Positions 1 to 40,408 of a stretch of 40,408 bases of DNA are shown here, piece after piece. The translations under genes were made by a program, and so were the position numbers. Positions within the stretch are counted from its first letter, which is position 1. Every line of letters begins with the position of its first letter. This stretch comes from a virus (lineage: Duplodnaviria; Heunggongvirae; Uroviricota; Caudoviricetes): positions 1-40,408 of IMG/VR virus record IMGVR_UViG_2529292759_000002; one strand, given 5' to 3'. The notes beneath the pieces are model-generated. The model did no database searches, was not told where the DNA came from, and saw only the letters and a list, made by a program, of their open reading frames with translations.

Positions 1-45
1 ATTGAGTGGGAATGATTAACAGCTAACTCATAGCAACTCATTCCT
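1..45. repeat. attL: attL: left copy of the 45-bp direct repeat bounding the prophage
   Basis: Bases 1-45 (ATTGAGTGGGAATGATTAACAGCTAACTCATAGCAACTCATTCCT) recur exactly at 40364-40408; integrase gene lies adjacent. Confidence 0.85.
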
Positions 46-63
46 ATTCAGATACTAATTTAA

Positions 64-94
64 CCCTCTGTTTTTACAGAGGGTTTTTGTTTTT
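64..94 (+). terminator. Intrinsic terminator-like hairpin just inside attL
   Basis: CCCTCTG / CAGAGGG stem with 6-nt loop followed by TTTTTGTTTTT. Confidence 0.5.
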
Positions 95-140
95 ATGTAT
101 TCATTTCTATTCACTCTACACCATATTTTTCGTCGGTACA

Positions 141-180
141 GGTGACGGTATTACCTTAAAGGTATACTCTCATACCGTCA
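141..180. promoter_or_regulatory. Integrase-proximal regulatory region: GGTGACGGTAT arm-like repeat plus a 15-bp palindrome (TTACCTTAAAGGTAT, 151-165)
   Basis: GGTGACGGTAT at 141-151 recurs at 40282-40292 near attR; TGACGGTA/TACCGTCA inverted repeat flanks the palindrome; 43 bp upstream of the int start. Confidence 0.45.
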
Positions 181-207
181 TGAAAATGGTTTCTATACGG
201 GTGAATT

Positions 208-1464
208 GTGCTTACCGATACAAAATTAAAAAACCTCAAGCCGCAGGACAAACTGTACAAGGTCTCCGATCGTGACGGGCTGTATGTAGCTGTGCTTACG
301 TCAGGCACGGTCTCGTTTCGCTATGACTACCGTATCAACGGTCGCCGCGAAACACTGGTAATCGGGCAGTATGGGCGTGACGGTATCAGCCTGGCAGAAG
401 CGCGAGAAGAACTGATTGCTGCAAAGAAGCTGCTTAAAGCAGGCCAGTCACCGGCTGCGGCTAAACGTGACGGTATCAAAAAGATTCGTGGTGCCGAGAC
501 GTTTGCGGTACATACCGACAGTTATATGAAACACGTCATCCTGGCTGACAGTACCCGCGCAATGAAGCAGGCGGTGATCGACCGTGACATACTTCCTGTT
601 CTTGGTAACAAAATGATGGCTGAAATTACCACATCGATGGTTCGTGATTTGTGTGACCGGATTGTCGAACGCGGTGGTCGGGCAACAGCAGTACAGGCCA
701 GGGAGATCATCAGCAGCGTATACCGTCACGCCAATGACCGTGGTCATGGTTTGTTTAATCCTGCGGCTGACATTAAACCTTCGTCTATCGCCATATTTAA
801 ACCACGAGAGCGAACACTGACACCAGAAGAAATTGGCCTGTTCTTCCGCACGCTGGATGCCATTGGTGCTATGGGCACTATGAAAATGGCTTTAAAACTG
901 GTGCTTATCACTATGGTTCGTAAGGGCGAATTCACCAATGCAACGTGGGATGAAATAGATTTTAAAAAATGGACATGGACAATTCCTTCAGACCGCATGA
1001 AGGGAAGCCGGGCGCATGTTATTTACCTGCCTAAACAGGCTCAGGATATATTGGTCGGGTTGCAGATGTGCGCTGGTGGAAGTGAATATCTGGTTCCTGG
1101 TCGTTACAATTTCCGGAAGCCATTATCTAATGCCGCGCTGAACTCTCTGATCGACAGAACGGTGAAAATAATAAATGAAGATGGTGAGCATATTCAGGGC
1201 TTCACCGTACACGATATGCGCCGTACAGCCAGTACGTTGTTGCATGAGGCTGGTTATCCTTCAGACTGGATTGAAAAGGCTCTGGCACATGAGCAGAAAG
1301 GTGTGCGCGCCGTATATAACAAAGCGGAATACGCCAGACAGCGCGCCTACATGTTGCAGCAGTGGGCCGATATGATTGATTCCTGGATTAACGGGGAGCA
1401 TACAGATCTGATTCCGTTCTCCCCGTCGAAGTTTGAGAGGTGGATGGAAGACAGTAATAAATAA
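208..1464 (+). CDS. int: Tyrosine recombinase / phage integrase, P4-type (GTG start)
   Basis: 418 aa; N-terminus MLTDTKLKNLKPQDKLYKVSDRDGLYV typical of P4/CP4-57-type integrases; C-terminal HDMRR and catalytic Tyr region (VRAVYNKAEY). Confidence 0.9.
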   Translation: MLTDTKLKNLKPQDKLYKVSDRDGLYVAVLTSGTVSFRYDYRINGRRETLVIGQYGRDGISLAEAREELIAAKKLLKAGQSPAAAKRDGIKKIRGAETFAVHTDSYMKHVILADSTRAMKQAVIDRDILPVLGNKMMAEITTSMVRDLCDRIVERGGRATAVQAREIISSVYRHANDRGHGLFNPAADIKPSSIAIFKPRERTLTPEEIGLFFRTLDAIGAMGTMKMALKLVLITMVRKGEFTNATWDEIDFKKWTWTIPSDRMKGSRAHVIYLPKQAQDILVGLQMCAGGSEYLVPGRYNFRKPLSNAALNSLIDRTVKIINEDGEHIQGFTVHDMRRTASTLLHEAGYPSDWIEKALAHEQKGVRAVYNKAEYARQRAYMLQQWADMIDSWINGEHTDLIPFSPSKFERWMEDSNK

Positions 1465-1466
1465 TT

Positions 1467-2126
1467 CTATCCTTCCTGGACTTTGGTAAGCGTCAGATTT
1501 CCGCAGAACACTGCGCCGGTGTCGATGTACATTTGGTTTGCATACACCAGTGGGTGATGTGCTGGCGTATGACCGAAGATGAACAAATCGGCACCGGTTA
1601 TCTCCGAGACAATACCGTCCTGCGCGTCGCTAACCCGCTCACGATTCCATATCACCATTTCTTCCGGTACTGGCTTATCGAATGCGTATTCGTTGTGCGG
1701 GTAGTCTGCGTGGCAGATGACGACCTTCTTATTGCCGGTAACCAGTTCGATAATCATCGGGAGGTTGGTAACCTTTGGCAGAAGGTATTTGAGTTGCACA
1801 TCCTGCTCAGAATCAAGTTGGTGCCACCATCCACCGCCGTTTGACATCCAATGTCCGAAACTTCCGCCGTTGACCAGTGCATCCAGCATCATCTGCTCAT
1901 GGTTGCCACGAACAGCTCGGAACCACGGCATAGTAATCAAATCCAGGCATTCGACGTTTTCAGCGCCGCGGTCAACAAGGTCACCAACGGAAATAAGCAA
2001 ATCGCGCGCCGGGTCGAATGAAACTTTGTCGAGTTCGTTCATCAGCAGTGTGTAGCACCCATGCAGATCGCCGACGACGAAGATATTGCACCAGTCAGCG
2101 CCATTGATGCGTTGATATAGGTTCAT
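1467..2126 (-). CDS. Ser/Thr protein phosphatase, lambda PPase type
   Basis: Start taken at internal Met (MNLYQ...); GDLHG, GDLVDRG and GNHE metallophosphatase motifs; long collinear similarity to lambda phosphatase as recalled. ATGA overlap with the upstream gene. Confidence 0.85.
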
Positions 2127-2785
2127 GCTGCACGCTCCCGCCCCTGGTTGTCTGTTGGTGACAGCGGAGCATTGCTGAATGCATTTGTTAATCCGCCAAT
2201 ATCCAACGCGTATCCAGGATGTAGTTGCACTGCCGGGTCTTCGCACTGATTACCCCAAACATCGAAACCATGAGACGTCTGGCGGGCGAACAGTTCAATG
2301 CGAGAAACATCGCCTAATAATTGCACAAGTTTTTCACGAACGATATCTGGCTTTCTTGAATGCTCAAGCCGCGGTGCGGTAAATGACTGAACGATCCCTG
2401 CATTAATGCGCGTAGGTAGTTTTCCCTTTACCGCAAACAGGCAATCTTCACTATTGGCGCGAGTCATGTGTCCCATACCCATAACCAGTTTATCTGGTTG
2501 TCGACTACCACATTTTATCCACGTGAAGCCCTTCATCGTCATCAGACGAAATCCCCAGGCTTCAACAACTTTTAGTGCTTCGAGTGGTTGTGTTGGCACC
2601 CACCACATGGCCAACAGACAGTTTTCAGCGGTCAAATCCCACACAGGAAGGCGGCAGATATCCAGCACACTCATAACCGGATATTTAAAACCGGCACCGC
2701 GATTACCATCTGCGGCTTTGTCCCGGTATACCCAGGGTGGATCTGCATAGATTAGTGTGTATTTCTTAGTCATAAACCACCCCAC
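2123..2785 (-). CDS. DNA N6-adenine methyltransferase, MT-A70-like (DPPW motif); orphan, no cognate nuclease seen
   Basis: IYADPPW motif near the N-terminus; 220 aa; start is GTG at 2785 or ATG at 2773. Confidence 0.7.
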
Positions 2786-3065
2786 AACATCCTATGCCGC
2801 TATAGTCGCCACGGCGAAGGCCGTTACCTTTTGTGATACATTGGTCCCTGCGAACCGCGATCCTTGCACGTTCAACATCACCAGAAGCAACATCCATACA
2901 CTGAAGCCAAAGGTGAGCGGCAATGCGGAACTGCCCTTTTTTCTCTCTTTCAATCGCGCGTTTTTCGATCTCTATCGCCGCAGGAGTAACGGCGACAATC
3001 TTTGACGGACTGCGCATTGAAACCTTATTCATGTGGTATTTTTCAAGTCGGCTTAACTTTCTCAC
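2766..3065 (-). CDS. Hypothetical protein (uncertain gene)
   Basis: 99-aa ORF in the leftward operon; no recognisable motif; overlaps the methyltransferase start. Confidence 0.3.
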   Translation of the reverse strand: MRKLSRLEKYHMNKVSMRSPSKIVAVTPAAIEIEKRAIEREKKGQFRIAAHLWLQCMDVASGDVERARIAVRRDQCITKGNGLRRGDYSGIGCCGVVYD

Positions 3066-3174
3066 TTAATCCAACCCTCTCTGAAAATTAATGCCAGCAG
3101 ATAAAGCCATGCTGAAACAGAGGCCAGGAATAAGTACCATCCTGACCATTTGCTCCAGTGCCTTAGCAGCGCAC

Positions 3175-3423
3175 TCATGCAGCGTTGCTCACGGGACGAT
3201 ATACACGTTGCTGAACAGGAGGCTTTTTACCCTGGAACTCTGCCGGGCTTGCTGCCTGACGTTCATCAAGCCAACGCTCAACTTCATCACGGTTCCATGC
3301 GCAGCGTTTATCGGTGATATACCAGCGTTTAGGAAATTCCCCTGCGCGCTCCATACGGTCGATAGTGCTCCATGACAGTGGCACCACCGCCAGGAGTTCT
3401 TTCTTACCTAATGCACCTTTCAT
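3175..3423 (-). CDS. AlpA/Xis-family small DNA-binding protein; candidate excisionase or regulator
   Basis: 82 aa; pattern LSWSTIDRMERAGEFPKRWYI...RCAWNRDEVERWLDER matches the AlpA/excisionase HTH signature. Confidence 0.65.
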   Translation of the reverse strand: MKGALGKKELLAVVPLSWSTIDRMERAGEFPKRWYITDKRCAWNRDEVERWLDERQAASPAEFQGKKPPVQQRVYRPVSNAA

Positions 3424-3472
3424 GAATACCTCTCTTGGTTGCAGTGCGGCGCACGTGGCGCCGCGGTGGTGG

Positions 3473-4495
3473 TTACTCGAATTCTGGACGCATATCGTTA
3501 AGCGTCATCATGAATTTTTGGTGATATTCATCACCGAGCTTTTCAGCCATGGTGTTAATTTCATTTTCAGCGCGCTTGAACATCGTTTTTGCATCTTCAG
3601 CAGATGGATCCAGGCTATTAAGTATCGCGATGATATATTCTCGAGCTTCTTCTCGTTCTGAATCTGAAATTGGCGACAGGTGTTGACGCTCATCGTCAAC
3701 TACGGAATATTCACCAGTGATAACAGCTGCGTTATCTTGGCTAAGTCCAGCTTCAGCGCGCTCATCCATAACAACAGCCTTCTGCATTTCAATAGAAACA
3801 GGAAGATATTTGAATAGTCGGCGAATTACTGTTTTTTTAGCCATCTCATCGAAGTGATCAACCCATGGGCCACTGCTACCGGCTTTGCTCAGTGCACGAA
3901 CTTTCTCAATGTCTGCCCGGCTCATAACTTCAAATTGGACTCCGCCATCTTTCAGTCGTGCAACGGCGTAAACGTGCGTTAATTCTCCGCGGTCACCTGT
4001 TTCGCAAGGTAAATGCTCGAGCGTTTCTTCCAGGCCGTATGAGTAGCTGAATTTGTCGTTTGTATGTACGGTACGAGCCGAGATACTCAGGATCTGCCCA
4101 GAGCGGCGGGCAAGGTCAATCATTCCGCGATAGCCGATAATCAGCTGTGCTTCTGTAGATACGGTTTCCCATCTTCCATTTACTTTCTGGCGTTTGTCGA
4201 ACGGTATCAGGTAAGCGTGTCCAAGAGTTCCGCCTGGTTCAAGACCCAATTGGGCACATTGCATAATTGCCCCCAGGAAGCTGGCTTGGTCGCATGATGC
4301 AAGTTTTGGAACCTTTCGGATCTCTGTGGTTGCTATGCGCGCCAGACGGTCTGCTGTCATGTGCTTTGGAAGTGCCAAAGCCATCTGAGCTTTAATTTTT
4401 GGGTCTGCCAGAAGTCCGGCCAGAGTTGTTGGTTTCTCATTATGATGTGCAACTTGGTTACCGGTAGCCGCTGCCTTAAGTGCATTGATAGACAT
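3473..4495 (-). CDS. recT: RecT-family single-strand annealing recombinase
   Basis: 340 aa; strong similarity to Rac RecT as recalled (IIGYRGMIDLARRSGQI, THVYAVARLKDGG.QFEVM, GPWV.H..EMAKKT.IRRLFKYLPVSIE). Confidence 0.9.
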   Translation of the reverse strand: MSINALKAAATGNQVAHHNEKPTTLAGLLADPKIKAQMALALPKHMTADRLARIATTEIRKVPKLASCDQASFLGAIMQCAQLGLEPGGTLGHAYLIPFDKRQKVNGRWETVSTEAQLIIGYRGMIDLARRSGQILSISARTVHTNDKFSYSYGLEETLEHLPCETGDRGELTHVYAVARLKDGGVQFEVMSRADIEKVRALSKAGSSGPWVDHFDEMAKKTVIRRLFKYLPVSIEMQKAVVMDERAEAGLSQDNAAVITGEYSVVDDERQHLSPISDSEREEAREYIIAILNSLDPSAEDAKTMFKRAENEINTMAEKLGDEYHQKFMMTLNDMRPEFE

Positions 4496-4504
4496 TTTTT
4501 CTCC

Positions 4505-5404
4505 TTACTTCATTCTGAAGACGCGTTGTGTCGTTGTTGTTTTGAATTTTTCGAATAACTCAGGGTGTACTGACTGGAATAGCTTCTGGTCGAATCTGTT
4601 GCTGATCTGAGATTTCCATGTGCAGAGCGGCTTTCCGTCCAGGGTCAGGACTGAGTGCTCTTGCATGTACATCTTCAGCTTCTCTTCTGATATAGCTATT
4701 TCTTCTTCCAGTGATTTTCTGCGTGACTTCATGTCTCGTAGATCGTTGAATAGTGCGAGTGCCTTTCCGTCAGCCTCGATACTTGTCCCGGCATCTTTCT
4801 CAAACATCAGCGATACATCGCTTACGCTGGTAGCTTCCGGCGGGTTAAGATTTTTCACTCGGTCCCAGAAAGCGATTTCTTTTTCTAAGATCGCCTGGAT
4901 AGTTTCTTCATCACGCTCAACCCGATAGATTCGGAAGTCGTCGCCACCGATAAGCACACCGAAAACGCATACCTGTTTGTTTGTAACCATCAACCCGTGC
5001 ATGGCCTGGGCCGTGTAATGCACAGGAATTGCATCTGTCTGGATTTCTCCCCATTCTTTGGCTTTGAACGGACTAACTGTTTTGATCTCAATGTTCTCGC
5101 CTGACGCTGCTTCTGCATCGATCTCAGCTGCAATAAAATCATAATCACGGTGGATATAGCGGTTTCCGCGATGAACGATTTCCATCCCTGTTTCCTCAGA
5201 AAGCAGGTCTATTACGTATGGCTCCATACGCTGGCCACGCGTGAAAACTTTCTGCTTGCTTGGGTCTACTGGTTTGACACGTGGCTGGACCTTATCCAGA
5301 TAAACCTCAAGCGGGGTGCGCCATGGGCTAATTCCAAGAATCCCTGCAACATCGCTTCCTCCGATGTATTTTGTTCTATCCATGATTCCAGCGTTCCGCA
5401 TCAT
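4505..5404 (-). CDS. YqaJ-type viral recombinase exonuclease (partner of RecT)
   Basis: 299 aa; YIGGSD..GILG and TRGQ..EP motifs typical of YqaJ/lambda-exo-like nucleases; immediately upstream of recT with ATGA overlap to the preceding gene. Confidence 0.8.
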   Translation of the reverse strand: MMRNAGIMDRTKYIGGSDVAGILGISPWRTPLEVYLDKVQPRVKPVDPSKQKVFTRGQRMEPYVIDLLSEETGMEIVHRGNRYIHRDYDFIAAEIDAEAASGENIEIKTVSPFKAKEWGEIQTDAIPVHYTAQAMHGLMVTNKQVCVFGVLIGGDDFRIYRVERDEETIQAILEKEIAFWDRVKNLNPPEATSVSDVSLMFEKDAGTSIEADGKALALFNDLRDMKSRRKSLEEEIAISEEKLKMYMQEHSVLTLDGKPLCTWKSQISNRFDQKLFQSVHPELFEKFKTTTTQRVFRMK

Positions 5405-5700
5405 GCCGCGTCCCTCTGCCCATCAAGCTGATCCGCCAGATCCCAGCGCGCTATAATTGCCATTGCCTCGCGCCGGTAGGCATCCATCAGTTCTTCGAAC
5501 TCAGGGCTGTCTTTAGCAGCCTCCAGCACTTCCTGACGAACGCCTTTGCCTGTTACAACGTCGAAAGTTGAGGACAGTTGATGAAGTCGGATGCTCTCAA
5601 TCAGTTCAACTTGTCGGTCATATAGCTGTTCTGACAGGCGGTAGTCCTTGTCGAATGCCAGCATGATTTTTTGAAGATTTTTCTGCTGATTAACGTTCAT
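5401..5700 (-). CDS. Hypothetical early protein (Gam/Abc-like position upstream of the recombination genes)
   Basis: About 100 aa from MNVNQQ; translationally coupled to flanking genes; function not recognisable. Confidence 0.5.
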   Translation of the reverse strand: MNVNQQKNLQKIMLAFDKDYRLSEQLYDRQVELIESIRLHQLSSTFDVVTGKGVRQEVLEAAKDSPEFEELMDAYRREAMAIIARWDLADQLDGQRDAA

Positions 5701-5702
5701 TA

Positions 5703-5855
5703 TCAGCCCTCCCATATCTCGTTATCGTTGGCTACATCGCGAGCTTCTTTGCTGACGAAAGCCCACTTAATGCCTTCCTGTAAGGTGCGGAACTTCCAGC
5801 TCATGAATCCGCATGCAGTAACGCAGTACCAACCGTTGATGATTTTCCACTGCAT
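5703..5855 (-). CDS. Small ORF, first gene of the leftward early operon (about 50 aa)
   Basis: Not in the ORF track (<60 aa); ATG at 5855 with GAGGT Shine-Dalgarno 6-10 nt upstream; stop abuts the next start. Confidence 0.4.
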   Translation of the reverse strand: MQWKIINGWYCVTACGFMSWKFRTLQEGIKWAFVSKEARDVANDNEIWEG

Positions 5856-5874
5856 AACTTGTTACCTCGGTCTG

Positions 5875-5951
5875 TTACCGTTGAGGTAATAATTATGCTT
5901 ATTTGGTTTGGTGTCAATAGATATGAGTTAAAAAAATTACCCGCAAGGTAA
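5875..5951 (-). promoter_or_regulatory. OL-like region: two 15-bp palindromes (TTACCGTTGAGGTAA 5875-5889; TTACCCGCAAGGTAA 5937-5951) flanking a candidate leftward promoter
   Basis: Palindromes 62 bp apart; minus-strand TTGACA at about 5922-5927 with a TAATTA/ATAATT -10 candidate about 16 bp downstream. Confidence 0.55.
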
Positions 5952-5960
5952 TCTATCTGG

Positions 5961-5986
5961 CAATAAAAAAGCCGCCATGAGGCGGC
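5961..5986 (-). terminator. Intrinsic terminator downstream of the repressor gene
   Basis: Minus-strand GCCGCC-TCAT-GGCGGC hairpin followed by TTTTTTATT. Confidence 0.7.
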
Positions 5987-6008
5987 TTACTTACTGAAAA
6001 CTATAGTT

Positions 6009-6593
6009 TTATTGTTTGTTTTTTTCGTTCTGGTTGATGACAAATTCAATGTAACTTTCGATCTTTGCTTTCTCGGTTTCGGGTAACAATGCGTAGCGTG
6101 AGCGGTCATAGTTGATAGTCGCAGGGTCGTGCGGGTGAATCAGTAGTTCATATCCGTGACGCCCGAATGCGGATGCAACATTCTCCAGGGTGGAAATGGA
6201 AACGCTGACCTCATTGTTTAACAGGCGGCTGATTGTCACCTGGGCGACGCCGGATGCGCGGTGAAGTTTTCCCTGTGTTGAAAGGTCGCGGCTTTCGCTC
6301 ATCCAGCGTTCCAGGTTGTGAGCCGCCAGCTGACCTATATCGCTCGGGCCGACAGGCTGAAAACCCTCCTGAGAAAGCGAACGATCAATATCAAGCCAGT
6401 TACGGGGTTTATTGGCGGCAGCTTCAATTTTTCGTGCAACCTGGTCGCCGATAACCTTCTTGCCAAGAGCCCAGCGGTTTACCAGATTTGCCTGAGTTCC
6501 AAGTTTTTCTGCCATCCGCGTCTGAACACCATTGAATTCACGGTCGATCAAGTCGTTGAGATTTTGCCTGCGGACGTCCTGGATACTTTTCAT
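6009..6593 (-). CDS. Prophage repressor candidate: tandem HTH (XRE-like) protein with no recognisable S24 autopeptidase domain
   Basis: 194 aa; two HTH-like segments (QTRMAEKLGTQANLVNRWALG and ASGVAQVTISRLLNNEV); divergent from the Cro-like gene with operator-like palindromes between; no GxSM...K signature. Confidence 0.7.
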   Translation of the reverse strand: MKSIQDVRRQNLNDLIDREFNGVQTRMAEKLGTQANLVNRWALGKKVIGDQVARKIEAAANKPRNWLDIDRSLSQEGFQPVGPSDIGQLAAHNLERWMSESRDLSTQGKLHRASGVAQVTISRLLNNEVSVSISTLENVASAFGRHGYELLIHPHDPATINYDRSRYALLPETEKAKIESYIEFVINQNEKNKQ

Positions 6594-6648
6594 TTTCTGG
6601 AAAATCGCCTCATATATGAATCAGTAGATGATTCAATTTAAAGCAATA

Positions 6649-6711
6649 TTACCCAACAGGTAAATGCACCTCATAGGTAACTATCCTTGATTTTTGTTAC
6701 CTTATGGGTGA
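6649..6711. promoter_or_regulatory. OR-like region: three 15-bp palindromic sites between the repressor and Cro-like genes
   Basis: TTACCCAACAGGTAA (6649-6663), GCACCTCATAGGTAA (6666-6680), TTACCTTATGGGTGA (6697-6711); triple arrangement resembles a lambdoid OR. Confidence 0.6.
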
Positions 6712-6747
6712 ATATTTATTATCTGAAATAAATATCAGGCAATAGCT

Positions 6748-6978
6748 ATGAGCGATAACGGACATTTCGATTTCAAAAAGCACTGGCTTGCACTTACTCC
6801 GGATGAGCGTGAAGCCTTCGCACAGGAAGCCGGAACGACGAGTCACTATATCCAGACTCACTTAACAGGTAAGCGCAAAATGCCAGGTAAAGTATTGATG
6901 AATGGGCTTTTTAAAGCCTGTAAAACAAGACAATGGTTGCGCTCAAAAGCAGAACTGGCATACTTCTTCTACTCATGA
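6748..6978 (+). CDS. Cro-like small DNA-binding protein
   Basis: 76 aa, basic; divergent from the repressor across the operator region; AGCTATG start context. Confidence 0.55.
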   Translation: MSDNGHFDFKKHWLALTPDEREAFAQEAGTTSHYIQTHLTGKRKMPGKVLMNGLFKACKTRQWLRSKAELAYFFYS

Positions 6979-7000
6979 TATCCAGCTACACCCCTCTGTA

Positions 7001-7024
7001 GACCGCCACCCGGCGGTCTTTTCA
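7001..7024 (+). terminator. Intrinsic terminator after the Cro-like gene
   Basis: GACCGCC-ACC-CGGCGGTC hairpin followed by TTTTCAT. Confidence 0.5.
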
Positions 7025-7033
7025 TATCTATTC

Positions 7034-7048
7034 GCACCTTAAAGGTAA
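7034..7048. promoter_or_regulatory. 15-bp palindromic site (GCACCTTAAAGGTAA) upstream of the replication operon
   Basis: Same left-half variant (GCACC) as the middle OR site; about 80 bp upstream of the 7129 start. Confidence 0.45.
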
Positions 7049-7128
7049 TAAAAAACCAAATATGGTTGATCTTTTTTTTGTGTCAGCACAAAATAACCGT
7101 AATCCCAATACTAATAACAGGGCTTACC

Positions 7129-7329
7129 ATGGAAATCATTACACGTATTGATGCCGCAAAGCGCGGACTTAAACGCTACTACACCGGAAAACCATGTAAG
7201 CACGGACATGACAGTGAACGCTGGGTTTACAACGGACACTGTGTTGAGTGCACCATGGAATCAAACCGTCGCATCAGGGCAGAGATTAAGCAGATCATGA
7301 TTAATTCCTCCCCACAACACTCAAGCTGA
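7129..7329 (+). CDS. Small Cys/His-rich protein in the cII-equivalent position
   Basis: 66 aa from the internal ATG at 7129; C-x-H-x-H ... C-x2-C pattern (CKHGHDSERWVYNGHCVEC); lies between the Cro-like gene and the O-like gene. Confidence 0.5.
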   Translation: MEIITRIDAAKRGLKRYYTGKPCKHGHDSERWVYNGHCVECTMESNRRIRAEIKQIMINSSPQHSS

Positions 7330-7344
7330 TAGCGGAGATTAATC

Positions 7345-8136
7345 ATGAGCAGACATGCAACAGATTGGGCCTGGGAGACAGATCCAGGTAGCTCGTCATT
7401 AAAGCTCATACTGCTCTCGATGGCTGACAGAGCCGATGAATATAACCTCTGCTACCCCAGCATAGAACGCCTCGTTAAAGACACTTGCCTGAATAAAAAA
7501 ACCGTGCAGGCCGGACTTATATCGCTCATGAAAATGGGGCTTATTTCAGATACCGGGGAGAGAAAGGGAGCGACAAAAAGAGTGCGGGTTTTCTCTCTTA
7601 ATATAACCAAAAACGGGAACATTAAAGGCAACCGAGAGGGGGGCAATGAACCCGAAAACGGTAATGTTACCGAAAACGGGAATATACCCAAAAACGGGAT
7701 GTTGAATGATCCCAAAAACGGGATCCAGAACCAGTCATATAACCAGTCATTTAACCAAGAGAGGGAGAGCAGGACAAAAAACGGGGATTCTGTGCATCAT
7801 GACCCCGGCGCAAACAACGCCGTGATGAATAACTTTGTTCCTCCTAGTGGGCCAGGGCAATTAGGCAAATTTGTCATGCATGAACAATGGCAGCCATCAG
7901 ATGACTTTCTTCGGAAAAGCTCATTGCAGGGGATCTACCTGGACAGTCTGCCAACGGCACAGGAACTTGCAGAGTTCAGAATTTACTGGATGGCTGAGGG
8001 TAAGGCATACCATCAGGCACAGTGGGAGCAGAAGCTGGCAAGGCGGCTGCAGATTAGCAGACAGAAGCAATCAACATTACCTGATAACAACGTTCCGCAC
8101 TGGAACAGCCCTGAAGCATGGGAGGATTTCTTGTGA
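7345..8136 (+). CDS. Replication initiator (O-like) with an internal iteron-encoded linker
   Basis: 263 aa; N-terminal winged-helix-like region; central repeated KNGN/ENGN peptide encoded by the DNA iterons; directly upstream of the P homologue. Confidence 0.65.
   Translation: MSRHATDWAWETDPGSSSLKLILLSMADRADEYNLCYPSIERLVKDTCLNKKTVQAGLISLMKMGLISDTGERKGATKRVRVFSLNITKNGNIKGNREGGNEPENGNVTENGNIPKNGMLNDPKNGIQNQSYNQSFNQERESRTKNGDSVHHDPGANNAVMNNFVPPSGPGQLGKFVMHEQWQPSDDFLRKSSLQGIYLDSLPTAQELAEFRIYWMAEGKAYHQAQWEQKLARRLQISRQKQSTLPDNNVPHWNSPEAWEDFL
7607..7724. repeat. Iteron array (candidate origin of replication) inside the O-like gene
   Basis: Five copies of CC(A/G)AAAACGG(G/T)A(A/T) starting near 7607, 7652, 7670, 7688 and 7712 (three at 18-bp spacing), followed by an AACCAGTCAT direct repeat. 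Confidence 0.65.
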
Positions 8137-8918
8137 ACAACGTTTTTACCGCGATACAAAACCGTGACGGAGAAGCCCTTTCTCGCATGTCAGGTTATGA
8201 GCATCAGTACACCAACAATGACAACGTGGTGAACATGTCAGCAGAGAGGCTTGTTGATGCCCTTTTCAAACAGCTGAAACAACTGTTTCCGGCGGCAGTG
8301 GTAACCAACCTGAAGACGCCAGAGCAGGAAGTTGCTGCAAAACAGCAGTGGATTGCTGCGTTTGCCGAAGGGGGGATCCGAACCCGTGAACAGGTTTCTG
8401 CTGGTATGCGCCACGCCCGCGCCAGTGAGTCTCCGTTCTGGCCGTCGCCAGGGCAATTCATCAAGTGGTGTAAAGACAGCAAGATGGTTCTTGGCGTCAC
8501 CATTGACGATGTGATGGCGGAGTTTCACCGGTACAGCAAGGAAAAAAGTTTATATCCTGGTGGTCCCGAAAGATTCCCGTGGCGACATCCGGTTATGTAC
8601 TGGGTCGTATGTGATACCCGCCGTGCAATGTATCAGCGCCAGCTTAGCGAGATTGAGGTTGAGAAACACGCGCGCAGGCTGCTCGATGATTGGGCGAAAA
8701 AGGTGGCTTCCGGACAGCAGATACCCGATCCGGTGATCAGCATACAGGCAAAGCCAGAACCCATGAGTACACCTCCGGACACAGGGAGAGACGTTTACCA
8801 TCCACCAGGGCGAAGTTTCGGGTGCATGCCTAACGCCGCCACCCTTGGGGGAATAACACCGGCGCAGTGGCTGATGGAGGAATACAGGCGGGGAAAGGCG
8901 GCAGGATTTATCAAGTAA
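8118..8918 (+). CDS. Replication protein P homologue (helicase loader)
   Basis: 266 aa; QWIAAFAEGGIRTREQVSAGMRHARASESPFWPSPGQFIKWC closely parallels recalled lambda P (QWVLAFRENGITTMEQVNAGMRVARRQNRPFLPSPGQFVAWC). Confidence 0.85.
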   Translation: MGGFLVNNVFTAIQNRDGEALSRMSGYEHQYTNNDNVVNMSAERLVDALFKQLKQLFPAAVVTNLKTPEQEVAAKQQWIAAFAEGGIRTREQVSAGMRHARASESPFWPSPGQFIKWCKDSKMVLGVTIDDVMAEFHRYSKEKSLYPGGPERFPWRHPVMYWVVCDTRRAMYQRQLSEIEVEKHARRLLDDWAKKVASGQQIPDPVISIQAKPEPMSTPPDTGRDVYHPPGRSFGCMPNAATLGGITPAQWLMEEYRRGKAAGFIK

Positions 8919-8922
8919 TACC

Positions 8923-8946
8923 AGCGCGATAGCGCATTTTTTTACG
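8923..8946 (+). terminator. Weak intrinsic terminator after the P homologue
   Basis: Short GCGC-GATA-GCGC stem followed by ATTTTTTT. Confidence 0.35.
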
Positions 8947-8955
8947 TCTCGATGA

Positions 8956-9031
8956 TTACCTACTGGGTAATAAAATATTCTAAAATCTATTGATTTAGTG
9001 TCTTATGTGGTTTTTAATTACCTCGGGGGTA
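8956..9031. promoter_or_regulatory. Pair of 15-bp palindromes (TTACCTACTGGGTAA 8956-8970; TTACCTCGGGGGTAA 9017-9031) upstream of the 9036 operon
   Basis: Two perfect sites 61 bp apart; the second overlaps the ribosome-binding region of the 9036 gene. Confidence 0.55.
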
Positions 9032-9035
9032 AATC

Positions 9036-9380
9036 ATGAGAAAACAGATACAGGCTCTTGGTCGACTCAAAACAGGCCAGATGAACAAAACAGAATCTGC
9101 GTATTGCCAGCACCTTGAGCAGCGTAAACGTGCAGGGGAAATCGCCTGGTATCGGTTCGAGGGTATCAAGCTGCGGTTAGCTGATAACACGTTTTATACG
9201 CCAGATTCCGCTGTGATGCTCGCCACCGGCGAGATGGAACTGCACGAAGTGAAAGGTTTCTGGACCGACGACGCCAGGGTGAAAACCAAAGTCGCCGCAG
9301 ATCAGTATCCGTTCCGAATCATCGGGGTAACGGTTAAGCCAAAGAAAGCAGGTGGTGGCTGGAACATCGAAGAGTTCTGA
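9036..9380 (+). CDS. Hypothetical phage protein (possibly DUF1064-like)
   Basis: 114 aa; family assignment from memory only. Confidence 0.5.
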   Translation: MRKQIQALGRLKTGQMNKTESAYCQHLEQRKRAGEIAWYRFEGIKLRLADNTFYTPDSAVMLATGEMELHEVKGFWTDDARVKTKVAADQYPFRIIGVTVKPKKAGGGWNIEEF

Positions 9381-9441
9381 ATCGACGATCTTTTTAGTTA
9401 TCAATGTAATCAATAAGTTATGTGGATAAGCGAGGGTAAAG

Positions 9442-9990
9442 ATGGAAAGTAATATCAAAGGGTTAGTTTCCGCCGGGCATGAGATGGCTTCGGAACTGAA
9501 AGCAGAATGTGGTGCCGTTGATATGCGCAGTGTGGCAAAGCTGATCAGCGATTTGGCAACGCAACTGGAAGTGCAACTGGTGCGTGCTAATGCGCTGGCG
9601 GCGGAGAATGCGGGGCTGAAACATGCAATGGCTGTAACTCTTGAGCATGTGTCGGTCACGGATGCAGGGCAGGCCGGAGTTGCTGCAATGATTATCAACG
9701 ATGCCCTGCACCACAGCGAAACTCCAGCCACCGATGCTTTTCTGGCTGAAATTCGTGCGGAGGCTCGCAACGAGGGGATTAACTATACCGCAAGCCGTCT
9801 TGCTGCTGCTTTCAACCACGGATTTATCAATAAGTCTTTACGTGAAGTTTTCGACGTTACACGCATGATTCTGTCAGCGAAAGAAGAGTTGGCTAATGAA
9901 CCGCACCCGATTGATGGCCTGTCCGGTGAATATGCGGAGAAATCCCTTGAAGAATGGGCGGAACAGCTTCGTAAAGGAGTCATCCAGTGA
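9442..9990 (+). CDS. Hypothetical early protein
   Basis: 182 aa, Ala-rich and helical; 4-bp overlap with the next gene. Confidence 0.5.
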   Translation: MESNIKGLVSAGHEMASELKAECGAVDMRSVAKLISDLATQLEVQLVRANALAAENAGLKHAMAVTLEHVSVTDAGQAGVAAMIINDALHHSETPATDAFLAEIRAEARNEGINYTASRLAAAFNHGFINKSLREVFDVTRMILSAKEELANEPHPIDGLSGEYAEKSLEEWAEQLRKGVIQ

Positions 9991-10430
9991 GCAAGATTGA
10001 CTATCAGGCACTGCGTGAGGCGGCAGAGAAAGCAACGTGTGGCGAGTGGTCGCTCGAATATGGAGATGGCCGATTTGATGGTGATGATGCACTAATTCAT
10101 CGTGAAGTTGCTGGATATATTCCCATTTGCAGAATTGAAGGAGCGCATCCAGAAAGCCGTTTCTATGAAGATTTCCAAATGGAGCAGCAGGCCAATGCTG
10201 AATTCATCGCCGCAGCCAATCCAGCTACCGTGCTGGCACTGCTGGATGAACTGGAAGCAGCAAAAAAGCGCATTGCAGAACTGGAAGCGCGGGAAATACT
10301 GCTCCCGGAACGTAGCAGCATGCTTCATCGAACAGATTTTCACGATGATTACCAAACGGTAATGGCATACAAAGTTTCTGAAGTCATCGATGCAATCCGC
10401 GCTACTGGCATTCGCATCAAAGGAGAGTGA
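9987..10430 (+). CDS. Ead/Ea22-like family protein (tentative)
   Basis: 147 aa; REAAEKATCGEW and AANPATVLALLDELEAAKKRIAELE resemble Ea22-like proteins as recalled. Confidence 0.5.
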   Translation: MSKIDYQALREAAEKATCGEWSLEYGDGRFDGDDALIHREVAGYIPICRIEGAHPESRFYEDFQMEQQANAEFIAAANPATVLALLDELEAAKKRIAELEAREILLPERSSMLHRTDFHDDYQTVMAYKVSEVIDAIRATGIRIKGE

Positions 10431-10431
10431 G

Positions 10432-11187
10432 ATGATTCACTACCACGGTGGGCCTATTACTCCTGATACGTGCGCAATGAGAGCATGGAAAGGGCGACAT
10501 GCGTTTATCAGTTTTGCGCATTCAGGCCAGATCAATCTCGCGGCTGAATACTGTCAGTCGTTCGCGCTGGACAACGGTGCATTCACCGCCTGGAAAGCAG
10601 CTGGCAAAAACAAAATCGACTGGAGCGATTACTACGAGTTTGTTGCTCGCTGGAAGAATCACCCAGGATTCGATTTTGCCATTATCCCGGATGTTATTGA
10701 TGGCGGAGAGGAGGAAAATGATGCGCTTCTGAATGAGTGGCCTCACGGAAAACTAGCTGGCGTTCCAGTGTGGCACATGAATGAAAGTGACGAGCGATTT
10801 ATTCATTTGTGCAATGAGTTTCCGCGAGTGGCTATCGGTAGTTGTGGCGACTATGACGTAAAGCGCCCAACTCTTGCGGTAGCCAGAATGAAAGACCTGA
10901 TTCGTCACATTGTTGATGGGCATGGTCAGCCGGTTACGAAACTACATGGATTGCGCATGTTAAATCCGCTGATATTCACAAAATTACCCTTAGCCAGCGC
11001 AGATAGTACGAACGTCGCTCGAAACATCGGTATTGATAAAGCCTGGTCTGGGGCTTATGCACCTGCAAGTAAAGAGACACGCGCAGCATTAATGGTAGAA
11101 CGGATTGAGGCACACAATAGCCCTGGTTCTCTTGCGTATTGTGAACAACGCGACCGCTTTGAAATGCAATTGCAACTAGCAGTTTAA
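10432..11187 (+). CDS. Hypothetical enzyme-like protein of unknown function (252 aa)
   Basis: Start at the internal ATG (MIHYHGGP...) 1 nt after the previous stop; acidic Asp/Glu-rich segments; no confident family. Confidence 0.5.
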   Translation: MIHYHGGPITPDTCAMRAWKGRHAFISFAHSGQINLAAEYCQSFALDNGAFTAWKAAGKNKIDWSDYYEFVARWKNHPGFDFAIIPDVIDGGEEENDALLNEWPHGKLAGVPVWHMNESDERFIHLCNEFPRVAIGSCGDYDVKRPTLAVARMKDLIRHIVDGHGQPVTKLHGLRMLNPLIFTKLPLASADSTNVARNIGIDKAWSGAYAPASKETRAALMVERIEAHNSPGSLAYCEQRDRFEMQLQLAV

Positions 11188-11197
11188 GGACTAACAA

Positions 11198-11566
11198 ATG
11201 ACCACTATTACCAAAGAACGTATTGAATTGTTCATTAAAAATCCGCTTGAAAACGGGCTTACTCGTGGCGAACAAATGGAACTGGCACGAATTGCACTGG
11301 CATCACTGGGAGCAGAACCTGTAAGCCAAACTTACAAGTTGAACGAGCTGTCGGGCAACTATCCGGTAACTCCGGATGGTTGGATAAGCTGTAGTGAGCG
11401 AATGCCCGCTCAAGATGATTGGATTTTAATTTATTCAAAGCACGGCGAGTATATGGCAGGACAGGTACAAGGGGAATACGTGGAGTTGAGCGACGGCACT
11501 TTATCGTGGTTAGGGAACGCCTTGTACTGGATGCCTCTACCGGAACCGCCGCAGGAGGTTAATTGA
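11198..11566 (+). CDS. DUF551-like phage protein
   Basis: 122 aa; C-terminal pattern W...ERMP...W...LYWMPLPEPP resembles DUF551 proteins. Confidence 0.5.
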   Translation: MTTITKERIELFIKNPLENGLTRGEQMELARIALASLGAEPVSQTYKLNELSGNYPVTPDGWISCSERMPAQDDWILIYSKHGEYMAGQVQGEYVELSDGTLSWLGNALYWMPLPEPPQEVN

Positions 11567-11850
11567 TGGTCTCCTTCGCGAAATATACGATTATTGACTG
11601 GATAGCATTCATTCAGGTTTTGCTCATCTGGTTTTATATGGCTTACAGGAGTGGACAGTGGATTGTCAGTGTAGCCTGTAGCAATGGATGGCGTTGGTGG
11701 AACCGAAAGAATAAAAAAGCGCTGGCCTTGGCTTCGTTTTACGAAGCATTCAATCTTAACAGTCTTCAGCCTGGTTTTGTCGTTGTAGTCACCACTCAAA
11801 GCGGCATGACGATACAAATTCACAAGCCAAAGGAGGAAGGTCGTGGCTAA
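11563..11850 (+). CDS. Hypothetical small protein with a hydrophobic N-terminus
   Basis: 95 aa; 4-bp overlap with the upstream gene. Confidence 0.4.
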   Translation: MMVSFAKYTIIDWIAFIQVLLIWFYMAYRSGQWIVSVACSNGWRWWNRKNKKALALASFYEAFNLNSLQPGFVVVVTTQSGMTIQIHKPKEEGRG

Positions 11851-12124
11851 CCTGCAACTTGCCGTTAAAGGTGAATACTTCGATGCCATGATTCGCGGAG
11901 AGAAAACGGAAGAGTATCGCCTGTGTAATGACTACTGGAATAAGCGAATTATGTTCCGGGAGTATGACCGCCTGATTATCACAAAGGGATATCCGAAGCG
12001 CGACGATTCCAGCCGTAGAATTGATGTTCCGTATGACGGATATGAAATAAAGACAATCACACATCCCCACTTCGGCGATAAACCGGTAAAGGTGTACGCG
12101 ATAAAGGTGAATATTGATGGCTAA
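11843..12124 (+). CDS. Hypothetical small protein (possibly ASCH/PUA-like fold)
   Basis: 93 aa; overlaps both neighbours, consistent with an operon. Confidence 0.45.
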   Translation: MANLQLAVKGEYFDAMIRGEKTEEYRLCNDYWNKRIMFREYDRLIITKGYPKRDDSSRRIDVPYDGYEIKTITHPHFGDKPVKVYAIKVNIDG

Positions 12125-12455
12125 ATCAGCAGCAGAGCGCAAAGCCGCTCAGAGAGCCAGACAAGCTGCATCTGGTGTGCGTAAGCTGGAAATTGTGCTT
12201 GATGCTCAGGAAATTGAAATGCTGGAGCGTAACTGTGCCACGCGTCGCCCCGGGCGTGCGCCTTACGAATTTGGTGAGTATATAGCGTTACTGATCCGCC
12301 AGGATGATGCACGCGTGCGCGGGCGTATAAAATCGATCAGCAAAAAATGTTGCGGTAAGTGCGGCGAGAGAGTTCCAGTTAATTCATGCCCGTGTAATGG
12401 TGACTCGCAATGCTGGGTGACTAAAGGCTGGCATGAAACGAAATTAATAGTGTGA
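12114..12455 (+). CDS. Cys-rich small protein immediately upstream of a terminator and the terminase genes; candidate late-gene regulator
   Basis: 113 aa; basic N-terminus; C-terminal cluster KKCCGKCGERVPVNSCPCNGDSQC; position analogous to a Q-type regulator (inference). Confidence 0.45.
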   Translation: MMAKSAAERKAAQRARQAASGVRKLEIVLDAQEIEMLERNCATRRPGRAPYEFGEYIALLIRQDDARVRGRIKSISKKCCGKCGERVPVNSCPCNGDSQCWVTKGWHETKLIV

Positions 12456-12504
12456 CATGTCACGAGTAGATTATGCATGATGAATTTGATGGGGTTTGAA
12501 TACT

Positions 12505-12530
12505 GCCGCCAACTATGGCGGCTTTATTTT
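12505..12530 (+). terminator. Strong intrinsic terminator between the early block and the terminase genes
   Basis: GCCGCC-AACTAT-GGCGGC hairpin followed by TTTATTTT. Confidence 0.7.
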
Positions 12531-12541
12531 GCATGGTACTA

Positions 12542-12574
12542 TTACCACAACGGTAACTATTACCACGGTGGTTA
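12542..12574. promoter_or_regulatory. Tandem 15-bp palindromes directly upstream of the terminase small-subunit start
   Basis: TTACCACAACGGTAA (12542-12556) and TTACCACGGTGGTTA (12560-12574), the second ending at the ATG. Confidence 0.5.
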
Positions 12575-13170
12575 TGATGCCTGCTGAACCTAAAACCTAT
12601 AAACGCAAATCAACGCAATTTAAGCCACTAACAGCAATGCAGGAGGCTTATTGCCAGTCATACATCAAAACGCCTGAAAACCAGACTCAGGCAGCGATTA
12701 ACGCAGGATTCTCCCCAAATACAGCGGCAGTTAAAGCCAGTGTCATGATGCGCGATGAACGCATTCAAAAACGGATTGCCGAGTTGATGGAGGAGCGCAA
12801 CAAACGAATGCGCGTCAGTGCTGATTACGTTCTCATGCGCCTGGTGGAGATCGACCAGATGGACGTGATCGACATCCTCAACGACGATGGGAGCCTTAAA
12901 CCAATCCGTGAGTGGCCGAAAATCTGGCGCACTACGCTTAGTGGCTTTGATCTGTCATCGACCATCATGAACATGAACGAGGATTCGATAGAGACAATCC
13001 TCAAAAAAATTAAATGGCCTGACAAGGTGAAGAACCTTGAGCTGATTGGTAAGCATGTTGATGTCAACGCGTTCAAAGAACGTCTGGATGTTAATGTGAA
13101 TGTGACAATTGCTGATCGCATAGCAGCAGCCAGGAAGCGACTCAAAGAACGTCAGGATGGTAATCAGTGA
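12574..13170 (+). CDS. Terminase small subunit
   Basis: Start at the internal ATG (MMPAEPKTYKRK...); about 198 aa; directly precedes the large subunit with 4-bp overlap. Confidence 0.7.
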   Translation: MMPAEPKTYKRKSTQFKPLTAMQEAYCQSYIKTPENQTQAAINAGFSPNTAAVKASVMMRDERIQKRIAELMEERNKRMRVSADYVLMRLVEIDQMDVIDILNDDGSLKPIREWPKIWRTTLSGFDLSSTIMNMNEDSIETILKKIKWPDKVKNLELIGKHVDVNAFKERLDVNVNVTIADRIAAARKRLKERQDGNQ

Positions 13171-14636
13171 CAGATACAGCGTTATCTCCTGAAGAGCAGT
13201 TGATCGAGGATATTGCAGGGTTCACTCACGATCCGCTTGGCTATGCCCTCTATGCGTTCCCGTGGGGGGAAGAGGGTACTGAACTGGCACATGCCACCGG
13301 TCCACGTCAGTGGCAGGCCGATGCGTTCCGAGAGATACGTGATCACCTGCAGAATCCAGAGACGCGCTATCAGCCGCTTATGCTGGCACGCGCTTCTGGT
13401 CACGGTATTGGTAAATCCGCATTCATCTCAATGCTGATCAACTGGGGCATGTCCACTTGCGAGGATTGTAAGGTCGTGGTGACCGCCAACACCGACAACC
13501 AGCTACGAACGAAGACCTGGCCGGAAATTATCAAGTGGTCGAACCTTGCTATCACGAAAGACTGGTTTACCTGTACCGCTACTGCGATGTACAGCAATGA
13601 TCCTGGGCACGACAAGCGGTGGCGAGCTGACGCAATCCCCTGGTCTGAGCACAACACTGAGGCATTCGCCGGACTACACAACGAGCGCAAACGCATCATC
13701 GTGGTATTCGATGAAGCGTCGAACATTGCGGATCTGGTGTGGGAAGTTGCTGAGGGTGCGCTTACGGACGAAGACACTGAGATTATCTGGGTGGCGTTCG
13801 GAAACCCGACGCGTAATACCGGACGTTTCCGTGAATGTTTCCGCAAGTATAAACACCGCTGGAAAACTGCGCAGATTGACAGTCGGACGGTGGAAGGTAC
13901 CAACAAACAGCAGTTGCAGAAATGGGTTGATGACTACGGGGAAGACAGCGACTTCGTTAAAATCCGTGTGCGTGGCATATTCCCTGATGCATCTGAATTG
14001 CAGTTTATCCCTACCGGTCTTACTGACGAGGCAATGAAACGGGTGGTAACCGCTGCGCAGGTTGCACATGCTCCGGTGATAATCGGCGTTGACCCGGCAT
14101 ACTCCGGCGTTGATGACGCTGTGATATACCTGCGGCAGGGGCTACACAGTAAGGTGCTGTGGACTGGCAACAAGACCACTGACGATCTGATAATGGCGAA
14201 GCGTATCGCTGACTTTGAAGACCAGTACCAGGCTGACGCAGTGTTCATCGACTTCGGTTACGGAACTGGTCTGAAGTCAATCGGTGACGGCTGGGGTCGT
14301 ACATGGCAACTTGTTCCGTTTGGTGGCGCGTCTACTGACCCGCAGATGCTCAACAAGCGTGGGGAGATGTTCAACTCATGCAAGACATGGCTGAGGCTGG
14401 GCGGCATGCTTGATGACCAGGAAACAGCGGACGACCTGTCGGCGGCAGAGTACAAAGTTCGAGTGGACGGTAAAATCGTTATCGAACCGAAGGAAGATAT
14501 CAAGGAGCGGCTTGGGCGTTCTCCTGGTAAAGGCGATGCGCTACTGCTGACGTTTGCGTTCCCGGTAGCCAAGAAAACTAATGACCCACGGCAGCAGCAG
14601 GGCAGGGCTATAACAGACTATGACCCATTTGAATGA
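13167..14636 (+). CDS. Terminase large subunit
   Basis: 489 aa; Walker-A-like RASGHGIGKS; VVFDEASNI (Walker B/DExx-like); C-terminal nuclease-like region. Confidence 0.9.
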   Translation: MTDTALSPEEQLIEDIAGFTHDPLGYALYAFPWGEEGTELAHATGPRQWQADAFREIRDHLQNPETRYQPLMLARASGHGIGKSAFISMLINWGMSTCEDCKVVVTANTDNQLRTKTWPEIIKWSNLAITKDWFTCTATAMYSNDPGHDKRWRADAIPWSEHNTEAFAGLHNERKRIIVVFDEASNIADLVWEVAEGALTDEDTEIIWVAFGNPTRNTGRFRECFRKYKHRWKTAQIDSRTVEGTNKQQLQKWVDDYGEDSDFVKIRVRGIFPDASELQFIPTGLTDEAMKRVVTAAQVAHAPVIIGVDPAYSGVDDAVIYLRQGLHSKVLWTGNKTTDDLIMAKRIADFEDQYQADAVFIDFGYGTGLKSIGDGWGRTWQLVPFGGASTDPQMLNKRGEMFNSCKTWLRLGGMLDDQETADDLSAAEYKVRVDGKIVIEPKEDIKERLGRSPGKGDALLLTFAFPVAKKTNDPRQQQGRAITDYDPFE

Positions 14637-14639
14637 TTT

Positions 14640-15488
14640 TTACTTTTGTGTTTTTGATTTTCTTTGATAGGTGGAATTTAAATCACCATTTATATTTACT
14701 AGAGGATTATTCAATAATGTACTGATTTCTGGATTGTTAATTCCAGTAACGCCAAGTTTCTTTACGGACTCATTAAAGTCTTGTAATGATTTTAGACCTA
14801 CAAGCCCATTAGCAATTGTATTATTTGTTGCCAAAGGAATGTTTTTCTTATAGGACTCATATTCGTTTTTTAAATTTTTGTGAGTTTTTTCTAGATTTTC
14901 TAGTTTAGATGTTGTTTCATCAATAACCTTAGATAATTCTAAAATACGAGCTTGTGCTGCGCGCAGTTCTGTCTCCCTCTCTTTCAATTCAGATGTGAGT
15001 TGTCCCATTCTGTCTTTTGAAAGAATTATTTCCTCTTTCATGTCTTGAATGTTTTTTTCAGCGCCTGTTTTTACTTTTTCGTAAGTAATGTCTTTTTTAG
15101 CCAGCAATCTCTGTAGCCGTGTTTCACGTTGTATTTTTCTTGCCTTCCGGTGGTTTTCGATTGAGTCATTATTATCAAGAGGTTTTGCTTGCCATACGTT
15201 AATGATATTGTTTACCCATGGTAATAGGCAGCAGATAGTAATTACAGATAAGCATGGATAAAACATAACAGTTTTCCATGTGCTGTTATCTGAGATGTAT
15301 GAAATTTTATCTATTATATTTGATTTGCTAAAAAACAGATAAAGAAGTGATTTCCAGTTGAAGGCGCACCAGGACATAACAAAAGCACCAAGCACAGGGT
15401 TTTTAGCTCGATGCACGGCAGTATTGGCAGTAGATAAAAACAGCTCTTTGAACGATTCGAACATACTAATTACCTTAAAGTTTTTCAT
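14640..15488 (-). CDS. AT-rich moron: unknown protein with two N-terminal hydrophobic segments and a long coiled-coil region
   Basis: Reverse strand between the terminase and portal genes; markedly AT-rich; start at MKNFKV (15488) or an internal Met at 15464; coiled-coil-like segment ETRLQRLLAKK...ELRAAQARILELSKVIDETTSKLENLEKTHKNLKNE. Confidence 0.6.
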   Translation of the reverse strand: MKNFKVISMFESFKELFLSTANTAVHRAKNPVLGAFVMSWCAFNWKSLLYLFFSKSNIIDKISYISDNSTWKTVMFYPCLSVITICCLLPWVNNIINVWQAKPLDNNDSIENHRKARKIQRETRLQRLLAKKDITYEKVKTGAEKNIQDMKEEIILSKDRMGQLTSELKERETELRAAQARILELSKVIDETTSKLENLEKTHKNLKNEYESYKKNIPLATNNTIANGLVGLKSLQDFNESVKKLGVTGINNPEISTLLNNPLVNINGDLNSTYQRKSKTQK

Positions 15489-15507
15489 GATTATACCTTT
15501 AAGGTAA
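15470..15507. promoter_or_regulatory. Palindromic site (ATACCTTTAAGGTAA 15493-15507) plus half-site (TTACC 15470-15474) at the moron start; a TATAAT hexamer overlaps
   Basis: Minus strand reads TTACCTTAAAGGTATAATCATG; a second ATTACCTTAAAG copy lies 25 bp downstream in the transcript. Confidence 0.5.
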
Positions 15508-15521
15508 TTTGTGGTCATCAG

Positions 15522-15548
15522 GCAAAAAAAATGCCCGGCGAACCGGGC
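15522..15548 (-). terminator. Intrinsic terminator between the tRNA and the moron (minus strand)
   Basis: Minus-strand GCCCGG-TTCG-CCGGGC hairpin followed by TTTTTTTT. Confidence 0.6.
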
Positions 15549-15711
15549 GAACTGGAAGCAATGAGTTATGCCTTCCGTGGCTGTACGGGTTTACAGCATG
15601 AAGTCATCGCAATGGCGTCCTGCTGTAAAAAGGGCGGTGATAGGCCTTCAAGGGAAACCATCACCGCCAAGCCCCTGGAACTTCTGGCATCACGGTCCTC
15701 AGGCGTGATTC

Positions 15712-15788
15712 TGGCGTGGCATGCAGGATTCGAACCTGCGACCAACCGCTTAGAAGGCGGTTGCTCTGTCCAACTGAGCTAATGCCAC
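15712..15788 (-). tRNA. tRNA-Arg (anticodon UCU), argU-like
   Basis: Hand-folded cloverleaf: acceptor GTGGCAT/ATGCCAC, D-stem GCTC/GAGC, anticodon stem ACCGC/GCGGT with loop CTTCTAA, T-arm GCAGG-TTCGAAT-CCTGC, encoded CCA; 77 nt. Confidence 0.85.
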
Positions 15789-16110
15789 AACGCTGAGAGC
15801 ACTTAGCCTGTTAAGGCGCCACACTTTGTCGCGGCTCCATAAATGCTCTCATCGTTGTACCCTCGTCTCTTCCGAGGCGTCACACCGAATCGCCGGGATG
15901 GTGAATCCCCGTGCGCGGAATAAAACCGCTCGACTTGCACATTCCGGCTACCTGGTTCGTTTGCCCGAGCAAGGGAGGGTGCCCCTTAAACGTATCCAGA
16001 CCGCTATCGGCGCATGTGCCATACGCCGTACTGCTCAAAATAAAAGCTCACTCCACCTGTTCAATTTAACGACAAGCCAGTCAGGTTAGTAACCGGAATG
16101 AACTCTTTGG

Positions 16111-16125
16111 TTACCTGAAGGGTAA
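16111..16125. promoter_or_regulatory. 15-bp palindrome (TTACCTGAAGGGTAA) upstream of the structural gene block
   Basis: Perfect site about 90 bp upstream of the 16216 ATG. Confidence 0.45.
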
Positions 16126-16215
16126 TAATTTGTGCGTTAAATGTCAACTATCTACGATAAATAAATCATATGTGGTTAAATTGGTAATAATTTAATTGCG
16201 TACGGAGTCATTGAT

Positions 16216-16422
16216 ATGTGCATGGGTAGCTCACCATCAGTGCCTGCAACACCAGAAGTTCAGGCAGCACCACAGGAGCAGGATGCCGCCGTTGTTGATG
16301 CCCGCGACGAAGAAACACGTCGCCGTCGCGCTGCTGCTGGTCGTAGTTCTACGCTGCTTACCGGTTCTCAGGGCGACACATCAACCGCTAATACCAGCGG
16401 TAAAACACTGCTTGGTCAGTAA
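16216..16422 (+). CDS. Small hypothetical protein preceding the portal gene
   Basis: 68 aa, low complexity (Ala/Gln/Thr-rich); GGAG Shine-Dalgarno about 9 nt upstream. Confidence 0.45.
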   Translation: MCMGSSPSVPATPEVQAAPQEQDAAVVDARDEETRRRRAAAGRSSTLLTGSQGDTSTANTSGKTLLGQ

Positions 16423-16436
16423 CCGGAGTCATTGAA

Positions 16437-18116
16437 ATGGCGGAAACAACTAAAGAGCGATTGAACAAACAGTTCGCACAACTTGAAAGCGAGCGTCAGT
16501 CGTTCGAGTCGCACTGGCGCGAGTTGAGTGATTACATCAACCCGCGTGGTTCCCGCTTTCTGACTTCTGAGGTTAACCGTAACGATCGACGCAATACACG
16601 CATTATTGATTCGACCGGGACTATGGCGGCGCGCACTCTTGCCAGCGGCATGATGTCAGGCATAACAAGCCCCGCCCGTCCGTGGTTTCGCCTGGCTACG
16701 CCAGATCCTGAAATGATGGACTATGGCCCTGTTAAGTTGTGGCTTGAGGCAGTTCAGAACCGCATGAACGATATGTTCAATAAGTCGAATCTCTACCAGT
16801 CCCTTCCGCAGTTATACGGAAGCCTCGGCACATACAGCACTGGTGCAATGGCGGTGCTGGAGGATGACGAGGACATCATTCGCACAATGCCATTCCCGAT
16901 AGGCAGTTACTACCTGGCTAACTCACCTCGTGGCAGTGTGGACACCTGTTTCCGCAAGTTCTCTATGACTGTTCGTCAGCTTGTTCAGGAGTTCGGGCTA
17001 AATAACGTCAGCGAATCCGTAAAAAGCATGTGGGAAAGCGGCACCTACGAGAAGTGGATTGAAGTGATGCATTCGGTTTACCCGAACATTGACCGCGATA
17101 CATCGAAGCTGGATAGCAAGAACAAGCCATTCAAATCGGTTTATTACGAGGTTGGTGGCGATAACGACAAGTTGTTGCGTGAGTCCGGATTCGATGAGTT
17201 TCCAATTATGGCTCCGCGCTGGGAAGTTAACGGCGAAGATGTTTATGGATCATCATGCCCGGGTATGCTGGCGCTTGGATCTGTTAAGGCATTGCAGCTT
17301 CTTCAGAAGCGCAAGTCGCAGTTGATTGATAAAGCCACCAATCCGCCGATGGTTGCTCCGACTTCCCTCAAGAATCAGCGCGCCTCCCTTCTTCCTGGCG
17401 ACATCACGTATATCGATCAGATTACTGGTCAGGATGGCTTCAGGCCTGCTTATCTGGTTAACCCCAGTACAGCAGATTTGGTGGCAGACATTCAGGACAC
17501 TCGTCAAATCATTAACAGCGCCTACTTTGTCGATCTGTTCATGATGTTGCAGAACATCAATACCCGCTCGATGCCTGTTGAAGCGGTGATCGAAATGAAA
17601 GAAGAAAAACTTCTGATGTTGGGGCCGGTTCTGGAGCGTCTGAACGACGAATGTCTTAATCCTCTCATTGACCGCGCTTTCTCGATGATGGTGCGTAAAA
17701 ACATGCTGCCGCCACCGCCTGACGCGATGGAAGGCATGCCCCTGAAGGTCGAATACATTTCCGTCATGGCTCAGGCGCAGAAGTCTATCGGCCTGTCCAG
17801 TCTGGCGTCCACGGTTAACTTCATTGGTCAACTTGCGCAAGCGAAACCAGAAGCTCTCGACAAACTCAACGTTGATCAGGCGATCGATGCATTCGCTGAT
17901 ATGTCCGGAGTGTCTCCAACCGTCATTGTTCCGCAGGAACAGGTTGAGCAGGCTCGCCAGCAACGGGCACAGCAACAACAGCAGCAACAAATGATGGCGA
18001 TGGGGATGGCGGCGGCACAGGGTGCCAAGACGCTAAGCGAAGCTAAAACTTCGGATCCGAGTGTTTTGTCAGCTATGGCGAATGCAGTTAGTGGTCAGGG
18101 TGGGCAATCACAATGA
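16437..18116 (+). CDS. Portal protein
   Basis: 559 aa; follows the terminase block and precedes scaffold and capsid; size and order typical of podovirus portals. Confidence 0.8.
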   Translation: MAETTKERLNKQFAQLESERQSFESHWRELSDYINPRGSRFLTSEVNRNDRRNTRIIDSTGTMAARTLASGMMSGITSPARPWFRLATPDPEMMDYGPVKLWLEAVQNRMNDMFNKSNLYQSLPQLYGSLGTYSTGAMAVLEDDEDIIRTMPFPIGSYYLANSPRGSVDTCFRKFSMTVRQLVQEFGLNNVSESVKSMWESGTYEKWIEVMHSVYPNIDRDTSKLDSKNKPFKSVYYEVGGDNDKLLRESGFDEFPIMAPRWEVNGEDVYGSSCPGMLALGSVKALQLLQKRKSQLIDKATNPPMVAPTSLKNQRASLLPGDITYIDQITGQDGFRPAYLVNPSTADLVADIQDTRQIINSAYFVDLFMMLQNINTRSMPVEAVIEMKEEKLLMLGPVLERLNDECLNPLIDRAFSMMVRKNMLPPPPDAMEGMPLKVEYISVMAQAQKSIGLSSLASTVNFIGQLAQAKPEALDKLNVDQAIDAFADMSGVSPTVIVPQEQVEQARQQRAQQQQQQQMMAMGMAAAQGAKTLSEAKTSDPSVLSAMANAVSGQGGQSQ

Positions 18117-18409
18117 CAGATTACGAAGACGATCAACTGAAAGAAGAAAACGCCCGTAAGCAACGTGACATGGCACAGCGTGAAATTGATGACATTCGCT
18201 TTGTCATGAGCAGTGAACAGGGGCGTCGCGTTGTCTGGTCGGTGCTGGAGAAAGGCCGTGTGTTTTCCGCTATCTCACCGATGGACGCTATGGCAATGGC
18301 ATTTAATGAGGGGCAACGCAATCTGGCGCTGGAACTGTTTCAGCGCGTTATGGCGCATTGCCCTGAACAGTATTTGAAGATGGCCAAAGAGGCCAGTGAA
18401 CAGGAGTGA
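18113..18409 (+). CDS. Hypothetical head-module protein
   Basis: 98 aa; overlaps both neighbours. Confidence 0.45.
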   Translation: MTDYEDDQLKEENARKQRDMAQREIDDIRFVMSSEQGRRVVWSVLEKGRVFSAISPMDAMAMAFNEGQRNLALELFQRVMAHCPEQYLKMAKEASEQE

Positions 18410-19107
18410 TCATGAATTTATTTGAGCGTTTGCTGTATCGCCGTCTTTGCAATGAGCAACCAGTCGATGGTGGAGCAGCTCCTGCTGCGTCAGAACCGTC
18501 AGCGCCTGCAGGTGATAACCCTGCTCCAGTTGGTGATCCATCACAACAGGAAGGTGATAAGCCACAACCTGTTGCTGATGGCGATAAACCTGCTGATGAC
18601 AAAAAGCCTGAAAACGATAAGCAGGATGAAAAAAAGGGCGGCGATAAACCAGAGGGTGCGCCTGAGAAGTACGAGTTTCAGGCTGCCGAAGGCGTAGAGC
18701 TGGATACAGAAGCGTTGAAGGAATTCGAGCCGGTGGCGCGAGAACTAAACCTGACCAACGAGCAAGCGCAAAAGCTGGTTGATGCTTATCCGAAGATTCT
18801 GGCAGGTGTGCAGCAGCGCCAGGCAGAAGCCTGGCAGAAAACAACCGAGCAGTGGGCTGCTGATGTAAAAGCTGACAAAGAAATCGGTGGCGACAAGTTG
18901 ATTTCTAACCTTAGCGCCGCACAGCGTGCGCTTGACCAGTTCGGGACACCTGAACTCAAAGAATATCTGAACACCACCGGGCTGGGTAATCACCCTGATC
19001 TGGTCAAAACGTTCGTGAAAATCGGAAAGGCGATGTCTGAAGATGGCATGGTCACCGGTGGTAATGAAGGCCAGCGTAGTGCGGCCGAAGTGCTCTATGG
19101 CAAATAA
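18406..19107 (+). CDS. Scaffolding protein candidate
   Basis: 233 aa; Pro/Ala/Asp/Lys-rich low-complexity N-terminal half and helical C-terminus; between portal and major capsid. Confidence 0.5.
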   Translation: MIMNLFERLLYRRLCNEQPVDGGAAPAASEPSAPAGDNPAPVGDPSQQEGDKPQPVADGDKPADDKKPENDKQDEKKGGDKPEGAPEKYEFQAAEGVELDTEALKEFEPVARELNLTNEQAQKLVDAYPKILAGVQQRQAEAWQKTTEQWAADVKADKEIGGDKLISNLSAAQRALDQFGTPELKEYLNTTGLGNHPDLVKTFVKIGKAMSEDGMVTGGNEGQRSAAEVLYGK

Positions 19108-19115
19108 GAGAGGAA

Positions 19116-20108
19116 ATGACAATGGCTGTTAAAGGCTTAACTGCGCTGACGCTGGCTGACTGGGGTAAGCGCGTCGATCCAAACGGGAAAGTCGATAAGA
19201 TTATCGAGCTTCTCGGTCAAACTAACCCGATCCTTCAGGATATGCCTTTTGTCGAAGGGAACCTTCCTACCGGACACCGAACCACCATTCGTTCTGGTTT
19301 ACCTTCAGCTACCTGGCGTTTGCTGAACTATGGCGTACAGCCAAGCAAATCAACCACAGTACAGGTAACCGATTCCGTTGGCATGCTGGAAACCTATGCG
19401 GAAGTCGATAAGTCACTGGCTGATCTGAACGGCAATACCGCCGAATTCCGCCTGTCTGAAGACCGCGCATTTATTGAAGCGATGAATCAGCAGATGGCGC
19501 AGACGCTGTTTTATGGTGATTCCAGCGTTAACCCTCAGCAGTTTATGGGACTGTCCTCCCGCTATTCCAGCCTGTCTGCGGGTAATGCTCAGAACATCAT
19601 TGATGCTGGTGGCACGGGTACAGATAACACCTCAATCTGGTTAGTGGTGTGGGGCGAAAACACCGTGCATGGCATCTTCCCGAAAGGGCAGAAGGCTGGC
19701 ATCCAGATGGAAGATAAAGGCCAGGTGACACTGGAAGATGCTAATGGCGGCAAGTACGAAGGCTATCGCACCCATTACAAATGGGATAACGGACTTGCTC
19801 TGCGTGACTGGCGTTATGTTGTTCGCATTGCAAACATCGATGTCAGCAATCTTTCAGAACCATCCTCTGCCGCAAATATTGCGAAGTTGATGGTTAAAGC
19901 ACTGCATCGCATTCCAAACCGTGGCATGGGCCGCCCGGTGTTCTACATGAACCGCACTGTAGGCCAGGCTCTTGATCTGCAGTCTCTGGAGAAAACATCT
20001 CTGGCTATCAGCGTAAAAGAGACAGAAGGCGAGTGGTGGACTTCATTCCGTGGTGTACCAATCCGTGAAACTGATGCGCTTCTGGAAACAGAAGCCCGCG
20101 TGGTGTAA
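19116..20108 (+). CDS. Major capsid protein
   Basis: 330 aa; position after the scaffold; followed by a stem-loop (20125-20144). Confidence 0.75.
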   Translation: MTMAVKGLTALTLADWGKRVDPNGKVDKIIELLGQTNPILQDMPFVEGNLPTGHRTTIRSGLPSATWRLLNYGVQPSKSTTVQVTDSVGMLETYAEVDKSLADLNGNTAEFRLSEDRAFIEAMNQQMAQTLFYGDSSVNPQQFMGLSSRYSSLSAGNAQNIIDAGGTGTDNTSIWLVVWGENTVHGIFPKGQKAGIQMEDKGQVTLEDANGGKYEGYRTHYKWDNGLALRDWRYVVRIANIDVSNLSEPSSAANIAKLMVKALHRIPNRGMGRPVFYMNRTVGQALDLQSLEKTSLAISVKETEGEWWTSFRGVPIRETDALLETEARVV

Positions 20109-20159
20109 CGCCTGTTATTAACCTGTGGGTCGTAACAGACCCACTAATGGAGAAAGAAG

Positions 20160-20597
20160 ATGATCACCGACAAACTGTTGATGTTCTCCGAAGCACAGGC
20201 GGTAACTGATACCGCGGCTTCTACTGACGTAATCGATCTCGGTCCAATTGATGGAAACCATCGCGATATCGGCGTGGGTTACCCGCTTGAGTTTTGGGTG
20301 CTGGTTAACGCAGCCGCCGCAGCAAGCGGTGATGCAACTGTAAACATCCAGTTGCAGACGAGTGAGAATAACAGCTCATGGACCACTATTTATGATAGTG
20401 GCGCACTGGCAAAGACCGCCCTGACAGCAGGTAAACGAGTTGTTTCTGCAAAGGTGCCTGCCGGTGTTCAGCGATATCTGCGTGTTAACTACTCCGTCGC
20501 AACTGGCCCACTTACGGCTGGCGAATTCACTGCTGGTATCAGTCTTGATGTTGATGCCAATACGCCGTATCCGATCCGCTCAAAAGTAACTGGTTAA
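20160..20597 (+). CDS. Hypothetical virion protein (possible decoration or head-completion protein)
   Basis: 145 aa; directly downstream of the capsid gene. Confidence 0.45.
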   Translation: MITDKLLMFSEAQAVTDTAASTDVIDLGPIDGNHRDIGVGYPLEFWVLVNAAAAASGDATVNIQLQTSENNSSWTTIYDSGALAKTALTAGKRVVSAKVPAGVQRYLRVNYSVATGPLTAGEFTAGISLDVDANTPYPIRSKVTG

Positions 20598-20598
20598 G

Positions 20599-20943
20599 GT
20601 GATATCGATGTCAGGTGAGAAACCAAGATACCGCGTTCTGCTCCTCTCTCATATCCATAACACTCTGTGGCCGGAGGGGGCAGAAATCGAATACGAAGGT
20701 GAGCCTGGTAGCGCACTGGAACCTGTTAACGATGCAGCCAGACAGGCAAAAGCAAAAGTTGCAGGAAAGGTGTCAATGGCAGCAATCAGCACCAAAATCA
20801 TCAACGATGTGTCAGATGATGGTGAACTGGATAAGCTCCGTGAAGAGTACGAATTGCTCTTTAACGAGAAGCCACACCATAACGCTAAAGCCGAAACGCT
20901 CCGCGAGAAGATCGCAGATAAGCGTAAAGAACTAGGCGTGTAA
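20599..20943 (+). CDS. Hypothetical virion-module protein
   Basis: 114 aa; coupled to the upstream gene; followed by a terminator. Confidence 0.45.
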   Translation: MISMSGEKPRYRVLLLSHIHNTLWPEGAEIEYEGEPGSALEPVNDAARQAKAKVAGKVSMAAISTKIINDVSDDGELDKLREEYELLFNEKPHHNAKAETLREKIADKRKELGV

Positions 20944-20959
20944 GCCTCGCGAATCCGAC

Positions 20960-20982
20960 AAGGGGCTTCGGCCCCTTTATTG
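20960..20982 (+). terminator. Intrinsic terminator between the head and tail gene blocks
   Basis: GGGGC-TTCG-GCCCC hairpin followed by TTTATT. Confidence 0.6.
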
Positions 20983-20987
20983 CAGGA

Positions 20988-21317
20988 GTGTATATGGAAC
21001 TCGTAAACCTCAAAACCGGCACTGACAGCTACCAGGATGAGAGCGGAGAAACCAGAACTCGCGATGAATACCCGTGGGGGCTGTGCATCACTCTTAATAA
21101 CGACACATTGAATAAGCTGAAGGCGCAACCTCAGGGCGTCGGAACAGAAGTGATGATAACTGCAAAAGCTGTTATTCGAGGCCTGTCTGCCAGAGAAACT
21201 GACGATGGTGTTAATCGCAGCGCCGATCTGCAGATCACTGATATGGCGATCGCTCCTGTTTCCGGGGATGTAGAAAAATCAGCGGCTGAAACCCTGTACG
21301 GCAATGGGGGTGAGTAA
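20988..21317 (+). CDS. Hypothetical structural protein (probable true start at ATG 20994)
   Basis: About 107 aa; GGAG Shine-Dalgarno 7 nt upstream of ATG 20994. Confidence 0.5.
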   Translation: MYMELVNLKTGTDSYQDESGETRTRDEYPWGLCITLNNDTLNKLKAQPQGVGTEVMITAKAVIRGLSARETDDGVNRSADLQITDMAIAPVSGDVEKSAAETLYGNGGE

Positions 21318-21922
21318 TGGCCTCTGTAGTAGAGATCTGCAATCGTGCGCTGTCCAATATTGGCAATAGCCGCAGCATTAACAGCCTGACGGAAGCCAGC
21401 AAGGAAGCGGGGGAATGTTCGCTGCACTTTGAGGCCTGCCGTGATGCTGTGCTTTCTGATTTTGACTGGAACTTTGCTACCAAACGCGTGGCGCTTGCAG
21501 ATACGAGCAATCCACCGCCTGACTGGGAATATGCGTACCAGTACCCGTCAGATTGTCTGCGCATTACTGAAATTATGCTTCCTGGTGTACGCAATCCAAC
21601 AGCAGCAATGCGCGTTCAGTACGAAGTTGGTGCAGACACCAACGGAACAGGAAAGTTGATCTACACAGACCAGCCTCAGGCATGGCTCAAGTATGTCTCT
21701 CGCGTTACAGATGTGAACATGTTTGATGCCATTTTTATGGAGGCGTTGGCCTGGCGTCTTGCGGCAGCTATTAACATGGCGCTGACTGGGAATGCAGACC
21801 TCGGTACGTTTGCCCTCAATATGTACAATCGCGTGATTCTTAGTGCTGGCTCGCATAGCCAGAATGAATCACAGGAACCACAGCCACCGGTTGACGAGTT
21901 TACCATTGCGAGGTTGTCCTGA
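21317..21922 (+). CDS. Tail adaptor / tubular protein A-like (gp11-like) candidate
   Basis: 201 aa; immediately precedes an 823-aa protein, matching the size and order of the T7-type gp11/gp12 pair (inference by synteny). Confidence 0.45.
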   Translation: MASVVEICNRALSNIGNSRSINSLTEASKEAGECSLHFEACRDAVLSDFDWNFATKRVALADTSNPPPDWEYAYQYPSDCLRITEIMLPGVRNPTAAMRVQYEVGADTNGTGKLIYTDQPQAWLKYVSRVTDVNMFDAIFMEALAWRLAAAINMALTGNADLGTFALNMYNRVILSAGSHSQNESQEPQPPVDEFTIARLS

Positions 21923-24393
21923 TGGCTATCAGTTGGATCCAGCCCAGCTTTGCTGGTGGTGAGATTGGACCGTCGTTGTACGGACGTATCGACATGGCGA
22001 AGTACCAGGTGGCATTGCGCAAGTGCGATAACTTTATCGTGCGGCAGTATGGCGGCGTTGAGAATCGACCTGGTACGCGTTTTGTCGGTGCCGCCAAATA
22101 TCCAAATCGGAAATGCCGCCTGATCCCGTTCCAGTTCTCGACGGTTCAGACTTATGCTCTGGAGTTCGGACACCAGTACATGCGCGTTATCAAAGATGGT
22201 GCGTTGGTGCTGAACAGCAGCAATGTTATTTATGAAATTTCCACGCCATATACTGAAGCCGATCTGTTCCGAATTAAATTCACGCAAAGCGCAGACGTGC
22301 TTACGCTGGTTCATCCGGCATACCCGCCGAAAGAGTTGCGCCGCTATGCGCATGACAACTGGCAACTGGTTGATGTGGTAACGAAGAACGGGCCATTTGA
22401 AGATATCAATATTGACGAGTCAGTGACGGTTTATGCCAGCGCCAGCACCGGGACAATTACGCTAACGGCAAGCGCCTCTATTTTTGGCGCGGAGCAGGTA
22501 GGCAAATTGTTCTATCTGGAACAGCCTGCAGTGGATTCTGTGCCGGTATGGGAAACCAGTAAGAGTACGTCGATTGGCGATATTCGCCGAGCAGACAGTA
22601 ACTACTATCGCGCCGTTAAAGCAGGCAAAACAGGTACTTTGCGCCCTTCGCATACAGAAGGCACATCATGGGATGGCTGGGGCGGATCCGGTGATGATGA
22701 TACTGGCATTGAGTGGGAATATCTGCACAGTGGTTTTGGCATTGCCCGTATCACTGCTGCAAATGGAACTACTGCAACTGCCGAGGTGATTTCCTATATC
22801 CCTTCGCAGGTAGTTGGCGAGGATAATGCCAGCTATAAATGGGCTAAATATGCCTGGAACAGTGTTAATGGTTATCCTGGCACTGTTGTTTATTATCAAC
22901 AACGTCTTTACTTCGCCGCATCGACTGCGTTTCCTCAGACTATCTGGGCCAGCCGTACCGGGGATTATAAGGATTTTGGCAAAAGCAATCCTACGCAGGA
23001 TGACGACAGAATTATCTACACCTATGCCGGGCGTCAGGTTAATGAGATCCGTCACCTGATTGATGTTGGTTCGCTGGTGGCGCTGACTTCCGGAGGTGAG
23101 TACGTCATCACTGGCGACCAGAACAAAGTGCTTACCCCATCATCATTTGCATTCAGCTCTCAGGGATCAAATGGCTCGAGCAATGTCCCACCAATTGCCG
23201 TGGCGAATATTGCTCTGTTCGTCCAGGAGAAAGGCAGTGTTGTCCGTGATCTGGCCTACTCATTCGATGTTGACGGCTATCAGGGGAACGACCTGACCAT
23301 CCTTGCCAATCATCTTTTTCAGAAGCACAGTATTGTTGACTGGTGCTTCTCTATTGTCCCTTACTCCAGCGCCTTCTGCATTCGTGATGACGGTAAATTA
23401 CTGGTGATGACCTATTTGCGTGATCAACAGGTTTTTGCATGGGCACCACAATCCAGTACCGGAAAATATGAAAGCACATGCAGTATCAGCGAAGGCAATG
23501 AAGATGCGGTGTATTTCGTCGTTAACCGAACCGTTAACGGGCAAACAGTGAGATACATCGAGCGACTGTCCAGCCGTTTATTTACCAGCGATGAAGATGC
23601 TTTCTTTGTTGATTCTGGCCTTAGCTATGATGGAAGAAATACGTCTGACAGAACGATGATCATCACTGGTGGTTCTGGCGAATGGGATTACCGCGAGGAA
23701 TATACAATCAGTGTTTCTGGTGGTGCGTACTTCACCAGTAGTGATGTCGGTGCGCAACTACAGTTCCCTTATACCGGAACTGATCCTGATACTGGCGATG
23801 AAGTGTCAAAAGAATTACGTTGCGACATTATTTCTGTAACCAGCAATACCGCAGTAGTGGTTCGTGCTAACAGGAACGTCCCGCCATCCCTCAGGAATGT
23901 GGCCACCACGAACTGGCAGATGGCGCGCCGGACATTTGGAGGCCTGTCTCATCTTGAAGGCCAGACCGTAAACATTCTCTCTGATGCGAACGTGGAACCA
24001 CAGAAAGTGGTTTCCGGAGGTGCCGTCACGCTGGAATCACCGGGGGCTGTAGTGCACATCGGCCTGCCAATAACTGCTGAATTCGAAACACTGGATATCA
24101 ACATTAACGGACAGGAAACGCTGCTGGACAAAAAACAGGTGATCCCGTCCGTTACTCTGGTTGTGAATGCCAGTCGCGGCATCTGGGCGACTACGCCCGG
24201 CGGTAAATGGTACGAATATCCACAGCGTGAATTCGAGTTCTACGATGATCCTGTTGATGATGCTACCGGAAAAGTAGAAGTGAAACTGGACAGTAACTGG
24301 GGCAAAAACGGACGTGTAAAAATCCGTCAGCTTGATCCGTTGCCGCTGTCTGTTCTTGCCGTTATTCCTCGCCTTACTGTTGGGGGATTCTGA
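21922..24393 (+). CDS. Tail tube / nozzle protein B-like (gp12-like) candidate
   Basis: 823 aa; synteny with the T7-type tail module. Confidence 0.5.
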   Translation: MAISWIQPSFAGGEIGPSLYGRIDMAKYQVALRKCDNFIVRQYGGVENRPGTRFVGAAKYPNRKCRLIPFQFSTVQTYALEFGHQYMRVIKDGALVLNSSNVIYEISTPYTEADLFRIKFTQSADVLTLVHPAYPPKELRRYAHDNWQLVDVVTKNGPFEDINIDESVTVYASASTGTITLTASASIFGAEQVGKLFYLEQPAVDSVPVWETSKSTSIGDIRRADSNYYRAVKAGKTGTLRPSHTEGTSWDGWGGSGDDDTGIEWEYLHSGFGIARITAANGTTATAEVISYIPSQVVGEDNASYKWAKYAWNSVNGYPGTVVYYQQRLYFAASTAFPQTIWASRTGDYKDFGKSNPTQDDDRIIYTYAGRQVNEIRHLIDVGSLVALTSGGEYVITGDQNKVLTPSSFAFSSQGSNGSSNVPPIAVANIALFVQEKGSVVRDLAYSFDVDGYQGNDLTILANHLFQKHSIVDWCFSIVPYSSAFCIRDDGKLLVMTYLRDQQVFAWAPQSSTGKYESTCSISEGNEDAVYFVVNRTVNGQTVRYIERLSSRLFTSDEDAFFVDSGLSYDGRNTSDRTMIITGGSGEWDYREEYTISVSGGAYFTSSDVGAQLQFPYTGTDPDTGDEVSKELRCDIISVTSNTAVVVRANRNVPPSLRNVATTNWQMARRTFGGLSHLEGQTVNILSDANVEPQKVVSGGAVTLESPGAVVHIGLPITAEFETLDININGQETLLDKKQVIPSVTLVVNASRGIWATTPGGKWYEYPQREFEFYDDPVDDATGKVEVKLDSNWGKNGRVKIRQLDPLPLSVLAVIPRLTVGGF

Positions 24394-24857
24394 TGATCGA
24401 TGTTCAAGTTATTCCCGCTACCGAAGAGCATCTTCAGATGATTTTGCCGGATGTTCGTCAGGCTGATATTGACGAATTGTATGCGGTATCACTGATGACT
24501 ACCGAAGATGCACTGCGTGTTGGTCTGCGCACTGCGACTATGGCCTGGTCAGGATTTGCGAACGGAGAACTGGTAACCATGTTTGGCGTATCTCCGGCGT
24601 CAATGATCGGTGGCAATGGTACGCCCTGGCTGGTCGGAACCAGCCGTATTGAAAAATATCAGAAGACATTTCTGCGCCACTGCCGCCCTGTATTGCAGCA
24701 GATGCTGGCAGTTTATCCGCGCCTGGAAAACTATGTCGACGAGCGAAACCATGTTGCCAAAGCATGGCTGCACTGGCTTGGATTCAGGCTTGAAGAGGCC
24801 GCGCCTTATGGTGCTCTTGGTCTTAATTTCCACAGATTTCACATGGAGAGAAAATAA
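24393..24857 (+). CDS. Internal virion protein candidate (gp13-position)
   Basis: 154 aa; 1-nt overlap coupling; position between tail tube and ejection proteins. Confidence 0.4.
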   Translation: MIDVQVIPATEEHLQMILPDVRQADIDELYAVSLMTTEDALRVGLRTATMAWSGFANGELVTMFGVSPASMIGGNGTPWLVGTSRIEKYQKTFLRHCRPVLQQMLAVYPRLENYVDERNHVAKAWLHWLGFRLEEAAPYGALGLNFHRFHMERK

Positions 24858-25402
24858 TGTGCGATCCGGTTATTGCTGGTGGCGCAATGCTCGCCATGAG
24901 TGGCATTCAGGCATACACCCAGTACCAACAGGGAAAGTATGTCTCGAAGGTTGCAGAAGCGAACGCAGATATAGCCACAGCTCAGGCAAATGATGCAATA
25001 AACAGAGGTAACGCTGAAGCTGAGCAACGGCGCAGAGAGACCCGACAGCGGCTTGGTACACAGGCGGCGACAATGGGGGCGACCGGCGCCGATTTATCTA
25101 CCGGTAACGCGCTGGATATATTTGGCGACACTGCCCAGTTTGGCGCTCTTGATTCGCTGACGACGGTGAATAACGCGCAACGCGAGGCTTACGGTTATCA
25201 GGTTCAGGCTGCCAACTATAAAGCAGAAGCCAGTTCAGCCCGTAAACAGGGGAATGTGGGAGCAGCAACAACATTGCTCACTGCGCCTCTGAAGGCATAC
25301 GGTGCGTACCAGATGTTTGGTGGGACGTGGAGTCCGTTTACTCAAAGCACCCCTGCGCCAATCGGGGCAGCAGCAGGAACCAGATTACCCGGAGGATTAT
25401 AA
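24857..25402 (+). CDS. Internal virion / ejection protein candidate (gp14-position)
   Basis: 181 aa; Ala/Gln-rich helical. Confidence 0.4.
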   Translation: MCDPVIAGGAMLAMSGIQAYTQYQQGKYVSKVAEANADIATAQANDAINRGNAEAEQRRRETRQRLGTQAATMGATGADLSTGNALDIFGDTAQFGALDSLTTVNNAQREAYGYQVQAANYKAEASSARKQGNVGAATTLLTAPLKAYGAYQMFGGTWSPFTQSTPAPIGAAAGTRLPGGL

Positions 25403-27915
25403 TGCCAGTCGTACCAACAGTATCCGGCCGTCAGGTTCAGAGCCGTGGAGTTCAGTCAGCAGGCTTGCAGACGTTTTCTCAGCCAGGTATTGGTGATGCT
25501 TTTGTTCGGGCAGGGACAGAGGCAATTGATGTTTTTGGTCAGGCAAAACAGCGTGCCAATATCGCTCTGGCTCAGGAGGCATCTCTTAACCTCAGTCAGA
25601 TAAGCAGTGATCTGCTGAATAATCCTGAAACAGGATTGCTTAACCTGAAAGGGAAAAATGCTATTGGAAAAGGTCAGGAGTATACGCAGCAGTTTGATGC
25701 TCAGGTCGAACAACTGGCTGTGTCGCTGCCGGATGAACAGGCTCGTAATGCTTTCATGCAGCAGGCGCAGCAGCAGCGCATTCAGTTCACTACGCAGGCA
25801 GGGCGGCACGAGATAGGGCAAATAAATGCCTACGAAGAAGGCCAGTTTCAGGCTACGCTGCTGAACAATGGTAAAAATGCCGCAGCATTGTATGGCGACA
25901 ACGCCGCATACGTATTGGCTAATAAGCAAACTTTCCAGCAAATTGAGGATTACGGCATTGCACATGGCTGGAGTGACGAGCAAATCCAGGCCAAGAAAAT
26001 CGAGTTTAAAGAAGCAACAGCAAAAGCAACTGCTCAAAATGCTATTGGAGCAAACTATCTTCAGGTAAGACAGCAAAATGGCGAGTTAAGCGATACTGCT
26101 GCTGGATCTCGCCGTGCTGTAGCAGATAGTGGCTCTTCCGATCGTACCCGCGGTATACGCAACAATAACCCCGGCAATCTTGAATACAGCAAAACTAATC
26201 CGTGGGTTGGGCAGACTGGTGATGATGGTCGCTTTGCCAAATTCGAAACCCCTGAACACGGTATTCGTGCATTAGGGCGGAACCTGATGTCGTATCAGCG
26301 GCAGGGTATTGATACCGTCAGCGAGATAATTAATCGCTGGGCACCGCCTACTGATAAAAATGACACTATGTCGTATATCAAAGCAGTGTGCGAACAACTT
26401 GGCGTTTCTGCTGATGAGCCTCTCGATGCATCAAATCCTGATACCCTGAAGGCGCTTTGTGCAGCCATTATCCATCATGAAAACGGTAGCCAGCCATACA
26501 GTGATCAGCAGTTAACTGCAGGTATTAGTGCTGCGCTGGGGCTTTCTCAGCTACCGACAAAAAATAAACGTTATACCGGTGTAGCTTGGTTCGATGCTTT
26601 AAGTGAATCAGATCAGGCCAGCGTGTTGCGACAGACTGATGCACTAGCCAGACAACAGCAGGCTGAATATAAAACGATGCTCGACAGCCGGGTTCGCGAT
26701 GCGACGGCTGCGTATATGCGTGGCATTGAATTTCCTAACCCACCTGGTGAGGATGATTTTATTGCAGCTTATGGAGTCAGAGAAGGAAACCTGCGATATA
26801 CCGAGTTTAAGAATACGCAGATCGCTGGACAGTATATAGGCTCTTTCCGCAACATGCCGACAAGCAGCATTACAGCATATGTTGAGCAATTACGCCCGGA
26901 TACTGGTGATACAGGGGAGGGGTATGCGGCACGCGCAGCTCTTTATGACAACGTTGTTTCGGCTGCAAATCAGGTGATAAAGCAGCGGCAGTCGGATCCT
27001 GTGCAGTTCTCTCTTTCCTCCGGACAGGCAAAGCCTATCGACATGAGCAATAAGGATAACTTTGGACAGAGCGTTGCCTTGCGTGCTGCTCAGGTCAGTG
27101 ACCTTGCTAAGTCATATGGCACTCCGCTGACGTTCTTTTCCAAAGACGAGGCCAATCAGATCGGTGTTTTCTTTCGTGATGCGCCCGTTTCCCAACAGGC
27201 AGCATATCTCGATACCATCAGGCAGAGCACTGGTGGTGGGCAGGTGTATATGTCAGCACTACAGCAGATCAGTGCCAACGCTCCATCTGCTGCCGTTGCC
27301 GGGATACTGATGGATAAGCCAGGTGGTATTTTGGCAGAAAAAAACTGGTTTAATCCGGATGTTTCCGTGTCTCCTGAAACCGCTGCGCAGACAATTCTTG
27401 CTGGCGCGGCGGCTCGTAAAGGTACTGATGATGCGAAAGGTATTCCGATGCCTAAAGATGCTGATCTTCGCCTTGAGTTTTCTGACATGGTGAAGGATGC
27501 ATTTGCTGGTGACGCTCAGGGGGCATCAATGGCATACGAGATCGCAAAGGATTATTACGCTGGTGTGATGGCGAAAAAAGGCGTGGTATCAGGCGAAATT
27601 GACAATGATGTCTGGAAACAGGCTGTTAACGTAGCTACAGGTGGCGTGCATGACTATAACGGAATGGGGAATGTCCTTTTGCCGTGGGGAATGTCTGCAG
27701 AGCAATTCGATAAGCAGGTTAATCAGGCTTGGAATGAACAAGTTGTCGGCTCCGGGATAAAAACACCGCCTGGTCAGTATGGTTTGCAAAGTTACGGCGA
27801 TAGTCAGTACCTGGTGAAACTTGGTACTGGTTATCTGCTGAAAGATGATGGTTCTCCCGTTGTTCTTAATCTGACACAGAAACGTCAGAGATTCTCCGGA
27901 GATATTCCGCAATGA
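25402..27915 (+). CDS. Large internal virion / ejection protein with a possible cell-wall-targeting domain
   Basis: About 837 aa from the ATG at 25402; contains GIRNNNPGNLEYSKTNPWVGQ, a motif I associate with virion-borne peptidoglycan-acting domains (unverified). Confidence 0.5.
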   Translation: MPVVPTVSGRQVQSRGVQSAGLQTFSQPGIGDAFVRAGTEAIDVFGQAKQRANIALAQEASLNLSQISSDLLNNPETGLLNLKGKNAIGKGQEYTQQFDAQVEQLAVSLPDEQARNAFMQQAQQQRIQFTTQAGRHEIGQINAYEEGQFQATLLNNGKNAAALYGDNAAYVLANKQTFQQIEDYGIAHGWSDEQIQAKKIEFKEATAKATAQNAIGANYLQVRQQNGELSDTAAGSRRAVADSGSSDRTRGIRNNNPGNLEYSKTNPWVGQTGDDGRFAKFETPEHGIRALGRNLMSYQRQGIDTVSEIINRWAPPTDKNDTMSYIKAVCEQLGVSADEPLDASNPDTLKALCAAIIHHENGSQPYSDQQLTAGISAALGLSQLPTKNKRYTGVAWFDALSESDQASVLRQTDALARQQQAEYKTMLDSRVRDATAAYMRGIEFPNPPGEDDFIAAYGVREGNLRYTEFKNTQIAGQYIGSFRNMPTSSITAYVEQLRPDTGDTGEGYAARAALYDNVVSAANQVIKQRQSDPVQFSLSSGQAKPIDMSNKDNFGQSVALRAAQVSDLAKSYGTPLTFFSKDEANQIGVFFRDAPVSQQAAYLDTIRQSTGGGQVYMSALQQISANAPSAAVAGILMDKPGGILAEKNWFNPDVSVSPETAAQTILAGAAARKGTDDAKGIPMPKDADLRLEFSDMVKDAFAGDAQGASMAYEIAKDYYAGVMAKKGVVSGEIDNDVWKQAVNVATGGVHDYNGMGNVLLPWGMSAEQFDKQVNQAWNEQVVGSGIKTPPGQYGLQSYGDSQYLVKLGTGYLLKDDGSPVVLNLTQKRQRFSGDIPQ

Positions 27916-29714
27916 GTTACTTTGGCCTTAATCCAGTAAACCAGAATCAGCAGCTTGACGAAGCAGCATCAAATCCAGCTGGCTTTAACAGCGATGTTGG
28001 TTTTTTCGACAATGCTGTAGGAGCGGCATTGTCTGGTTTGTACTCCGGGCTGGTGGCAAAGCCAGATCAGTTGCTATGGGCAGGGATGGATAAAATCGTA
28101 TCCCCGATTGCTCAGTTTGTTAACGAAAACACCTCGCTCAATGACACTTCAGTTTCATACATTGCTGAGCAGAGAAAACTAGCAGAGCAGCAGGTTAAGC
28201 GGCTGACGCCTGATGCCGCGACAACCGGAACCGCCGGGCAGGTTCTTTATGGGTTGTTCGATATGGGCGGGCAGGCTGTTGTCGGTACAACGCTCGGTGG
28301 TCCTGTCGGAGGTGCAGCGGCGGTAACTTCGCTACAGGGTTTTTCTGAGTTTGAACGGCTGATAGCACAGGGTGTTGATTTCAGGACGGCGCAGGAAGCG
28401 GGATTAGTGCAGGGCATTACTGCTGGTGCCGGAACACTGATCCCTATGAGCCTCGGGTTACGTGCTGGTGGTGCGCTGGCGGAAGGTGTGGCGGCTCAGC
28501 TTGCGCGGACGGGTGAGAGTTCAGTGCGACGCGCCGCAGCAACAGCAGTACGTGCAACGCCAGATATTGCCTATGCCGCAGGTACAAATATTGCGTTCGG
28601 TATGGCACAGCGTGGGCTTACTGCAAAAACGCTTCGTGATGGTGGCTATAGCGAAATGGCTAACCAGTATGATGTGTTGGATCGACAGGCAATTGCTATT
28701 GATGCTGTTCTTGGGGTGGCGTTTGGTGGTGTCGGCAGATTTATTAACTCTCGCGGCGAGTCTACAAGCGCACCAAATTTTTCACCAGTTGATATCGATG
28801 CTGCACTGGCGGCGAATGCCGCTCATCATGCTGAAATTGATATTGCTCCTGGCGTGCCGATCAACGTGCTTTCGCGTAATTCTCACATTCAGGCTCTGCG
28901 AAAAGCCATGTCTGATGTTAGCCAGGGGAGACCTGTAGACGTTGCCAGCATTGTTGAGTCTGCATCTTTCAGTGAAATCCCTGGGCACAAGAGTCTGCTT
29001 TCTCAGGCAGTTAATGAGGCTCTGTCATCTGTAGATGATGGAAAAACGGCGCGCGCTATAGAAAATCGGTTGCTTGAAGAACAGGCCGCGCAGCTTTTGT
29101 CGCGTGGCGATAGACAGGTTTACCAGTCTGAAATCGCTAATAGCCAACGAATTATCGACAATCTCACTGAACAGCGCGCACAAATTCTTGCAGAAGATCC
29201 AACTGGTAGCGGTAAAGCTTTGTCTCGTGCTCGATCAGATAAACAGGCCAGAATTCGCGATATTGACCAACGAATCCGGCAGGCACAAGAACGCCTGGAA
29301 TTTTCCCGTAACGCGTTGGCGCCGCACGAGCCTGGAGGTCAGTTTTTTGAAGCTCGAGCAGAACTGGCACGACGACAGCAGGCAGAAAGTGAACTTAATG
29401 CTCAGGCTGTTTCATTCTATAAAACAGCAGAGGTCAGGACGCCAGACGAAGTAGCTCCTTTTGAGCCCGGTAAGATATTGCAACAGACAGAACAAAAAAT
29501 GATGGCAGATCCGGCAGGAGATATTGATCTGCGTATAGCTGAAGACTCGCTGCTTGAATCTCCGGACATGATAATCACCGTGCTGGATGATGATGGTAAT
29601 CCACAATCGCGCAGTGCGCGTGAAGTACTGGATGAAGCGAACAGGGAAAGTGAGCAGGCAATACAGGATTCCAGCCTGTTTGATGTTGCTGTGGCGTGTT
29701 TCTTGAGAGGTTAA
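27912..29714 (+). CDS. Internal virion / ejection protein
   Basis: 600 aa; Gly/Ala-rich N-terminal half and coiled-coil C-terminal half; 4-bp overlap with the upstream gene. Confidence 0.5.
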   Translation: MSYFGLNPVNQNQQLDEAASNPAGFNSDVGFFDNAVGAALSGLYSGLVAKPDQLLWAGMDKIVSPIAQFVNENTSLNDTSVSYIAEQRKLAEQQVKRLTPDAATTGTAGQVLYGLFDMGGQAVVGTTLGGPVGGAAAVTSLQGFSEFERLIAQGVDFRTAQEAGLVQGITAGAGTLIPMSLGLRAGGALAEGVAAQLARTGESSVRRAAATAVRATPDIAYAAGTNIAFGMAQRGLTAKTLRDGGYSEMANQYDVLDRQAIAIDAVLGVAFGGVGRFINSRGESTSAPNFSPVDIDAALAANAAHHAEIDIAPGVPINVLSRNSHIQALRKAMSDVSQGRPVDVASIVESASFSEIPGHKSLLSQAVNEALSSVDDGKTARAIENRLLEEQAAQLLSRGDRQVYQSEIANSQRIIDNLTEQRAQILAEDPTGSGKALSRARSDKQARIRDIDQRIRQAQERLEFSRNALAPHEPGGQFFEARAELARRQQAESELNAQAVSFYKTAEVRTPDEVAPFEPGKILQQTEQKMMADPAGDIDLRIAEDSLLESPDMIITVLDDDGNPQSRSAREVLDEANRESEQAIQDSSLFDVAVACFLRG

Positions 29715-29719
29715 ATTAA

Positions 29720-32194
29720 ATGAGACAGGAATGTATACAAGCGGTCCAGCAGGCGGCGCAGCGCACGTTAACGGCGCGAGAAATACAGAACATTGAAGAC
29801 CGCATTTATCGAAATATGCGCTCCATTGCTCGTGATGACCCGATGTCGTGGCGACAACTTTCCGAATCAGAACGGTTGTATCGTGCAGCACAATTGGCAT
29901 CTGAAGAATTACAGCGAGAAGCGACATTAAAGAAACGTCGTGTGGCTCTCACTATAGCCGCACGTCAGAGATTGGATAAATTTATCAATAGCTATCAAGG
30001 GGCTGATGGGAAACTTGGCGCTCTTAACCGTACTATTGCTTTTAATGCAGACGGTAAATCGAATTTCCTCTCTGTTGAATCCAGAACAAAAGCCACTCGT
30101 GATTATGCATTGAGTCAATTGCAGGAGGCATTTGAAGCAGTTGATCCTCGCTTTTTTGGCCTGTTTGAAGATGAAGCGGGCGTGCGTGATCTGGTATATG
30201 AAATGCGAGGGCAAAATACTGGCAATGCTAAAGCAAGAAAAGGTGCTAAGGCGTGGAGAGAAGTGACAGAGCTACTGCGCCGCCGGTTTAATGATGCTGG
30301 TGGTGACATTGGCTATCTCGAAAACTGGGGGATCCCTCAACATCATTCTATGGAAAAGGTTGGGGCGGTATCAAAAGATAAATGGGTTAGCGATGTTATA
30401 GGTAAGCTGGATCGCAAATATTATACCCGAGCCGATGGACAACTGATGAACGATGCCGAGTTGTCTGCATTTCTTGGAGAGGCTTATAACACGATCGCTA
30501 CTGGTGGGCTGAATAAGCTTACTGATACCGGAATGCGAATTTCCGGCGCACGTGCTAACCGTGGTAATGCATCACGACAGATACATTTCAAAGATGCAGA
30601 TTCCTATCTGCAATATCAGCAACTTTATGGCGATCGCTCTCTATGGGAAATCATGGTCGGTCACCTGGAAGGTATCAGTAAAGATATTGCACTGGTGGAA
30701 ACATATGGCCCAAACCCCGATCATGTTTTCCGCTCCCTTCTTGATCAGGTTAAGGCAGAAACGGCAACAGCTAACCCGAGTAAAACCGGTAAAGTCGAGC
30801 GGCTGGCGAACAACACAGAGAATCTGTACAACTTTATTTCTGGAAAGACACAGCCTGTAGCGAATCCGCACATCGCGCGATGGTCTGACAATATCCGCAA
30901 CTGGCTGGTTGCCAGCAGACTCGGATCCGCGTTGCTGTCATCGTTCTCTGATCTTGGAACCATGTATCTGTCTGCGAAGGTTACCAACCTTCCAATGAAC
31001 CAGTTATTCCGCAACCAGCTTGAAGCTATGGACCCAACGAACCGTACAGAACTTGCGCGGGCGCGCCGCGCTGGTCTGGCGATGGAATCTCTACTTGGCA
31101 GCGTTAACCGCTGGGCGATGGATAATATGGGGCCGTCAGTGTCTCGTTGGGCGGCAACGGCCGTAATGCGTGCCAGTGGGCTTACAGCATGGTCAGATGC
31201 GCACAAGCGCGCCTATGGCGTAACCATGATGGGAAGCCTGGGAGAAGTAGTGTCACGGACACCAGACCTTCGTAGCCTCGATGACTCTGATTTTCGTATC
31301 CTGAAAAGCAAAGGGATTACTGACACAGACTGGAGCGTATGGAAGCTGGCGCAACAGGAGGACTGGGGGAACGGTAATAATACGATGCTGACACCGGAAA
31401 GCATTATGCGTATCCCTGATTCAGCAGTTAAACATCTTGGTGAGCCTGAACGAGTGAAATTTGAGGCAATGCGTAAACTGCTCGGTGCCGTAACTGAAGA
31501 AGTTGATATGGCTGTTATTACACCGGGAGCACGTGAGCAACTGATAACCGGTTCTGGTATTCAGCGTGGAACATGGAAAGGTGAATTAACGAGAAGTGTT
31601 TTCCTGTTTAAATCGTTCCCTATCTCGGTTGTTATGCGTCACTGGTCACGCGCTATGGGTATGCCGTCTGCTGGTGGGCGTGCGGCATATATTGCGACGT
31701 TTATTGCCAGTACGACCATTCTTGGCGCTTTGTCGCAGCAACTTAACGACCTTGCGTCTGGTCGTAATCCTCGAGAGATGACAGGAGAAGGTGCCGCAAA
31801 ATTCTGGCTTGGTGCTCTACTGAAAGGTGGTGGCCTTGGCCTTTACGGTGACTTTTTATTGTCAGATCACACTAGGTACGGAAGCGGCGCGCTGGCGTCG
31901 ATGCTTGGCCCGGTAGCTGGTCTGGTTGATGACGTAGTGAAGATTGCTCAGGGCATACCGTTAAATGCTGTGGAAGGGAAGAGTGAGCAGACTGGTGGTG
32001 ATCTGGTGAAGCTGGGGAAAGGTTTGATGCCAGGTGCGAATCTCTGGTACTTAAAGGCGGCTCTCGATCATATGATCTTTAACCAGATGCAGGAGTATTT
32101 TTCACCAGGCTATTTGCGTAAAATGGAGCAACGTTCGAAGAAAGAGTTTAATCAGACATACTGGTGGCGACCTCAGGATGTCACTCCGCAATAA
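29720..32194 (+). CDS. Large internal virion / ejection protein
   Basis: 824 aa; last large gene of the ejection-protein block. Confidence 0.5.
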   Translation: MRQECIQAVQQAAQRTLTAREIQNIEDRIYRNMRSIARDDPMSWRQLSESERLYRAAQLASEELQREATLKKRRVALTIAARQRLDKFINSYQGADGKLGALNRTIAFNADGKSNFLSVESRTKATRDYALSQLQEAFEAVDPRFFGLFEDEAGVRDLVYEMRGQNTGNAKARKGAKAWREVTELLRRRFNDAGGDIGYLENWGIPQHHSMEKVGAVSKDKWVSDVIGKLDRKYYTRADGQLMNDAELSAFLGEAYNTIATGGLNKLTDTGMRISGARANRGNASRQIHFKDADSYLQYQQLYGDRSLWEIMVGHLEGISKDIALVETYGPNPDHVFRSLLDQVKAETATANPSKTGKVERLANNTENLYNFISGKTQPVANPHIARWSDNIRNWLVASRLGSALLSSFSDLGTMYLSAKVTNLPMNQLFRNQLEAMDPTNRTELARARRAGLAMESLLGSVNRWAMDNMGPSVSRWAATAVMRASGLTAWSDAHKRAYGVTMMGSLGEVVSRTPDLRSLDDSDFRILKSKGITDTDWSVWKLAQQEDWGNGNNTMLTPESIMRIPDSAVKHLGEPERVKFEAMRKLLGAVTEEVDMAVITPGAREQLITGSGIQRGTWKGELTRSVFLFKSFPISVVMRHWSRAMGMPSAGGRAAYIATFIASTTILGALSQQLNDLASGRNPREMTGEGAAKFWLGALLKGGGLGLYGDFLLSDHTRYGSGALASMLGPVAGLVDDVVKIAQGIPLNAVEGKSEQTGGDLVKLGKGLMPGANLWYLKAALDHMIFNQMQEYFSPGYLRKMEQRSKKEFNQTYWWRPQDVTPQ

Positions 32195-32389
32195 GGATGT
32201 GTTGTGTTTTTAATTATTTTGAGTGTGATAATTTCTGGTGGGTTGTTATTTATTGACCGCTACAAATATTTTCTTAACCCTCAGACTCAAGCTATTTGCT
32301 GGTTCATCTTTGTTGTGCAGGGAATAGTTCTTGTTGCAAGCCTTATTGAGGGGAGGCCTCTGATTTTTACTGGGTAAATAGGTGACTAC

Positions 32390-32686
32390 ATGCAAGCGAT
32401 AGGATTCATTGTTTATATCGTCGTTGGCCTTTTTCAGTTGGCAGCAATTATGGCTGGGCTTGAATCATGGTGGGGATTGCACTGGATAATTGCAGCCCCC
32501 ATTGCTTTCATCGTGAGCTATATTCCATTTGTTGGAGCGATTGTTGGTATGGTTGGCGCTGTGGATGTATGGCGGTGGGAGTGGTGGCAGGCTGGCCTTC
32601 TCTTCTTTGGTGGGATCATCTTTGCTATTGTCTGCGGTGGAATGTCATCATTTTTCGAATGGCTATCATTCAGAAAAGGGACGTGA
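32390..32686 (+). CDS. Small Trp-rich integral membrane protein (candidate superinfection-exclusion or lysogenic-conversion factor)
   Basis: 98 aa with 2-3 hydrophobic helices; located after the ejection proteins; followed by a bidirectional terminator. Confidence 0.45.
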   Translation: MQAIGFIVYIVVGLFQLAAIMAGLESWWGLHWIIAAPIAFIVSYIPFVGAIVGMVGAVDVWRWEWWQAGLLFFGGIIFAIVCGGMSSFFEWLSFRKGT

Positions 32687-32756
32687 CATGTCACAGGCCG
32701 CTTTCGCGGCCTTGTTTTTAACGAATGCCACCGCCGCCCGGGCGGGAATCCGCAGA

Positions 32757-32783
32757 CACAAAAAAGCCCGCGCTGCGGGCTTC
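32757..32783. terminator. Bidirectional intrinsic terminator
   Basis: GCCCGC-GCT-GCGGGC hairpin flanked by AAAAAA upstream and TTCTATT downstream; T-tract strongest for the minus strand. Confidence 0.7.
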
Positions 32784-32785
32784 TA

Positions 32786-33418
32786 TTAATGCAGTTTATC
32801 TTTGCTTATAACCAGTAGTCTGTGGGTATGCACATCTTTATCACTGCCCCAACAGAAATCAGCCCACTGGCTATAGAAATCATCCCATGATGTCATGAAG
32901 CTAAGAGGTCTATCTTCTTCAGAGCCATCTGAAACGTATACATTATATCCTGGGGTGTTTATAGCCCAAGAAATCATTCTTTCCCAGAATCTTCTCCCAT
33001 CGATTGTTTGTTGCTCATCAGATACAACGATCGCATATTGCTCTAGGAAGAACTGAAAAAAAATCTGAGGCAAACCATGAACAGCACGGTCATGAATAAC
33101 ATTAGGCGTACGCCATACCATGATCTGCGTACATGTTCTTTTGGCTTCGACGATATCTTCCCGAAAGATTAACTTAACCGCATACACCGTTTCTGGAGTA
33201 TCGCTGGTAGTAATCATTCTGTAATGATCGCCATTACAAGATTTTACAAGGCGATAACCATAAGGTGTTGTGAATCCCGGAAGAACGAAATCAACCACAC
33301 CTTTCGCTAAGTAGCTTTCGGTGTGACTAGTGTTCTTCTCAGACATGTTCAGTTTTCTATCGAAATCTGCTTCTGGGATAATGTATGGCATCGCTTTTCT
33401 TGTTGTATTTGTTCTCAT
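32786..33418 (-). CDS. Accessory protein of unknown function (210 aa), AT-rich
   Basis: Reverse strand within the late region; GGAGG 3 nt before the ATG; own upstream palindromic site and strong terminator. Confidence 0.55.
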   Translation of the reverse strand: MRTNTTRKAMPYIIPEADFDRKLNMSEKNTSHTESYLAKGVVDFVLPGFTTPYGYRLVKSCNGDHYRMITTSDTPETVYAVKLIFREDIVEAKRTCTQIMVWRTPNVIHDRAVHGLPQIFFQFFLEQYAIVVSDEQQTIDGRRFWERMISWAINTPGYNVYVSDGSEEDRPLSFMTSWDDFYSQWADFCWGSDKDVHTHRLLVISKDKLH

Positions 33419-33477
33419 TTCGTCCTCCCATGTTTGGCTACAGGACGCGTTTTGAAGGGAAGATTAAAAATGCTTTC

Positions 33478-33492
33478 TTACCCTTGAGGTAA
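33478..33492. promoter_or_regulatory. 15-bp palindrome (TTACCCTTGAGGTAA) upstream of the 210-aa accessory gene
   Basis: Perfect site 60 bp upstream of the ATG at 33418. Confidence 0.5.
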
Positions 33493-33565
33493 TAGTACGC
33501 TATTCACCCCCAGTCTGCAATCTGTACAGAATTATTTAAAGGCACATCCCTGTGCCGCCGTTCTG

Positions 33566-34261
33566 TCAGAAGAACCCTGCCTTGTCGTTGATGTACTCCG
33601 CGTGGGTCTGGATATCACGCAGGCATTTGCTCACACCGACGATGTAGCAGAACATGGTGGTCAGTTCCGCCGCCGCGCCCGATACGTCGTGCCCGTCTTC
33701 CTGTAACTGGTTCAGCAGATTCATCAGCAGTGAGTTCTCCGTCAGGCCGAGAACACCAGACGGCGAATGAATCAGGCTACGGTAGCCGGGCTTCAGTGGG
33801 GCACTGTAGGTTTTGTTCTCTATCTTCATCGCCTGCATTACTGCTGACGCCGTGGCGTTGGCTACCTGGTCGGCAACCATCTTTATGCGTTCTTCCTGCG
33901 GGAGCGAGTTTTTAATGTAACTTCCGGTGCGGCGGATCTGAGGAAGAACCTCACCTGTAACCCATTTACGAAAGCGGTAGGGGATAGTGCCTGGTGTCAC
34001 TGCGTCGCGGCAGCGGAGGATCAGTGTGTAGAGGCCTGACTCGGAGATGATGATCGATTCTTGCTCACCGCCAGGGGTGTCGGTTGAAGCGACGCCCTTC
34101 TCATCATCATCAAGTTTTCGAACAGCATCTCGATGGTTTGCTATGCCTATAGCCCGACAAACATCTGAAGCGATAAACCATGGCTCACCATTAATGACGA
34201 TTACCCGTATATCGGCTTGGGATTCGAAAGAAAAAATGGACGTGCTTTTTGTAGCTGTCAT
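33566..34261 (-). CDS. Bro-N / KilA-N domain antirepressor (Ant-like)
   Basis: 231 aa; N-terminal pattern IRVIVINGEPWFIASDVCRAIGIANHRDAVRKL...ESGLYTLILR typical of Bro-N antirepressors; C-terminal domain paralogous to the small upstream gene. Confidence 0.75.
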   Translation of the reverse strand: MTATKSTSIFSFESQADIRVIVINGEPWFIASDVCRAIGIANHRDAVRKLDDDEKGVASTDTPGGEQESIIISESGLYTLILRCRDAVTPGTIPYRFRKWVTGEVLPQIRRTGSYIKNSLPQEERIKMVADQVANATASAVMQAMKIENKTYSAPLKPGYRSLIHSPSGVLGLTENSLLMNLLNQLQEDGHDVSGAAAELTTMFCYIVGVSKCLRDIQTHAEYINDKAGFF

Positions 34262-34418
34262 AGTGGTTACCTTTTAGTCTGGTTAATCACCACTACCGAC
34301 GCCAATCGGTTGGTGGTGAACTGTGCAGGGTTGGCGTAACCGGCTAAAAGGACCCGGCGCACCTTTCGGTGCCCCCACACAGCCCACCATAATACGAATG
34401 TGGCCGTGCTATACGCAT

Positions 34419-34438
34419 AAAAAAACCGCTTGCGCGGT
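34419..34438 (-). terminator. Intrinsic terminator between the small SOS-box gene and the antirepressor gene
   Basis: Minus-strand ACCGCGCAAGCGGT hairpin followed by TTTTTTT. Confidence 0.55.
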
Positions 34439-34530
34439 GAATGCGCCTTTTAGTAATCCGGGACGCCAATCCCGGCACTGGATTTTGCCAGTGCTCGATT
34501 ACTATGGCACAAGAGGAGTGCGTTGTAAAT

Positions 34531-34545
34531 TTACCGCAAAGGTAA
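34531..34545. promoter_or_regulatory. 15-bp palindrome (TTACCGCAAAGGTAA) in the antirepressor upstream region
   Basis: Perfect site between the stop of the small gene and the terminator/leader of the antirepressor gene. Confidence 0.45.
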
Positions 34546-34576
34546 ATATAAGCACTCCATTTGGTGATTGCAAACC

Positions 34577-34834
34577 TTATCTGGTTTGTTTTCGTAATTG
34601 TTCGGCACAATAGTCGAGATGTGTTTGCAGATCCTGCATAGACATCTGTGAGCTGGTGACGTAGTTAATCAGTGCAGTCAGTTCGGCAAGTGGGCCATCG
34701 ACATTAAATCCATCCTTATCGAGATCCCGGAGTAATTTCATCAAGTGCGATCCCTCCACCAGTGACCTGACGCCTCCCGGCGTGTGAATCCTTTCGGTAA
34801 ATCCGTCTTCCAGTGGATAGTGATACTGCTGCAT
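34577..34834 (-). CDS. Small protein (85 aa) homologous to the C-terminal domain of the downstream antirepressor; SOS-box-preceded
   Basis: Start taken at the internal ATG (MQQYHYPLEDG...) because a LexA-type box and a palindromic site lie inside the longer ORF; GGAG Shine-Dalgarno 8 nt upstream; shared pattern IH.P.GV..L.E.S.LM.LL..L..DG..V.G...ELT...Y...L.D.QTH..Y with Ant residues about 155-225. Confidence 0.6.
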   Translation of the reverse strand: MQQYHYPLEDGFTERIHTPGGVRSLVEGSHLMKLLRDLDKDGFNVDGPLAELTALINYVTSSQMSMQDLQTHLDYCAEQLRKQTR

Positions 34835-34853
34835 CTTATCTTCTCCATGCAAT

Positions 34854-34873
34854 AACTGTATATTTATACAGTA
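34854..34873. promoter_or_regulatory. LexA (SOS) box
   Basis: AACTGTATATTTATACAGTA: CTGT-N8-ACAG with AT-rich spacer, 18/20 to the E. coli consensus; about 22 bp upstream of the small gene start. Confidence 0.75.
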
Positions 34874-34910
34874 GCAAATAATTTGTTTGCTATCCAGCAC
34901 GTTTTGCAAA

Positions 34911-34925
34911 TTACCTGAAAGGTAA
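34911..34925. promoter_or_regulatory. 15-bp palindrome (TTACCTGAAAGGTAA) upstream of the SOS box
   Basis: Perfect site about 40 bp upstream of the LexA box on the transcribed strand. Confidence 0.5.
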
Positions 34926-35029
34926 TATCTATTCGTATTTACAGCCTTTCTATCCATATGTGGTTTTCCAGGTAATAGAATAACCAGATATGCGGCGCAA
35001 CGGGTGCTGCGACTATCTGGAGATTTAAC

Positions 35030-38000
35030 ATGACGGTCTCAACCGAAGTTGACCACAACGAATACACCGGTAACGGCGTTACGACATCGTTTCCGTATAC
35101 TTTTCGAATTTTCAGAAAATCAGACCTGGTTGTTCAGGTGTCTGACCTGAACGGAAACGTAACAGAATTGGTTCTGGATACCGGTTATACGGTAACTGGG
35201 GCGGGCACTTATAGTGGCGGTTCTGTGGTTCTTCCGTCTCCGCTTGCTACTGGATGGCGAATTACGATAGATCGTGTGCTTGATGTAGTGCAGGAGACAG
35301 ACCTTCGCAATCAGGGAAAATTTTTCCCCGAAGTGCATGAAGATGCCTTTGACTACCTGACGATGCTGATCCAGCAATGTTTTGGGTGGTTCAGACGTGC
35401 ATTGATGAAACCATCTTTGCTTGCAAAATATTACGATGCAAAGCAAAACAAAATTTCTAACCTTGCAGATCCATCATTTGAGCAGGACGCTGTAAATAAT
35501 CGCTCAATGCGTAATTATGTCGATGCTGCAATCGCCGGGGTTGTTGGTGGTTTTGGTTGGTTTATTCAGTATGGTTCTGGGGCTGTGTACCGAACGTTCC
35601 AGGATAAAATGCGTGATGCTATTAGCCCCAAAGATTTTGGAGCTGTTGGTGATGGTATAAATGACGATTCCACTGCAATAAGCGCGTGCCTTGAAGCCTC
35701 ATCTCCAGGTTATAAAATTGACGGATTAGGGCTTACTCTTAAAGTATCAACTCTTCCGGATGTCAGTCGATTTAAAAATGCTCGTTTTTTATTTGAGAGA
35801 ATACCGGGCCAGCCTCTTTTTTATGCTTCTGAAGATTTTATCCAGGGAGAGTTATTTAAAATTACAGATACACCGTGGTACAACGCCTGGACGCAGGATA
35901 AAACGTTTGTATATGACAATGTCATCTATGCGCCTTTTATGGCTGGAGACCGCCATGGTGTAAATAACCTCCATGTTGCATGGGTTCGCTCAGGAGATGA
36001 CGGGAAGACCTGGACAACGCCGGAATGGCTTACAGATTTACATGAAAACTATCCCACAGTTAACTATCACTGCATGAGTATGGGGGTTGTCAGAAATCGC
36101 CTTTTTGCTGTAATTGAGACGCGGACCGTGAGCGGAAATAAACTGCAGGTTGCAGAGTTGTGGGATCGCCCAATGAGTCGCAGCCTTCGCGTTTATGGTG
36201 GTATAACGAAAGCAGCAAATCAGCAAGTCGCTTATATTCGCATTACTGATCACGGATTATTTGCTGGTGATTTTGTCAACTTCTCAAACTCTGGTGTTAC
36301 AGGTGTTACCGGGAATATGACGGTGACTACTGTTATTGATAAAAATACTTTTACAGTTACGACGCAAAATACCCAGGATGTGGATCAGAATAACGAGGGT
36401 AGATACTGGAGTTTTGGTACATCATTTCACTCGTCACCATGGAGAAAAACCAGTCTTGGAACTATTCCTTCTTTTGTTGACGGAAGCACTCCTGTTACTG
36501 AGATTCACAGTTTTGCGACGATTAGCGATAACAGTTTTGCTGTTGGCTACCATAATGGTGATATTGGTCCACGCGAGCTTGGGATACTCTATTTCTCTGA
36601 TGCTTTCGGTTCTCCTGGTAGCTTTGTTCGCAGACGCATACCTGCAGAATATGAGGCGAATGCATCTGAGCCATGTGTAAAATATTATGATGGCATTCTG
36701 TATCTGACGACCAGGGGGACATTAAGTACTCAACCCGGTAGTTCATTGCACAGAAGCTCTGATTTAGGTACATCATGGAATTCTCTTCGCTTCCCAAATA
36801 ATGTTCATCACTCAAACCTTCCTTTTGCCAAAGTTGGCGATGAGCTGATTATTTTTGGCAGTGAGCGCGCATTTGGTGAGTGGGAAGGAGGAGAACCTGA
36901 TAACCGTTATGCAGGAAACTATCCAAGAACATTTATGACCAGAGTTAACGTCAATGAGTGGAGTCTGGATAATGTAGAGTGGGTTAATGTTACTGATCAG
37001 ATTTATCAGGGCGGAATAGTTAACTCTGCGGTTGGTGTTGGTTCAGTTTGTATCAAAGACAACTGGCTGTACTACATTTTCGGTGGGGAAGACTTTCTAA
37101 ACCCATGGAGCATAGGGGATAACAACAGAAAATATCCTTATGTTCACGATGGTCACCCGGCTGATTTGTATTGTTTCAGGGTGAAAATTAAACAGGAAGA
37201 ATTTGTTTCAAGGGATTTTGTCTACGGAGCCACTCCTAACAGAACGCTTCCTACTTTTATGTCGACGTCAGGCGTGAGGACGGTTCCTGTACCCGTTGAT
37301 TTCACAGATGATGTTGCCGTCCAGTCACTGACTGTCCATGCAGGTACATCAGGACAAGTTCGCGCGGAAGTCAAACTTGAGGGTAATTACGCCATTATTG
37401 CGAAGAAAGTACCGTCTGATGATGTTACCGCTCAGAGATTAATCGTTAGCGGCGGTGAAACAACGTCTTCAGCAGATGGTGCAATGATAACGTTGCATGG
37501 TTCCGGAAGCAGTACTCCACGTCGCGCGGTATATAACGCACTCGAACATCTTTTTGAGAACGGAGATGTTAAACCTTATCTTGATAATGTAAATGCTCTT
37601 GGTGGTCCGGGAAACAGGTTCTCGACAGTTTATCTTGGCTCCAATCCTGTGGTTACCAGTGACGGAACATTAAAGACAGAGCCGGTCTCTCCTGACGAAG
37701 CATTGCTGGATGCCTGGGGTGACGTCAGGTATATCGCTTATAAATGGCTGAACGCTGTCGCTATAAAGGGGGAAGAAGGGGCGAGGATACATCATGGTGT
37801 AATCGCGCAGCAACTTCGTGATGTTCTTATTTCTCACGGACTCATGGAAGAAGAAAGCACAACATGCCGCTATGCCTTTCTTTGCTATGACGATTATCCC
37901 GCAGTATATGATGACGTCATTACTGGCCAAAGGGAAATGCCGCTGACTGATAATGACGGGAGCATCATTGTTGATGAGGATGATAATCCAGTGATGGTAA

Positions 38001-38149
38001 TAGAAGACATCATTGAGCGCGTTGAAATAACGCCAGCAGGATCTAGATGGGGGGTCAGACCTGATCTCTTATTCTATATCGAGGCAGCATGGCAGCGCAG
38101 AGAAATGGATAAGATAAAAGAGCGGGTTCAGTCTCTGGAAGAACGTTAA
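35030..38149 (+). CDS. Tailspike / tail fibre depolymerase with T7 gp17-like N-terminal anchor and C-terminal intramolecular chaperone domain
   Basis: 1039 aa; N-terminus YTGNGVTTSFPYTFRIFRKSDLVV resembles the T7 tail-fibre N-terminal domain; DFGAVGDGINDDSTAI motif typical of beta-helix (pectate-lyase-like) enzymes; Asp-box-like SGDDGKTW and SDLGTSW; C-terminal region (YLDNVNALGG...RIHHGVIAQQLRDVL...) resembles peptidase-S74 chaperone domains. Confidence 0.8.
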   Translation: MTVSTEVDHNEYTGNGVTTSFPYTFRIFRKSDLVVQVSDLNGNVTELVLDTGYTVTGAGTYSGGSVVLPSPLATGWRITIDRVLDVVQETDLRNQGKFFPEVHEDAFDYLTMLIQQCFGWFRRALMKPSLLAKYYDAKQNKISNLADPSFEQDAVNNRSMRNYVDAAIAGVVGGFGWFIQYGSGAVYRTFQDKMRDAISPKDFGAVGDGINDDSTAISACLEASSPGYKIDGLGLTLKVSTLPDVSRFKNARFLFERIPGQPLFYASEDFIQGELFKITDTPWYNAWTQDKTFVYDNVIYAPFMAGDRHGVNNLHVAWVRSGDDGKTWTTPEWLTDLHENYPTVNYHCMSMGVVRNRLFAVIETRTVSGNKLQVAELWDRPMSRSLRVYGGITKAANQQVAYIRITDHGLFAGDFVNFSNSGVTGVTGNMTVTTVIDKNTFTVTTQNTQDVDQNNEGRYWSFGTSFHSSPWRKTSLGTIPSFVDGSTPVTEIHSFATISDNSFAVGYHNGDIGPRELGILYFSDAFGSPGSFVRRRIPAEYEANASEPCVKYYDGILYLTTRGTLSTQPGSSLHRSSDLGTSWNSLRFPNNVHHSNLPFAKVGDELIIFGSERAFGEWEGGEPDNRYAGNYPRTFMTRVNVNEWSLDNVEWVNVTDQIYQGGIVNSAVGVGSVCIKDNWLYYIFGGEDFLNPWSIGDNNRKYPYVHDGHPADLYCFRVKIKQEEFVSRDFVYGATPNRTLPTFMSTSGVRTVPVPVDFTDDVAVQSLTVHAGTSGQVRAEVKLEGNYAIIAKKVPSDDVTAQRLIVSGGETTSSADGAMITLHGSGSSTPRRAVYNALEHLFENGDVKPYLDNVNALGGPGNRFSTVYLGSNPVVTSDGTLKTEPVSPDEALLDAWGDVRYIAYKWLNAVAIKGEEGARIHHGVIAQQLRDVLISHGLMEEESTTCRYAFLCYDDYPAVYDDVITGQREMPLTDNDGSIIVDEDDNPVMVIEDIIERVEITPAGSRWGVRPDLLFYIEAAWQRREMDKIKERVQSLEER

Positions 38150-38152
38150 AAA

Positions 38153-38180
38153 AAAGCCCGCAAAATATTGCGGGTATCAA
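38153..38180 (-). terminator. Hairpin terminator after the tailspike gene, best formed on the minus strand
   Basis: GCCCGCAA-AATA-TTGCGGGT preceded by A8 on the plus strand (U8 after the hairpin on the minus strand); only ATCAAAAAC follows on the plus strand. Confidence 0.5.
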
Positions 38181-38455
38181 AAACGGAGTTGGTGAAAAGT
38201 TATCTTTGAATTCTATCATGAATCAGTACGTATTTTAAATACATGTTCAGGTTTATTACACCATAGCATTATTAAATACAAAATTAAGTCTATGGTTCCT
38301 GTACAACTGCCCCCACTCTGCTGGCTCGTTCTGTAAAATCATTAGTACTTTTATTGAGATATATGATATGGAACAATAATGATTCATATATGGTTTACTA
38401 TGCGGGTTTAGTCATCAATAATTGACTGGCTTATAGATAGTAAACAGGAGAAAGT

Positions 38456-38860
38456 ATGTCTGCTCAAGTAACAAGTGAGCAATTAAATCAGTTGCTTAGT
38501 TTTGGTTCTCTTGCTGCAGTTATTGCAGGTGTCCCTCCGGAGGTTGCTTTAGGGGCTTTGGCTGGGGCGGTAATTTTTGTTACCTCTGCAGTAGAGTACC
38601 CCATCCGTCGCCGGGTGCTCCTGTCGATGCTCAGCTTTCTTTGCGGCCTTCTCTTTTACAAACCAGCAGCATCAATTCTTATCGGCATAGCCAGCCTGAT
38701 CCCTACCATCACGCAGGACTCTTTTGAAAAAGGGATTGTTTTCTCTGCAGGCGCATTCGTGTCAGCAATTGTCGCTGTGCGTATTGGTATATGGCTCTAT
38801 CACCGTTCCGATAATCCACGCGAGTTAATTCCGGGGAGAAAAGACGATGGTAACGCATGA
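38456..38860 (+). CDS. Holin-like membrane protein (lysis cassette, first gene)
   Basis: 134 aa with 3-4 hydrophobic helices and a charged C-terminus; immediately upstream of a second membrane protein and the endolysin. Confidence 0.55.
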   Translation: MSAQVTSEQLNQLLSFGSLAAVIAGVPPEVALGALAGAVIFVTSAVEYPIRRRVLLSMLSFLCGLLFYKPAASILIGIASLIPTITQDSFEKGIVFSAGAFVSAIVAVRIGIWLYHRSDNPRELIPGRKDDGNA

Positions 38861-39155
38861 GTTTTTTTTGCTTATCACTAATGCAGTTATTTGCACTGGC
38901 ATAGCAATTCGCGTTGTCACATTCCGGCGTAACGGCTCTCAACATCGAAGGTGGGGAGGATGGCTTGCTTATTTCCTGATTGTTGCTGCGGCCAGTATTC
39001 CTGTTCGAGTCGCCTATGCAATCTGGTTACGTACGCCAATGGCTGTGGATTTATCTGAGGTCATTATCAACGCTGTCATGCTGGCTGCGGTTATTAAAAC
39101 GCGCGGTAACGTCGTTCAAATTTTTAAAGTATCGAGGTCTAAACATGGAGATTAA
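38847..39155 (+). CDS. Second small membrane protein of the lysis cassette (holin or antiholin candidate)
   Basis: 102 aa, 2-3 hydrophobic helices; GGGGAG Shine-Dalgarno; overlaps both neighbours. Confidence 0.5.
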
Positions 39156-39774
39156 ACAATTCCAGCGAGCTGCTGGTATCAGCGAGGCACTGGCCGCACG
39201 CTGGTTCTCGCATATAACTTCTGCGATGAAAGAGTTTGGTATCAGCAAAGCAGAAGATCAGGCAATGTTTATTGCTCAAGTCGGGCATGAGTCTGGGGGC
39301 TTCACCAGGTTGCAGGAGAATTTCAACTACAGTGTCAGCGGACTGGCTAACTTCGTTCGGGCTGGGCGTCTCACTCAGGGGCAGGCTAATGCACTGGGGC
39401 GCCGTGCTGGTGAACCACCATTGCCACTTGAGCGCCAGCGCGCGATCGCAAATATGGTATACAGCAAACGCATGGGGAACAATGCCCCTGGTGATGGCTG
39501 GAATTACCGAGGGCGCGGACTTATCCAGATTACCGGTTTGAATAACTATCGTGATTGCGGAAACGGTCTGAAGGTTGACCTGCTGGAGAGCCCTGAACTG
39601 CTGGCGCAGGACGGATATGCGGCTCGTAGCGCGGCGTGGTTCTTCGCCAGCAAAGGATGCATGAAGTATACCGGCGATATTGCACGTGTAACTCTGATTA
39701 TCAATGGTGGCCGGAACGGCATCGACGACCGGCGAGCGCGGTACATCACTGCCAGTAAGGTGCTGGCGGTATGA
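39145..39774 (+). CDS. Endolysin, glycoside hydrolase family 19 (chitinase-like) type
   Basis: Start at the internal ATG (MEIKQF...) with GAGGT Shine-Dalgarno; motifs [27 protein letters not shown] and [10 protein letters not shown] resemble GH19 lysozymes. Confidence 0.75.
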
Positions 39775-40253
39775 TCTGGGCATTCGTAAAAGCATACTGG
39801 AAACAGTTTCTTATCGTGGCAGTGCTTGCTGTTCTGGTCATATCAGGAGTGGTTGCCTGGAATATACACGGCAGTCGCCAGTACGATGCCGGGTATGCTC
39901 AGGCGGAAGAAGACCGCAAAGCCGAAGAAGACAAAGTTCGTCAGTACTACGAACAGGAGAAAGTGACCAATGAACGTGAAGCTCAGCAGAGGATCGACCA
40001 GGCGCGCAATGATGCTCTTGATGCTGCCGCTAGCGCTGGCCGGTTGCAGCAACAACTCTTTGCCATCCGTGAGCAGCTCAGGCAGTATAACGCCATTGTC
40101 GGCGCTGGGTCGTCAGCCGCAGACACCGGAGTTTTGCTTGCCGACGTGCTCAGCAAATCTCTCGAGAGAAACAGACAACTGGCAGAGTATGCTGACCGGG
40201 CAGCCGAAGCCGGAAGAGTCTGCGAAAAACAGTACGACACTTTGACCAGATAG
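39771..40253 (+). CDS. Rz-like inner-membrane spanin
   Basis: 160 aa; N-terminal transmembrane helix ([17 protein letters not shown]) then coiled-coil; overlaps the endolysin stop; embedded lipoprotein ORF in another frame. Confidence 0.7.
40009..40245 (+). CDS. Rz1-like outer-membrane lipoprotein spanin, embedded in the Rz gene
   Basis: ORF in a different frame inside Rz; lipobox-like signal [13 protein letters not shown]; Pro/Ser-rich mature part; exact start (39970, 40009 or 40012) uncertain. Confidence 0.55.
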   Translation: MMLLMLPLALAGCSNNSLPSVSSSGSITPLSALGRQPQTPEFCLPTCSANLSRETDNWQSMLTGQPKPEESAKNSTTL

Positions 40254-40281
40254 CATGGCATTTTTCATGGTACTGATTTCC

Positions 40282-40303
40282 GGTGACGGTATATAAAACG
40301 GTA
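40282..40303. promoter_or_regulatory. attR-proximal arm-type repeats (GGTGACGGTAT and a second ACGGTA)
   Basis: GGTGACGGTAT at 40282-40292 is identical to 141-151 near attL; ACGGTA repeats again at 40298-40303. Confidence 0.4.
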
Positions 40304-40363
40304 CGGGAAAAATTGAGATTTGGAAAAATGTTATCACTCAATTGGTTATGGTTATCGTAAATA

Positions 40364-40408
40364 ATTGAGTGGGAATGATTAACAGCTAACTCATAGCAAC
40401 TCATTCCT
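40364..40408. repeat. attR: attR: right copy of the 45-bp direct repeat
   Basis: Identical to bases 1-45. Confidence 0.85.

What the first reader, a model, noticed from the sequence alone, without database searches (positions are those of the whole stretch)
35030..38149. Mosaic tailspike: T7-type anchor, beta-helix depolymerase core with Asp-box-like motifs, C-terminal chaperone domain
The first about 150 residues resemble the T7 tail-fibre N-terminal anchor, consistent with the gp11/gp12-like tail genes upstream. The central part carries the D-F-G-A-x-G-D-G-x-x-D-D motif of beta-helix polysaccharide-degrading enzymes plus two S-x-D-x-G-x-T-W-like motifs, and the C-terminal 150 residues resemble an auto-cleaving chaperone domain. 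The central region is AT-richer than the anchor, suggesting a horizontally swapped receptor-binding module; it probably targets a capsule or O-antigen and so defines host range.
Basis: partly seen in the sequence, partly recalled or inferred. Interest (0 to 1): 0.55.

Follow-up and report, generated by a model that had tools for sequence, protein, structure and literature searches.

The report
K1-capsule endosialidase tailspike of prophage
The gene encodes a well-known type of phage tailspike, an endosialidase that cuts the polysialic-acid K1 capsule of E. coli; it sits on an epsilon15-like prophage and was already described in the nearly identical phage vB_EcoP_ZX5, so it is real and mosaic but ordinary.

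Summary
ORF 35030-38149 (+, 1039 aa) is real and has three modules, but its core is not a beta-helix. Pfam and PDB searches place residues 205-876 in the GH58 endosialidases. These consist of an N-terminal extension, a six-bladed beta-propeller with an inserted beta-barrel, and a stalk. Identity to K1F endoNF is about 70% across the beta-propeller (56-67% in the flanking extension and stalk), and the catalytic residues are conserved. Residues 877-1039 are the Peptidase_S74 self-cleaving chaperone, with the Ser877/Lys882 dyad intact. Residues 1-198 are the particle anchor shared by epsilon15-type (Uetakevirus) tailspikes. The anchor fails Pfam Phage_T7_tail (15.9 bits against a 25.2 cut-off), but its predicted fold matches T7 gp17 N-termini. 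Homologues of the adaptor and nozzle it should dock to lie upstream. The mosaic is confirmed by DNA breakpoints: 97.7% identity to phage EC.W1-9 up to 35625, and 99.5% to CUS-3 siaK1 over 35728-38120. GC content does not support it (anchor versus core z below 1). The window is a complete prophage, 98-99.8% identical to the published K1 phage vB_EcoP_ZX5 over the blocks the two share (several early-region blocks differ), and the ZX5 paper already reports this domain layout. The same gene is in 72 of 5426 complete E. coli genomes. Already known; low interest.

The parts
35030..38149 (+). Complete tailspike gene (1039 codons plus stop): endosialidase (endo-N-acetylneuraminidase)
   Evidence: ORF list. 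99.8% nt identity to ZX5 ORF7 and to 72 E. coli chromosomal copies annotated as endosialidase.
35030..35625 (+). Virion-anchor module, aa 1-198: beta-sandwich (about aa 8-85) followed by a helical neck (about aa 104-197)
   Evidence: PHROG tail families over 1-204. Carin-1 Dpo31 D1-D2, E 4e-35. AF2 model with pLDDT about 90 for residues 10-80. Foldseek hits to 8ck1 fibre and T7 gp17 N-termini 7boz/7ey9. 97.7% nt identity to EC.W1-9 up to 35625.
35626..35727 (+). Junction segment, aa 199-232. It contains DFGAVGDGINDD. It is endosialidase-type but matches neither EC.W1-9 nor CUS-3.
   Evidence: Ungapped comparisons. Found only in the same 72 genomes and in the ZX5/Phi05 records. 44% aa identity to CUS-3 and 38% to K1F.
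35642..35842 (+). Endosialidase N-terminal extension, aa 205-271 (PF12218)
   Evidence: Pfam E 5.5e-31.
35843..37192 (+). Catalytic six-bladed beta-propeller, aa 272-721 (PF12217). Asp-boxes at 321-328 and 576-583. Catalytic residues H309, R515, E547, R562, R613.
   Evidence: Pfam E 1.4e-233. endoNF 1v0e/3gvl E = 0. Residue mapping against the residues listed in PMC12632334.
36176..36424 (+). Beta-barrel domain inserted in the propeller, aa 383-465 (PF12195)
   Evidence: Pfam E 3.2e-46.
37193..37657 (+). Stalk domain, aa 722-876 (PF12219, triple-beta-helix stalk of endosialidases). It ends at the cleavage site T876/S877.
   Evidence: Pfam E 8.4e-78. The solved endoNF chains end at the aligned ...GSNPxVT.
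37658..38146 (+). Intramolecular chaperone / auto-cleavage domain, aa 877-1039 (Peptidase_S74). Ser877-Lys882 dyad; Arg863 is equivalent to endoNF R897.
   Evidence: Pfam. 3gw6 E 2e-93. Residue mapping. Dyad as described in PMC8326128.
35728..38120 (+). Block 99.5% identical (12 differences in 2393 nt) to siaK1 of the P22-like prophage CUS-3. Positions 35827-37504 are identical.
38121..38430 (+). Last 9 codons plus an AT-rich spacer (GC 0.33) specific to this lineage, with a hairpin at 38157-38174. EC.W1-9 homology resumes at 38431.
21317..21922 (+). Adaptor (T7 gp11-like connector), a presumed docking partner of the anchor
   Evidence: 8ck1 'Connector Protein', E 4e-26. phrog_394 and phrog_9239 tail tubular protein.
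21922..24393 (+). Tail nozzle (T7 gp12-like), a presumed docking partner of the anchor
   Evidence: 8ck1 'Tail Nozzle', E 8e-218. phrog_376.

Best explanation
The gene encodes the trimeric endosialidase tailspike of an epsilon15-like (Uetakevirus) temperate podophage of E. coli K1. The inferred mechanism, in order, is as follows. [quoted passage not shown] It then removes itself by Ser877/Lys882-catalysed cleavage between T876 and S877. The N-terminal beta-sandwich and helical neck (aa 1-198) dock the mature trimer onto the adaptor/nozzle junction of a T7-like short tail. [quoted passage not shown] This lets the virion tunnel through the K1 capsule, so the gene determines K1 host specificity.

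The gene is a recombinant. A Uetakevirus anchor is joined at the conserved ...FQDKMRD/DFGAxGDG boundary to an endosialidase cassette. The interior of that cassette (35728-38120) is almost identical to siaK1 of the P22-like prophage CUS-3. CUS-3 lives in the same K1 chromosomes.

Shown here: domain membership, conserved residues, DNA breakpoints, genomic context. Inferred from homologues: enzymatic activity, cleavage, docking geometry.
For: Four endosialidase Pfam domains and Peptidase_S74 all score above their curated cut-offs. PDB search gave endoNF E = 0 over 205-876, phi92 endoN92 (4hiz) E 1e-270, and the endoNF CTD 3gw6 E 2e-93. The catalytic residues H350/R549/E581/R596/R647 and the cleavage residues S911/K916/R897 of endoNF are all conserved (residue lists from PMC12632334 and PMC8326128). 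The core is 99.5% identical in nt to CUS-3 siaK1, which its record annotates as having endo-alpha-sialidase activity by direct assay. Anchor: Dpo31/Carin-1 E 4e-35; the Dpo31 paper describes a beta-sandwich D1 plus coiled-coil D2, with D1 attached at the virion base; the AF2 model and Foldseek hits to T7-like fibre N-termini agree. The adaptor and nozzle are homologous to 8ck1 chains, and the portal is T7-type (PF12236). The window is a complete prophage bounded by 45-bp att repeats, 98-99.8% identical to phage ZX5 over the shared blocks. ZX5 was isolated on an O87:H52:K1 host, and its paper gives the same three-domain description. The carriers include K1 strains such as IHE3034, APEC O1, APEC O18 and O2:K1:H7.
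Against: No activity, cleavage or adsorption assay exists for this exact protein. The ZX5 paper inferred function from domains only. The anchor's link to T7 gp17 rests on a medium-quality monomer model (mean pLDDT 65, TM 0.33-0.5). Sequence-level comparisons to the K1F anchor are not significant (hhalign E 0.82, BLASTP E 0.45). From memory, K1F Q853 is a stalk polySia-binding residue; it is Met819 here and in CUS-3.
Confidence: 0.93

Rival explanations
1. One reading: a right-handed parallel beta-helix (pectate-lyase-like) depolymerase core flanked by a T7 anchor and an S74 chaperone, targeting an unspecified capsule or O-antigen.
For: The DFGAVGDGINDD motif at 202-213 gives a weak hit to PF12708 (E 0.036). 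Sister tailspikes with the same anchor, such as EC.W1-9 'eliminase' and P0001, do carry PF12708-type modules directly after the same motif.
Against: PF12708 scores 14.3 bits against a 27-bit cut-off and covers only 21 residues. The whole central region is accounted for by endosialidase domains at E 1e-233, and by about 70% identity (beta-propeller) to a solved beta-propeller structure. The only beta-helix present is the intertwined triple-beta-helix of the stalk.
Confidence: 0.02
2. A decayed or inactive prophage remnant: the gene is carried in K1 lysogens but no longer makes a working spike (binding-only or non-functional).
For: Most copies are prophage copies in chromosomes. A lysogen degrading its own capsule might be selected against.
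Against: The 1039-codon ORF is intact. All catalytic and cleavage residues are conserved. The propeller is 100% identical in aa to CUS-3 endosialidase. The window has intact att repeats and a full gene set. ZX5, with a gene 99.8% identical, is a plaque-forming phage that is spontaneously induced at 10^7 PFU/mL.
Confidence: 0.04
3. Same fold but different specificity, for example K92 (alternating alpha-2,8/2,9) or O-acetylated polysialic acid rather than plain K1.
For: phi92 endoN92 is a 59% identical homologue with broadened linkage specificity. The co-resident CUS-3 O-acetylates the K1 capsule through neuO. A stalk residue differs from K1F.
Against: The module is essentially that of CUS-3. 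ZX5 was isolated on a K1 host. All carriers identifiable by name are K1 strains.
Confidence: 0.05

Closest known systems
ORF7 tail protein of Escherichia phage vB_EcoP_ZX5 (MW722083; PMC9782041)
   Same: 99.8% nt identity over the whole gene (7 differences). Same Uetakevirus genome backbone, same att core, K1 host. The same three-domain description is already published.
   Different: A handful of SNPs. The window differs from ZX5 in early-region blocks and in the 32195-33539 accessory block, not in the spike.
CUS-3 endosialidase SiaK1 (CP000711, P22-like Lederbergvirus prophage of E. coli K1 RS218)
   Same: Catalytic propeller 100% identical in aa. Stalk 98.7% and chaperone 96.8% identical. 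99.5% nt identity over 2393 nt.
   Different: The anchor differs: CUS-3 has a P22-type head-binding domain, whereas here it is an epsilon15-type anchor. The first about 34 residues of the N-terminal extension and the last 9 residues also differ. CUS-3 is followed by neuO; here an AT-rich spacer and the lysis genes follow.
EndoNF, tailspike gp17 of coliphage K1F (PDB 1v0e, 3gvl, 3gw6)
   Same: Same domain order. 70% aa identity in the propeller, 56% in the stalk, 55% in the chaperone. All catalytic and cleavage residues are conserved. Both have two Asp-boxes.
   Different: The K1F anchor is a true T7 gp17-type N-terminus and shows no significant sequence similarity to this one. There is a 7-residue insertion (FVDGSTP) here relative to K1F. 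K1F is lytic; this phage is temperate.
Tailspikes of epsilon15-like phages and related prophages (EC.W1-9 'eliminase', SPN1S, phiV10 group); Carin-1 Dpo31 (PDB 28lx/8ck1)
   Same: Same N-terminal anchor. It is 97.7% identical in nt to EC.W1-9, 68-72% identical in aa to Salmonella/Klebsiella spikes, and matches Dpo31 at E 4e-35. The adaptor and nozzle partners are the same.
   Different: Their receptor-binding parts are right-handed beta-helix or other enzymes, and most lack the S74 chaperone.

Membership tests
GH58 phage endosialidase (endo-N-acetylneuraminidase, EC 3.2.1.129) | Six-bladed beta-propeller catalytic domain (Pfam PF12217) above the curated threshold | tested here: met
   774.9 bits against a cut-off of 24, full profile length 1-367. 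endoNF structures E = 0.
GH58 phage endosialidase (endo-N-acetylneuraminidase, EC 3.2.1.129) | Active-site residues equivalent to endoNF H350, R549, E581, R596, R647 | tested here: met
   H309, R515, E547, R562 and R613 are all conserved in the MAFFT alignment. Residue list from PMC12632334.
GH58 phage endosialidase (endo-N-acetylneuraminidase, EC 3.2.1.129) | Two Asp-box (S-x-D-x-G-x-T-W) motifs in the propeller | tested here: met
   SGDDGKTW at 321-328 and SSDLGTSW at 576-583. Both align with the K1F boxes. Chance: 34 of 20000 shuffles gave even one.
GH58 phage endosialidase (endo-N-acetylneuraminidase, EC 3.2.1.129) | Inserted beta-barrel domain (PF12195), N-terminal extension (PF12218) and stalk (PF12219) | tested here: met
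   155.7, 106.5 and 260.4 bits, all above their cut-offs.
GH58 phage endosialidase (endo-N-acetylneuraminidase, EC 3.2.1.129) | Endo-cleavage of alpha-2,8 polysialic acid | not testable with these tools
   Inferred from 100% aa identity of the propeller to CUS-3 SiaK1, whose record cites a direct assay, and from the K1 host of ZX5.
Peptidase_S74 intramolecular chaperone auto-cleavage domain | Pfam PF13884 above threshold, located at the C-terminus after a triple-beta-helix stalk | tested here: met
   41.4-45.2 bits against a cut-off of 22. 3gw6 E 2e-93.
Peptidase_S74 intramolecular chaperone auto-cleavage domain | Ser-Lys catalytic dyad (endoNF S911/K916) and the stalk Arg (R897) | tested here: met
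   S877, K882 and R863 are conserved. Roles as described in PMC8326128.
Peptidase_S74 intramolecular chaperone auto-cleavage domain | Actual self-cleavage and release of an approximately 18-kDa fragment | not testable with these tools
   Needs SDS-PAGE of the recombinant protein and of an S877A mutant.
Phage_T7_tail (Pfam PF03906, T7 gp17 N-terminal domain) | Score at or above the Pfam gathering threshold | tested here: not met
   15.9 bits against 25.2; the best stretch covers only aa 135-161. There was no hit at all when the whole protein was scanned at E <= 0.1. hhalign against the K1F anchor gave E 0.82 and BLASTP gave E 0.45.
Phage_T7_tail (Pfam PF03906, T7 gp17 N-terminal domain) | Same fold and same docking partners (adaptor gp11 / nozzle gp12) | tested here: met
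   Foldseek hits to 7boz_a (1.2e-4), 7ey9_a (3e-4) and the Kp7, Kp9, PhiM1 and P-SCSP1u fibre N-termini, all at probability 1.00 but with TM only 0.3-0.5. Adaptor and nozzle homologues lie upstream. So it works like a T7 anchor but is not filed as a Pfam member.
Pectate-lyase-like right-handed beta-helix depolymerases (PF12708 and relatives) | Beta-helix domain detected above threshold over the catalytic region | tested here: not met
   14.3 bits against 27, covering aa 201-221 only. The region is occupied by a beta-propeller.
Uetakevirus (epsilon15-like) tailspike N-terminal anchor family | High-scoring match of aa 1 to about 200 to tailspikes of epsilon15-like phages, within a Uetakevirus genome | tested here: met
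   PHROG families 13893, 1171, 5662 and 1640, E 1e-97 to 1e-140. SPN1S 68%, EC.W1-9 97.7% nt. The window matches ZX5 at 98-99.8% over the shared blocks, and ZX5 is classified as Uetakevirus.

The most novel reading that the evidence does not exclude
The gene records two layers of exchange. First, an older endosialidase cassette that has not otherwise been sampled was grafted onto the Uetakevirus anchor. It survives only as the lineage-specific edges at 35626-35727 and 38121-38430. Second, its interior (35728-38120) was more recently overwritten by homologous recombination with siaK1 of CUS-3, or donated to it. CUS-3 is a P22-like prophage of another genus that sits about 167 kb away in the same ST95-type K1 chromosomes. 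Co-resident prophages would then be actively sharing receptor-binding modules inside their common host.
Probability: 0.45. Interest if true: 0.35.

Novelty: already known. Interest (0 to 1): 0.15.

Why it matters
Endosialidase tailspikes are the textbook case of phages swapping capsule-specific enzymes between unrelated tail architectures. They are also used as reagents to remove polysialic acid and as anti-K1 therapeutics. This copy adds nothing new in kind, because the gene and its layout are already published for phage ZX5. It does give a clean example of the same catalytic module, at 99.5% nt identity, mounted on two different virion anchors in two prophages of one pathogen lineage (neonatal-meningitis and avian pathogenic E. 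coli K1). It also shows that the DFGAxGDGxxDD motif marks a module boundary and not a beta-helix, which is a useful caution for motif-based annotation.

Tried and rejected
1. Beta-helix core: rejected by the Pfam and PDB results.

2. GC content as evidence of the swap: the domain-wise GC differences are not significant.

3. Sequence-level test of T7-type anchor homology: Pfam is sub-threshold, and hhalign and BLASTP against the K1F anchor are non-significant. Only the fold search supports the link.

4. Search for a donor of the junction segment 35615-35735 and of the 3' edge 38114-38440, in 5426 E. coli genomes and 50,697 phage records. Nothing was found outside the same gene lineage, so the third parent remains unknown.

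5. Ongoing gene conversion between the two endosialidase copies within one genome. In IHE3034 the two copies differ at 13 positions, the same ones that separate them between genomes, so there is no sign of genome-specific homogenisation.

6. The paper PMC2666599 (endoNF processing) is not held. Residue roles were taken from PMC12632334 and PMC8326128 instead.

7. Not used, because the answer was already clear: the large representative-protein search, metagenome scans and RNA tools.
Full report
**Observation.** A single ORF runs from 35030 to 38149 on the + strand and encodes 1039 aa.
- DFGAVGDGINDD at aa 202-213.
- Two exact Asp-box motifs, SGDDGKTW at 321-328 and SSDLGTSW at 576-583.
- A C-terminal chaperone domain.

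The motifs are not chance events. Only 34 of 20000 shuffles of the protein produced even one Asp-box, and none produced the DFGA motif.

**What the protein is.** Pfam-A assigns residues as follows, each far above its curated cut-off:
- 205-271: End_N_terminal.
- 272-721: End_beta_propel (E 1.4e-233, full profile length).
- 383-465: End_beta_barrel, inserted in the propeller.
- 722-876: End_tail_spike.
- 877-937: Peptidase_S74.

The PDB sequence search gives E = 0 to the K1F endosialidase endoNF (1v0e, 3gvl) over 205-876. It gives E 1e-270 to the phi92 endosialidase (4hiz), and E 2e-93 to the endoNF stalk plus chaperone construct 3gw6 over 757-1038.

In a MAFFT alignment with K1F gp17, the residues reported as catalytic in endoNF are all conserved. 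H350, R549, E581, R596 and R647 (PMC12632334) correspond to H309, R515, E547, R562 and R613 here. The auto-cleavage dyad S911/K916 and the stalk arginine R897 (PMC8326128) correspond to S877, K882 and R863.

The core is therefore a GH58 endosialidase built on a six-bladed beta-propeller, not a right-handed beta-helix. The only support for a beta-helix is a 21-residue, 14.3-bit match to PF12708, whose cut-off is 27 bits, centred on the DFGAxGDG motif. That motif lies in the endosialidase N-terminal extension. It also occurs directly after the same anchor in sister tailspikes that do carry PF12708-type modules. It therefore marks a module boundary rather than a fold.

**The anchor.** Residues 1-204 match many PHROG tail-fibre and tailspike families at E 1e-97 to 1e-140, always at their N-termini and joined to unrelated C-terminal parts. 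tblastn finds the same approximately 170-residue module in several hosts:
- Salmonella epsilon15-like phages (SPN1S, 68%).
- Klebsiella and Enterobacter phages.
- More distantly, podophages of Pseudomonas, Xanthomonas, Vibrio and Pelagibacter.

The nearest solved relative is Dpo31 of the marine podovirus Carin-1 (28lx/8ck1, E 4e-35 over residues 1-211). Its paper describes a beta-sandwich D1 (residues 8-87) followed by a coiled-coil D2, with D1 attached at the base of the virion. An AlphaFold2 model of residues 1-204 reproduces this. The beta-sandwich has pLDDT of about 90 for residues 10-80. The helices have low confidence, as expected for a monomer model of a trimeric coiled coil.

Foldseek against the PDB returns the following, all at probability 1.00 but with TM of only 0.3-0.5:
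- The Carin-1 fibre (E 1e-11).
- N-termini of T7-like fibres: LME-1, PhiM1, Kp7, Kp9 and P-SCSP1u.
- T7 gp17 itself (7boz_a at 1.2e-4, 7ey9_a at 3e-4).

By sequence the link to T7 is not established. PF03906 scores 15.9 bits against a cut-off of 25.2. Comparison with the true T7-type anchor of K1F is non-significant (hhalign E 0.82, BLASTP E 0.45). So the anchor works like a T7 fibre anchor, but it belongs by sequence to the epsilon15/Uetakevirus family.

The expected docking partners are present upstream:
- 21317-21922 matches the Carin-1 connector (adaptor, E 4e-26).
- 21922-24393 matches the Carin-1 nozzle (E 8e-218).
- The portal is T7-type (PF12236).
- A gp14-like internal virion protein is present.

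**Genomic context.** The window begins and ends with an identical 45-bp direct repeat, at 1-45 and 40364-40408. Its first 17 bases are the attP core reported for phiV10, epsilon15 and ZX5. The window is thus a whole prophage from attL to attR. It is 98-99.8% identical to Escherichia phage vB_EcoP_ZX5 (Uetakevirus) over most of its length, with some replaced early-region and accessory blocks.

ZX5 was isolated on an O87:H52:K1 host. Its paper already describes ORF7 as a T7-like N-terminus, an endosialidase and the endosialidase intramolecular chaperone. The spike gene is 99.8% identical to ORF7, with 7 differences.

The full gene occurs in 72 of 5426 complete E. coli genomes and is annotated there as an endosialidase. 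Carriers include IHE3034, APEC O1, APEC O18 and O2:K1:H7 strains.

**The mosaic.** GC is 0.456 in the anchor, 0.446 in the CUS-3-like block and 0.436 in the propeller (z = 0.46 and 0.85). Only the gene as a whole (0.448) is lower than the rest of the window (0.487, z = -4.5).

DNA comparison gives sharp breakpoints:
- Phage EC.W1-9 has the same backbone but a different 'eliminase' spike. It is 97.7% identical from 34577 to 35625, and perfectly identical up to about 35607, at codons ...FQDKMRD. It then diverges, and homology resumes at 38431.
- siaK1 of the P22-like prophage CUS-3 is 99.5% identical over 35728-38120, with 12 differences in 2393 nt. There are none between 35827 and 37504. Four fall in the first 100 nt and four in the last 14 nt.

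Two edge segments match neither parent. One is 35626-35727 (aa 199-232), which is endosialidase-like but only 44% identical to CUS-3. The other is 38121-38430, comprising the last 9 codons and an AT-rich spacer. Both were found only in this gene's own lineage among 5426 E. coli genomes and 50,697 phage records.

Both spike types co-reside in the same chromosomes. In IHE3034 they are about 167 kb apart. The two copies there differ at 13 positions, nine of which are the fixed differences that separate the two spike types in every copy compared here, so there is no sign of genome-specific homogenisation.

The simplest reading is an older endosialidase cassette on the Uetakevirus anchor, whose interior later recombined with CUS-3 siaK1. 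The direction of transfer is unknown. This is an inference.

**Mechanism.** Domain membership, conserved residues and context are shown here; the steps themselves are inferred from endoNF, CUS-3, T7 and Carin-1.
1. The chaperone domain nucleates trimerisation of the stalk.
2. It removes itself at T876/S877.
3. The N-terminal beta-sandwich docks the trimer to the adaptor/nozzle junction.
4. The propeller, with the beta-barrel and stalk as extra binding sites, endo-cleaves alpha-2,8 polysialic acid, so the virion can cross the K1 capsule.

**Verdict.** The modular tailspike, the chaperone and the host-range role are right. The beta-helix call is wrong, and the GC argument is unsupported. The object is an already published, ordinary member of a well-studied family, so interest is low. 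The only mildly new point is the two-layer recombination history with the co-resident CUS-3 prophage.

Noticed in passing
window 1-45 and 40364-40408: A perfect 45-bp direct repeat lies at the two ends of the window. Its first 17 bases are the attP core reported for phiV10, epsilon15 and ZX5. The window is therefore a complete prophage from attL to attR. ZX5 integrates at the 3' end of guaA.
   Followed up: partly
window 15712-15788 (-): The prophage carries a tRNA-Arg (anticodon TCT), between the terminase and portal regions.
   Followed up: no
window 39970-40245 (+), inside 39771-40253: A 91-aa ORF is embedded out of frame in the DUF2514 / Rz-like gene. It has a lipoprotein signal ending in LALAGC, which looks like an embedded Rz1-type o-spanin. 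It is not annotated in ZX5.
   Followed up: no
window 38150-38455: A 306-nt AT-rich spacer (GC 0.33) follows the spike gene. It has a GC-rich hairpin at 38157-38174, preceded by A8; on the minus strand this reads as an intrinsic terminator. The spacer occurs only in the ZX5/Phi05 lineage.
   Followed up: partly
window 32195-35029: A variable accessory region lies between the last virion gene and the spike. It contains small membrane ORFs, a 210-aa minus-strand ORF, a BRO-N/antirepressor gene (33566-34261, -) and a 126-aa minus-strand ORF. Block 32195-33539 is absent from ZX5. The IHE3034 copy carries a YafO-family toxin pair in this region instead.
   Followed up: partly
window 1448-2119, 3477-5400, 7072-8387, 9994-12116, 14564-15525: These early and lysogeny-region blocks have no megablast match in ZX5, so the prophage is also mosaic outside the spike.
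   Followed up: no
L005 / L006 (E. coli IHE3034, NC_017628.1: 2715108-2718053 and 2884245-2887364): Two endosialidase tailspike genes sit about 167 kb apart in one K1 chromosome, one on a CUS-3-type (P22-like) prophage and one on the Uetakevirus prophage. The same pairing is seen in APEC O18, EC69, N1, N21, N54, ST95-32 and E15.
   Followed up: partly
window 36473-36493 (aa 482-488) and aa 819: Relative to K1F endoNF, the propeller carries a 7-residue insertion (FVDGSTP). K1F Q853, recalled from memory as a stalk polySia-binding residue, is Met here. Both features are shared with CUS-3.
   Followed up: no
P0010 (Kluyvera cryocrescens, 277 aa): This protein has the same anchor (80% identity) and the same ...MRDAxSPKDF junction, followed by a divergent End_N_terminal-type segment (PF12218). 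It appears to be truncated. It hints that endosialidase-like modules sit on this anchor outside E. coli.
   Followed up: no

What the first reader, a model, noticed from the sequence alone, without database searches (positions are those of the whole stretch)
38150..38455. AT-rich 300-bp non-coding gap upstream of the lysis cassette with a terminator oriented against the flanking genes
The hairpin after the tailspike gene has its U-tract on the minus strand, so it would terminate leftward transcription originating within this gap, yet no minus-strand ORF of meaningful size is present. The gap also holds an 8-bp inverted repeat (ATATATGA ... TCATATAT). It may contain the lysis-gene promoter and/or encode a short antisense or regulatory RNA.
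Basis: seen in the sequence. Interest (0 to 1): 0.4.

Follow-up and report, generated by a model that had tools for sequence, protein, structure and literature searches.

The report
Empty accessory-gene slot before phage lysis genes
The 306-bp gap is the accessory-gene slot of an epsilon15-like E. coli K1 phage, here empty: a leftward-only terminator, about 210 bp of orphan AT-rich DNA, and a genus-wide conserved leader hairpin in front of the lysis genes. It is an ordinary mosaic junction, not a new element.

Summary
Window 38150-38455 has no gene and is 32.7% GC against 48.7% for the whole window. A strong hairpin (38157-38174) carries its T8 tract only on the minus strand. The 8-bp inverted repeat exists but is no more than chance gives.

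The window is a Uetakevirus (epsilon15/phiV10-like) K1 prophage, 99% identical to phage vB_EcoP_ZX5. In about 100 related loci the interval between tailspike and lysis cassette is hypervariable (99-3126 bp). It often holds O-antigen-modifying accessory genes, frequently on the minus strand and ending at a terminator beside the tailspike stop.

The K1 version has three parts:
- **Terminator:** a minus-only terminator with no gene behind it.
- **Orphan DNA:** about 210 bp found only in K1-type prophages, with no credible ORF and no Rfam match.
- **Lysis leader:** a conserved 72-bp segment, made of a palindromic box (TCATATATGG) and a long plus-strand RNA hairpin ending at the ribosome-binding site.

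The hairpin shows covariation across 44 variants and a strong excess of G.U over A.C pairs. The epsilon15 GenBank record already annotates its counterpart as an RNase III site.

A roughly 57-nt minus-strand RNA is architecturally possible, but no comparative evidence supports it. The finding is ordinary and of low to moderate interest.

The parts
35030..38149 (+). Endosialidase (K1 capsule-specific) tailspike gene, 1039 aa. This is the left flank of the gap.
   Evidence: ORF. It is 99% identical to the CUS-3 siaK1 endosialidase up to window ~38120, where homology stops 30 bp before the stop codon. RefSeq annotates it as an endosialidase in IHE3034.
38148..38175 (-). Intrinsic (Rho-independent) terminator for leftward transcription only. 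Stem 38157-38163/38168-38174 (G38156 can pair with T38175 as a wobble, or as G-C in variant L019, which has C there), loop 38164-38167, T8 tract = complement of 38148-38155.
   Evidence: Sequence; the terminator scan lists it on the minus strand only. Fold -12.1 kcal/mol, z = -3.7. The stem is invariant in 19 copies, with variation only in the loop (38164, 38167) and at 38175. The exact pattern occurs only in K1-type contigs of IMG/VR.
38176..38383 (.). Orphan AT-rich spacer (the 38150-38383 segment is 32.5% GC), specific to K1-type Uetakevirus prophages. It occupies the position of the serotype-conversion (moron) slot.
   Evidence: No nucleotide or translated similarity to any other slot. GC content.
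38210..38239 (-). Promoter-like site on the minus strand: TTTAAA, 18 nt, TGaTAGAAT (extended -10). Predicted start near 38203.
   Evidence: Consensus scan, 9 of 12 matches with TG. Both hexamers are invariant in 19 copies, but overall divergence is too low for that to be informative. AT-rich DNA gives many such matches: 9 found against 3.6 expected in 1.7 kb.
38148..38204 (-). Hypothetical ~57-nt RNA (the promoter-like site above running to the terminator). Not supported by comparative data.
   Evidence: Only the terminator hairpin folds. No Rfam match beyond terminator-driven noise. Best trans duplex in the phage is -24.3 kcal/mol, against -22 to -29 for shuffled seeds. 38191 is G/T polymorphic at 9:10.
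38256..38387 (-). 43-aa ORF, rejected as a gene.
   Evidence: Listed. No Shine-Dalgarno sequence upstream (sequence). The only database hit is its own 98%-identical copy in one Caudoviricetes MAG. The start codon is destroyed in variant L035 (38385 C>T).
38354..38383 (+). Promoter-like site TTGAGA, 18 nt, AATGAT, immediately upstream of the box. It would start transcription inside the box, so the RNA would contain the whole hairpin.
   Evidence: Consensus scan, 9 of 12. The start site is not determined.
38384..38393 (+). Conserved palindromic box TCATATATGG (CCATATATGG in most relatives). It marks the left edge of the genus-wide conserved lysis leader.
   Evidence: Alignments of 10 and 44 leaders. 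The 14-nt motif gives 6 strand-hits (<=2 mismatches) at 4 sites in the window, against 0.33 expected: 7052-69, 16162-79, 34954-67 and 38384-97. Weaker copies were found by inspection at 5897-5906 and 9003-9012. The same sites occur in epsilon15, phiV10 and Tyrion.
38393..38445 (+). 5'-leader RNA hairpin of the lysis cassette: a 9-bp basal stem, internal loops and an apical stem. It is a diverged member of the long hairpin found in all Uetakevirus lysis leaders.
   Evidence: Window fold -17.1 kcal/mol, z = -1.9; epsilon15 fold -35.1 kcal/mol, z = -6.6. Across 44 distinct leaders, 89.8% of cells pair against 38-53% when the partner is slid; 10 of 24 pairs change on both sides. G.U 201 cells against A.C 17 cells, so the plus-strand RNA is the selected form. 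A covariance model trained only on epsilon15-type leaders hits window 38384-38458 at 26.3 bits, E = 9e-5.
38394..38422 (+). Alternative promoter-like site TTTACT, 17 nt, AATAAT inside the hairpin. It would give a short unstructured leader.
   Evidence: Consensus scan, 9 of 12. Undetermined.
38446..38458 (+). Shine-Dalgarno AGGAG (38446-38450) and the ATG (38456) of the first lysis gene.
   Evidence: Sequence. The gene product matches Phage_holin_8 and PHROG 198 holin.
38456..40253 (+). Lysis cassette: two holin-family genes, a GH19 endolysin and Rz/Rz1 spanins. This is the right flank of the gap.
   Evidence: ORFs; Pfam matches; annotation of ZX5 and IHE3034. The first 700 bp of the cassette (window 38456-39155) are 73-99.7% identical across 36 phage records, starting exactly at the ATG in most closer relatives.

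Best explanation
The gap is the accessory-gene ('moron', serotype-conversion) slot of a Uetakevirus, here without a gene. It lies at the mosaic junction between a horizontally exchanged K1 endosialidase tailspike module and the conserved lysis module.

(1) The hairpin at 38148-38175 is a one-way terminator for leftward transcription. It is the kind that ends minus-strand conversion genes beside the tailspike stop in relatives. Here it is most likely inherited baggage from such a convergent arrangement. At most it acts as an insulator, stopping antisense transcripts that arise in the AT-rich gap or further right exactly at the tailspike stop codon. Because it has no U-tract on the plus strand, tailspike transcripts can read through into the lysis genes.

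(2) 38176-38383 is non-coding orphan DNA.

(3) 38384-38455 is the conserved lysis-cassette leader. It consists of a palindromic box shared with the phage's other promoter regions, then a plus-strand RNA hairpin ending at the Shine-Dalgarno sequence. The hairpin probably serves as an RNase III processing site and/or a translational control structure for the first holin-family gene.

Shown: the anatomy, the distribution, the slot variability, the hairpin covariation and its strand. Inferred: the relic or insulator role, read-through, the promoter position, and RNase III cleavage.
For: Identity of the phage: 99.3% identity to vB_EcoP_ZX5, genus Uetakevirus.

Slot contents in relatives:
- Minus strand: epsilon15 genes 21/22, phiV10 oac, the Tyrion acetylase, and SPN1S acetylase/GtrA.
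- Plus strand: acetylases in TL-2011b and PAS61.
- Small plus-strand ORFs in phiv142-3 and EC.W1-9.

Census of 73 distinct slots, 99-3126 bp long: 17 carry minus-strand ORFs, 19 plus-strand ORFs, 1 both, and 36 none of 90 aa or more. Five of the seven minus-strand ORFs tested are Acyl_transf_3.

Terminators after the tailspike are plus, bidirectional or minus-only across the genus. L087 has a minus-only terminator serving a 321-aa minus-strand gene, with the same geometry as here. L078 has a minus-only terminator in an empty 122-bp slot.

The K1 gap is all-or-none and has no relatives. CUS-3 homology ends at 38120 and lysis-module homology begins at 38384-38456.

No plus-strand terminator lies in the gap. 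The tailspike gene has its own repressor operator (34911) and box (34954), whereas the gap has no operator.

Hairpin. The epsilon15 record annotates the homologous 24755-24817 as 'RNaseIII, mRNA processing'.
Against: - No expression data are available, so neither read-through nor a promoter in the gap is demonstrated.
- The K1 copies are 97.8-100% identical, so conservation of the terminator or of the promoter-like sites says nothing about function.
- A 'relic' cannot be proven, because no donor sequence or gene remnant was found.
- A well-formed extended -10 promoter-like site sits 35 nt upstream of the terminator on the minus strand. That fits a small transcription unit as well as it fits chance.
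- The K1 leader hairpin is much weaker than in relatives (z = -1.9) and lacks their loop SD/AUG, so its function may differ.
- The fold-back and translation-control idea got only modest support: mean opening energy of the initiation region is 6.5 kcal/mol in long RNAs against 5.1 in short ones, with mixed results between types.
Confidence: 0.6

Rival explanations
1. The gap encodes a small regulatory RNA of about 57 nt. It would be transcribed leftward from the promoter-like site at 38239-38210 and end at the T8 terminator. It could act as an Hfq-type trans-acting sRNA, or as a cis-antisense RNA against tailspike-to-lysis read-through transcripts.
For: An extended -10 promoter-like site, TTTAAA-18-TGaTAGAAT. 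A strong terminator with a long U-tail preceded by a U-rich stretch, which is the general shape of Hfq-binding sRNAs (established knowledge). The phage does use small RNAs elsewhere: isrK and C4 hits at 34309-34494. The RNA would be perfectly complementary to any plus-strand read-through transcript.
Against: No Rfam family matches. There is no homolog outside near-identical K1 prophages, so no covariation or conservation test is possible. No structure exists beyond the terminator. No trans target in the phage scores above shuffled controls. A 50:50 polymorphism lies in the putative seed (38191). Promoter-like matches are enriched by AT-richness alone. Other Uetakeviruses manage without any such unit.
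Confidence: 0.15
2. The hairpin works on the plus strand. It would be a 3'-end stabiliser or a weak attenuator of the tailspike mRNA, with the minus-strand T-tract being incidental (the A-run simply follows the TAA stop).
For: The same hairpin forms in plus-strand RNA at -14.4 kcal/mol, z = -3.1. It lies 7 nt after the stop codon. Stable 3' hairpins protect mRNAs from exonucleases (established knowledge). Many relatives have plus-strand or bidirectional terminators at this spot.
Against: The hairpin is followed by UAUCAAAAAC, so the scan does not call it on the plus strand. A run of eight T on the opposite strand directly abutting the stem is the defining signature of a minus-strand terminator and is unlikely to be incidental.
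Confidence: 0.12
3. The terminator ends a tiny protein-coding moron, the 43-aa minus-strand ORF at 38387-38256. This would be analogous to the small epsilon15 conversion proteins.
For: The ORF stops 80 nt before the terminator, similar to the geometry of the L087 moron. Epsilon15 encodes small conversion proteins in this slot (66-aa gp22).
Against: There is no Shine-Dalgarno sequence. The only homolog is a 98% self-copy. The start codon is lost in one natural variant. Neither GenBank (ZX5) nor RefSeq (IHE3034) annotates it.
Confidence: 0.03

Closest known systems
Serotype-conversion / accessory-gene slot between tailspike and lysis genes of epsilon15-like phages (epsilon15 genes 21-22; phiV10 oac)
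   Same: Same genomic position, between the tailspike stop and the gp23-like holin gene. The same conserved right boundary (box plus hairpin leader). AT-rich foreign composition. A terminator abutting the tailspike stop.
   Different: No gene is present. The repressor operator (TTACC-N5-GGTAA) that lies upstream of the box in epsilon15-type leaders is absent. The sequence has no relative in any other slot.
Epsilon15 'RNaseIII, mRNA processing' site 24755-24817 (GenBank NC_004775 annotation)
   Same: A homologous element in the same place. A covariance model built from epsilon15-type leaders hits window 38384-38458. The basal stem and box are shared, and compensatory changes keep the pairing.
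   Different: The window's hairpin is interrupted and much weaker (-17 against -35 kcal/mol). Its apical part has been replaced by an unrelated small palindrome. The loop SD-like AAGGGGG and the AUG in the 3' arm are lost, and the main SD is stronger (AGGAG against GGTGG). RNase III cleavage has not, to my knowledge, been shown for any member.
Rho-independent terminators of convergent genes and morons (general class)
   Same: GC-rich 7-bp stem, 4-nt loop and a T8 tract, located tail-to-tail with the neighbouring gene.
   Different: No upstream gene on its own strand, and strictly unidirectional.
Prophage-encoded Hfq-binding and antisense sRNAs (e.g. IsrK, P1 C4, both matched elsewhere in this window)
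   Same: Possible promoter plus terminator mini-unit in a prophage intergenic region.
   Different: No family match, no conservation, no predicted structure or target.
Structured leaders of phage lysis and early genes (lambda sdi upstream of S; RNase III site in the lambda N leader) and IS10 fold-back inhibition. These comparisons rest on my own knowledge.
   Same: A long hairpin immediately 5' of the ribosome-binding site of the first lysis gene. In some relatives the box pairs with the SD or AUG.
   Different: No sequence relationship. No dual-start motif. The accessibility test gave only a modest and inconsistent effect.

Membership tests
Intrinsic (Rho-independent) terminator, minus strand | GC-rich stem-loop (at least 5 bp, loop 3-8 nt) more stable than expected by chance | tested here: met
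   7-bp stem with 5 G-C pairs and a 4-nt loop. Fold -12.1 kcal/mol, z = -3.7, with 0 of 200 shuffles as stable.
Intrinsic (Rho-independent) terminator, minus strand | U-tract immediately 3' of the stem | tested here: met
   The minus-strand tail is CTTTTTTTT. On the plus strand the tail is TATCAAAAAC, so this feature is not met for rightward transcription.
Intrinsic (Rho-independent) terminator, minus strand | RNA 3' ends at the U-tract in vivo | not testable with these tools
   Needs Term-seq or 3' RACE.
Uetakevirus lysis-cassette leader (box plus hairpin; the epsilon15 'RNase III' site) | Located directly upstream of the gp23-like holin gene, with a CCATATATGG-type box at its 5' edge | tested here: met
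   The box TCATATATGG at 38384-38393 lies 62 nt before the ATG. It sits at the same position in 44 distinct leaders.
Uetakevirus lysis-cassette leader (box plus hairpin; the epsilon15 'RNase III' site) | Long plus-strand RNA hairpin supported by covariation; the window sequence is recognised by a model that excludes it | tested here: met
   89.8% of cells paired against 38-53% when slid; 10 pairs with double changes. G.U 201 against A.C 17. Covariance model R1 hit at 26.3 bits, E = 9e-5, full length, the only hit reported in the window.
Uetakevirus lysis-cassette leader (box plus hairpin; the epsilon15 'RNase III' site) | Cleavage by RNase III | not testable with these tools
   Only an annotation in NC_004775. 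The window's stem is interrupted, which may reduce cleavage.
Moron / lysogenic-conversion cassette | A protein-coding gene with its own promoter and terminator inserted between conserved phage genes | tested here: not met
   No credible ORF. Only the position, the composition and a terminator fit.
Small regulatory RNA gene (Hfq-type or antisense) | Match to a described family, or conservation or covariation beyond near-identical copies | tested here: not met
   No Rfam match better than E = 0.48 and none near any family's gathering score. Homologs exist only at 97.8-100% identity.
Small regulatory RNA gene (Hfq-type or antisense) | Own promoter and terminator delimiting a short transcript | tested here: inconclusive
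   The terminator is met. The promoter is only a 9-of-12 consensus match with TG, in AT-rich DNA where such matches are enriched.
Repressor-controlled promoter of this phage (operator TTACC-N5-GGTAA) | An operator within or next to the promoter region | tested here: not met
   The window has 11 exact operators (0.09 expected), and none lies in 38150-38455. The nearest is at 34911. Epsilon15-type lysis leaders do have one 27-39 bp upstream of the box.

The most novel reading that the evidence does not exclude
In K1-type Uetakeviruses, the lysis cassette has lost both the plus-strand terminator and the repressor operator that precede it in relatives. In that setting the gap could encode a ~57-nt terminator-ended RNA antisense to tailspike-to-lysis read-through transcripts. 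Together with the box and hairpin leader, this RNA could keep the lysis genes silent in lysogens or set lysis timing. More broadly, the CCATATATGG box, which sits in the promoter spacer at several sites genome-wide, and the leader hairpin could form an uncharacterised genus-wide control system for late and lysis genes.
Probability: 0.1. Interest if true: 0.5.

Novelty: new member of a known kind. Interest (0 to 1): 0.22.

Why it matters
As it stands, the result mainly explains an odd-looking terminator as normal phage mosaicism. The interval is the accessory-gene slot of epsilon15-like phages. An empty version, with a leftover convergent terminator, is what module exchange of tailspikes is expected to produce.

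Two by-products are more useful.
- The lysis-cassette leader hairpin is conserved across the genus, with covariation and a clear strand signature. This makes the old 'RNase III site' annotation testable.
- A 10-bp palindromic box recurs at the phage's promoter regions next to repressor operators. It could identify the still unknown late-gene control of this genus.

For engineering K1-specific or reporter Uetakeviruses, the 38176-38383 segment looks like a natural, dispensable insertion site.

Tried and rejected
- **43-aa minus ORF as a gene:** rejected. It has no SD and no homologs, and its start codon is lost in one variant.
- **Rfam match in the gap at permissive thresholds:** only terminator-driven noise.
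- **Remnant of a conversion gene or shared flanks with other slots:** blastn-short and tblastx of 38121-38395 against about 80 non-K1 loci and against the rest of the window found nothing beyond the box.
- **Origin of the terminator elsewhere:** an exact-pattern scan of IMG/VR returned only the same K1 junction, in 20 contigs. L029/L117, which seemed to show the gap in a new context, is a deletion derivative joining window 9613 to 38051.
- **Trans targets of the hypothetical RNA within the phage:** none better than shuffled seeds.
- **RNAalifold on the raw MAFFT alignment:** it missed the long stem because of indels. The structure was therefore specified by hand and checked with slid and shuffled controls, and with a model that excluded the window.
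- **Fold-back inhibition of translation in long versus short leaders:** the effect was modest and inconsistent, so it remains only an idea.
- **Pinning the lysis promoter by consensus:** three mutually incompatible -10 candidates, so the start site is left open.
- **Substitution pattern among 19 K1 copies:** 11 variable sites in 306 bp, against about 3% in flanking genes. Divergence is too low to infer constraint.
- **Literature:** the ZX5 paper (PMC9782041) does not discuss this gap. The epsilon15 genome paper (PMC2698709) and the SPC32H primary papers are not held.

Full report
**What the window is.** The region around the finding is 99.3% identical to Escherichia phage vB_EcoP_ZX5, genus Uetakevirus, the epsilon15/phiV10 group. 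The 306-bp gap is found full length, at 95% identity or more, in 72 of 5426 complete E. coli genomes. Those whose names give a serotype are K1, and the list includes IHE3034, APEC O1, CE10 and ST95 isolates. It never appears as a partial match. The left flank is a 1039-aa endosialidase tailspike gene (35030-38149). It is 99% identical to the tailspike of the P22-like phage CUS-3 up to about 38120 and unrelated after that point. The right flank is the lysis cassette (38456-40253): two holin-family genes, a GH19 endolysin and Rz/Rz1.

**The observation.** All three described features are present.
- The gap is 32.7% GC, against 48.7% for the window.
- The hairpin CCCGCAA-AATA-TTGCGGG (38157-38174) is followed by eight T on the minus strand. 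These are the complement of 38148-38155 and overlap the TAA stop.
- The scan calls the hairpin a terminator on the minus strand only, and finds no plus-strand terminator between 37500 and 39200.
- The hairpin folds at -12.1 kcal/mol, with none of 200 shuffles as stable.
- The inverted repeat ATATATGA/TCATATAT is at 38359-38366 and 38384-38391. A perfect 8-bp inverted repeat occurs in about half of composition-matched simulations, so it carries no weight by itself.

**Context from relatives.**
- In epsilon15, phiV10, Tyrion and SPN1S, the interval between tailspike and lysis cassette holds serotype-conversion genes on the minus strand. These are the O-antigen polymerase and its inhibitor, the Oac O-acetyltransferase, other acetylases and GtrA.
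- In TL-2011b and PAS61 it holds plus-strand acetylases. In phiv142-3 and EC.W1-9 it holds small plus-strand ORFs.
- I collected 98 loci containing the first lysis gene. They give 73 distinct slots, 99 to 3126 bp long. Of these, 17 have minus-strand ORFs of 90 aa or more, 19 have plus-strand ORFs, one has both, and 36 have none; 11 of those 36 are K1 variants.
- Five of the seven minus-strand ORFs tested are Acyl_transf_3 proteins.
- Terminators just after the tailspike stop are plus-only, bidirectional, minus-only or absent, depending on the slot type. L087 has a minus-only terminator serving a 321-aa minus-strand gene. L078 has a minus-only terminator in an empty 122-bp slot.

A terminator pointing against the tailspike is therefore normal for this position. 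The only unusual point is that the K1 version has no gene behind it.

**The left two thirds of the gap (38150-38383).** This segment has no relative anywhere except in K1-type prophages that are 97.8-100% identical.
- No remnant of a gene was found by nucleotide or translated comparison.
- The 43-aa minus-strand ORF has no ribosome-binding site and no homolog other than its own copy. One natural variant has lost its start codon.
- No Rfam family matches, even at E = 10, apart from hits driven by the terminator.
- A promoter-like site with an extended -10 (38239->38210) could, together with the terminator, give a roughly 57-nt RNA. That RNA has no structure beyond the terminator. It has no target in the phage that scores better than shuffled controls. 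It also carries a common polymorphism in its 5' part.
- Promoter-like matches are enriched throughout this AT-rich stretch: nine found against 3.6 expected in 1.7 kb, and five of the nine lie in the gap.

I therefore treat this segment as orphan, probably non-functional DNA. The terminator is most likely inherited from a convergent arrangement in whatever donor supplied the tailspike's 3' end. The sRNA reading stays open at low probability.

**The right third of the gap (38384-38455).** This is the conserved part. Alignment of the lysis-gene upstream regions shows that similarity across the genus begins exactly at a 10-bp palindromic box. The box is CCATATATGG in most phages and TCATATATGG here. 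Similarity then continues to the ATG.
- After the box comes a long hairpin whose 3' arm ends one or two nucleotides before the Shine-Dalgarno sequence. In epsilon15 it folds at -35.1 kcal/mol (z = -6.6). In the window it folds at -17.1 kcal/mol (z = -1.9).
- Across 44 distinct leaders, 89.8% of cells form standard pairs, against 38-53% when the partner is slid by 1-3 columns. Ten of 24 pairs show changes on both sides. The covariation score is 0.288, against about 0.1 in the slid controls.
- G.U pairs outnumber A.C pairs by 201 to 17. The plus-strand RNA, that is the lysis mRNA leader, is therefore the form under selection, not the DNA or the opposite strand.
- A covariance model built only from epsilon15-type leaders finds window 38384-38458 at 26.3 bits, E = 9e-5. 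It is the only hit reported in the window.
- The epsilon15 GenBank record already labels the homologous stretch 'RNaseIII, mRNA processing'.
- Compared with relatives, the K1 leader has had its apical part replaced by a small unrelated palindrome. It has lost the SD-like loop and the AUG in the 3' arm, and it has gained a stronger main SD.

**The box.**
- The 14-nt motif occurs at four sites in the window (7052-69, 16162-79, 34954-67, 38384-97), giving 6 strand-hits against 0.33 expected by chance. Each site lies upstream of a rightward transcription unit.
- Weaker copies lie at 5897-5906 and 9003-9012. The same sites exist in epsilon15, phiV10 and Tyrion.
- At the copies I inspected other than the K1 lysis copy, the box lies next to TTACC-N5-GGTAA sites. 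There are eleven exact copies of that motif in the window against 0.09 expected. The epsilon15 record annotates such sites as repressor-binding sites.
- At two promoter-like sites with good -35 hexamers, the geometry I read is -35, 5 nt, box, 2 nt, -10. The box therefore sits in the promoter spacer.
- Applied to the lysis leader, this geometry would put the start site inside the 5' arm of the hairpin. The consensus scan suggests different promoters. The hairpin's RNA-level conservation requires transcripts that begin at or upstream of the box.

I could not resolve the start site from sequence alone.

**How it probably works.** The K1 gap has no repressor operator and no plus-strand terminator. 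The tailspike gene has both an operator and a box upstream. The simplest reading is that in this lineage the lysis genes are reached at least partly by read-through from the tailspike transcript. The leader hairpin would then act as a processing site and/or a translation-control structure.

A fold-back model was tested by computation. In it, only long read-through RNAs occlude the initiation region. The support was modest and inconsistent: 6.5 against 5.1 kcal/mol mean opening energy, and 5.6 against 1.5 for the K1 type.

**Verdict.** The finding is real and explained by known kinds of features. It is an empty accessory-gene slot at a mosaic junction, with a leftover or insulating convergent terminator, orphan AT-rich DNA, and the conserved lysis leader. 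The antisense-RNA idea is unsupported but not excluded. Interest is low to moderate. The conserved leader hairpin and the box are the parts worth an experiment.

Noticed in passing
window 34309-34494 (-): Rfam gathering-score hits to the C4 antisense RNA (34309-34394, 77.7 bits) and isrK (34419-34494, 77.9 bits). They lie just upstream of the antirepressor gene (33566-34261, minus strand). This looks like a P1 immI-type RNA control of the antirepressor in a Uetakevirus.
   Followed up: no
window 5897-5906, 7056-7065, 9003-9012, 16166-16175, 34954-34963, 38384-38393: A 10-bp palindromic box (CCATATATGG-like) recurs in intergenic regions. Four copies lie upstream of rightward transcription units, and the 5897 copy lies in a leftward promoter-like site. 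The same sites occur in epsilon15, phiV10 and Tyrion. At two promoter-like sites (5897 and 9003) it sits in the spacer: -35, 5 nt, box, 2 nt, -10. Its binding factor and role are unknown.
   Followed up: partly
window 5875, 5937, 6649, 8956, 9018, 10349, 12542, 16111, 33478, 34531, 34911: Eleven exact TTACC-N4-7-GGTAA palindromes against 0.09 expected. They match the motif of the 'repressor' binding sites annotated in epsilon15. Repressor operators therefore appear to be spread over the whole genome, including upstream of the portal-operon and tailspike genes, but not upstream of the K1-type lysis cassette.
   Followed up: partly
window 34984-35020 (+): The tailspike gene also has a stable leader hairpin ending at its Shine-Dalgarno sequence. 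The 34954-35035 segment folds at -27.5 kcal/mol, z = -4.0. It lies downstream of a box and an operator.
   Followed up: no
loci L004, L005, L009, L010 and most other non-K1 leaders, about 25-35 nt upstream of the first lysis gene: Leaders other than the K1 type carry an SD-like AAGGGGG or AGGAGG in the hairpin loop and an AUG in the 3' arm. Together these make a short out-of-frame uORF that overlaps the start of the first lysis gene. Its reading frame differs between leader types, so the peptide is not conserved. The K1 type has lost both elements.
   Followed up: partly
window 37600-38120 (+): The endosialidase tailspike is 98.7-99% identical at the DNA level to that of the P22-like phage CUS-3 and its relatives. 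Homology stops 30 bp before the stop codon. This indicates recent exchange of a tailspike module between unrelated podophage lineages that infect K1 strains.
   Followed up: partly
L029 / L117 (IMGVR_UViG_2740892258_000015): A prophage derivative in which window ~9613 is joined to ~38051. About 28 kb of structural genes are deleted, while the gap and the lysis cassette are kept intact.
   Followed up: yes
window 15712-15788 (-): A tRNA-Arg (anticodon TCT) gene on the minus strand, lying between the terminase genes and the portal operon.
   Followed up: no
L122 (E. coli IHE3034), 6823-8398, just beyond the right end of the prophage: The host genes yfgI, yfgH and yfgG point into the prophage's lysis cassette. 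Host read-through would therefore be antisense to the lysis genes.
   Followed up: no
window 38456-39155 (+): The lysis cassette begins with two different holin-family genes: Phage_holin_8, 134 aa, and Phage_holin_3_7, 102 aa. They overlap by 14 nt.
   Followed up: no
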